A stretch of DNA of 55,227 bases, counting the filler, from Jimgerdemannia flammicorona (lineage: Eukaryota): assembly GCA_003990765.1 (NCBI GenBank). It is 3 parts of 3 records of this genome, joined end to end, with 100 filler letters (N's around TTAATTAATTAA, not from the genome) between each part and the next. Parts side by side here need not be neighbours in the genome. Positions count along the whole stretch, not along the records: positions 18,455 to 36,791 come from RBNJ01002231.1; 2 more parts are not named here. One strand, given 5' to 3'. Position 1 is the stretch's first letter. Each line of letters begins with the position of its first letter. Below are positions 1 to 55,227 of the stretch, in pieces. The translations under genes and the position numbers were made by a program. The notes below the pieces were generated by a model. The model was not told the DNA's origin. It was given only the letters and a program-made list of their open reading frames with translations, and made no database searches.

Positions 1-428
1 CTCCATCAGCCGTCACATCTCCAGCCCCTACTCCGGCCCCTTCCCTACCACCAGAAGCACCCTGGGGTGCATCTCCCTGACCCCCGGTAGTAGCCACCGA
101 CGCCTTCCCCAGGCCCAGCCAACTATCTAGCCCAGAAGCCATTGCCCCCATCCTGACCTTGTCAGCAAAGGTTGTCCTCTCCCCTCCTCTCTGCCTCAGA
201 CCTCCCCTTCCCCTGCCGCTGGGGCCCCGGCTAGCCATCGAGGCCCCTGGCATCCCCAAACCATCTCCCCTCCTCCCCACCTGCTGCCAGCCAAAGGCGC
301 CACCACCTCCCTGGCCAGTACGCTCACCAGATCGATCGTTGCCGTCCATGTTGTTAGTCGCTGGACACCAAAAACGTTGTAGAAAGTGTTGTCTGAGTCT
401 TGTGTAACCTGAATGTTGCCGGAGAAAG
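1..428 (-). mobile_element. L1/Tx1-like LINE, 5' end (5' UTR and ORF1 start; continues beyond the window start)
   Basis: Colinear with 23630-24055 of the better-preserved LINE copy. ORF1 ATG at 349 (MDGNDRSGERTGQGGGG...TFADKVR). Similarity ends at 428 (5' end CTTTCTCC). Confidence 0.9.
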
Positions 429-568
429 ATGCTACAACTACTTTCAAGCAAACACTTCCTCAAACTGAAGGCTTCTTGGTACACATTGTGTACTAAGTCT
501 CTAAGTAATAGTCTTACTTCTCTAATTATCTAAAGGATAAGAGAGGGGTAGAAAAAAGAGTTATTACA
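429..568 (-). repeat. Probable LTR fragment of another retrotransposon, inserted into Gypsy A pol and interrupted by the LINE
   Basis: Begins TGTAATAAC on the minus strand immediately after the Gypsy A pol frame (LTHAPVL) breaks off; non-coding; no second copy in the window. Confidence 0.45.
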
Positions 569-574
569 ATTATA

Positions 575-2080
575 TAGGACTGGAGCATGGGTCAGATAGT
601 TCTTGAGTTCTTGAAAGGCTTATTGATAGAAGAGGTCCCAGGTATAGGGTACATAGTGGTCTGAGTGTGGGGCCTTCCTCATGAGATTAGTCAGTGGCTC
701 AGTGATACTAGAGAAGTTTCTGACAAAGTGGTAGTAGTAGTCAGCTAGGCCAAGGAAGGATTGGAGTTCTGTGATGTTTGACAGAATGGGCCATTCTTCA
801 ATTGCTTCTATCTTGTGTGGGTCTACTTGAATTCCTTGTACAGAGATAATGTGGCCAAGATATTTGACTTGTTCTTTGAAGAATTCACACTTCTTAAGCT
901 TAGCATAGAGCTTGTGTTTTCACAGGATCTCCAGAACTATTTGAATATGTTTGAGGTATTCTTCTTTAGTTGCACTAAAGATCAGGATATCATCAAGATA
1001 CATATACCAATAAGAAAATAAATAGTTGATTCTTGAATATCTTGTTCATCAGGTTCTGGAATGTGGCAGGTGCATTGGTGAGACCAAATGCTAAGACCAG
1101 GAATTCATAAAGTCCAAAGGGGGTCATGAATGCAGTCTTGGGAATGTCTTCTGGCTTGATTTGGATCTGGTGGTATTCTGACATGAGGTCTAACTTGGTG
1201 AAATACTTGGAATTCTTGAGAGTATCAAAGATTTGATCAATCAAGAGTAGTAGATAGTAGTTCTTGACAGTGAGTTTGTTGAGTGTATGATAGTCTATGC
1301 ACATTCATAGAGTACTATTCTTCTTCTTGACAAATAAGACTGGTGAGCCATAAGGAGATTTGCTTGGCAGAATAGCTCCTCATGCAAGTAGTTCTTCTAG
1401 TTCTTTCTTGACTACTTCAATTTTGAGTGGTAACATGTGGTACATGTGTTTCTTGAGTGGTACAGCTCCTGGAGTCAGTTCAATTTCATGATCAACTTCT
1501 CATGTAGGTGGTAGACCAGATAGCTTATCTGGAAAGACATCCTTAAATTCTTCTAGCAGTAACTTAATGCTTTTATTAACTGATAGTCTCTTGTCTTGTT
1601 TCTTGGGATGGACTATTATAATAAAGACATGCATTGCCTTCTTAAGTACTCTCTTGTACTGTATAGCTAACAGTGTTGTAATCTGGATCATACTTGTGGT
1701 CTTGTCTTTTTTGATAGTAATATTGGCTCCATCTTGAAGTAGAGTGACTTCATTCTTGCACTAATTGATATCTGGGTTGTATTTTGTAAGCCAGAGATTT
1801 CCTAAGATCAGGTCATGATCTCCTAGTGGTACAACCTTGAAGTCTACTTATTTCCAATATTTCTGGATCTTGATAGATAGTTTGGCAGCAATTGACTCAA
1901 TGGGGTGCAGAGTTCCATCTGCAGTGACTATTCTATTATTCTTGGGTGCAGGCTTGATAAGGATCTTGAGGCTTTCAATGAGATTCTGATTGATGAAGTT
2001 CTCTGTAGCTCCACTGTCTATGAGTACTTAAACTTCTTTTCCTTTAACTAGGCCTTTGAAAATGAGCATAGCTTGAGCTT
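575..2080 (-). pseudogene. pol: Gypsy A pol: aspartic protease and reverse transcriptase
   Basis: DSG protease motif, then canonical Ty3-type RT motifs; ORF track 993..1304 and 1500..1691. Confidence 0.9.
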
Positions 2081-2105
2081 GATTTTCACTAAGACTTGCT
2101 GCTTG

Positions 2106-2520
2106 ATCAGTGCTGCCAAAACCTTTTTGATCTCATTTGGTTTCAGGGAGTTCTTGGACTTCTGTAATCTTGAGTTGACTGGCTTTTTCTAGGATCATTT
2201 TTGTGACTTGGTCTCCTTCCTTGACTGTGTAGTCTTGATCCTTCTAGTTGATAAGTAGAACTTGAACTTGTCCTCAAAAGTCTAGGTCAATGACACCAGT
2301 GCCTACATCTAAATAATGTTTGATACTAAGTCCTGATTGTGGTATAATTCTGACATAATGTCCTTCAGGACATTGAACTGCAATTCCAGTAGGTACCAGA
2401 GTTTGATCTTTGGCTGGAATAGTGACTTGTTTGACTGAGTGTAGGTTAAGACCAATGGCTCCTTCTGTTTGATATTGAGGGGCCTGAGCCTTCAGGTGAA
2501 GCTTCTTGACTTTGAGCTTG
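2106..2520 (-). pseudogene. dUTPase domain between gag and protease (Gypsy A)
   Basis: LKVKKL..., GAIGLNL (motif 1), PQSGLS (2), GVIDLDF*G (3), VTKMI (4), KGFGSTD (5). Confidence 0.9.
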
Positions 2521-2594
2521 GGTTGACTGGTGGTAGAGTTGACAGATGTATCCTTGAACAACATGGTTACTGGTCTTGAGAGTTCACTATTCTT

Positions 2595-3481
2595 CTAAGG
2601 ATATTTAGTTACAATGTGTCCTGTTTGGCAACAGAAGAAACAGGCTCTAGATTTCTTCAAATGGTCCTTTTCTTCAGGGGTGAGCTTAGTGTTCTTTTGA
2701 TTCATAGTGTCTAAGTCCGTTGGTGCCAGGCCAACTATCCTTGGTTGGTTCTTGTGGCAGTTCTCAAAGTAGTTCTTCTTGCAGTATTCTGGTTCAAAGT
2801 AGTTGCCAAAGGTGATAGCATTAAACCTATTAGTAATTCTCATGGCTTCATCAAGGTTTTTGGGCTCTTCTAGCTTGACCTTGACTTGTGTGTTTCCCTT
2901 CAGGCCTCAGACATAGCAATCTATCTTTTTGCCCTCTGATATTGCTGATAGCTCAAGTAGGATTGACAAGAATTGTGCATTGTAGCTTTGTACAGACTTG
3001 AGTTGCTTGATGTTCACTAGCTTATCTCTGACTAGTTTGGTAGCATTAGCAGGCTTGAACTGCTTGTGAAGGGCTCTCTTAAAGGCTTCCCAGTCTCTGA
3101 TTTATGCATATGAGTATACAGAGGATTGTGCCACCAGATGGCTGCATTTCCTCAGAGAAGTATGGTGGCAAATTGAACTTGCATATCATCTTCCATTCTT
3201 GTGAGCTTGAAGTAATGATCCAACTGGAAGGTCCATGCATCTGTAGATAGTCCTCCTTGATGGCTGTTGAAGGTATCTAGTTTGAGTGGCTTGAAACTGA
3301 CTGGTGTTATAGCAGGATGTGATGTATCTGCAGTTTGTGTTTTCTGCTGTTCTAGTTGTACTTGAAGTTCTTAGATTTGGTGAGCCATAGCATTGATCAT
3401 GTCCTCTATGCCAAGTTGCTGTTCTCTCGCTTCTTGTGTAGCAAAGGGGTCTGGCTGGTAGACTGACTCTTCATAGCTCAT
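2595..3481 (-). pseudogene. gag: Gypsy A gag
   Basis: ATG at 3481 about 90 nt after the LTR; ends in a decayed CX2CX4HX4C knuckle; contains stops and frameshifts. Confidence 0.8.
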
Positions 3482-3556
3482 TTTGGGTTCATGTGACTAG
3501 TTGTGACTGGTTTCCAAATTCATGTGAGATTTCTTAATAAGATAAGGTATAATGAT

Positions 3557-3569
3557 ACTGCTGCTACTA
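3557..3569 (-). promoter_or_regulatory. Primer-binding site, probably tRNA-iMet type
   Basis: TAGTAGCAGCAGT 2 nt after the LTR end, consistent with a mutated TGGTAGCAGCGG. Confidence 0.5.
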
Positions 3570-3571
3570 AG

Positions 3572-4035
3572 TATAACAGTTCTAGCTTCTTTAAGAGGAA
3601 GCAGCTAAATATGGAAGTTCTAGTTCATCTAAAATAGCTTGAAGAGATACTTAAAGGTTCAAGTATTCTCAAAAGATTTCTGAGAGAAAATATTCTGAGC
3701 TTTATTCAGGCAGAGAACAAGGATATTTATATATGATCTAAAAGAAAGATCTGGAAGGATCTTGGAAAGAAAGAGAAATGCCAAGAAATAGGTTCTCAGC
3801 AAAGCTGACTAATATTATTCTACAATGTTCTGAAAGGTTCTATGACTAGCTAAGACAAGATACTTGGTGCCAAGGAAAGACAAAAATGTTCTGGTAGTGT
3901 CTGGGCACCAAGAGAAGGTTTCTAAGCAAGTAGAAGGTGGTGGAATATAGTAGAATATTCAAGAAATAACAAGAAAAGACTAACTAAAAGATACAAAAAT
4001 ATACTGAGACTAAATATGAATGTGAAATTGTTATA
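3572..4035 (-). repeat. 5' LTR of Gypsy family A (464 bp)
   Basis: Termini TATAAC...GTTATA, read as TGTAAC...GTTACA after transition mutation at both ends; followed by a PBS and then gag. Confidence 0.75.
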
Positions 4036-5618
4036 CTCCCCTGACAAAGCACTCCTTCAAATCCTCCCAATGGCCCCTCACCTCATCCCTCTGCCTACAG
4101 ACCCCCAGATACTCCCCTATAGTAATCCAGAAACTACCAAATATCTCACACTCCTTCAACCAATGTTCAGATACCTGTACAAAACCCCCTTCAGGCCTCA
4201 CATTAAGGCACTCCTCACACTCAAACTCACTACCCTCAATCAAATATCCAGAGCAGAAGTTCAGCATGATATTCCTCCTCAACATATGCCACTATATCAC
4301 CCAGAACTTGGGGGGAAGTCACTGCTTGACCTCAGCACTCCAGGACCAAACTCCATCCCAGTCCCACTCCTCACCTATACCAACTCCCTGCCAACTCACC
4401 AGCCACATGTCTAACCCCATCTTACTCTGGTACTCAACCCCATCTCCAATGTCAAATTTAACAAGGAGGGAGCCCCTAAGCAGGAGCCTCTCTCAGTGCC
4501 ACATCACCAGCCTCCAATATATCTTTCTCTCATTGCTCTGCCACTTTAGCCCAATACAATGCACCTCTACAGCAATCCCCCACCAGAATCCGAAGTGCAA
4601 AGACCCCCCACACCATCACTGACAGCCAATCATGAGTCTTCCTGGTATCCTCCCTCCCAGCCAGCTGAATCTGGATATCAACATCTCTTGTTCTAAATGA
4701 GATCCCTTTTCAGACTCAAAACCCAATATCAACTACCTCCCTATACTCAGCAATAACCTTCTCAACTCTCCTCCTCATCTCTACAGCAGTCACCATAGAC
4801 ACTTCTTTTTCCAGAAGTTATATCACCATGGGGTCCCATCTCAAGCATTACATCATTAGGATATATACCTCTCCAACAGTCAGCCCTGCCTTCAGCATGG
4901 CCTCTAATGGCTGAACCTTCTTGAAACCCACCTCTACCCCTTTGAAACCCCTCAGAAACTTCATGGATACCCATTATCCATCTGTTTAGCAATTAACCCT
5001 AAGACTATTTTCACTGTCACTACTAAGCCCTAGAAGCACAAAGTGACCACAAACTCTGAGATTGACTTCTTGAGTAATGGGGCTACCACCAGGCCTGTCA
5101 CACCATCTGCCAGGTCCCCATCTGGCCAGGCCCCATCTTCTCAGCCCTGCCATCAGCAGTCATATCTGAATTTTTTTCCAGATTACTAGTTACCACTCCA
5201 TTAGCAGTCACACTTCCAGCCACTACACCACTAGTCCTTCTACAAGACACCTCTAAGGGAGCCCCTTCTAGCCCCCCAGCATCAGTCTTTCTCTTGTCAC
5301 CCTACAGCCATCTATCCAGTTTAGCTGCCAGATCCCTCTACTTGAACTTCTCAGCAAAGCTCATCCAATTCCCCCCTGGCTGTACTATACCTCCTCCTCT
5401 ACCACCACCAACCTCCCTTCCATCTATCAAAGTGCTCAGTATCCCTAACTCTACTCTCTGACCCCTCTCCACATGCTGCCAGCTAAATGCACTGGGGCCA
5501 CCCTACTCAGTACATACTATAGAACTCCGATTTAAGAATATATTCTAAAGACATTTCTCAAAAGAATAGTGTAAAAGTAGGTGATATATGTTTGTTTAAT
5601 ATGAGATGTATCAAAAGG
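4036..5618 (-). mobile_element. Internally deleted LINE copy (5' end and half of ORF1 joined directly to the ORF2 C-terminal zinc finger)
   Basis: ORF1-like sequence (...DVDIQIQLAG...HDWLSVMVWG) is fused near 4600 to late ORF2 (GFWWG...CEECLNV...EHWLKEC). Its 3' end is cut by the Gypsy A LTR. Confidence 0.8.
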
Positions 5619-8600
5619 AGCCTGGGCTACAGTGCAATATCCATACTAGTCATCTACTTCCAAAAATCCCAAGACAATCCATCTTCCCATAAAGCTGTTC
5701 CCAGACTAGTCATTACCTAAACTCAACAGACCTCCTCTCTCTTAACAGAGACTCCAAGTTCACCTAGACCTACTGCTGGGTCTGGGTGCCAATCCTCCAG
5801 CTGCCATTAAATGTCTAGTGCATCTTCTCCACCCTCTTTCTTACTTCACAACTGTCTCCTATAAAACTGCAGTAGACATAAGATCTCTGGCATCTCAATC
5901 ACTATATAGATCATCTGCCTCGTTCAATACTCTTGTCTGAAGCTATCTTGATAGAAACTTTGTAGGTCACTCTCACTCCTCTAGTTACTGCTACTACAAA
6001 TGCACTACTATTCTCTTTATCTGCAGTTCCTCCTCCTGCCTAAGCAGCCTCTTCAGTTCTTCCACTTCTACCCAGATTCATTGAGCCCTCTAATCTCCCT
6101 CCTCTCTTTCAATCAAAGATCCAGCCCACCTCACTAGTAGTCTCTCTAACCTATATGAGGCCCACCTAATATAACTCCTCCTCTGAGCCCCCTGCTCTCT
6201 CCCAGCCTCACCTTAATACTACTGAGCATCAGATTATAACCACTGCCAACAATCCCCAATCTCCAACCCCTGTGCCCTCCAGCCAATAATCCTAGTGCTA
6301 ATATCCACGACCCATTTATCTCATAAGATGTGACCCTCCAGTAATAAAGTATTTAGATACCAATGTCCAGACCCCTCCCAACTCCCCCCAAACCTCCCAC
6401 TGCTTAGCAAACCCCAGTGGTCAGACCAAGAGCACCAGACTGTCTCAATCTTACTCTAAACATCTGCTCCCCAGTACTCAGCAGTCAAGATCCAATCAAT
6501 CCTCAATCTCAGCCCTACCATCTAGTGAGTATAGACCTGATGATCTCCCCACCCAAGTTGCTCTGCATTCACCAAAGAGCTTAATCTCTCAATCTCCTCC
6601 CAGGCTTCCATCCCTCTACTCCTAGCTGTCATCCCCTTCCTGCTATCTATCCTGTCCAGCAGTCCATTATGTATCATATTAAAGTCACCCCCCAGAAAGT
6701 CAATCCCTACTATTACCAAAATACTCACATCTCTCTATCCCCTGATTCACTCCATATACTCTCTCCTTTCTACTAGACAATAATATGACCCCACAGTCAA
6801 GGGGCTCCAGTCCAGCCTCCTCTACACTCTCCACACCAATCTGCTCCCCTAATGTCCAATGTCCCTAATATCCCCCTTGCCCTTCCTAACCAGAATGTCT
6901 ACCTGACTCTGCCATACTACTATATCTCCCCATTCCCTCATCCAATCCTGCAAGTCCAAGCCTGTATCATAGCCTACATCCTGCAATAAGATCAGATCCA
7001 CATTCAGTCCCTTTAACTAGCTAAAGATATTCTGATGCCTCATTGGACCCCTCAAATCATTGACATTCAAAGAGAAGATTCTAATTATAATATTCATATT
7101 GAATAATGTTTTTCAGAGAGTAAGCACTCACTCTACAATTCCATGCTCACTATATCACCAGTAATATCCAGATTCCACTCTGCCTCAAGCTCATCTGCCT
7201 CTCCCTACTGAGCATTTAGTGCCTCCAAGATCTCCTGACAGTCTACCCCATCTACTGTCTTCATATCAGACCTATAATCCTTGCATACTACCTGCCACTT
7301 CTCCAACCCCTTTCTACGTCTCCAAAGATATATCACCCACTCATTCATAATGATTAGGAGCACCACCTCTCTGGTATTATCTATCTCATATTCCTTCATT
7401 TTCAACAGGCCTGCCAATGGTTCATTATAAAGCTTCTGGACCACCTTCTCTCTATGTGAGATTTCACCTCAGTAATACTCACTAATCACTCTTAAAATCA
7501 TCTCACCCAGCTCATTTGCTGCAATATTTATCAATACCTTCTACAGTCACTTCTTCTCTTCTATGGTCCTATTCACTCCTTGACCCACCTCCTGTCCTCT
7601 AGCCCCTTGACCACCTGTCTGTACCAACTTATCTCAGTCCTCCTTCAGTACATCCTATAGCTCATTGTTCTCCTTGTCTATTACAGGCATCTCATATTGA
7701 ACTTGCATCACCTCCACTATCACCTCATCCTCAACCACTGCTCCCTGCCCTGGGTCTCTCTCTTCTGCCAAAGTCACCTTCACCACTATCCCCTCCTTCT
7801 CTGCCCAGACACTGGCCCTCAATCTGACTCTATCAGTAGCTTTCTCCCCCTCCAGCTGCCCTCTCAATTTTGCCAGCAAATCCTTCTAATGCTATCTCTC
7901 CTGTACCCTTTTTTAGGCAGTCTGATCTAATCTCACTCACTCACCATTTACTATCTCAACTACTATCTTTGCCTCATACTCCTTTCAGACTAGTCTCCTC
8001 TTCTCAACTACTTCAGCAAAGTTCTCCAATATCTCTAGCAGGTCCTCCTCCTCCTCTGGCATCCCCTTGATCCTTGAGACCTTGCACTCTACTGATCCTC
8101 ATTTAAGTACTGCTGGCCAATCCCTCCTCTTTCCAGTATTCTCCTTGCTAGCCTCACTCTGATATCCATATCTCTAGTCCTGAACTCTGTATCCTTCTTG
8201 ACCCAGAAGCCCACATCCACTACATTACTATACTCCTTGATGATATTGGCAATTAGCCCCCTGGCCACCTCCTTCTTTACCATTAACACATTCATCACTA
8301 CCAGCTATACCATTCTAGGGTCCCAGTATAAGTACTAAGTCATAGAAATTACCATCTTTCCCACTACTCCACCTTTCTTCAATATCTCCAGCATCAATCC
8401 TTTTTCTCAAACCCCATCTCAACTCCCTCTAGACTCTTCAAGAACTTTACCAAGGCAGCCCCTTTCACCTCTTGGGCTAGCAGCCCCAGAACCATTCTTG
8501 TTATAATCACTAGACCCCAGAAGCACAATGTGATAGTAATTTCAGATACTAATTTCTTGAGTAATAGTACCACCACTAGGCCTATTATACCATCAGCCAG

Positions 8601-9105
8601 GTTTCCAGACCTTATGCCCTGACTCTGTCCAGCCCCACTATCAGCCATTATATCTGGATTTTTTTCCAGATTAGCAGTCCCCCCTCTATCAGCAGTCTCA
8701 CTCCACTCAGCCATAACTCCCCCAGTCCTACTACTACTACTCTCAGGAGCCTCCCTATCAGACCCTTGCTCACTCCTCTTCTCCTTATCACCCTGCAGCC
8801 AGATCTCTAAGCTTATTGATGAGCACTCCACCTTGACCTTATCAGTAAAGCTCACTCTCCCAATCCCCTATCTCTCAGGACTACTATCTCCTCCTCCATG
8901 TCCTCCAGCCGGCAGACCCCTCAGACTTCCTCCCAAGCCATAACTCCTCCCTACATAGTACTAGTCAAATGTACTGGGGCCACCCTGCCCAGCATACTCC
9001 TCCAATCTCTCATTTGTTGCTATGATATTATCACCTTTACTCTAAAAACTGTTTCAAAAGTATTGTCAGAAGTTTGTATAAATGTGAATTATAGCAGAAA
9101 GAAAG
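5619..9105 (-). mobile_element. LINE copy: 5' UTR, ORF1, APE endonuclease and start of the RT region; heavily mutated, 3' part lost
   Basis: SFTDKVK (ORF1); ORF2 start MNIIIRIFSLNVND near 7097; LQDV, GGDFN, RIDW, SDH motifs; DGLSWDF near 5670. Confidence 0.88.
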
Positions 9106-11558
9106 TGAAGAATTCATTATATCTAGTATATCACTATATAGTACACTAGTTCTCTTTATTATCAAAAAAGGAGGAGATCTCCAAATATATATTGATTACT
9201 AAGATCTCAATGAATAAACTATTAAGAACTATTGCCCACAACCCTAAATTGATGAAATCTTTGATAGACTTACTAATCCACAGTTCATAAGCTCTTTTGA
9301 CCTATGAAATGACTACTGATAAATTACTATAAAAGAAGAAGATATCTACAAAACTGTTTTCTAAACTCACTATGAATATATATTTCAAGTTCTTAATTAT
9401 GGTCTTTGACTTAACTAATACTCTTATAACCTTCTAGACTCTGATGAACACTATTCTACACTCATACCTAGATAAATTATTATATCTATATTGATGATAT
9501 TCTGATCTTCAGCAAAACTCTAGAGGAATATCTTGAATATCTTTAACTAATATTACTGAAACTCTGAGAAAACAGACTGTTCATAAAACTCAGCAAATAT
9601 GAATTTCTTCTGAAAGAAATTCAATTTCTTAAACACATTATTACTTCTAATAAAATTAAAGTAGATTTCAGTAAGATCTCTGCAATCAAGAAATAGCCCA
9701 GACCTAAGAAACTGAAAGACCTTCAGTTATTCCTAGGATTAGCAAACTATTACAGATAATTCATTACAAACTTTACTAATATTGCTACTGCTCTTATCTA
9801 ACTGACCAAGTATAATAAAAAAGAAGGACAACCTTAGACCACAAAGCAAAAAAAAGACTTATACAATCTTATTAAATAGGGACTCAAATAAAATATAGCC
9901 TTTCAAGTCTTAAAAGATGCCCTGATAATCACTCTAGTACTTCAAGCAGTAAACTCTGCCCTACTATATGAAGTTACTACTGATATCTCTGACTTAACTC
10001 TTAGAGTAGTACTTTTGTAAAAAGAATACCCTGTGGCCTATTATTCTCAAAAGTTCAATGATACCAAAATCAACTATGCTACCTACATATAAGAAGGAAA
10101 TATTAGCTATTGTAGTCACTCTGATAAAATAGTACTTATATATTTCTTAAAGGAGTACACATCATTATACTGACAGACCACAAATTATTGATCAACATCA
10201 AGACTCAGAATATCCTTTTCTAAAAGTAAGCCCAATAAATAAAAGTTCTCACCAATTTTAACTATAAAATCCAATACTATCCTAGTAAAGTAAATATTAT
10301 CACTAATATAATATCTAGATTACTAATTAAAGAAGTTATATAAACCCTCACCTTGGTCACTAATTCTATTATAGAACAAATTATTACAGTATGTACTAAT
10401 GATAAAGAAGCTCAAGTACTTTAAAAGATCCTAAGTAGTAATAATATCAATAACTACTTTCAGTATTATTAATATCAATTAAAGGATAATACTATCTATT
10501 ACAAAGATATATTGAATATTTCTAACAATTGAGATCTCTGAAGGACTATTCTGTTTGAATGTTATAATGTCCCTATAGCTGGATATCTAGAATTTGATAT
10601 ATACTACATATGAAGTTATCTCTTAAAACTTCTATTGGCCCTATATAGTAGACTAGTTGAAGAACTATATCACTTTTAGTAATATCTATAAATATAACAA
10701 GTTCTCAACTCTAGCAAAACTTAGACTATTTCATTCTATTTCAGTATCATCTGCCAATTGAAGATAAATCTCTATAGACTTCATTATATAACTACTCTAA
10801 AATAAGAATGAGAAAGATGAAATTATTATCTTTGTAGATTATCTTAGCAAATAAGCCCACTTTGTATCTACTACTATAACTACAATAGTACTTAAAATTG
10901 TTACACTCATATTTGACAAGATCTTCTATTATTATAGTCTTCTTAAGATCATTATTAGTAACTGAGATCCAAAATTTACCAGTTATTTTTAGAAAGCTCT
11001 ACATATATATCTTAGAATAAAGCTAGTACTATCTATAGTCTTTTACTCTAAAACTGATAGCAAAACTGAAAGGATGAACCAAACTCTAAAATAAATACTA
11101 AGGAACTATATTTTTTATTAATAAGATAATTAATATAAATATCTTATAATAGTTAAATTTGTCTATAATAATAGCAAACAAGCTTCTCTTAGAATGATCC
11201 CATTCTTTAACAATATAGGACAAAATCTAAACATCTCTCTGACTCTCATTAAAGATATAGATAAACTCTCTATCATTGAAGCTATTGATGAATTTTTACT
11301 CTGAATATATAATTTGAGACAAATTGTAATCAAGAACCTATCTTAAGCTCAGAATTAACAATCTCAGTATATCAATCAGTACTACTGAGAACAAACTAAT
11401 AATATTAATAAAAAAGTTCTACTAGATATTTAAGGATACTGAGTTGATAATCTTAAGTACAAACTCTCTATAAAGCTAAATAGTAAGCTCATTAGACAAT
11501 TTGAAGTCATTATATAGATTTCTCCAATATCCTATAAACTAACTCTACTTGACACTAT
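9106..11558 (+). mobile_element. Old Ty3/Gypsy pol fragment (RT-RNase H-integrase), extremely AT-mutated
   Basis: LFIIKKGGDLQIYIDY, YIDDILIFS (~9485-9515), FLGLANYY, RNase H VTTD.SD, integrase SIDFI...VDYLSK.AHF, DPKFTS, QTD..TERMNQ-like, C-terminal ISPISYKL. Confidence 0.88.
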
Positions 11559-12608
11559 TGTGATGAGCAAATAGTATAATATAGTCAGATGATGTAAACT
11601 CCTAGCATAGTATAGTTACTCATATCTACTATACTTATAATTAGCCAGAATACCAAATTAAGATTATTTATCTGTATCCTGGGAACACACCTGTGTCTGG
11701 CAGATACACTCATATCTTATAGATATACTCATATCCTGTAGACATACTTATGTCCTATAGATACATCCAAATATTACCAGAGATGATAAATCTATAATTA
11801 TCCAGATAGTAACCACAATGTATAAAATACCCCAGAGACAGAGTAAATAAACCTCAGTCTGAAAAGTCTGAAATTTAAAGTAAAAGAAAAGTCTGTCTAC
11901 TATACTTTGGGGGATATACCTGCCAAAAGTCACTTGATTCTAAAGGAATTGGATTGCAATACTTAGGAGAAACACCCACTCTAAAGCCACTACTAGGGGA
12001 TTGTGAGCTTTGCTATTTCCACTCCAGTTTACTTTCTGATATAAAGAATGAGTCCATTTTCAAGAGAAGAGTCTGAAAAGTTGAAGTATAAATCAAAGAA
12101 ATCTCTAAAGTTTGAGCATTGGTTCTCTTTTCCCACTCTGGTCTACTTTCTGATACATACAAAGAAGAGTTTGTCACATTTTTGGTTTACTTGCCAGATA
12201 AGTCTGAAGAATCTGAGAAATCCACCAAGTTCAAAAAAGAACTTTGCCACTATTTGAGTAATCTGCTACTTAAGGAAAAAGTTGCTATTTTCAAAAAGAA
12301 GTCCACCTTTTGCCACAAAGTCAGTCTATTGATACAACATCACAGTAGAGCCAGTCTAACAACATAACTCCATATAAACAAAGCCAGTCTTGATGTAACT
12401 TTACCAAGAGAAGAATCTGCCATTCTCAGTGAACTTACTATTCTTGTCATAAGCCAGTCTATCTAATGCAACTTTGCAGTAGAGCCAGTTCTTCTGAAGT
12501 AACTCTATATAAATGAAGCCAGTCTTTAATATAACTTACTGAGAATCCATAACATCTGAGTTATCTGAGTTATCCATATTACCTAAGTTATGATATTCTC
12601 AGAAGACA
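11559..12608 (+). repeat. LTR (5' portion) related to the Gypsy family B LTRs, interrupted by a LINE
   Basis: Starts TGTGAT where the integrase frame breaks; shares blocks with 30879-32328 (TATAAA..CCCAGAGACA..AATAAACCTCAGTC, TTGCCAGATAAG.CTGAAGA, GCCAGTCT..ATG.AACTT). Confidence 0.75.
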
Positions 12609-12755
12609 CCTTTCTCCTGTACAATTCACATTATACCAACTTCAAGCAACAGTTTTCAATACAACTCAGAGAAAAGATACTATAAAATATCATCAAGCAA
12701 GAGTTCTGATGGGCATGCTGGGTCAGGTGGACCTGGGGCATTTGGCTGGCAGCAT

Positions 12756-14709
12756 GTGGGGAGAGGTTATGGCCTAGAGATGGGGGCCTTTGGAGGGTCA
12801 AAGAGTGGGGAGGGCTCTGGAGGAGGACTGGTGTCAGGTGAAAATGGGGAAAAGCCAGGCCCCCCTAGCTTTGCAGACAAGGTGAAGGGGAGTGGATGGC
12901 CAGTTGGAGCTAGGGCTGGTGCTGCTGAGGGGAAGGGCAAGACTAGCATCAGTAGGGAGAGCAGTACCCAGGCAAGGGATGTGAGCATAGGGGCTAGAGG
13001 TGCTGTGGCTGAGGGTGGGACTGCTGATGGGAGTGTGACAGAGAATCAGAAAAAAAAAAGAGATGTGATGGCTGATGGCAAGGTGGGGCAGGGGTTCCTG
13101 ATGTGGAAGGGGGACCTGGTGGATGGGGTGATAGGGCTGGCAGTAGCACTATTGCTCAAGAAGTTGATCTTGGAGTTTGTAGCTATCTTGTACTTCTGGA
13201 GCTTGGCAGTGATGGCAAGGATGGTCCTGGGGCTTATCTTGAAGCAGGTGGCTGGGGCCACTTCAGTGAAGTTCCTGAAGGGTCTGGAGGGGGTTGAGGT
13301 GGGCTTTGAGGAGGTGGGCCCACTGGATGAGGCTCTGAAGACTAGAGTGATAGTTGGGGAAGTGGTGGTCCCTATGGTGCACTGTCTTAGGTGAGACCCC
13401 AGAGTGGTTCAGCTGCTGGTGAAGGGGGTGCCTATGGTGATGATAGTTGAGACAAGGCAGAGGGTTGAGGAGGTGATGACAGAGTATGGCAATGTGGTTG
13501 ATATTGGTTTCTAGATATAGGAGGGGACCACTATCAGGACTGGTGATATTGATGTCAGGATTCAGCTGGCAGAGAAGGAGGCTACTGGAAAGACAAGTGA
13601 CTGGCCATTAGTGATGCTATGGGGGGCTTTTATCTGTCAGGTATTAAGGGTGAAGGGGAGTGAGAAGGAGGAAGAGGATCTGTTGGAGGCTCTGAAAGAG
13701 ATGAGTGATACTGTCGAGCAGAGGGCAAAGGCCTGGAAGAATTATATAGAGTTGATGCATTTGGAAATTGTGGAGGGGAAATATATCTGCACTGACAAGA
13801 GGCAGTGGGAGTGGGCCCAGGGGTACAAGAGGCAGAGAGAGCTGTTGCCAAGTATGAAAGGAGGAGTGAAGAAGATGGGGGATGAGGCTGAGGAGTCTGG
13901 GAGTACCGAAGCCAGTGTCTAGACTAGTAAAGGAGGAGGAGAGGTGGTGGAGGGTCAGGAGAGAGCAGGGAAGATGTCGAACTAGAACCCTTATGCAGAT
14001 GGTATGTTTGAAGTCTGGGAGCAGAATTTGGGTGATACTCTCCCTCTTGTCAGAAGGGGTCCAGCTGTGAAGAGCAGGGTGGCTGAGGATGTGCTGATGC
14101 AGAGTACCCAGTGAGTACACTTTGGAGTCCCCAATGTGGCAAAAGGGGGACAGGTGGTGGCAGTTGGTAAGAATGAGTTGGTGGATATTCCAGAGGAGGA
14201 GTGGGATGAGTCTGTGAGTGCTGAGGCTGATACCACTATACTGGATGCTGGAAGGCCAGTGACACCTGAAGGGAAGGAGGTGGGGAACCTACTGTGGATG
14301 CACCAAATGATGAATAACTTTACAGCTGAGAAGTTGAGAGAGATGGACCTGTGTGATGAGGGAGGAGCATTGGGCACAGATCCTGTATAGTGATGAGGTA
14401 GTGGTGGCTCTGAAGGGGGAGGTGCTTGTGATTCTTCTGGAGGAGGAGAGGTATGAGGTTGATAAGAAAAGGGAGACCGAGCTGGCTGTTGTTGCTGGTG
14501 AGCAGGCTGCCTACTGTTGGGCAGAGCATTATGGTCTGAAACCCTGGCAGGAGGTCTGCCTGGAATATTGCGAGGAATTCCAGGAGAAGGAGGATGGAGC
14601 GAAGGCTGAACTTCTGGTGGGATTGGAGGCAAATGAGGCTGAAGAGGAGGAGTTGGCAGTGGAACATATCTTGGACTTGGTGTGGGAGGAGAGGAATGTG
14701 GATTTGTAG
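12756..14709 (+). pseudogene. LINE ORF1 (Gly-rich N-terminus, RRM-like core, acidic helical C-terminus)
   Basis: SFADKVK; KFLKGLEGVEVGF; VQLLVKGVP...EYGNVVDIGF...TGDIDVRIQL resembles the L1/Tx1 ORF1 RRM; several stops and frameshifts; true start uncertain. Confidence 0.75.
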
Positions 14710-14746
14710 AGTATATGCTGGATCTTACTTCTAAACATTATTTCCT

Positions 14747-17700
14747 ATGAACAGTACAACTACATTTTTTCTCTGAATGTAAATGGGTTGAGGGGCTCTG
14801 GATGGCAAAAGAACATTTTTACTTAGCTTAAGGGATTGGAGGCTGATCTCTTTCTACTGCAGGATGTATGTTGTGAGGATGAGGAGGATTGAGTGGAGTG
14901 GACTAGAAAATGGGGAGGGGCTATAGCTTAGATTGGTAAGGTGGCAATTTTGGTGCAGGGTGGAAGAGGGGAGCTAGGTGGAATCAGGAATTGGAGAGAT
15001 CAGTTGGTATGTGGGGAATGGTATCGACCTGGGTGAGAGCCAGTGAAAGTTGGCTCCTGCTACTGCCTGGCAGCTAGGAGTGATCGGATTGCATAGATTA
15101 AGGGTCTGTTAGAAGAGGCTGCACTATTGGAGGAAGGGGTGGATGTTCTGGGAGGGGACTTCAATATGGTGCAGGATCCTCAGTTAGATCAAACTAATAG
15201 AGAGAGAAATGTAGATGGGAGGAGTGGTGGCCTGAATATATGGGAGGAGGTAGAGACACTCAGCTCCTTAGGAGATATGGGCAGAGCATAGTGGGGAGAA
15301 AAGAGGATTTACACACACTGGGTGAATAGACTAGGTACAAGGATTGACTGGATCCTGATGTCTGAATGCTGGGGCCTGGATGTTTAGAAGTCACTGGAGG
15401 TGGAGTGGTGCCCATGGTCTGATCACTGGGGTCTAATGGGGCAGGGGCTGTTTGGAGGGAGTGGAGATGGACCCAGACATTGGCACCTTAACTCCTCTCT
15501 GCTGGTAGAGAAGGTCTTATGAAACCCTTGGGTGGAAGACATCTAGGTGAAGATTGCTGAATGGACATGCATGGGTTTGCCAGTGGGTGTTCATTGGCTA
15601 AAGTTGAAAGAGATTGCATGAGTTTACTAGAGAGGGGCTGGCAGAGAGGCAGGGAAGCAGAGGAGGAAAAGAGTGAGGAGTGCTTCTGACCAGTTGGTGA
15701 GATTGCAGATGAAATGGGCAGATTTGTTGAATTCTGGTGAGGGCAATAACTGGAGGTTAGTACATGTGAAATTGGAGGTGATGGAGCTGCAAATGGTGTT
15801 GAGAGAGAAGAAGGAGATGTGTATGAAAGGAATGGCAGCTAGGCTGAGGTAGCAGGGACTTGAGGAGGAGGAGTGGCCTACTAGGTACTTGTCATGGCTC
15901 CTCTGGGCCAGAAGGGTGTGGCATTGATAGGATGGAGTACTAGATGCAGATGGGGAAATGGTGCATGGTATGCAACAGATCTTGGGAGTACTGAAGGAGA
16001 GGTAGAGGGGTTTGTGGAGTGAGGAGGAAGGGGGTGTAGATGAGGAGGCAATTGGAGATGCACTGGAGGATTGGGAACCACTGCAAGTGGAGGGCCTGGG
16101 TGATTTGATCCTACTAGTTCAAGAGAAGGAGATTCAGAGAGTCCTTGCTGCAACTAAGCTTGGAACAGCACCAGGAGAGGATGGGTTACCTTGGGACTTT
16201 TGGGAGAAGATGGCAAAGGTTCCTAGAGTTTTAGGAGAAATGACAGCACTCTGTGATCATGTTCTTCTGAATAGTGAGTGGGTCAGTGAGCAGGACTTGG
16301 GTCTGGTGGCCTTGTTGTACAAAGATAAGGGAAGGAGAGAGGACTGAAAGAATTGAAGACCAATTATGCTTCTGGATAAGGACAGGAAGATGGTGACCAA
16401 GGTGATTGTGGTGAGGTTACAGAAGATTATCCAACAGGTGCTGGGTGAGGAGCAGCAGGGCTTTGTTGGAGGCCAGCTTATCCAAGATAGAACAGCCTGG
16501 GTCTATGGTATCATTGAAGGAGCACAGGCTTGTGGATAGAATGAAAGACTGGTCTTTTTGGATCAGAAGAAGGCCTACAACCATGTTCAGAGGGTGTGGC
16601 TGGGCAAGGTACTGGATAGAATTAGTGTCCCACCATGTTTTCAGGCTTCTATATTGGGTCTATTGGAGGGCAGTAGGGCAGTACTGATGTGTAATAGGCA
16701 CCAGAGTCTGGCATTTCCCTTGGGAAGAGGAGTTCCTCAGGGGGATCCACTGTCTCCTATCCTTTATGTCCTTTTATTGGAACCTTTGATAGATAGGATA
16801 TGGCAGAAGGTGGCAAAGCTCTCTGTGTATGGTGTGGAGTGGAAGGTGGGGGTCTTTGCAGATGATATGGTAGTTGGCCTTGGCTCAGTGGCAGATGTAG
16901 AGATATTGCATGAGACAGTAGAATGGTATGAGGTACATTCAGGGGCAAAACTCAACTGGCATAAGTATGAGACAATGGTGCTGGGGAACAGGCTAGTGGG
17001 TGGGGATGTCATTGGAACAATTGTCTCTGTGGGAGAGGCAGTGAGGTATTTGGGTATCTTCCTTTCTATATATAGTTCTGTCCTGCCACAGGTGTGGTGA
17101 GAAAGGAGGGTGGCCATCTGGGGGGAGGCGCTTAGAGGTTGGGGAGGTCACCACATCTCCCTAGCAGACCAGATATCAATTCTGAATGTCTACTGGTTTC
17201 TTAAGCTATGGTATGTTGCTTATCATTTAGACTTTTCAGCTTAGGTGGTGAAGAGACTGATGAAGCTGACTAGAGACTGGATTTGGGCAGAGAGGCAGGT
17301 CCAGATAGGTTGGGACACTCTGGCATCACCAGTGGTTCGGGGAGGGCTAGGTCTAGTGGACCTGCCTAAGAGGCTGCACTGCCTGCAAATGTGGTGGTTA
17401 AAAAGAGCTATTGAGTTGAAAGGAAGGTGTTGGGTACTACTGATGCAGAAGGTGTGGGAGTTGAGATTCTCCCCACAGAGATCCTCAGGAGATTTTCTAT
17501 TGCTGGTGGATCTGGAGGGAAGCTGCCAGCTACAGTATAAGGGCTTCTGGTGGGGGGTGGTAGATGGAGCACACCAAATAGACCTGTACTGGTGAGGCAA
17601 TGAGGGGGAGATACTGTAGAGACCAGCTATATAGCAGTGGGACAGATTGCTTCTGGAGGGTGTCCTGCTTGCAGAGTTTGACATTAGTGATGGGGTAGAG

Positions 17701-18290
17701 TGTCAGCAGGGCCTTGGTCAGGATTTCTGGCCAAGTGGTTGGCAGGTAGTGAGGATTGGTGAGGAGTGGGACTGGGCAAGAGTCTGGTCATGGAGTCCTG
17801 AGGTGAAGAGATGGCTTCCTCCCAAGTTCTGGGTGGTCTGGTGGCAGATATTGCAGAGGAATGTTATGTTGAATTTCCATGCTGGGCATCTGGTGGAAAG
17901 TGGCTGATATAATTGTGAGGAGTGTTATAATGTCAGGCAAGTTGGGGGTTATATACAGATACCAGAACATTGGCTGGAAGAGTGTGAAGTTCTGGGGGAC
18001 TTTTGGATAGCCATAGGTAACTGGCTAGATATGGAAAGGAGGCTGGATGGTGAGTGAGATTGCTGGGATGATTTGAAGGCTAGGTTAGTAGGATGGGTGG
18101 CTAACTGTAGAGTGGGTTTTGGCAGTGTGGATAGGGCTGGCTGGACATTGGCTTTTTGTTTTTGAAGAGGGGTGACAGATGGGTATGTAGGAGAAGTTGT
18201 CAAGATGGGAGGGATTGGTGAGTGATTGGCTGACTGGGTGGTGGGTGGGTTGGGGTCCCCAGGGTAGGTGACATCACTGTCTGGTGGAAG
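14747..18290 (+). pseudogene. LINE ORF2 (APE endonuclease - reverse transcriptase - zinc finger)
   Basis: LNVNGL, LQDV, GGDFN, RIDW, SDH; PGEDGLP, RPIMLL, DQKKAYNHV, GVPQGDPLSP, FADD (~16855-16866), YLG, GGLGL, CEEC...EHWLEEC. End approximate. Confidence 0.93.
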
Positions 18291-18354
18291 GGATATGTGA
18301 ACAGAGTGGTGGATGGGTGGAGATGGTAAATAGCAAAGTTATCTTTCATCAGGA

Positions 18355-18454
18355 NNNNNNNNNNNNNNNNNNNNNNNNNNNNNNNNNNNNNNNNNNNNTT
18401 AATTAATTAANNNNNNNNNNNNNNNNNNNNNNNNNNNNNNNNNNNNNNNNNNNN
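18355..18454. other. Artificial contig linker
   Basis: 44 N + TTAATTAATTAA (stop codons in all six frames) + 44 N; identical to 36792-36891. Confidence 0.97.
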
Positions 18455-21400
18455 CCCACTCTTCTGGGAGATACACTGCATCAAACCCCTGCAGTACCCC
18501 CCCACCTATACCCCAACCCCGCCACCAGCTATTTAGAATGTCCAACAGCAACCATTCCCACTGTGCCACCTTTTCACCAACCCCAGCCTGACGCCCGTCC
18601 TCAAATACATACACCCAATGCCCTGCCAACCCAACCCACATAGCCAAGGCCCAACCAAGGGTCAGCCATTCATCCCCAACCCCACCCACTAATTGCAGGC
18701 GAAGCTCTCCCCATCTCCCCCCTCCCTCCCCACCCCCAGCCCCCAACCCTAACCTGTCCATTATACATCTCCAAAACTCCCCCAACACCTCGCACTCACC
18801 AAGCCAATGTTCAGGCGTTTGTATCACTCCTCCCTCCTGACCAATATTGAAGCAATCCTTGCACTTGAATACCCCTCTGTCCACCAAGTGACCAGACTGA
18901 TAGTTCAGCATCACGTTCCGCCATAGGATCCACTACCATGCCAACCAGAACTTGGGGGGCAGCCACTGCCTCACCCTTTTGCTCCAAAGCCAGAGCCCAT
19001 TCCAATCCCACTCTTCCCCGATCCCAACCCTCTGCCAGGCCTCAGGCCACAGGTCTCCACCTAGGCCTTGCAGGCACTCCAGACCCTCGCCAAGCTGAAA
19101 GTTCTCTACCAGAACACCACCTAATAGAAGCCTGTCCCATTGCCACATCTGCGGTCCCCAAACCTCCTCGGCTTCGCCACCTCGCCACTGAAGGCCGATT
19201 TTCCTAGCTCCATCTACCGCTCCCCACCAAAAGCCTGTAAACCGCATCCTCTGGCTCCCATCCATGGCCACCATTGCAAGCAGGTCGCCGGAGCCACCAT
19301 GTGGGGAGTATCGAACCTCCCACAGCCTCTGCATGAGTGGCACCCACTCCCGTCCCCTAAGCTCACTCGCCCTCCGTAGCCACCAGGCCCTCAGACATAA
19401 AAGCCACTTAGTAAAGTCCACTAAGCCCAGTCCACCTCTTTCCAAGGGTAGTGTGAGTACCTCCCAACCAACCTGGCTCTGCTGCCCTCCCCAAATCCAT
19501 GACCTCGCCATCTTCAACAACCCCTTAACCACCCACGGTGGGAAATCCAAATGATATCCAACATACCACAGCTTTGGCATCCAGTACACATTCAACACCA
19601 TCACCCTTCCGGCAAGAGACATATGCCGGCCTCCCCATCGCATCAAGACATTACCCCATTCCAGCAGTTTGCGGTCCCACTATGCCCAGGGAAGAAGAGA
19701 TCCGAACACCGAGAAGTAGATCCCCAAGTATCGCACTGGTTCACCAGCCAGAACCACCATCCCAATAATATCGCCACCTACAATTCCAGCGCCCAGCACC
19801 AGCGTCTTGCATTTGTGCCAGTTCAGTTTAGCACCAGAACCCTGCTCATACTATTCCACCGTCCTCTGCAACTTCCCAACATCCCCCAAGGAACCCAGTC
19901 TGACCACCATGTCATCAGCAAAGGCCCCACCTTCCAGTTCACCCCTAAAATGTCCAACCCTCCAATCTTATGCTGAATCCTGTCCAGTAGTGGCTCTAGG
20001 AAAAGGGCATACAATATGGGTGACAAGGGGTCCCCTTGTGGCACCCCATGGCCCAGGGGGAAGGTCACCCCCCAGTGGCCATTAATGACCAATGCCGCCT
20101 GACTGTCCTCTAAGAGTCTGATCAATGAACCTCGGAACCCCGGGGGAATACCAATCTACTTCAGCACTCCTTCCAGCCATATTCTCCGCACTCTATCATA
20201 AGCCTTCTCCTGGTCCAGAAATACCAATCTGCCATCCACCCCTGTAGCCCGGGCACCTTCAATCACTCCATGAACCCAGGCCATCCCGTCGCGAATCAAC
20301 CGACCACCGACAAACCCACGTTGCTCAAACCAAGCACTTGCTGTGCAATCCCTTGCAACCGCAGCACCAAGATCTTCATCACCAGTTTGTGGTCCATGTC
20401 CAGGAGGATGATCGGCTGCCAGTTCTTCCATTCCTCCCTCCTGCCCTTGTTCTTATATAGCAAGGAGACCAGCCCCAAGTGCTGTCCCCCAATCCAGGCA
20501 CCAGACCGAAGAACTTCATCACACATAGCCATCATTTCCCCAAGTACCTCATGCACCCCTGTCATCTTCCACCAAAAATCCCAGGGGAGTCCATCCTCTC
20601 CCAAGGCTGTCCCTTTACTCGTAGAGGCCACCACCTTGCAAATCTCCTCGCTACTCACCGGGTCCCCCAATGCCCCAAGTCCCATGGCAGGGTCTGGGTG
20701 CCAATCCTATAGCTGCCTGTCAATGTCCCGAGCATCCAGTCCCCCTTCATCCTCACTCCAAAGGTTCCCCCACTGGGAATGCAATAGGCCCAAAATCGCC
20801 GGAGTCCCCACCACCAGCTCGCCATCCTCATCCAAAACTCCCTCCCACCGCTGCCTCGTACGTCATACTTGTAACAACCGTGACAAGAACCTGGAAGGTC
20901 TCTCCCCTTCCTCAAGCCCCTGCCAGTGCAAGCGGGCCACAATTCCCTGCAACTGCTCCTCTTCCTCCCTCCATAGCACCCCTTTGAGCTCCTCCACCTC
21001 CTGCCGGATCCTTGCGATATGCCAATCAGTCTCGGCCCGATCCTCCAACATACCCGCCCATCTTTCCATGAGCACTGCCAAACGCCGTGAGGCCCACATC
21101 ACCCGCCGCCTTCGCTGAGCACCCTTTCCTTTCCCCACTTCCCTCCAATACCCCTGAGCCTTCCCCTTCAACCTTCTCCAGCGGTCCCCAATCACCAGTC
21201 CTTGATCCCGCCACCTGCCAATACTGCCAACCACCTCTGTTTCCCAACCCTCCCACAATGCCTTATCCTCCAACAAGGAAGAATTTAGCCACCAATGTTC
21301 AGGCCCATCCTCATTTCCCCCAAACCTCCCCCCTCCAAGCAACCCCCAGTGATCAGACCATGGACACTATACGACTTCCAGTACTGTCCAGACATCTGCT

Positions 21401-22028
21401 CCCCAACACTCTGCTGTCAGAACCCAGTCAATCCTAGAGCCCAGTCCTGCTGCCCAATGGGTATACACCTGCTGATCAGTCCAAAAATATCTCCCTGAGT
21501 CCACTAAAGAACACAACCTTTCCATCTCTAACCAGTCTGCCAGCCTGCCACTTTCATCTCGCATGCCTCTCCCTCCATCAGTTCTGTCCAACTCCTTATC
21601 CTGTACCATGTTAAAATCCCCCCCCATACAGTCAAACCCAACTTCTCCCAATAAACCAGCCTCCTTCAATCTGCGAATCCAATCCACTCTCTCCCCTCTC
21701 TCAGCCAGGCAGTAACAAGACCCAACCATCAATGAGCCCCATCCAGGCCTCTTCCATACTCCCCACACCACCCGCAACCCCCAATGTCCAATGTCCCCAA
21801 TGTCCCCCATCCCTTTCCTAACAAGAATACCCACTTCCCCCTCCAAACTGCTGCACCCCCCCATTCCTTAGTCCAGTCCTGTAAATCCACGTCTGCATCA
21901 TACCGAACATCCTGTAACAAGAAGAGGTCTGCATCCAGACCCCAAAGCCAACCAAAGATGTACTTCCTCCTAGCCGCCCCCCGTAACCCATTAATGTTCA
22001 ATGAGAATATCCTAGTTGTACTGTTTAT
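18455..22028 (-). pseudogene. LINE ORF2 (APE-RT-zinc finger)
   Basis: IFSLNINGL, LQDV, GGDFN, RIDW, SDH, GEDGLP, DQEKAYDRV, GVPQGDPLSP, FADD, GGLGL, CKDC...EHWLGEC. Start codon decayed ATG>ATA. Confidence 0.93.
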
Positions 22029-22059
22029 ATTGAATAGATAATATAGAAGAGACCTCAAT

Positions 22060-23975
22060 CTATAATTCCATGCTCATCTCATCCCTCGCCAAGTCCAAGA
22101 GCCACTCAGCTTCCAAGTCACCCTCTGCAATATCTCGAGCATCCAGTGCCCCCAAGATTTCCTGACACTCCACCCTGTCCACCTCCTCCATGTCCGCCCT
22201 GTAATCCAAGCAGACTGCTCACCACTTCTCAAGTCCCTTTCTCGAGTTCCACAAGACAAGTGCCCTGTCACTCGCAATCCTTCGAAGCTCCTCCTCTCGC
22301 TGATCATCAACCTGATACTCAACTGACTCCAGGAGTACAGCCAGGATCTCATTCCTCATCTTCCTCGGCACCTCTTCCCCATGCAGAATCTCCTCCCAAT
22401 GCCTCTCCTCCATCACCCTGAAGTCCTCACCCCCCAGCTCCTCAGCTGCTACCCCTTCCAGGGTCTTCCACATCCACTTCTCCTCATCTACTGCCTCCGC
22501 CACCCCCTGAGCAATCTGTCCCTCATCCACCTCGGGGTCCACCAGCGCACTCCTCCTCACTGACTCATCCCACTCCTCATCCGGCACATCCATCAGCTCT
22601 TCCTCACCTCCTGCCCCATTTGGAACACTATACTGAGGGCGCCCACCATCTCCCATTTCAGCATCCACCTCCAAGTTCTCCTCCCTCCTCTCCCTGACTC
22701 CAATCTAAGCCCTGCCCTGGGCCATCTCTCCCCCTTCAGCCCAGGCGCTCCCCTGCAACCCTGCAGCCCCCACCCCGGAGCTTCCACCAGCCCCACCCCC
22801 ACCCAACTTTGCCAACAACTCCTTCTGAATCCTTCTCCCCTGCAACTTCTCCCAGGCCCCCTTCTCCATCCGAACCCTCTTCCCATCCACCTCCCCCACT
22901 ACCGTCCTGTTCTCAAACTCCTTCCAGGCCAATCTCCTCCTCGCAACTGCCCCTTCCAGATCCTCCAGAGCCTCTAACAGATCCTCCTCCTCCTCCTGAG
23001 TCCCCTTCACCCTAGTGACCTTGCACTCCACCAGTCCCCACCTCAGCGCTGCTGGCCAGTCCCTCGACTTCCCCATATTCTCCTTTCCAGCCAGTCTCAC
23101 CCTGACATCAACATCTCCAGTTCTAAGCTCTGTGCCCTCCCAGACCTTGAACTCAACATCCACAATCTCACCATACTCTCTGATCACCTCCACAATCAAC
23201 TCCCTGGTCCTTTCCTTCGACACCGTAGGGAGGTCCAACACCATCAACTGTACCCCCCGGGGGTCCCAGTGCATACACCTGGCCATAGGGACCACAACCC
23301 CACCAACCATCACCCCCTTCTCCATGGCTGCCAACAAGGCGTCCTCCTCCTCAAACTCCACCTCAACCCCTTCCTTTCCCCTTAAGAACTTCACCTACAC
23401 CGCTCCCTTAGCCTCCTGCGCCACCAGCCCCAAAATCATCCTCGCCATCACTGCCAAGCCCCAGAAGCACATCGTGACCACGAATTCAGATCTCGATTTC
23501 TTGAGTAATGGGGCTGACACCATGCCCGTCACCCCATCCGCCAGGTCCCCGGGCCTCATGCCCACTCCAAGTCCCGAATTGCCAACCGCTGTCACATCTG
23601 GATTTTTTGCCAGATCCCCAGTCACAGCCCCATCAACAGTCTCATCTCCAGCCCCTACTCTGGCCCCTTCCCTACCACTAGAAGTGCCCTGGGGTATACC
23701 TCCCTGACTCCCCGCAGCAGCCATCGATGCCTTCCCCAGGCCCAGCCAACTATCCAGCCCAGCAGTCATCTTCCCCATCCTGACCTTGTCAGCAAAGGTC
23801 AACCTCTCCCCTCCTCTCTGCCTCAGACCTCCCCTCCCTCCGCCACTGGGGCCTCAGCAGCCATCGAGGCCCCTGGCATCCCCAAACCATCTCCCCTCCT
23901 CCCCACCTACTGCCAGCCAAAGGCGCCGTCACCCCCCTGGCCAGTACGCTCATCAGATCGATCATTGCTGTCCAT
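22060..23975 (-). pseudogene. LINE ORF1
   Basis: ATG at 23975; ORF track pieces 23395..23802, 22705..23394 (RRM-like VQLMVLDLP...EYGEIVDV...RTGDVDVRVRL) and 22219..22674; stop at 22060-22062. Confidence 0.8.
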
Positions 23976-24055
23976 GTTGTTAGTCATCGGACACCAAAAA
24001 CGTTGAAAAAAGTGTTGTCTGAGTCTTGTGTCACCCGAATGTTACTGGTGAAAGG

Positions 24056-24335
24056 TGTGTGTACTACTGTTGTATAGAATGACCTTAATTTCGCCTATAT
24101 ATCCTGGGTCAATGGTTCCTCCTTCTACAGTTATTCCTTGTCTGGCAAGTCCAGACCTTGAGATCAGTTCAATGTAAACTCCTTGGGGTGGCTGCATAGC
24201 TAATCCAGTTCTGGTTATGAAGGATTTTTCAGGCTTAATAGATTCATCCTCTAGACTGTGAAGATCATACCCTACATCTTCTGGGTGAGCTTTGGTTGGG
24301 GGTTTGGCCTTGGGATGTAGCAGGGCATACTGGGC
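24056..24335 (-). pseudogene. dUTPase (Gypsy B copy 1), truncated by the LINE insertion
   Basis: AKPPTKAHPEDVGYDL, TGLAMQPP, SRSGLA, GGTIDPGYIGEIKVIL. Confidence 0.92.
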
Positions 24336-27300
24336 AATGTCCTTGCTGAGTTCAGACTGTCCTAGGGCTGAAGCTTCACTAGTAGAGAGCCTCCAGGCTC
24401 TGAGGTTGGGGTGTGGCCATCTGGCTCCAATAGAGGGATCTCAGAGATAGTTGATTCCTCTTCTTCCTGTAGGGTCTAGGGCTTCCATGAAGTTGGTGGC
24501 ATCTTCTGCCCATCCTTGGTAGGTTGCATGTCTGATGAGGGTTAGAATGTCTTCTCCTAAATCATAGATCTTGAGAATCCTTCTTCCTGGCTTTTTGGTC
24601 TGGCTTTTTCAGATCTGGCTTCAGTTATCTCCTCTCTTTAAAGTGTGAACTGCAACATCATGACTGAGATGGATCTTCTTATGCCTGCAGTCTTGGCAGT
24701 CTGAGTGTCTTCCATAGTTGCAATATCTCATTGCTTGGAAATAATATTCCTGGTTGTTGATCTCTTGTTGTTTTGGGAATCAGTACCCATCTTGGTCATA
24801 AGTGGGTGGAAGAGTAGACAAGGGATATACTTCTGTCTGGGTGAAGAGGCCTTGTCCCCTGAATTGGCTTTGCAACTTAGTGGTAACTTCTTAGAAGGTA
24901 GTTGACTGTACAACTGTGTTCGGGGGTTCTGGTCTCTGGGGTCTCTGTCTCTCCTATTGGTCTAGTAAATGGCACTGATAGCAGTAGTCTCAGGGAGAGT
25001 GGAAGACCATTTGATGTAGACATCTTTCTAGCCAAAAAGCCTTTTCTTGATGAGTTTCTTTCTTGGAGATAATGGTGATTATACTGAGTCCTTCTTCTGT
25101 ATTCCAAGGGTCATTGTCTTCAGGTGGTGTCCAGTAAGAATCATCTCAGAGAATGAGTTCAGGGACCTCTTCTTCTTCAGGTGCTTCTTGTTCAGGATCT
25201 TCTTGGTCAGAAGTTCTTCTTTCTCAGATGATACTTGACTCCAAATTGCTTATACTTCTGTAGCTTCAGTTACAGGTGTTTCTGGAACATATTTGTATAC
25301 CTTCTTCTTCTTTCTGCACTCTGGGCAGGCTATGCCAGGTGATTTCCTTGTTCTCATGATCTTGGAGGAATGCTTGGAACACTTGTATCTCTTGAGATAG
25401 GTAGGGCATCCTTTGATTTCTCCTACAATAGCTCCAATGGTAATGGGGATAGTGTTTTTTTGCCCACACATTGTCTTCTGGTCTGTTATCCACCAGATTA
25501 ATTTGGGGATTGAGTCTGGGATCATTTCTATCTTCAGATTCTTCCTCTTCTTCTGTAGTAGATTCTTCACTACTGGCATATTCCTCCTGAATAGTGACCT
25601 TTTTCTTCTTTTTTGATTGCTCATAACTGGCTACCTTAACTCTATACTTCTTGCCTCGGTAGTCAAACTTGAGTACTTGTTGACCAATATCAATAACTGC
25701 ATTCATTTCCTTCATCCAGTTGGTACCAAGAATCATATCATAGATGACAGCTTTGGTGACAACAGCTTTCGGGATGGAGAACTGAATGTGTCCAAGAGAG
25801 ATGGTGATATTTCATACTTCTCCAAAGGGTTGAGTTCAGGCTCCATCTGCTACTATGATGCTGAGATTAGATGGTCCATCAATGGCCCATTGGAGGGTGT
25901 CCAGGAACCATTTGGCAATAACACAGATAGCTGCTCCTGTGTCTATGAGGATCTTCACCTTTTGTCCTCCAATATCTCCTTATAGGTAGGTACTGACATG
26001 TCTTTCAGCTGCTTGGACAGGGATGGGAACTGGTTCTTGCTGTGAGATTGGAACTCAGCCAGTGCTAGACCTGGTGGTTCTCAGCAATTTGTTTTGGACT
26101 CCAGCTGATGTCAGTTACAGGAACTGCAGAAGAGAGACTTCCATCTTGGCCTCTTGAATCTTCTGCCAAGCTTCATTGTAGATGTCTCTAGGCATGGTCT
26201 TCAGGGTGTACTTCTTCTTGGACTTTGAAGTAGTAGGTTTCCATTCTTCTTATTCTATCTCTTCATTTTCTAGTGGTAGCTCATTTGATTTAGAGACAAA
26301 AGGTGAAGGAGTCTAGGGAGGTGTTTCTACTTATTCTTCTTCATGTTCTTCATCTTCCTCTTGTGTGATTCTTCTGCTGATATTCCTGGATGGTCTTCCT
26401 ATAGGTCTCTTTCTTTTCTCTGCTGGATAGACTGTTTTCCATGTAGTAATCTTAGTAGGGTATAACTCGAAATCTTCAACAGGATGAGCATCAGTTTTTT
26501 TGTACTGAGTGTCATTTCTACAGTTTGATGATCTGAGTCCCTTTGATTACTTCTTTTGTTGTCACATTCAGTGGCATAGTGTCAAAATTGTCTACAGTAG
26601 AAGCATTAGACTTGAGCTCTGTCTTGGACAGGGTACCTTCTTTCTTCTTGCTGGTAATTTCTTTATTTCTTGGTGGGTAACCTTGGCTCCTCTGTGGTGG
26701 GTATCCTCTGTTGTCTTGGTAGCTCCAATTTTCATGTGTGGTGAGTTTTTCAATCTGTCCAACCAATCAGTCCAAGTTAGAGCTGAGGTCTTGGATTTTG
26801 CTTCTGTCCTTCTTTCCTTCCTTGGCTAGCCTTTTTCTTCAGGTCTTTGTTGTCCTTAAAGAAGTCCTTGTAATGCTTTGATCAGGATGTCTTCTTTATC
26901 TTCTTTCTTATTATGATCACTCCAGATAGTTCCTTGTCTAATATCAAAGAATCCCTGGGCTGCATCTACTTGCTCTTCAGATCTTCTGATGTCTACGGTA
27001 TGGACATACTGAGTAATGTTTGGGGGAATTACATTCATGAAGATCATTGGACCTATGATGTCCTGATTGGTGGCATTGAACCCAGCAGCATGCATTCTCT
27101 TCTGGATTCTTGTGAAGAAGGCTCTGGGTGATTCTCCAAGATTCACCTTCATCTCTATAATGAATTCTTGAGCCTTGTAGTGGGTTTCATTTCCTGCATA
27201 CTTTTCAATGAGCTAGTGGACCATGGCCACATATTCTAGCTTATAAGACATTGCTGCTTGTATCTGTCTCATCAGTTCTGAATCTGGGTTATCTGCTGTT

Positions 27301-28002
27301 CAATAGAAAGTTCCTCTGGCTGGTTCTCTGAGCTGAGCCTTGTAGTGGCATTTTTTCTTTCATTTGAGAGATTCTTCAAGGCTGCAATTCTTTCAATTCC
27401 ATCAAGGAATTCTCTGGGGTCCTTCTCTGGATATCCTGCAAAGGTTGGCAATAAGGTGATCATTTCATTGTCACTTTCTTCTGACTCTGGTTCTGGTTCG
27501 AATTCTGATTCTGATTCACTTTCTGAGCTGTCACTGGAAATGAGAGTGCTTGGGCATCTTGATGATGGTGTTCTGGATCTTGGACGAAGTAAAATGAGCC
27601 TAGGTATTCTTATAGGAGCTACTTCCAACTCTGCAAGGGGTTGTAGTAAAGGTTCTATTGGTGAGATTGATGGGACTGGTATGGGGTATCTGGCTGTAAG
27701 ATCTTGGGCTTATATAATAAGATCTTCTAGTTCTTGTGCAAGTTCTTCAAAATCTCCAACAAGGCCACCTGTATTGTCTAGTTGATCTGGTTGGGGATTT
27801 CAGGCTGTACTGCCTTCTGGTTCTGGTTGGGATCCTTCTGATGCTGGGTAGTTGACAAGTCTTGAGGTAATTACTTCTCTTCTTGTCCAGATTCTGGTAA
27901 TAACTAGTTCTTCTGTAGTAGCAGAGATTGGTGTTGTATCAAATGTATCCAGTTTGACTGTGGGTTCTTGTGAGCTGAAAGGTTATGTCAATTTTGAAAT
28001 CT

Positions 28003-28020
28003 TTCTCAGTTGAGCCCCCA
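28003..28020 (-). promoter_or_regulatory. PBS, tRNA-Pro type
   Basis: TGGGGGCTCAACTGAGAA 2 nt after the LTR end (..ATTACA-TT). Confidence 0.75.
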
Positions 28021-28022
28021 AA

Positions 28023-29445
28023 TGTAATATGTCTGGCTCAATGGAGGCAAATTACAAGGTTGGAGGTTGATGTAGTTTGGCTTGAGCCCCCAGTTACTTT
28101 GTTAAAAGCAACAAAATGTTCTTGGTGTTTAGTGGCATAATAGTTAAAGCTGGATATCTACAAGCAATTCTGGCAATTTCCTTATTGGGATGATTCTCTA
28201 GGTGTAGTGGCAATTTGTGTGAATGGGTTTCCTTCTTGGGTCAACTGAGAATTGGTAGAATTTCATATATAGTGTGAGCAGCTTCCTTCTTGGGTGACAG
28301 TCTCCAAAAGTATGTGATTTCTGGGTATAGTGATCTTGTGTAGTGTGACGATCTCTGTGTAGTGCAGGTTCCTTATGTGTGATGGTCTGGCAATTTAGCA
28401 GCATTCCTTCTCAGGTGATGGGCAATCTCTGTATAGTACAGTGGTTTCCTAAAACAGCAGCTTACTGGGAATTATACTGGTGGTGGGTTCTTCTCGGGCT
28501 TACTGAGAATAATGAATAATTTTGGTGGCAGATAACTCAGATAACTTGGATAACTTGGATGTTACAGATTCTTCTTAACTGGCAGCTCTCTGGGAAATAA
28601 CTTGAATGTCACAGATTCTTCTTAACTGGCAGCTCTCTGGGAAATAACTCAGATGGTACAGATTCTTCTTAACTGGCAGCTCTCTGGGAAATAACTCAGA
28701 TGGTGCAAATTCTTCTGAATCAGGCTCTTCTGGGAATAATAACTCAGGTGTTGTGGGTTCACTGGGAATACAGATAACTTGAAAATGGTAGCTTCAACTG
28801 AGAAATGTGCTGGTGGCTTTTTGAGAAAGAGTTTCTGGGCAAAGTTGCATCAAAGACTGGCTTCATTTGCATGAACAGATCACTGTAAAGTTGCATTAGA
28901 AACTGGCTTGAGCAAGGTGGCTTTCTCTTAGGCAGTGGAAACTTAGGTTCTTCAGGCTTATCTGGCAAGCATACCAATAATAATAATTCTAAAGGTGGCA
29001 AAGTTCTTCACTTGAACTTGGCAGCAAAATCAGCTTTATATCAGAAAGTAGACTAGAGCATGAATAAGGTGACCAATGTTCAATATTTAGAGGCTTCTTT
29101 GGTTTGCACTTCAATTTGGACTGAGGTTTATTCACTCTTATCTCTGGGATAATTTATACAAGTTGGTTGCTATCTGGTTACTATGTGGCTAACTTTAGAT
29201 CTGCTACTTATGGCAGATGTATATAGTCTGTATAGTGTACAGAACCTGTACAGTATACAGAGTCTGTACAGGTAAACAGACCCTATCTAGTATATCTGGC
29301 TAATTATAAGTGTGGCAGGCATAAGTAAATATAATATACTGAAAGTCATATTATGCTGGGAGCCCATGTCATCTGGTTAAGTATGCTAATTATTCACATC
29401 ATCTGGCTAAGTTATAATTTGGGTGATACATTTTAGTTTGTTACA
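28023..29445 (-). repeat. 5' LTR of Gypsy B copy 1 (~1.42 kb), with an internal 47-bp tandem array at 28564-28750
   Basis: TGTAAC...ATTACA termini; homologous to 30879-32328; 47-bp units start at 28564, 28611 and 28658. Confidence 0.85.
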
Positions 29446-29869
29446 ATATATATACCTATATATATACTATATCAATATCAATATCAATAGATCAGTTATC
29501 AGTATTTTCCAGTACTAGTGATACTTCAAGTCAGACTTCTTTAAATAATGTCCAGTCTTCTTTATATAATATTCTATGCTATACTCCTCATTCTGAATTT
29601 TGGCAATACTGTACTAAAACTGAGAAAAATGAAGTTACTTATAAGTATTACAGATATATTTTTTTTTTTTAAAAAAATATAGACAGAAATATAAAACATA
29701 CAGTAGTTCTATGATAAATAAGATAAAGTATATAAAGGTCCAATATTTGGATAAAATGGAGTTAAATATAGTATCAAGTAAAATTGATATTTCAGTTATA
29801 GTAAGTAGGTGATCTCTATTTTATTTTAGTATAAATTTGAAAATATATCTTTTATACTTAAAAAAACCC

Positions 29870-30800
29870 TCCCCAATTTAACCATATTCTGCTCTAGAGT
29901 TTCAAAATCAGCTTATTTATTAGATTATATATAATTATTGACTATTTATAGTAATTGAGAGTGCTTTTTTATGAAGTCTCTTTGGTCTTCTTAAGTCTGA
30001 TTTATATACCCCAAGTGCTAATACTCTTTATAATGATATTATAGAGGCTTATAAAAAAGAATATAATAATCTCTATAGTTACTGACAATATTTTAAATTT
30101 TACTATAGAGTATTATGAGTAAAAGTTTATTTATAATTGATGTCTGGACATCTCCCAATGTTATTTTATTTCTTGGTATTACTAGACATTTAATTGATTC
30201 CAATTAGCAGCTTCAAACTCTTACTCTTAACTTTATAAAGCTTGAGGATCCTCACTCTGGAGAAAGTATTGCAGAAGTATTTATAAACTGTATTCATAAG
30301 CTTAGAATTACAATTAAGTTATAGGAGTTTTTTATTTTTAAACTAATATAAAAAGAGAATGAAAAAAAAAAAACTTTTTACTTTTAATTATTAATTAATT
30401 TTATATAACAAAATTTTGAAATACAGATATTGATCATTATAACAGACAATGCCTCTAACTACATCACATTTCTCCACATTTTGGTAACAAAACTTCAATA
30501 AAAAAATGTAATCTTTGATATTAATAATAACTATATACAGTGTTAAGTCTATGTTCTGAATCTCCTGCCCAAGATTATCTTACACAACTATTCAGTTAAT
30601 GGAGTAAAACTAGCAAGAGCTCTAATACTATTTCAAAGTTATGCAAATTGATTATTATAATTTGATCATCATCACTATGGTGAAAAAAACTTATTGAACA
30701 GTATAAAGCAATTTCTCTCAATCCAAAAAAACTTATTTTAGATATCAGTATATATTGGAACTCAATATTTACAATGATTGAATAAGCACTAATACTTGAT
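29870..30800 (+). pseudogene. hAT-superfamily transposase relic, intron-containing
   Basis: PSANTL, IDVWTSPN...FLGITRH.ID, HSGESIA, ITDNASN, IQC.VYVLNL (CxxH motif decayed), LILDISIYWNS (decayed DxxTRWNS); intron-like AT-rich block ~30318-30426. Confidence 0.85.
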
Positions 30801-30878
30801 ATAGTATATAGGTTACTTATAATAATATTATAGAATAGGATTTAACTTATTAATTAATATTAATTTATTCAAATATAT

Positions 30879-32328
30879 TATGACAAGCCAAGATATACCA
30901 CCCAAATCATATCTTAACCAGATGATGCAAACAAGACGACATGAACACACAGCTTAGTAACCAGCAACCATTGCTGCGGAAAACTGTATAAATAGCCAGA
31001 CATACCAGAAAGGGTCTGTTTACCTATACAGACTCTGTACACCTGCCATAAGTAGCAGATCTATAGTTAGCCACATAGTAACCAGATAACAACCAACTTG
31101 TATAAATTACCCCAGAGACAAGAGTGAATAAACCTCAGTCCGAATTGAAGTGCAAACCAAAGAAGCCTCTAAAGATTGAGCAATTGGTCCCCTTATTCCC
31201 ACTCCAGTCCACTTTCCGATACAAAGCTTGAAGATTTGCCACCAAGTTCAAGGAAGAACTTTGCAGTCTTTTGAAGAACCCGCCGCTTAAAGGAATAAGC
31301 CACGCTATTGGTACACTTGCCAGATAAGCCTGAAGATTTGCCACCAAGTTCAAGGAAGAACTTCGCCACCTTTTGGAGAACCTGCCACTTAAAGGAATAA
31401 GCCGTGCTATTGGTATGCTTGCCAGATAAGTCTGAAGATTTGCTGCCCAAGTTCAAGAAAGAACTTTGCTGCTATTTCCTAGAAGACCATTGAATCCAAG
31501 TTATCCTCTGCCTTCCCAAGAAAGCCACCTTGCTCAAGCCAGTTTCTGATGCAACTTCACAGTGGAGCCAGTCTATGATATAACCCTGTGCAAATGAAGC
31601 CAGTCTTTATGTAACTTTGCTGAGAGACCCTTTCCCAAAGAATGCTGCCAGTAGTTCATATTCCCAGTTAAAGCTGCCAATTTAGAAGAATTCATACCAC
31701 CTGAGTTATTTCCCAGAAGCTGCTGATTTAGAAGAATCTGTGCCACCTGAGTTATTTCCCAGAAGCCCACTGATTCAGGAAGAATCTGCATCATCTGCCA
31801 TTTTCGAATTACCCACTGCATTCCCAGAAGAACCCCACCGATTCAGGAAGAATCCGCATCATCCAAGTTACCCAAGTTATTGAATTATCTGCCTCCCGTG
31901 ACATCCAAGTTATTCATCATTCCCAGTAGCCAAATCGAGTTATCCGCCAAATCCACATAAGGAGAACTGCTAAATTGCCAGACCGTCACATACAAGGAGA
32001 TTGTCGCACTACACAAAGATTGTCGCCCCAAGACCATAACCCAGAAATCGCATCCTTTTGGAAATTACTTTGCTACACAAAATTATACCATTCCCAGTTG
32101 ACCCAAGAAGGAAGTCCATTCATGCACAAATCGCTGCTACACCCAGAGAACCGTCCCAAAAAGGAAACCGCTCGCAGATATCCAGATTGACTATTATACC
32201 ACTAAACACCAAAGATCTCAGAAATCTTAGAACATTTTGTTACTTTTTGACAAAGTAACTGGGGGCTCAAGCCAAACTACATCAACCCCCAACCTTGTAA
32301 TTTGCCTCCATTGAGCTGGCATGTTACA
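30879..32328 (+). repeat. 5' LTR of Gypsy B copy 2 (1.45 kb), with 102-bp tandem units at 31229, 31331 and 31433
   Basis: TATGAC (mutated TG start)...GTTACA; TATAAA near 31101 and AATAAA near 31127; homologous to 28023-29445. Confidence 0.85.
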
Positions 32329-32330
32329 TT

Positions 32331-32348
32331 TGGGGGCTCAACTGGGAA
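32331..32348 (+). promoter_or_regulatory. PBS, tRNA-Pro type
   Basis: TGGGGGCTCAACTGGGAA; restoring two CpGs gives TGGGGGCTCGACCGGGA, close to the classical tRNA-Pro PBS TGGGGGCTCGTCCGGGAT. Confidence 0.8.
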
Positions 32349-32460
32349 TAATTTTAAAATCAATATGACTTTTCAGCTCACAAGAACCCACAGTTAAACT
32401 GGATATATTTGATACAATACCAACCTCTGCCACTACAGGAGAACCAGTCATCACTAGCAT

Positions 32461-33800
32461 TTGGACAGGAAGAGAAGTAATTACCTCAAGACTTGCCAAC
32501 TACCCAGCATCAGAAAGATCTCAACCAGAAGCAGGAGGCAGTATAGTCTGAAATCCCCAACCAGATCACCAGATCAACCAGATAATACAGACAGTCCTGC
32601 TAGAGATTTTGGAGAACTTGCACAAGAACTAGAAGATTTTATTACCCAGATCCAACATTTTACAGCCAGACACCCCACACCAGTCCCATCAATCTCACCA
32701 ATAGAACCCCTACCACAACCCCTTGCAGAATCAGAAGTAGCTCCTACAAGAATACCTAGGCCTATTCCACCTCACCCAAGGACCAGAACACTATCCTCAA
32801 GATACCCAAGCACCCCTGTCTCTAGTGATAGTTCAGAAAGTGAACCAGAATCAGAAAAAAGTAATGATGAAATGGCCACCTCATTGCCAAACTTTGCAGG
32901 ATATCCAGAGGAGGACCCCAGAGAATTTTTTGATGGAATTGAAGGAATTGCAGTCTTGAGAAACCTCTCAGATGAAAGAAAAATCGCTATCTACAAAGCC
33001 CAGCTTAGAGAACCAGCTAGAGGAATTTTCCACCAAACAGCAAACAACCCAGATTCGGAACTGGCTAGACAGATATAAGTGGCATTCTCTGATAAGTTAG
33101 AATATGAGGCCATGGTCCATTGGCTCATTGGAAAATATGCAGGAAACAAAACCTGCTACAAGGCTTAGGAATCTATCATGGGAATGAAGATGAATCTTGG
33201 AGAATCACCCAGAGCCTTCTTCATAAGAATCCAGAAGAGAATGCATTCTGCTAGATTCAATGCCACCAACCAAGACATCATAGGTCCAATGACCTTCATG
33301 AATGGAATTCCTCTGAATATTGCCCAGCATGTCTGCATCTTAGGCATCAGAAGGTCGGAAGAATAAGTAGTTACAGCCCAAGGGTTCTTTGATGTCAGAC
33401 AAGGAACCATCTGGAGTGATCATGATAAAAAGGAAGATAAAGAAGATATCCTGGTCAAGGCCCTGCAAGGACTCCTTCAAGGATAAGAAAGATCTGAAGA
33501 AAGGAGGCAAGCCAAGAAAGGAAAGAAGGACAGAAGTGAAATTCAAGATCTCAGCTCCAAGTTAGACCAATTGGTTGGCCAGATTGAAAAACTCACTATA
33601 CATGAAAATCGGAGCTACCAAGACAACAGAGGATACCCACCACAGAGGAGCCAAGATTATCCACCAAGAGATAACAGGAATTACCACCAAGAAGAAAGAA
33701 GGTACCCTGTCTGAGACAGAGCCCAAGTTCAATGCTTCTACTGTAGATAATTCAGACACTATGCCACTGAATGTGATAACAAAAGAAGTGACCAAAGGGA
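32461..33800 (+). pseudogene. gag: Gypsy B gag
   Basis: Capsid-like PNFAG...DPREF, GESPRAFF.RI, CCHC knuckle; start uncertain. Confidence 0.8.
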
Positions 33801-34379
33801 CTCAGAACCACCAAACTGAAGGAATGATACTCAGTACAAGAAGACTGAAGCCCATCCTGTTGAGATTTTGAAGAAGTAAGCAACAGTGAAGACTACAGTG
33901 ACCTAGACTTATACCCCACTAAGGTTACAACCTGGAAAACAGTCTATCCAGCAGAGAAAAGAAAGAGACCCATAGGAAGACCATCCAGGAACACCAGCAG
34001 AAGAATTATCCAAAAAGAGGATGAAGAACATGAGGAGGAACAAGTAGAAACACCTCCCCAAACCCCCTCACCTTTTGTCCCCAAGACAAATAAGTTGCCA
34101 CCAGAAGATGAAGAAATGGAACAAGAAGAACAGGAACCTGCTGCTCCAAACCCTAAGAAGAAGTACACTCCGAAGACCATGCCTAGAGATATTTACAATG
34201 AAGCCTGGCAAAAGATTCAAAAAGCTAAGATGGAAGTCCCTCTCCTACAGTTCTTGCAACTGACACCAGCTGGAGTCTGAAACAAATTGCTGAGAACCAC
34301 CAAGTCTAGCACTGGCTGAGTTCCAATCCCACAACAAGAACCAGCCTCCATCTCTGTCAAAGCAGTCAAAAGACATGTC

Positions 34380-36791
34380 AGCACCTACTTACATGGGGAC
34401 ATTGGGGGACAAAAAGCAAAAATCCTCATAGATACAGGAGCAGCTGTCTGTGTCATTGCCAAATAATTCCTGGACACCCTCCAATGGCCCATTGATGGAC
34501 TATCCAACCTCAGCATCATAGTAGCAGATGGAACCCGAACACAACCCCTTGGAGAAGTATGAAATATCACCATCTCCCTTGGACACATTCAGTTCTCCAT
34601 CCCCAAAGCTATTGTCACTGAAGCTGTCACCTATGACATAATTCTTGGCACCAACTGGATGAAGGAAATGAATGCAGTTGTTGATATCAGCCAACAAGTA
34701 CTCAAGTTTGACTACCAAGGCAAGAAGTATAGAGTTAAGGTGACCAGCTACAAGCAATCAAAGAAGAAGAAGAAGGTCACTATTCAGGAAGAATATGCCA
34801 GCAGTGAAGAATCTACCACAGAAGAAGAAGAAGAATCCGAAGATGGAAATGATCCCAGACTCAATCCCCGAATTAACCTGGTGGATGACAGACCAGAAGA
34901 CAATGTGTGGGCTAAGAACACCATCCCCATCACCATTGGAGCCATTGCAGGAGAAGCCAAAGGATGCCCCACATGCCTCAAGAGACACAAGTGTCCTGAG
35001 CACTCCTCCAAGATCATGGGAACAAGGAAATCGCCTGGCACAGCCTGCCCAGAATGCAGAAGAAAGAAGAAGAAATGCAGACATGTTCCAGAAACACCTG
35101 CAACTGAAGCTGCAGAAGTACAAGCAATTTGGGGTCAAGAATCATCTGAGGAAGAAGAAACTTCTGACCAAGAAGTTTCTGAACAAGAAGCATCTGATGA
35201 AGAAGAAGTCCCTGAACTCATCCCCTGGGATGACCCTTGCTGGACACCACCTGAAGACAATGACCCCTGGAATATAGAGGAAGGACCCAGTACCATCACC
35301 ATTATCCCCAAGAAAGAAACCCACCAAGAGAAAGCTTTCTGGCTAGAAAGATGTCTACATCAAATGGTCTTCCACTCTCCCCGAGACTACTGCTATTAGT
35401 GTCATCTGTTGGACCAACAAGAAAGACAGAGACCCCAGAGACCAGAACTCCCAACTACTCTTGCACAGTCTACCACCTTTCAAGAAGTCACCACAAGGTT
35501 ACAAAGTCGATTTAGAGGACAAGACTTCTTTATCCGAACACAAATATACCCCTTGTCTACCCTTCCCCCAACCTATGATCAAGATGGGTACCGATTCCCA
35601 AGACAATAAGAGATAAATAGCCAGGAACATCATTTCTGAGCAATGGGATATTGCAACCATGGGAGACACCCTGATTGCCGAGACTGCAGACATCAGAAGA
35701 TTCACCTCAGTTATGATGTTGCAGTGCACACCTTGAAGAAAGGAGATAACCAAAGCCAGATCTGAAAAAGTCAGATTCAAAAAAGCCAGACCAAAAAGCC
35801 TGAAAAAAGAATCCTCAAGATCTTTGATTTAGGAGAAGACATCCTAGCTCTCATCAGACATGTAACCCACCAAGGATGGGCAGAAGATGCAACCAACTTC
35901 ATGGAAGCCCTTGACCCTATAGGAAGGAGGGGAATCAATTATCTCCAAGACCCCTCTACTGGAGCCAGATGGCCACACCTCAACCTTAGAGCCTGGAGGC
36001 TTTCTGCTAGTGGAGCTTCAGCCTTAGGAAAGCCTGAACTCAGCAAGGACATTGCCCAGTATACCCTGCTCACCCTAAGGCCAAAACCCTGACCAAAGTC
36101 CACCCAGGGGATGTAGGATATGATCTTCACAGTCTGGAGGATGAATCTATCAAGCCCGGAAAAACCTTTATGGTCAGAATCAGATTAGCCATGCAGCCGC
36201 CTCAAGGAGCTTATATTCAACTGATCTCAAGGTCCAGACTTGCCAGACAAGGGATAACCATAGAAGGAGAAACCATTGACCCTGGATATATAGGTGAAAT
36301 CAAGGTTATCCTACACAACAGCAGTGCAGAATAGCACCGAATCATTAGAGGACAGAAGATTGCCCAAGCAGTCTTCATGAAGGTCAAGACCCCACAGTTA
36401 CAGGAAGTCTCTGAACTAACCAAAGGAACAAGACAAGCCAAGGGATTTGGAAGTTTAGACAGGAAAGAGGTATATCTCCTTCAAGTCAACCACCTCAAGA
36501 GGAATGTTCCCCAGCAAGTATACCAGCAACCAGTCAGACTGCACAAGAATCGCATCCTGGAGCCTAGAGAACAAACTACCTTTGAAATATTTGCACCACC
36601 TGACCCCAGGAATCTTTTCTTTGAACCTAAGGAAGACATCCCACACCTGGACATAGAGGGACATACATTCCCTGACAAGATGAACCCAGTACACTCCCGA
36701 GCAACCAACCAAAGTTGGGAGACCATCATCCTGCCAAAAGGAACCATCATAGGACATCTGGTGCCTTTTCTCAACCAAACTCATAGGGAAG
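34380..36791 (+). pseudogene. pol: Gypsy B pol N-terminal half: protease, Cys/His-rich insert, dUTPase, dUTPase-like domain
   Basis: ORF track pieces 34659, 35409 and 35901 are one reading frame broken only by transition-type stops. Confidence 0.85.
36055..36460 (+). pseudogene. dUTPase (Gypsy B copy 2)
   Basis: VGYDL, SRSRLA, TIDPGYIGEI, GQKIAQ, RQAKGFGS: all five motifs recognisable. Confidence 0.92.
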
Positions 36792-36891
36792 NNNNNNNNN
36801 NNNNNNNNNNNNNNNNNNNNNNNNNNNNNNNNNNNTTAATTAATTAANNNNNNNNNNNNNNNNNNNNNNNNNNNNNNNNNNNNNNNNNNNN
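36792..36891. other. Artificial contig linker
   Basis: 44 N + TTAATTAATTAA + 44 N. Confidence 0.97.
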
Positions 36892-38087
36892 CTTTTTTTT
36901 TTTTTTTGTTTTTTGTTTTGTTTTGATCTCGATAGCTAGGGGGATAAACTAGAACTGGTATGTCGGCCGCTTAATTTATTACGTGCTCTGATTCTCTGGT
37001 AAACGTGGAAAATCTACTAATTTATTTTCTCTCTGCAAGGTGTGTGTGTCTACGGTATTATTTATTCTGGGAAGCCACGGGCAGTGCATTTTCTTGGTAA
37101 ATGGAATCAACAATATGATTCCCCGCTATAAATTCCATTGATAAATGCAACTTGACCCACAAAGAAAAGCCCTTGGGTCGTAAAGGTTTCCCTTTCATTC
37201 AAATTCCTTGTCCCTTGCTATGCTGCTTCCAATCTTTTGTTAATAATTTTATCACCTGGGTTCTCTCGCTTGCAACTTGACTTCGCGTTGCTGGACAAAA
37301 TACTCAACCCTCCAAACCGCAATACTCACTTTTCTCGCGTCGTGGAATCTCCCTTTATTGACGGATAAGAATACGTTATGCGTCTTCGTCATGGTATTCA
37401 TGTGTGATCTTTCCGAAAGGATTATAGAAAACACTTGAACAAGTTCATTGGACTTCACTCAGGAGAGATATATATGTCAGCTTTGTTCGGACTGAAACAA
37501 ATACAAATGATCTTTATTTCGGTAATGCGACGCATTTAGTATAACAGAATACTGATTTTATGATATCGAGTGAGCACTGTAGGTAGCATAGGCCAGAACG
37601 ATGCTGTAAATAATACGGAATTATCATTATTTGTATTAAATTCTGAAACTCTTGCGAGGTCCCAAAGATGCACGTTCGTACAGCACAGTTTGTATGCGCA
37701 CAAACGTCGTTAACTCTAACGGTCAGTTCGAGACAACACCGCCTCCATCCCTGCCAGGGAAGCATGCATCGTCAGATCTTTCTGATATTTAGTTTTCAAT
37801 TGTTACCAAGTGGATGAGACGTTAAACTGTTCAGCTACTCGCGCATTTTAGAGAATAGGCACCAAAATGTCAAGTGTGGCCGCAGCATTTTAGAGTTCGG
37901 TACTTTAACGACCAAGCAACCTGTGAAAGACTGCCGGTTTTTTTAAGATTCCCCTCAACTCCTTCTATTCACAAAACCGCCGTTTCCATGGTTACTTAAT
38001 ATACGATGGCACACGGAACGGACCCTCTCCCTCCTGTTCGGAGGAAGGAAGGCGTTTACAAATCACTAGACTGGTGGACACGCAAAG

Positions 38088-38950
38088 GTGATTGTTAAAA
38101 GAACCTGGACACTGTACCGTGTTCGTACTTTTTTTTTTTCTGGTGCGCTCTATCGCCAGCAAGCCACCACGTCGCTCGGCCACAAACTGATTGTCACGTC
38201 TGTTTCTGTCGCTCGTTCAAGTCGTGCTATCCTGCGTTTTGTCGATCGAACCATCCCGGGGTTGGTCTTGTGCATGAGAAGGGGGCCATACTCGTGAAAG
38301 GGTGAACCCCTAGCCACCGTGATGGTCATGGCCACAACAGGCTATGTATATACGTCATTGCAGCCAAGAGGCTTGTCGCCGAACCTGGTGGTAACTGGTT
38401 GGTTTTGTGGCAATTACATGATGACTATGGTTGTTTGTCTGTTAAAATGGCATCACTCCACCTGGGACACCCGTAAGTTCAATTTGTAGCAGTTAAATCA
38501 ACCACAGCAGTTCGCCAAACTACCACCAACCTAGTCAGCATGGGCCTTACACCAGTAATCGATTGAATTCCTCCCTGCATCTTGATGTCGAAGATATGGG
38601 ATGCTCATTCATAAATTCAAGGACAAACCGGAGCTGCTCCAGGCCATACCGAAGGACACAAGTTGTTATTTCACAATGCCAGCATCCTCCATCACGACGT
38701 TCGCTGAGAAATATACCCTGTCAGAGGGGTGTTTATCGAACTCGACTATGCAATTCCCAGAAATAGATTGCAGGCCGAGAGCGCAAACCGTACTGGGACA
38801 GGGCCGTTCATGGCCATCAAAGTTCTCGAAGAGAAGGTACAAGCAATCCGACTCTACGTCTTGCTCTGGATATATGTATTTGGAATTCGATGGGCCCCAT
38901 GAAATGCAACGTTGCGAGGATGATCTGGAGAATCTCTTACAGAGTGTTTG
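38088..38950 (+). pseudogene. Fungal-type protein kinase (FunK1 / Pkinase_fungal) pseudogene
   Basis: One frame from 38651 reads EGHKLLFHNASILHHDVR*...GVFIELDYAI...RTGTGPFMAIKVL...LYVLLWI, preceded in another frame by HKFKDKPELLQA. These match FunK1 motifs (F.S..ELL.A, GH..L...GILHRDIS, LIDLD.A, RTGT..FMA..L, YVLLWI). Stop, frameshifts and deletions; 5' boundary uncertain. Confidence 0.75.
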
Positions 38951-39724
38951 ATATGGTTAGGGAAATCACGAATTCTGAGTTATGATGACGTACTGTAGGT
39001 GTTGATGTGTTCGTGAATATGGTGTGGAGCCGCGGAATTCAAGGGAGGGAGTGTATGTGATACCTGTATATGTTTCCGAATAAACATTACGAACTTACGC
39101 TCCCATACCCAGTTATTGAATAAGATACTAAATTTCGTTTATTTGGGGATTTTTGGTGTATACCGAGAGATTAGCCAGACCTAGGGAGTATGCTAAGAAA
39201 TTTTTTTCCCGCAGATCCCAGTGCGGCAATCGGTGCCATGAACTTGTCTGGCACCAAGGGGCATGCATGGGACTATTTCTGGATGCAAGGCCATACGAGT
39301 ATACGAGCTTGGTCCTTGGTTCATCGCTCAGCACCGTCTTGATAAATCGGCCTAACAAAACTCAACGACAACTATTCCTATCCCGCGATCATCCATGCTT
39401 GCCCGATGGATTTCCCAGATACATATCAAAAACCAAGACATGCGTTTGTGTTTCCGCTCTCGAACTAAGTAACTAAGTAGAAACCTTCAGACGACTGAAA
39501 CTAAAAGTTGGAATTTGTGTCCGCTGCACCAAACAGACGCACGGTGTGTCTTGCTCACTCGACTCGGGCCATCGGAAACACAAAGTGGCCCAGACCCGAG
39601 ATTCTGGAACACGTCCCAAGACATCGGGCCGCCAACTGCGCAAATGTTTCAGTCGACGTCATGCGAACTAACTTTTCTTCTGATCAGAACCTCGCAATCC
39701 TCTCCCACAACCCACACCCGCACC

Positions 39725-41817
39725 ATGAACTTCCGTTTCTCCAGCCCGCTTGTCCAAGTCATCATCGTCGGTCTCGTCTGCTTCTGCTGTCCGGGCATGT
39801 TTAACGCCCTCAACGGTACCCCTATCTCCCCTTTCTTTTTTTTTTCATCGTCACGTCCGTACTGCATCCCCTAACATCTATCAACCATCCCACGTGTAAA
39901 ATCAAACAGGTCTCGGGGCCGGCGGTCGGATCGGTGCCGACGTCTCGCTGGTCGACAAGGCCAACTCTGCGCTGTACAGCTGTTTTGCTATCATAGGGTT
40001 CTTCGCGGGATCGGTCAACAACATCTTGGGCTTTAAGCTTACGCTCTTCGTATGTGGTCTGCTCTTCTCTTTTCTCTCGTGCTGATCTGCCTCTCAGTTC
40101 ACAGGTCCCGCAAACTTAGCTTTATATATCAACACCTATAACCTCCCTTTTTTTCTTGCTTCCGCATATTGTCGGTCCCCGCATCTTCTCTCACAGTTTG
40201 GCACGATCGGCTACGTTGTCTACGCCGGATCTCTTTGGTCCTACGACCGCAACCAGAACGATGCCTTCGTGATCGCGGCCGGGGCGCTTCTCGGGGCATC
40301 CGCAGGTTTACTGTGGACCGCGCAGGGCTGTGTGATGATGTCGTACCCGGAGGAGAAGGACAAGGGGAAATATGTATCGATCTTCTGGGCCATCTTCAAT
40401 GTGAGGAATCCGAATTTTCTGAGCGAGTATGCGTTTGATGCGGTCCAGAAGATTGGACATAGTTCGAATTTCTAATCCGTCCACATCCTCCTGTTCATTC
40501 AGCTCGGAGCCGTCCTTGGCTCCATCATCCCCCTAGCCCTCAACATCGAGAACAAAAGCAGCGGTGGTGTCAGCGACGGTACCTTTTTTTTTTTTTTTTT
40601 TTTTCTCCATCTCTCTACCTCGACCCAGTCACACCTAATTCCCCTTCCAATCCCCAGGCACCTACATCGCCTTCATGATCATCATGATGTTCGGAATTCT
40701 TTTAATCCTTCTTCTGAAGCCGCCAAACAAAGTGACGCGCGATGACGGGACGCCTGTGACACTCGTGGTGTCGACGGACTGGCGGTCAGAGCTGAAAAGC
40801 ATTGTGCTACTGTTGGGCAATTGGCGCATGGTGTTGCTAATACCCATGTTCCTAGGGTCGAACTGGTTTTACGCCTACCAGTTCGGCATCAATGCAATTT
40901 ACTTTGACGTGCCCACCAGGGCGTTGAACGGGACCATGTACTGGTGGGTCTTCCACGTCGTGCTCAGACCTCCCGCTTTTGGATTCCATCAATCACTCGA
41001 GTTTGCGCTCGGCAAGTCCCCCACCCCTACTGACCCAATGACGCTCACCGCATCAGGGCTGCCCAGATTTTCGGTTCAATTGCAATGGGCTGGTTCCTCG
41101 ACTCAAAGTTTCTGAACCGCCGCGGACGTGGTCTAGCGGGTCTGGCAATTATGGGCACGCTGTTCTGCGGCGTGTGGGCTGGCGGGCTAGCGTTTCAACT
41201 TGGGTTCGAACGCGGCGAGAACCTCGGGGTCGGCTGGTCGGACCCGCGATTCCCCGGACCGTTCGTACTGTACTTCAGCTACGGCATGATGGACTCTATC
41301 TACCAGGTACGGGATTCGGCTTGTGTTCGTCTGATAGTGCGTTAATCCTGATCTTTCGCTCTCTTTGCGCCCGCCCACCTCGTATACCAATCTCAGACTT
41401 ACTGCTACTGGCTCATGGGCGCCCTAACCAACGACGCGGCCGCCCTCAGTACGTAATCTTCCCCTCCCATTAATATTCCATCCTTCCCTTCATCCACCTT
41501 TAACGCTCAAACCTCCCTATCCAGGCCGCTACGCCGGCTTTTACAAAGGCATCCAATCGGCTGGAGGAGCGTTCAGCTTTGCGATCGATTCAGTCTCGAC
41601 ACCGCTGGTGATCGAGCTGGCGATCTCGTGGGGTCTCTTAGGGTTGAGTGTGCCGTGCGCGTTCCTGGTGGCACGGACGGTAACGGAAACGAATTATGGG
41701 CGCGAGTCCGACGTGCCCGTGCCCGGGGACGTGGAGATGGAGGTGGGAAAGGCGAAGGCGGAGGAAGTACAGGCGAGCGGGAGTGTGGGGAAGGATAGAT
41801 CCGGACTGGCGGTGTGA
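39725..41817 (+). CDS. UNC93-like (DUF895) major facilitator superfamily membrane protein, 8 exons, 463 aa
   Basis: Exons 39725-39815, 39910-40049, 40197-40400, 40503-40578, 40658-40943, 41057-41306, 41397-41448, 41525-41817; all introns GT-AG; 1392 nt open frame. Motifs VCFCCPGMFNAL.GLGAGG, LLWTAQG..MMSYP, SNWFYAYQF, YWLMGALTND, RYAGFYKGIQSAG. Confidence 0.93.
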
Positions 41818-42169
41818 GGTGGTAGCGGTTTGCCTTAATATCGCGTACCTTCTCTGTGGTGTGGTGGCATCGTTCCTGTGCTATTTGCGTATTTATAATA
41901 ATGTCGGAATTTTGAAAGTCTGTACACATTCTTTGGTCTTCAGCTCTTACGCCTCTACCATTTAAACAACGTAGCGGCATTTGTATTGATGTCAATTTCA
42001 ATGAGAGCGATGGAAACTTGTCTCTGCCACAGCAACTTGTTCCGCGTGCTCGTATATGGGGCGTGCTGCAACAAAACCAGACAAAGTGAACATTGACGTC
42101 ACTCGGGAATTTATTTTCGCTGTAACTTTTTAATTCTTTTCCTTTTTCCTTTTTTCTTCACTATTTTAA

Positions 42170-45100
42170 TTTTAATTACTGAAACAACTAAGAGACAAAG
42201 TAGTGATCCACTGATTATCATTCAAAAAAACTCAGAGCTTTTAGTTTTTATTCTAATTGTTTATTTTTTATTTCTAAGATAGCAATGACAAAGTCTTGAT
42301 TTTGAGATCACTGACACTGGTTTCTAGATGATAAATATTTGGGGCTTTAATGTGTCTACTGGAAGCATAATTAGATAGAATATGAAAAAAAATTCCTTCA
42401 TTTTTTGTACTATAACTAGATTGGTATTAATAAAAATATCAAAATTTAGAGTATTTTCTTTTATTCATATCTATCTTAAAGGAAAATATTCATTATTTTC
42501 TTTAATAGTTAGAATGAATTGCAATTTATACTAAGGAAAATGACCAAAAGTTTAGAATTACTACTATTATTAAGATATCTCTCTTTACTCCTTTCTCTAC
42601 TACCTTATTAGTTATAAGGTTTGATAGGCAATCTTCTAAGTTTTCTTTCCTCTATTATTATCCCCTCTATCTCAAGTTAGTTTGCTATGTCTATATAGAC
42701 ATAGTGGGAGGAGGACAATGGTGATAAGTTGCTTCTTTATTGGTATCAGATCAGTGTCTTCTCCACTTTTTCATAGTTTCTAGTATCTTCTCTACTTTTT
42801 CATAGTTTCTAGTGTCTTCTCCACTTTTTCATAGTTTCTAGTGTCTCTGGCTGTGTCTGGAGTATACTCATTTTGGTGTGGCACCTTCTTCCTTTTGTCA
42901 TCATCAATAAGGTATCATCTTGGTATATCATAGACTGCATAGGATATTAACTAACCTTGGACATCAAGTGCCAGTATAGGTTATCTACAGATTATTCAGT
43001 ACCTATGATAGAGCTCTCTGAGCTTTGGTAAGCTTCTCAGCAAGTATAGTACTAGTATAGATGACTGCTTTTTGGATATTATTGGGATGGGAGGAGAGAT
43101 GGTCATTATAGATAGGAAGAAGAATAATTATGGTGAACCAGTAAGGTACTAGACTAAGAGTGGTCATTGGGGTTAAGGTAGATATTATCTTGATGAGGCT
43201 TTCCAATTGACTAGTAGAGAGTGGGATAGTGTAGGAGCTGGTATCCTGGCTATATCTAACTAGAATTAGGAGCTAATATAGCAATGTGATTGAGGCCCAC
43301 AGACTTGAGGAGTGGAACCTTTCTTATTTGGTAGTATCTGATTGAAACTGGAAGCTGATACAGTAATGTAATTAAAGCCCACAGACTTAGAGAGTAAGAG
43401 TGGAGTCATTTCTGACCCTAACTCATATGTAAGTTTTTTTGGAGAGATTTCTGTATATAAGTTCTTTACTCACCTGCTTTGAATCTATCTTGCTTTCTAT
43501 TGATTAGTTAGAGAGTTTTTCTTTATCTCAGGCTTTTTTTTGAAGTTTGGGGGGCTATTCTTTATTCAGTCTTGATACTACTAGATCTAATATATAGGTG
43601 TACTCTTATATAATATAATGATCTAGCTCTGGTGAATAGACAAGTCTGGTCTATATCATGAGGATCAGCATAGCTAGTGTCTGACAGACATAGCTAGAGC
43701 AGTGAGACTACTGGACAATTTAGTAGCTTAGATTAATAGGGGGATAATATCTAGTGGATGGTAGAGGAGAGTTTTAGTCTATATAGTCTAGGTTTCTTTT
43801 TAATAAAAATCTATGAAACTATAAGTCTATTAAAAAAAAAAAAAAAAAAAAAAAATCTCTCTTTTATAATAGTAGTTAAAGCTAATAGCAATTCTTTAGC
43901 TATAAAAAGAGAAGAAGTATAAAAATAAAAATTAGATTGATCAATTTTAATCTTTTCTTAATTATATTGACTTTATATTTATTATCTTATTTTATCACTC
44001 TTATCAATATAGGAATAATCTTATTACTTTTGGTTATTATTTATTTTATTTTTGAAACTCAAAGTAAAGCTATCAGAGTTATAAAGTATAATTTCTACTT
44101 TATTTCAAAATCTTTTAAAATAATTCTTAAAAGATATTTTTTTATATTTTTCTTCTCAAAAAAGAAATAGTTTGGAAGATATCAAATGTTTATCTCAATT
44201 ATAAATAATATTTAGCTTTCTCTCTTTAACTTTTGTCTATACTTAATAAAGTATAGAGAGACTCAATATAATTTTGAAAATTCATATTTCTATAACTTTA
44301 ATAATATAAATAATTTTATTTATTAAGAGTATAAACTAGATTGGTTTTGGATAAGTGATATTTTTGAATTTTTCTAAATAAAGGAATAAATATCATAATA
44401 AAGATATTTTTGATGTTTTAATTTTATAAGAGGAGATATTAGTACTTAAAATAATAAAGTCTTGATTTTTTCTCTAACTTTTGAAGTCTCAGATTTACTA
44501 CTTTTTAATAGTTTGAATTTTTAAAATAAACTATTTATAACTTCTTGAGTTTTGATTATATTAGAATTAGAATTAATAAAAAGAAGATATTGAAATCCTT
44601 TACTATTATTATAATATTAATCTAGTGATACTAGATCTTTTTATTATATTTATAATATAATCTATATAATCTACTATAATTTTATAATAAAGCCTTTTAA
44701 TTAAATCAAAACTATTATTATATATAAATTTAGTATAGTTTGAAACTATGAGGTTCAATTTAATACTTTTATAATAACTATAAATTACTAAATATATATA
44801 AAACTAAAGAGTGATATTATTTTTATTTTGTCTATCTATATTATTATAAATGATTTTCAAATACTTTTCTTTTTTATTTAGTTTATTTTATTTTATTAAA
44901 GATCAAACTAAATATACTATTAAGACTATTTTTAAATAGGTTATTCTCATTCAGTATATAATTAATTTACTCATAAACTACTTTATCAATATTAAACAAG
45001 TATATCTTATAAGTACTAAAATAATATATCTTATTGATCTATTGATCTAAATAAGATATATAAGTATTTTGAGCTTAGTTATAACTATAATAAGCTATAA

Positions 45101-45190
45101 TATTAATCCTACAATATTGAGCCCTAGTATTTGTTAATAAATCTTAACTGATATATAACTTAGCTTTGACTAAATAATCTTTATATATAT
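42170..45190. other. AT-rich, CpG-free relic sequence (unclassifiable decayed transposons); the same target sequence probably continues at 54413-54915
   Basis: Abrupt compositional switch after the host gene; no confidently readable motif. Confidence 0.45.
42754..42846. repeat. 29-bp tandem repeat, 3.2 copies
   Basis: GTGTCTTCTCCACTTTTTCATAGTTTCTA at 42754, 42783 and 42812; no spacers. Confidence 0.9.
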
Positions 45191-46738
45191 TATTACATAG
45201 TGATCACTGAGTCCTTCAAATATGTCAGATTCTCTTCAAGATGTATCTCTTAGACTAACTCAAGTTTGTTATAAGCAAGTTCTTATTGGAGTACTCTCCT
45301 GAGATCTTATAGTCCTCAAACTTCTTATCTTTAAACTGTCTTGTTATTTTTTTAGATTGCTTATAAGGAATTATATATATTATACTAAAAGGAAGTAACT
45401 TTATTTCAAAGGAAATAAGTGGAGTATTTATACAAAATATAATTCAATAGTTGCTAAAATATAAAGCTAAATATAAATTCCAATAATCAAATAAAATACT
45501 GGAATACAGAAAACTGCCAAGTTCCAGTATTGATACAGATAGTTGCATAGATTTAGGATACTGATATAATTTCGGTAATATAGAAAAAGGGTACTGGAAT
45601 AATTCTGAGTCACATAAGATTAGAATATCAGTAGAGGAATAGCTGTTATACAGGAAAAGAATATTAGCATAATTCAGTATAACTAAGGGACTTAGAGCAG
45701 AATATTCAAGACTATGGGGGCTTCATCTTTATCAGAGGTCAGGTGTCTTTGAAGGAGATGAGATCAGTTTCATTATGCATTTCACATATATCATGTGAGA
45801 TGATATCATTATTGATGATATTATCATGTTCAGCAGTAGGGAAATCAGAGGCTCTCCAATCTATGAGGTTCTCTTCCACAAAATAGAGAACAAATGTGGG
45901 TCTTGGAGAGGTCTGACCTGGATACTGAGGCCTTGGAATGCAGAGATCAATCCTTACAGGAATTGATCTGGGTTGTTCTGAAGGATGGGATACCAGAACT
46001 CTTATATCTTATTACTATTAAGAGTGATAGTAGACTGGGCTTCTGTTACTACCCTGACTTCTAGTATATTGATATGGTGGGCTGACAGATCTCTGAAGTC
46101 TATAACTCTAGTATACTCCAAGTTGGAGATTGACTATAGTATATGCCTGAAGATCTGATAAATCTTTTTAGCTATCCTTATTTCATATATATCCATGGAA
46201 GTGATATCTTATAACTCTTGAGGGCAGGCCTGTGGAAACTTCTGGTAGAGAAGGTTTCTTATTTAATACTTCTGCTATATTTGGAGGCATTTGGTAGTAA
46301 TAGTAATTCTTGTTTCTATTTTATGGCAGTAGAGAATAAAGTAATAAGGATATCTGGTACCCAGGTTGAGACTAGGAGTTTTTCTTATATAGGTTCTCAT
46401 AGCTCTTCTGATGTCTTAGAATATCTTTTCTTCAACTGAGAAATCTTAGTAGTTTCTTGACCTTGAGGTTTGGCAAGCAATAGGCATTTTGTTTGTAGTA
46501 AGTCTTTGAGCTATTTTGGAATTAGTAGGTCTTATTGAGTTACTGCTACTGTGGTTCCTTGATCCTTCTTTTATATTTCTCAAGATACATGTACTGTGGT
46601 CACAATGACTCACAGTTGATCATTATTACTCATCTCATAGCCTGGGTGAGTCATGCCATATAATCTCCTTCTGATCTGATGGCTTATAAGAAAGGCTGTC
46701 TCCTGTGCTTATGTCATCATTCTGAGGTCACTGTTACA
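45191..46738 (-). repeat. 3' LTR of Gypsy C
   Basis: Direct repeat of 52865-54412 with the same length; starts TGTAAC on the minus strand right after the PPT. Confidence 0.95.
45742..46487 (-). pseudogene. LTR-encoded ORF of unknown function (~250 codons), 3' LTR copy
   Basis: TATAAAAG at 46575-46568, ATG at 46487, ~155 codons without frameshift, then a further ~85 stop-free codons after a 1-nt shift; most stops are sense codons in the other LTR. Confidence 0.65.
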
Positions 46739-46748
46739 TCTTCCTCCT
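46739..46748 (-). promoter_or_regulatory. Polypurine tract
   Basis: AGGAGGAAGA directly abutting the 3' LTR. Confidence 0.8.
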
Positions 46749-48144
46749 GAATAAGGATCTTCTTGAATATTATTATTCATTGGTCCAGTCCTGAAAAATT
46801 TGCTGATTCCATAACCTCTAGCAGGGAGTCAAAAAGTAGTATTTATGGACTGATATCTTCCCTATGTATTTTGGTATAATGGTGAAGGGTCACTTCCTTC
46901 ATATAGAGTAAGGGCCTGATTCTGATCTTGACTAATCAGTTGATGGTTCAAACTTCTTTGGCTTCAAAAGTCTTATAGATGAGTAGTTGCTGGTGCTATA
47001 TCCCTTAGAGAATGGTTTAGATAGATTGCCTGCTAGTCATGAGACATGCTGTTATAATTCACAGACTAGAACCTCACAGGCAGTCATTATATTTTACTTC
47101 TCTTATATAGGTTCATAGTACTTCTTGAGTCTGTTCCTGTATACTATAGTAAGCAGTATAGTCCCTGAGAGTTTTCTAAGCCAGAAGATAGTTTTCTTGA
47201 TATCTTATATATAGAAGAGTCTTTCTCATTTGGGCTCCTGTTTTCATGACCATGAGACTTCTACTATATTTTGATACAGTAGGACCTTTTCTCTAATTTG
47301 GATAGATTTTAAGGTCTTGTAATTCTTTTCTGCATTCTTCCTCATCAGTACTTGTGACTTGATGATATAATATTCAGCCTTCTTTCTAATTTGGTATAGT
47401 CTCTGGATTTCTGAGTCAATCTATCTCCAAGTTAGGTCTAGATTTATGGCTGAGGTTCTATTGGAATCTTCTTCTCTGAAGAGCAGTTCTTTTGGAGTAA
47501 AGTATATACTCTATGACCATATATCTCATAGGACAGAGAGAGCAGTTGGAAGGTAGTTATCCCAATTTTCATATATGTCTGAGATCTTCACCAGAATATT
47601 CTTGAGAGTCTTATTGGTTCTCTCTGTCTGTCCATTTCCTTGAGAGTGGTACACAGTGGTCTTGATGTGCTGGATCTTATATTTCTGATATATTATCTCA
47701 TAGAATCTATTGACAAATTCTGTGCCATAGTCTGTGGTGATTTGCTTTGGTGTCTTGTAGTGGCAGATGATTTCTCAATATAGGAAGTCAGCTATAGAGA
47801 GGGTATTGGCTTCTTGTAATGCTTCTGCTTCTATCCATTTGGTAAAGAAGTCTATAATAACTATAATATAGTGGTTTCCTGATAGTGTTACTAGTAGTGG
47901 CCCAATGATATCCATTGTAATGTGGTGGAAGGAGATAGGCTCAATTCTTAATGACCCAGATGCCTGATCTTACTGATCTTGTTTCTGTTTTTGGCACTTA
48001 TTACACTCTTTGACAAATTGATACAGGTCTTTTTCTATCTTGGGCCACTATATGGTTCTTCTTACTTTTTTGTATATGTTGGTTCCTCCTAGGTATCCTT
48101 GTTTGTGTACTTTCTTCATTACTTGATACTTCTTATATTTGGAT

Positions 48145-48568
48145 TAGTGCTCCTAAATGAGTCGAATCAATTCGAATCAAATCGAATTGAGGGTTAAACG
48201 AGTCGAATCGAATTGGGGATTTTTCAATTCGAATCAATTCAAATTGAATCAAAAGTTGAATCAAATTGAGGATCTGATTCAAACCCTAATTTTCAAAATG
48301 CAATAACTCAGCATAAACTCATCCAAATCTAACGTACTTTAGCTTGTTAGAATCACATTAATACAGTGAATCTAACAAGCTAATATATATTAAATTTGGA
48401 TGAGTTTTCGTCGAGTTATTACATTTTGAAAATTAAGGTTCGAATCGAACTTCAAATCAAATCAGACCTTTGATTCGATTTGAATCGAATTGAATTGGAC
48501 CCTTGATTCAATCGAATCGAATTGAGTTTGGGCCAAATTTGATTTGATTCGATTCATTGGGAGCACTA
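48145..48568. mobile_element. hAT-type MITE (424 bp), almost entirely palindromic
   Basis: TIRs TAGTGCTCC...GGAGCACTA; exact 8-bp TSD ATTTGGAT (48137-48144, 48569-48576); subterminal GAATC/TCGAA repeats; internal inverted repeat. Confidence 0.95.
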
Positions 48569-50246
48569 ATTTGGATATTATAAGCTTTTCTTCTTTTCTG
48601 AGTGTAGTATTATCTAGTTCAAACTATTTCTAAGTCCAGTTGATGATAGTGATTGTCCAGGGTTCGAGGTGGTTGGATATCTTCTACTGTCTGAGATAGT
48701 TGATTAATCTATAGTATAACTCCTTATTCATGTTGAATAGTCTTGATGGAGTGTTTTGGGGTATCCTTGAGAGTATATCAGCATTGGCATTGGTTCTTCC
48801 TGAGCAGTACTTAACAGTACAGTCATACTCTTGCAGCCTGTAGATCTATCTGGCATATATTCCTTTAGGGTTCAGAGTGTGGAATAGCTAGGCAAGAGCA
48901 GAATGGTCTGTTTGAATAGTGAAGTATTTCTCAGCTAGGTAGTAGTAGAACTTATCTATTGCCCAAACTACTGCTAAGTATTTGAGCTTACATAACTCAT
49001 AGTTCTGTTCTACTCTATAGATATCTTAGCTTATATAGGAGGTAACATATTTATATCTATCTTTCTTCTGAGCTAGGACTGCTCCAAGTCCTATAGTACT
49101 TGCATCTATCTGTAGGATGAACTCTAGGTTCCAATCTAGTCTTCTGAGGATAGATGCTTAGGTCAACCTAGTCTTGAGTTCATTGAAGGTTTCTTGGTAT
49201 TTCTTAGTCTATTTGAATTTGGTCTCCTTCTTCAGTAGCTCATAGATAGGTACTGCAATATTGGAGTATTCTTTAATGAATCTTCTATAGTAGGAGGCCA
49301 GTCCAAGGAAGGCATAGACTTCTGTGGTTGTTCTGGGTCTTGGATAGGTTGCAACAGCCTCAATCTTTATAGAGTCTGTGTGGATTCTGGTCTGGTTGAT
49401 GAGGTATCTTAAGTAGGTGATTTTCTGAGCTACAAACTTGCACTTCTTGGGCTTGATGTAGAGGCTATGCTTCTTGAGCTTCTTGAGAGCTAGCTGTATA
49501 TAGTTGATATACATATTCCTATATAGTATTGCTGAAGATGATCACATTATCAATATAGACAAAGAGCCATTTTCTGATCTCATTGCTGAAGACTCTGTTC
49601 ATCATTCACTGAAAACTTACTGAGACATTATACATTCCAAATGGCATTTACAGATAGATATAGATGGCATCAGGTGTGATGAAGGCTGATTTCTCACTGG
49701 TATCTTGAGTGAGACCAATCTGATAGAAGCCTGAAAACAGATCCAAGGTGGTGTAGTATTTGGCTTTACTTCCAAGGTTGGTAAGAATTTCTTAAATATT
49801 TGGCAATAGCTACCTATCCTTCTTAGTAATTGGATTGAGCTTCCTATAGTCAATGCAGAGTCTTGGGGCAAACTCTCCAGGCTTGCTTCCTTTCTTTGGA
49901 GCAAGGACAATGGGTAAAGCTCAGGGACTAATAGCTTGCTTGATAATTCCAGCTTCTTTTATTTCTTTGAGTTCCACTTGCAGTCATTCTCTGTAAGTAG
50001 GTGGTATAGATCTGGTTTTCTGGTAGATAGGCTTGGTATTGCTAGTATCAACTTTATAGTAATACTTAGGTTCTTGATTGTAGATATCTCTGAAGTCTAT
50101 AGCAAGTACTTCTTTGCTCTGATGTAGGATCTTGAGAAGTTGTTCTTCTAGAGAAAGGTTTTCTCCAATGGTATATGTGTACTTATTCTGGTTCTTATCT
50201 TTCTTGTACTCAAGTTCAGTAATTAGTGGTAGCATAGGCATCTCTT

Positions 50247-50660
50247 CCAGTAGATCCAAAGCCTTGTTCTTCTCTCTTAATCTTGATGAGTTCAATGGCT
50301 TCAGTGATCTTGGGCTTCTTGATTTCATAGATCAGCATCTAGCCAATCCTGTCATACTTCTTGACTTTGAATAGGGTGGTGGGGTTGTGATTTCTGACTA
50401 TGAGGAAAATCTCATCAGTGTAATCAGAGTCAATTACTCCTCCTTCAACTGAGATTTCACTTTTGGCCAGACTGCTCCTGGTCTTGATAATTCTGGCATA
50501 GTTCTCTGGCAACCTGACTTCAATTCTGGTGCCAAGTAGAGTAGTGATCTGTGGTTCAAGGGTAGCATCTTGAATGCTGGCAAGGTCCATTCCTATGGCT
50601 CCTTCAGTCTTATATTCTGGGATCTTGGCTTCAGAGTAAACTTCTTAACCTTGAGGGTGA
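50247..50660 (-). pseudogene. dUTPase between protease and RT (Gypsy C)
   Basis: LKVKK, GAIGMDL, TRSSLA, GGVIDSDYTDEI, DRIG*, QGFGSTG. Confidence 0.92.
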
Positions 50661-51899
50661 TATCTAGTTCTTATTCCTCCTCATCATCACTGTCAGCTTG
50701 AAGCTCTGGGGGCTGGTCATCTTCTTCAGCTTTCCTTTTTTGCTTCAGTAGCTTCTTGCTTATACTTCTATTGACAGATTTTCCTGACTTCATTGATATA
50801 GGACTGGTAGTTATTTAGGTGTTCAGAGTAGTACATTTTAGTATCATGGGAGCATCTTCCTTGAGGGGCATAGCCATCAATGATCTTGTTGTACTACTGC
50901 TTATCTGTGAGCTTGGGTGTCTTGTTTTTGTTCACCAAGTATATGAAGACTTCTGTGTCCTCTTCATCTTCTTTCTCATATCTGATAGAACTCCTTTGTA
51001 GATATTGATAGAGACTTGTACCTTTCTTCCTCTATAGTTGATCTGCATCTTCTGGGCATTGAGGTCAATGATGGCCTTAGTCTTATAAAGCCATTGATTG
51101 CTAATGAGGATGTCATAGTTGTTGATGCTTATAATAATCACATCTACTAAGATAATAACTTCTCTTATCTTGATGGAGACTTCTCAGATTTTGCCAAGGA
51201 GAGTAGCTCATATACTATCTACTATAATATAGACCATCTTGGTAGACTCTTCAATGTCCCAGCCTAGGTAGTCAATTGTCTTCTTGCTTATAAGATATTC
51301 TCCAGCACTGGTATCAATAATGGCATCAAAGATACAATCTTCAATCTGATATAGAGTATAGGCTGATGTTTTGCACTGGTCTTCAGATTCTTTACCTAAG
51401 TCTTCTTGATCATCTTCTTATATATTGTGAGCTTCTACAATCTTGTACTCTTGATTCTTGATAGTAGTTGCAAGTCCTACTCTCAACTACTGTCTGAAGG
51501 CAGAGACTTCAGCTAGCTATCCAAAAGTAGCATTGATCTTCTGTTCCTTGAGGTCCTTGTAGATATCATACTGGTGGATCTTAGTTTTGTACAGCTTCTG
51601 TTCTTTCTTGCTTTCACTTTCTCCTGAGACTGAAGTAGTGTCTTCAATAATTTGACAGATAGCTTCATCTAACTCTATGTCTTGATCAATCTTCTTGGGT
51701 TGGGTCTTGCTTTGAATAGTGACAGCTGGTGTCTTCTTTAATCTTCCAACTAGCTTATAGTTGTTCTTCTTGTTATAGAGCTTGGACTGGGTTCTGGCAT
51801 CTTCAGTGACAGAGTAGAATTTAGGCTCTTTGTAGTATTCTTCATCATCAGTATCACTAATCTCCTTGATGATTACTGTATTGATTTATTCTCTGGTTC

Positions 51900-52750
51900 T
51901 GGTAGCATTACTTGGTTGGGCTTTGCATCTTGTTTCAGTCATGCATCTCTTTGTATAGTGGCTTCTTCTCTATATCTAAAGCATATAATATTGTATTCTT
52001 CTATAGTAGCTGCAAATCTCTGTACTGATCTTCTATTGGTGCTTCAGACTTCTCTAATAACATCACCAAGGTATGCAGTTATCTTGGCAAACTGCTTAGC
52101 AAGTTCCTCTACTGGGTCAGCTTTGGTTGCCTTGGGGGTAGGTGGAGATGGTTGTCTGTTTACAACTATGGTGGGTATGATACTAGTTGGCTTTGATGGC
52201 TCCATCTTGATGCCAGTTATTTTCTCTATTGAGTGTTTGGCAGAGTGTCTGGCAGTCCAATATTTCTATACAAAGACCACTTTCTGATCAAGGGTCAGTG
52301 CAGCTGGGGTATACCAGATTGCTAGGACAATTTCAAGGTGAACTTCTTTGAGAAAGATTGAATCTACTATTTGTTCCTTAAGACAGTCATCATAGCCAAC
52401 CAAGACAATCTGGTGGCAGATTCAGGTATAGAATGAGTTGGGATCTTCACTAAGTCTCTAGCAGATAGTATTAAGTTGATCCTTGAGAGCTTACTTGTCT
52501 CTTTGATATAGTATATAGTTCTGAGGAACATCTTCATGTTGGCAAGTCTGGCTGTACCAGCATCAGTAATGGTAACTATATTGAACTTGTCTCTAGCAGG
52601 TCCTCTGAGGCTGACTGGTAAAAGGGCCAATTATGTATCTACATTGAGGGCTCATATAGCAGCAAATTGTTTAAAGTCTTCAATGAAGGTCAGGATTGAC
52701 TCTTTAGTAGTATATCCATAGAATGTGGGAGGATATATTTCCATCTTATC
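51900..52750 (-). pseudogene. gag: Gypsy C gag
   Basis: PPTFYGY capsid start, SLRGPAR, decayed CCHC knuckle near 51945-51990; boundaries approximate. Confidence 0.75.
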
Positions 52751-52849
52751 TTGAATTCTTGCAGGGGTAACTCTTGTAGTCAGGATAGTTGTTGTGATAG
52801 TTATTCATTTTTCAGCTTGAAAGTAAGGGATTCATCTTGAATTATCAGC

Positions 52850-52861
52850 TAATAGACACCA
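52850..52861 (-). promoter_or_regulatory. PBS-like site (tRNA not assignable)
   Basis: TGGTGTCTATTA 3 nt after the 5' LTR. Confidence 0.55.
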
Positions 52862-52864
52862 AGT

Positions 52865-54412
52865 TGTCATATAGTGATTGCTGAGTTCTTCAAATACATC
52901 AGATTCTTTTCAAGGTGTATCTCTTAGACTAACTCAAGTTTGTTATAAGCAAGTTCTTATTGAAGTGTCTTCTCAAGATCTTATAGTCCTCAAACTTCTT
53001 ATCTTTAAACTGTCTTGTTATCTCTTTAGATTACTTGTAAGAAATTATATATATTGTATTGAGGAACTAACTTTATTTCAAAGAAAATAAGTGGGGTATT
53101 TATACAAAATATAATTCAATGGTTGCTAAGATATAAAGCTAAATATAAATTCCAATAACCAAATAAAATACTGAAATACAGAAAACTGCTAAGTTCCAGT
53201 ATCAATACAAATGGTTGTACAGGTTCAGGATGCTGGTATAATTTTGGTGATATAGAAAAAGGATGCTGGAATAATTCTGAGTTACATAAGATCAGAATGC
53301 CAGTGGAGAAATAGCTATTATACAAGAAAAGAATACTAGTATAATTCAGTATAACTAAAAGATTTAGAGTAGAATGTTTAAGACCATAGGGGCTTTATCT
53401 TCATCAGAGGTCAGGATATCTTCAAAGGAGATGAGATCAGTTTCATCATATGTTTTATATATGTTATGTGGGATGATATCATCATCAATGACATCATTAT
53501 GTTTGGCAGTGGGGAAATCAGGGACTCCCTAATCTATGAGGTTCTCTTCTACAAAATAGGGAACAAATGTGGGGTCTTAGAGAGGTCTGACCTAAATACT
53601 GGGGCCTTGGAATACAGAGATCAATTCTTGTAGGAATTGATCTAGATTGTCCTAGAAGATGAGATATCAGAACTCTTCTACCTCATCACTATTAAGAGTG
53701 ATAGTAGACTGGGCTTCTATTGCCACTCTGGCTTCTAATGCATTGATATGATGGGCTGACAGATCTCTGAAGTCTGTAACTCTAGTATACTCTAAGTTGG
53801 GAATTGACTATAGTATATATCTGAAGATCTGGTGAATCTTCTTAGCTATTCTTATTTCATATATATCTACATAAGTAGCATCTTATAACTCTTGAGGGCT
53901 GACCTGCAGGAACTTCTGATAGAGAAGGGTTTCTATTTCATACTCCTACCATATTTGGAGATATTCAGTAGCAATAGTAATCCTTGTTTCCATTTTATGG
54001 TAATAGAGAATAAAGTGATAAAAATCTCCAGTACCTAGATTAAGGCTAGGAGTCCTTCTTGTGCAGATCCTCATGACTCTTCTGATGTCTTGAAATATTC
54101 TTTTTTCAACTGAGAGATCTTGGTGGTTTCTTGATCTTAAGGTTTAGTAAGCAGCAGATATTTTATTTATAGTAAGTCTTTGAGCTATTTTGGGATTGGT
54201 GGGTCTTGTTGAGTTACTGCTACTGTGGTTCCTTGATCCTTCTTTTATATTCCTCAAAATGCCTATATTGTGGTCACAATGACTTACAGTTGATCATCAT
54301 TACTCATCTCATAGCCTGAGTGAGTCATGCTGTATGATCTCCTTCTGATCTGGTGGCTTATAAGGAAGGCTGTCTCCTGTACTGATGTCATCATTCTGAG
54401 GTCACCATTACA
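52865..54412 (-). repeat. 5' LTR of Gypsy C
   Basis: Direct repeat of 45191-46738. Confidence 0.95.
53410..54161 (-). pseudogene. LTR-encoded ORF, 5' LTR copy
   Basis: Same frame as the 3' LTR copy; start decayed to ATA; reads RSRNHQDLSVEKRIFQDIRRVMR...YEIRIAKKIHQIFR...DFRDLSAHHINALE. Confidence 0.65.
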
Positions 54413-54920
54413 ATATATATCTTTTTCTCTTTATAAGTTTTAAATTATAAATTATTTTATAAATATTAATAAATATTATATAAATTGATTCTGAGACTTA
54501 TGATTTAGATATATAAGATTATTTGATATTATAATTTATAAAATATATCATATTTCAGAGTATATAAAGTACTATCTTCTTTTAGATTAGCTAAAAAATT
54601 ATAATAAATAGATTTATAGCTTATTTATATTGGTAAAAAAATAAATTGAGTAATTTAATTAATATTTCTCATCAGACTGAATAGTTTATAAACTTTAGTA
54701 TAATTTAAGAGAATTTTTTTAATAGTTATAGTAATATCTTTATCAATAATTATTTTAATTTTTTACTATAATATCTTTTTTATATTATTATAAAGTTATA
54801 ATAGAAGACTATTTTTTACTAGATAATCTTATATATTCTCAAAATAAGCATGAGCAATTTTCAGTATATTCAAATAATTTTTCTGATAAAGAGATATTAT
54901 GATCTTAGTAATATAATATT

Positions 54921-55227
54921 CTTGGAGGGTTGGGTAATAGATGGCTTACTGTAGGATGGGTTTTAGCTGTATGGGTAGGGCTGGCTAGATATTGGCTCTT
55001 TGTTTTTGAGGAGAGGTGGCAGTTGGGTATACAGGAGAAGTTGACGAGATAGGAGGGATTGTTGGGTGATCTGTTGACCAGGTGGTGGGTTGGTTGGGGG
55101 CCCCAGAGTGGGTGATGTTGTCAGTTGGTAGAAGGAATCTATAAATAGAGTGGAGAGCAGGTGGTGATGGTGAATGACAAAGTGGTCTTTTATTATAAGA
55201 GGGTGCTGACAGTGATGATAGTTGAGA
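54921..55227 (+). mobile_element. 5'-truncated LINE 3' fragment
   Basis: Colinear with ~18085-18354 (GWVLAVWVGLARYWLFVFE). Confidence 0.85.

Follow-up and report, generated by a model that had tools for sequence, protein, structure and literature searches.

The window analysed here, a stretch of 55,227 nucleotides of DNA from Jimgerdemannia flammicorona, contains a genuine portion of an LTR retrotransposon polyprotein, reaching from the aspartic protease (PR) to the dUTPase. In this family, which is Ty3/Gypsy-like and bears a dUTPase, the two domains are separated by a long insert with three Cys/His clusters. This insert is coding and was under selection, and its anatomy, coding constraint and homologies can be stated with high confidence. 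It appears to have been assembled in two layers. The first would be an older, lineage-specific module of ~280 aa with a pair of zinc knuckles of four ligands each (C-x-H/C...C-x2-C) and, ahead of the dUTPase, a helical segment, and the second a later in-frame gain of a basic 44-aa domain with six Cys and one His (cluster 1) inside an acidic linker. LTR retrotransposons at times take up cellular domains that alter where or how they are replicated, the chromodomain being the classic case. If the interpretation given here is true, a basic zinc domain that is common to transcription-factor-like proteins and adjoins a dUTPase would represent a new instance of such an uptake. It would also offer a handle on what dUTPases do for fungal retroelements, and on whether fungi other than Dikarya possess long-loop relatives of Zn2Cys6-type clusters. 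The evidence comes from the sequences of two dead copies and very few relatives.

Two decayed copies and their coding insert

The family is represented by two copies, which are decayed, lie head-to-head and share 83% nucleotide identity. The 5′ LTR-like region of copy 1 (31011–31950, + strand) matches positions 29247–28420 of copy 2 in inverted orientation, and self-BLASTN aligned 28501–29247 with 31928–31011 at 70–87% identity. This common 5′ LTR-like flank of both copies is the only LTR evidence within the window, and without a 3′ LTR its edges are approximate. Further downstream in copy 1, a motif scan located a Gag CCHC zinc knuckle (C-x2-C-x4-H-x4-C; 33733–33774, + strand) with one internal stop. 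One frame from 34281 on the + strand then contains PR, an acidic run and the three Cys/His clusters. PR (34395–34706, + strand; residues 39–142 of P0001) was recognised by the Pfam families gag-asp_proteas (2.4e-10) and RVP_2 (1.2e-07) and carries an LIDTGA motif at 34425–34442. The dUTPase domain of copy 1 (36080–36454, + strand) matches its Pfam family with 1.2e-14, and its C-terminal part with 5.7e-05, and includes one stop. Going by the Pfam borders, the interval between PR and dUTPase, which is without any Pfam family, comprises ~1373 nt or 457 aa. The dUTPase is followed by a conserved region of ~110 aa (36455–36790, + strand) that ends at the contig end. Residues 1–150 of 36335–36790, which cover the C-terminal part of the dUTPase and this post-dUTPase region, match residues 981–1128 of P0004 (35% identity, E 2e-26). 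P0004 is a single, distant Gag-PR-dUTPase polyprotein of 1179 aa, which also includes a zf-CCHC equivalent to the Gag knuckle of copy 1 and a dUTPase (PF00692; Pfam 1.3e-32).

PR and insert of copy 2 (24300–26093, − strand) exhibit 71% amino acid identity to copy 1, and the N-terminal part of its dUTPase (24045–24440, − strand; Pfam dUTPase 3.7e-18) is in frame with the insert of this copy. Copy 2 and P0004 each encode PR, insert and dUTPase in one frame. Both copies in the window have decayed into dead elements: copy 1 contains 7 in-frame stops between 34281 and 36089 and a 1-nt deletion near 36070, which puts its dUTPase in another frame than the insert, and copy 2 contains 14 in-frame stops. 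The three clusters and the one frame from PR to dUTPase, both described in the sequence-only reading of this DNA, were found again at the same coordinates, with the intact frame of copy 1 being lost by the stops and the deletion. The same reading ascribed an identical layout to copy 2, which holds for the overall similarity, but not for cluster 1, which is out of frame there.

The Gag CCHC knuckle together with the retroviral-type aspartic protease with D-T/S-G agrees with Ty3/Gypsy (Metaviridae) elements, and the dUTPase, which follows PR within the polyprotein frame (copy 2 and P0004), places the family among the dUTPase-bearing fungal Gypsy elements. Ty3/Gypsy elements have the Pol order PR-RT-RH-IN and a pair of LTRs, and both copies are cut before any RT. 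Copy 1 ends at a contig-joining spacer at 36792 (N44-TTAATTAATTAA-N44), and the similarity of copy 2 to copy 1 stops at 24060, where a LINE-like element abuts. Pfam searches beyond the 36792 spacer yielded no RT, RNase H or integrase families, and both copies are without these domains in the window; the sole Pfam match beyond this spacer is a fungal protein-kinase fragment. A second dUTPase-Gypsy element in the same window has a PR-dUTPase linker of ~100 aa without Cys clusters.

Between copy 1 and copy 2, 62 of the 113 substitutions in insert residues 290–603 are synonymous, where the observed transition bias predicts 30.6% (p = 7e-8). PR shows a similar pattern (22 of 37), and Ka/Ks is 0.17 for both. 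Cluster 1 alone exhibits no significant constraint between the copies (10 of 24 changes synonymous, p = 0.18). Soil metagenomes contain the insert as well, with 586, 39, 26 and 79 contigs in four runs (two studies) matching 34700–36400 at an identity of at least 80%. These contigs fill 29–30 of 30 bins over this stretch, cross cluster 1 and its borders ungapped, and include no joint that omits cluster 1. The clusters are more than a chance pattern, because relatives retain the ligand positions and synonymous changes are more frequent than expected. The single frame in copy 2 and P0004 and the soil contigs, which together cover the whole insert, also bear out the earlier view that it is an integral, in-frame part of the family. 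A nested insertion is contradicted by P0004, which is collinear from PR past the dUTPase, and by the soil contigs bridging the borders of cluster 1. It is true that both copies are pseudogenes and that the window is stitched from contigs, which could point to an artefact, be it chance Cys/His patterns in decayed non-coding DNA, a nested insertion or an assembly chimera. However, the evidence just given argues against all of this, and both spacers lie outside the insert stretch, so that an artefact appears extremely improbable.

An older module and the proposed gain of cluster 1

The larger part of the insert is related to P0004, the sole distant relative sharing it. A phmmer search matched 35151–35993 (q127–407) to residues 586–866 of P0004 with 32% identity. 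The matched stretch includes a WDDP...ETHQEKAF block and cluster 2 (together 35226–35405, + strand; alignments A1 and A3). Cluster 2 itself (CLHQMVFHSPRDYCY*CH, 35352–35405) has the putative ligands C358, H360, C371 and C374 (35352–35402), and the TAG at 35397 within it is CAG in other copies, as seen in soil contigs. A middle segment including DGYRF (35406–35648, + strand), which lies inside the phmmer match, leads to cluster 3 (YCNHGRHPDCRDCRH; 35649–35693, + strand; alignments A1 and A3) with the putative ligands C458, H460, C466 and C469. Finally, the pre-dUTPase segment (ALDPIGRRGINY...WP; 35811–36079, + strand) is conserved with P0004 and has no Pfam match.

Where copy 1 aligns with P0004 (29% identity), six of its seven Cys are Cys in P0004 as well, H360 is retained as His, and H460 is replaced by Cys. 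In P0004, clusters 2 and 3 keep each of their eight putative ligands as C-x-H/C...C-x2-C, and the check on Cys/His conservation in distant family members that had been proposed was thus positive for these two clusters in P0004. Their spacings are C-x-H-x10-C-x2-C and C-x-H/C-x5-11-C-x2-C. These differ from zf-CCHC (PF00098), of which no match was obtained in the insert at E ≤ 10. Judged by the alignments, clusters 2 and 3 are parts of an older module, which P0004 shares.

Searches for further relatives of this module gave none. No homologue of the insert was found among 3749 longer candidate proteins, the insert of P0004 retrieved only itself among 1646 candidates, and its search against metagenome contigs returned 21 pattern matches without a relative. 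Searches of viral contigs with P0004 and P0003 and a PDB sequence search with P0003 (E ≤ 10) were without any match. The module profile A3 gave, as its best PDB matches, a radical SAM protein (E 0.099) and KDM4 (~0.5–0.8), which were judged to be noise. An AlphaFold2 model of the module (pLDDT 39.6) had no confident fold, and the ESM Atlas contained no usable match to the module of P0004.

Cluster 1 (34959–35090, + strand), recognised by motif scan, charge and homology to the proteins P0007 and P0009, is of a different kind. Its sequence GCPTCLKRHKCPEH...ACPECRRKKKKCRH (C229 from 34965, H268 at 35082) follows the pattern C-x2-C-x5-C-x2-H-x14-C-x2-C-x6-C and carries a net charge of +12, with 14 K/R versus 2 D/E in 44 aa. 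The acidic linkers reported around it were confirmed: net charge falls to −10 per 20 aa in linker 1 with the lead-in to cluster 1 (34773–34958, + strand), a stretch that P0010 matches at 91% identity, and to −11 per 20 aa in linker 2 (35091–35225, + strand). Five ligands (C19, C28, H31, C46 and C49 in alignment numbering) are invariant in all four rows, and the remaining two Cys are kept in all three intact rows. The frame-shifted cluster 1 of copy 2 (25253–25459, − strand) has indels of +1 and −1 at the equivalents of 34912 and 35158, and Tyr replaces two of its Cys and two of its His (C232Y, C266Y, H236Y and H268Y).

P0007 and P0009 are non-TE proteins and otherwise unrelated. One of the two stems from an Endogonales fungus, and cluster 1 is the only domain common to them (50% identity over 54 aa). 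Both have kept all six Cys and the His. The domain adjoins a C2H2 finger in P0007 and precedes repeated acidic segments in P0009. The presence of every Cys and His in two non-TE proteins and the absence of the domain from P0004 in the alignment suggest that cluster 1 is an in-frame domain capture. The earlier idea of a captured module fits this discrete domain, but not clusters 2 and 3 with their older origin. The homologue search with the domain of P0009 retrieved no protein but P0009 itself, and among metagenome contigs the alignment of cluster 1 had 54 pattern matches, none of which was a relative. The AlphaFold2 model of cluster 1 (pLDDT 47.6) likewise had no confident fold.

Relation of cluster 1 to Zn2Cys6 domains

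The ACxxCRxxKxKC motif of cluster 1 had been read as the signature of fungal Zn2Cys6 DNA-binding domains, and several searches agree with this in part. Zn_clus (PF00172) is the top Pfam family for three of the four cluster 1 members (best E 0.0027), the three matches of a PDB profile search are all LAC9 or GAL4 (E 1.6–3, covering only the first half of each), and the named matches in the ESM Atlas are Zn_clus clusters, with a score of 0.77 that is below the level for a lead. Zn2Cys6 is also the only family brought up by any search with cluster 1. However, every score is below threshold. In the proposed Pfam check, cluster 1 of copy 1 reached 15.4 bits (E 0.02) and 15.8 bits (E 0.015) against Zn_clus, below the Pfam gathering score of 21 bits. 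The profile aligns only by its positions 1–18 of 39, to the second half of cluster 1, and no Zn_clus match at E ≤ 1 was obtained with the complete sequences of P0007 and P0009. Moreover, these signals share one short motif and are consequently not independent. Due to the sub-threshold scores and the alignment of the first half only, membership of cluster 1 in Zn2Cys6 is not established.

Cluster 1 shares with GAL4 and LAC9 its six Cys, arranged as two C-x2-C-x(5/6)-C halves, an ACxxCR-x-(K/R)-x-KC signature with many basic residues and a fungal distribution. Zn_clus domains bind two zinc ions through six Cys and recognise CGG-type DNA sites, and their spacing ranges over C-x2-C-x6-C-x(5-12)-C-x2-C-x(6-8)-C. 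In copy 1, P0007 and P0009 the Cys are arranged as C-x2-C-x5-C-x17-C-x2-C-x6-C, in which all six are present and two spacings are outside this range. The first half is one residue short, and 17 residues with an invariant His and SPG separate the halves, where GAL4 has 6 (x2, x6, x6, x2, x6 as printed in the PDB match). Unlike in Zn2Cys6 domains, the ACxxCR signature is located in the second half. The first half, taken before as the second half of a permuted cluster, reads more like a second copy of a basic C-x2-C-(K/R)n-K-C motif. Cluster 1 is probably related to the Zn2Cys6 binuclear cluster, though in a divergent form. Copper-fist domains have the spacing C-x2-C-x8-C-x-H. Cluster 1 begins with C-x2-C-x5-C-x2-H, and copper-fist (PF00649) was not among its Pfam families at E ≤ 10. 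RING_XB3 and Zn_ribbon appeared with E 0.014 to 3.7, far below the cut-offs, and a RING reading was rejected.

It is quite unlikely that cluster 1 is a true Zn2Cys6-type domain captured from a host transcription factor, one that would bind specific DNA sequences and, once freed by the protease, serve in integration targeting or in binding of the element's own LTR. The signature, the Zn_clus, LAC9 and GAL4 matches and the company of the domain in P0007 and P0009 would fit such a domain, but the low scores, the half-covered profile and the non-canonical x5 / x17 / x6 spacing do not. In addition, known targeting domains sit at the integrase, from which cluster 1 is far away, and copy 2 has lost cluster 1 by frameshift. 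A related idea is a captured host transcription-factor domain of a new six-Cys/one-His family, a long-loop cousin of Zn2Cys6, which would tether the dUTPase to cDNA or steer the element to specific DNA. So far this proposed family has been seen only in the present element and two cellular-looking proteins, and we regard the idea as unlikely.

Possible roles of the insert next to the dUTPase

The explanation that we prefer, although at somewhat less than even probability, is a zinc-stabilised nucleic-acid-binding arm that would tether the dUTPase in analogy to betaretroviral NC-dUTPase. The zinc modules would form an arm joined to a homotrimeric dUTPase and hold it on RNA or cDNA inside the particle or the pre-integration complex, a task that has been suggested for the NC-dUTPase fusion of betaretroviruses. 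To this, the basic cluster 1 would contribute affinity for DNA and perhaps import into the nucleus. We assume that the module stays attached to the mature dUTPase, and zinc binding, nucleic-acid binding and tethering are properties that we infer tentatively. Several observations speak against the arm. Given its Gag CCHC knuckle, the element would not require a further NC-like function, and the other dUTPase-Gypsy in the window manages with its short linker. In copy 2, cluster 1 is frame-shifted with two Cys lost, and no significant constraint on it is seen between the copies. Furthermore, the AlphaFold2 models showed no confident fold, and no significant match of the insert to nucleic-acid-binding families was found in Pfam and PDB.

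The absence of such matches and the related dUTPase-Gypsy without the module also fit an alternative, according to which the clusters would be structural zinc knuckles in a spacer or protein-interaction region without nucleic-acid binding, acting for example in folding, oligomerisation or the timing of processing, with cluster 1 perhaps being an NLS patch. The clusters are surrounded by long acidic, probably disordered linkers, and the insert includes KKKKK and RRKKKK runs, which we take to resemble classical NLS sequences. Yet the high positive charge of the Cys-rich 44-aa domain and its position beside a C2H2 finger in P0007 fit better to DNA binding, and this alternative is considered doubtful.

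The knuckles of betaretroviral NC-dUTPase are the CCHC motifs of Gag NC, and its dUTPase lies ahead of PR. Here, the clusters follow PR, have a C-x-H...C-x2-C spacing and lack zf-CCHC similarity. The NC-dUTPase of Mason-Pfizer monkey virus (M-PMV) is described in the abstract of PMC1802613 as a homotrimeric fusion protein, and like it the present element would have a nucleic-acid-binding zinc-knuckle polypeptide N-terminal to a dUTPase in a retroelement, which would be a functional likeness and not one of descent.

With fungal dUTPase-bearing Ty3/Gypsy elements, such as PosPlaTy3-5 of Postia placenta and those of Phanerochaete chrysosporium and Tuber melanosporum, the family shares the CCHC Gag, the aspartic protease and a dUTPase downstream of PR. 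Unlike these, it has an interval of ~457 aa between PR and dUTPase, in which the three Cys/His clusters lie, and the ~110-aa conserved region after the dUTPase. According to main-text passages of PMC2864245, the dUTPase is located, depending on the family, at the Pol N-terminus, at the Pol C-terminus or between PR and RT, and the role and origin of fungal retroelement dUTPases are unclear. The same passages mention no such PR-dUTPase module. In the literature searched, no Zn2Cys6 cluster in an LTR retrotransposon polyprotein was found described, and, by title, none of the matches listed on binuclear clusters or additional retrotransposon domains concerned such a module.

Chromodomains are located C-terminally in the integrase and guide targeting. 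Their capture by chromoviruses resembles the proposed gain of cluster 1 in that a small cellular nucleic-acid- or chromatin-binding domain was put in frame into Pol; unlike a chromodomain, cluster 1 lies between PR and dUTPase and is in no described family. Additional domains such as chromodomains are mentioned for LTR retrotransposons in passages of PMC3248453 and PMC2864245. The present family is abundant in soil metagenomes, and intact copies of it should therefore exist.

Anatomy of the protease–dUTPase insert

The dUTPase-bearing, Gypsy-like family Gypsy B carries a lineage-specific zinc-cluster module plus an apparently captured, undescribed basic six-Cys domain, a finding limited by both copies in the window being dead and by relatives being very few. 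The anatomy of this insert is solid. With copy 1 (+, from ~31011 up to 36791, where the contig ends) read in a single frame from 34281, the protease (Pfam, 34395–34706, residues 39–142 of P0001, the translation of this region; LIDTGA at 34425) is followed on the plus strand by a first acidic run, cluster 1 (GCPTCLKRHKCPEH...ACPECRRKKKKCRH, 34965–35084), another such run, cluster 2 (CLHQMVFHSPRDYCY*CH, 35352–35405), cluster 3 (YCNHGRHPDCRDCRH, 35649–35693), a segment without assigned family and the dUTPase (Pfam, start ~36080). This re-reading bears out the positions and strings which the sequence-only reading had given for the clusters. The interval without any Pfam family between protease and dUTPase comprises ~457 aa. 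Cluster 1 contains 14 K/R and 2 D/E in 44 residues, and the linkers on either side have charges of -10 and -11 per 20 residues. Copy 1 includes seven stops within 34281–36089 and has lost 1 nt near 36070. Copy 2 (-, ~29247 to 24060) has 14 stops, yet its insert and dUTPase share one frame. Its cluster 1 (25253–25459, -) is out of frame between two flanking indels (+1 and -1, at the positions corresponding to 34912 and 35158), after which the frame is restored; the shifted frame still has stops, and two of the six Cys plus two His have become Tyr. The bracketing indels may be a coincidence, or may go back to a lineage that could already do without cluster 1.

Both copies lie head to head on the middle contig and are 83% identical across 4.4 kb. 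The two spacers (18355–18454 and 36792–36891) each read N44-TTAATTAATTAA-N44, with TTAATTAATTAA having stops in six frames and being of a type used for contig joining; the window is thus three contigs end to end, and the flanks of a spacer are not contiguous in the genome. As a LINE-like element with Exo_endo_phos and RVT_1 truncates copy 2 at 24060, and as neither RT nor RNase H nor integrase families were found beyond the spacer ending copy 1 (sole Pfam match there: a fungal protein-kinase fragment), the RT/RNase H/integrase part of the family is not visible in the window. The family is assigned to Gypsy for its CCHC knuckle in Gag, its protease of RVP_2 type and the presence of further dUTPase-Gypsy elements elsewhere in the window.

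Coding status and relatives of the insert

The insert is coding and part of the element, as evidenced by the substitution pattern, soil contigs and a distant relative. Differences between the copies amount to 196 transitions vs. 29 transversions, and under this bias 30.6% of random changes are expected to be synonymous. Between copies 1 and 2, 62 of 113 changes in insert residues 290–603 are synonymous (p = 7e-8), as are 22 of 37 in the protease (p = 3e-4); insert and protease both have a Nei-Gojobori Ka/Ks of 0.17. Taken by itself, the cluster 1 region gave no significant signal (10/24, p = 0.18), which fits with the decay seen there in copy 2. Among soil metagenomes, four runs belonging to two studies yielded 586, 39, 26 and 79 contigs on 34700–36400 at >=80% identity, with depth present in 29–30 of 30 bins. 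Individual contigs cross cluster 1 gap-free, no joint removes it, and every contig covering the TAG at 35397 reads CAG. Among the 26 best-supported soil-contig differences, which were translated (465 further ones exist besides), 12 are synonymous and none touches a cluster Cys/His. Artefact readings of the insert are hardly credible, as they are excluded by these two lines and by the distant relative. With respect to the mode of decay, many stops in the compared regions (24300–26093 vs. 34281–36089) are TGA, which, together with the strong transition bias, suggests deamination-type decay of the copies.

Searching 1.84 billion representatives exhaustively with HMMER returned only seven matches at E <= 0.001. 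The best is this distant relative, P0004 (1179 aa, E 5e-16), a polyprotein organised as Gag(CCHC)-PR-spacer-dUTPase and collinear with copy 1 from the protease through to beyond the dUTPase. Over 35151–35993 both share 32% identity. Six of the seven Cys of copy 1 in the P0004-aligned region are Cys in P0004, the exception being the one in DPCW; at 29% background identity the chance of this is ~3 in 1000 (binomial estimate). H360 (numbering of the copy 1 reading) corresponds to His and H460 to Cys, and H365, H375, H463 and H471 are not retained. Because of these retained and lost residues, clusters 2 and 3 reduce to one repeated, putative four-ligand pattern, C-x-H/C-x(5-11)-C-x2-C. Cluster 1 is absent from P0004, whose acidic linker continues straight through in the alignment. 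Following the dUTPase, a region of ~110 aa (36455–36790, +; P0004 residues about 1040–1128) is also conserved, with a BLASTP stretch covering the dUTPase C-terminus and this region showing 35% identity. It matches no Pfam family; its short hydrophobic strands recall, as an impression only, a second, degenerate dUTPase-like barrel.

Cluster 1 shares 42–44% identity with two non-transposon proteins, P0007 (289 aa, also bearing a C2H2 finger) and P0009 (531 aa, named at its source a hypothetical protein of Jimgerdemannia flammicorona), which have nothing in common except this domain (50% over 54 aa). The three intact sequences agree in all six Cys, the His, an SPG motif and one Arg. The simplest reading is that a cellular domain was gained in frame by this branch of the family, a direction of transfer which we infer from three sequences only.

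Zn2Cys6 likeness and possible function

The sequence-only reading had taken ACxxCRxxKxKC in cluster 1 as a Zn2Cys6 signature, and Zn2Cys6 is indeed the only family surfacing for cluster 1 in any search. Zn_clus ranks first among Pfam families in three of four members (best E 0.0027), a PDB profile search returned LAC9 and GAL4 alone (E 1.6–3), and the ESM Atlas returned Zn_clus clusters below threshold (score 0.77). However, the Zn_clus scores are 15.4–15.8 bits against a threshold of 21, the alignment covers no more than positions 1–18 of the 39 in the profile, and every signal depends on that same string. All scores are below threshold; cluster 1 is not classed as a Zn2Cys6 member, and none of the searched libraries contains its domain as a known family. 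Its spacing, C-x2-C-x5-C-x17-C-x2-C-x6-C, differs from that of GAL4 (x2, x6, x6, x2, x6). Descent from Zn2Cys6 appears about evenly balanced. The supposed permuted order of its halves is unsupported, because the first half (C-x2-C-x-K-K/R-H/R-K-C) resembles a shortened repeat of the second rather than a canonical second half.

The suggested fold check was uninformative, with pLDDT below 50 in both AlphaFold models (shallow alignments of 4 or 6 rows), and PDB sequence and profile searches with the insert gave nothing significant. The anatomy, with the basic, Cys-rich cluster 1 and two small knuckles placed immediately N-terminal to a trimeric enzyme of an element that replicates by reverse transcription, leads us to infer, tentatively, that the insert could serve the dUTPase as a zinc-stabilised arm for binding nucleic acids. 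Mason-Pfizer monkey virus, with its NC-dUTPase fusion, would offer an analogue (PMC1802613). Less likely is a role confined to structure, processing or nuclear import and, slightly less likely again, targeting of specific sequences by a true Zn2Cys6 domain. Against an essential role speak the Gag knuckle already possessed by the element, a neighbouring dUTPase-Gypsy (45197–54412) without Cys cluster between protease and dUTPase, and the loss of cluster 1 in copy 2.

Fungal Gypsy dUTPase domains occupy varying places in Pol, the PR-RT interval among them, with published examples from Postia placenta, Phanerochaete chrysosporium and Tuber melanosporum (PMC2864245). In Entomophthora muscae transposons enrich PR and dUTPase Pfam families (bioRxiv 10.1101/2023.09.13.557621). 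Extra domains, chromodomains for instance, are already familiar from LTR retrotransposons (PMC3248453), the main text of that source mentioning neither 'dUTPase' nor 'zinc'. In the main texts of the openly available literature, no report was found pairing Zn2Cys6 or a binuclear cluster with an LTR-retrotransposon polyprotein.

Other elements and genes in the window

The window contains dUTPase retroelements of at least three families that differ in organisation. The full-length, decayed dUTPase-Gypsy at 45197–54412 (-) has 1.5-kb LTRs (45197–46738 and 52871–54412, 86% identity) and the order PR, acidic linker of ~100 aa, dUTPase, then RT directly. In a further element (996–2906, -) a dUTPase (2277–2594) directly follows a weak Ty3_capsid match (2598–2906, E 0.005), with RT at 996–1304, which suggests a dUTPase at the start of Pol. 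Three diverged LINE-like copies with Exo_endo_phos and RVT_1 (4000–9000, -; 13000–18000, +; 19000–24000, -) share 63–75% identity and show extreme GC skew (+/-0.4 to 0.56); the copy end adjoining Gypsy B copy 2 at 24060 has an 88% identical counterpart at 3–431. Very AT-rich stretches (GC 0.16–0.29) occur at 29250–31010, separating the head-to-head Gypsy B copies, and at 9000–12000 and 44000–45000. On the third contig, the protein-kinase fragment (Pkinase_fungal, 5e-08, ~38651–38872, +) and an intron-split UNC-93/MFS-type transporter gene (4.8e-07, 40086–40472, +) are ordinary host genes.
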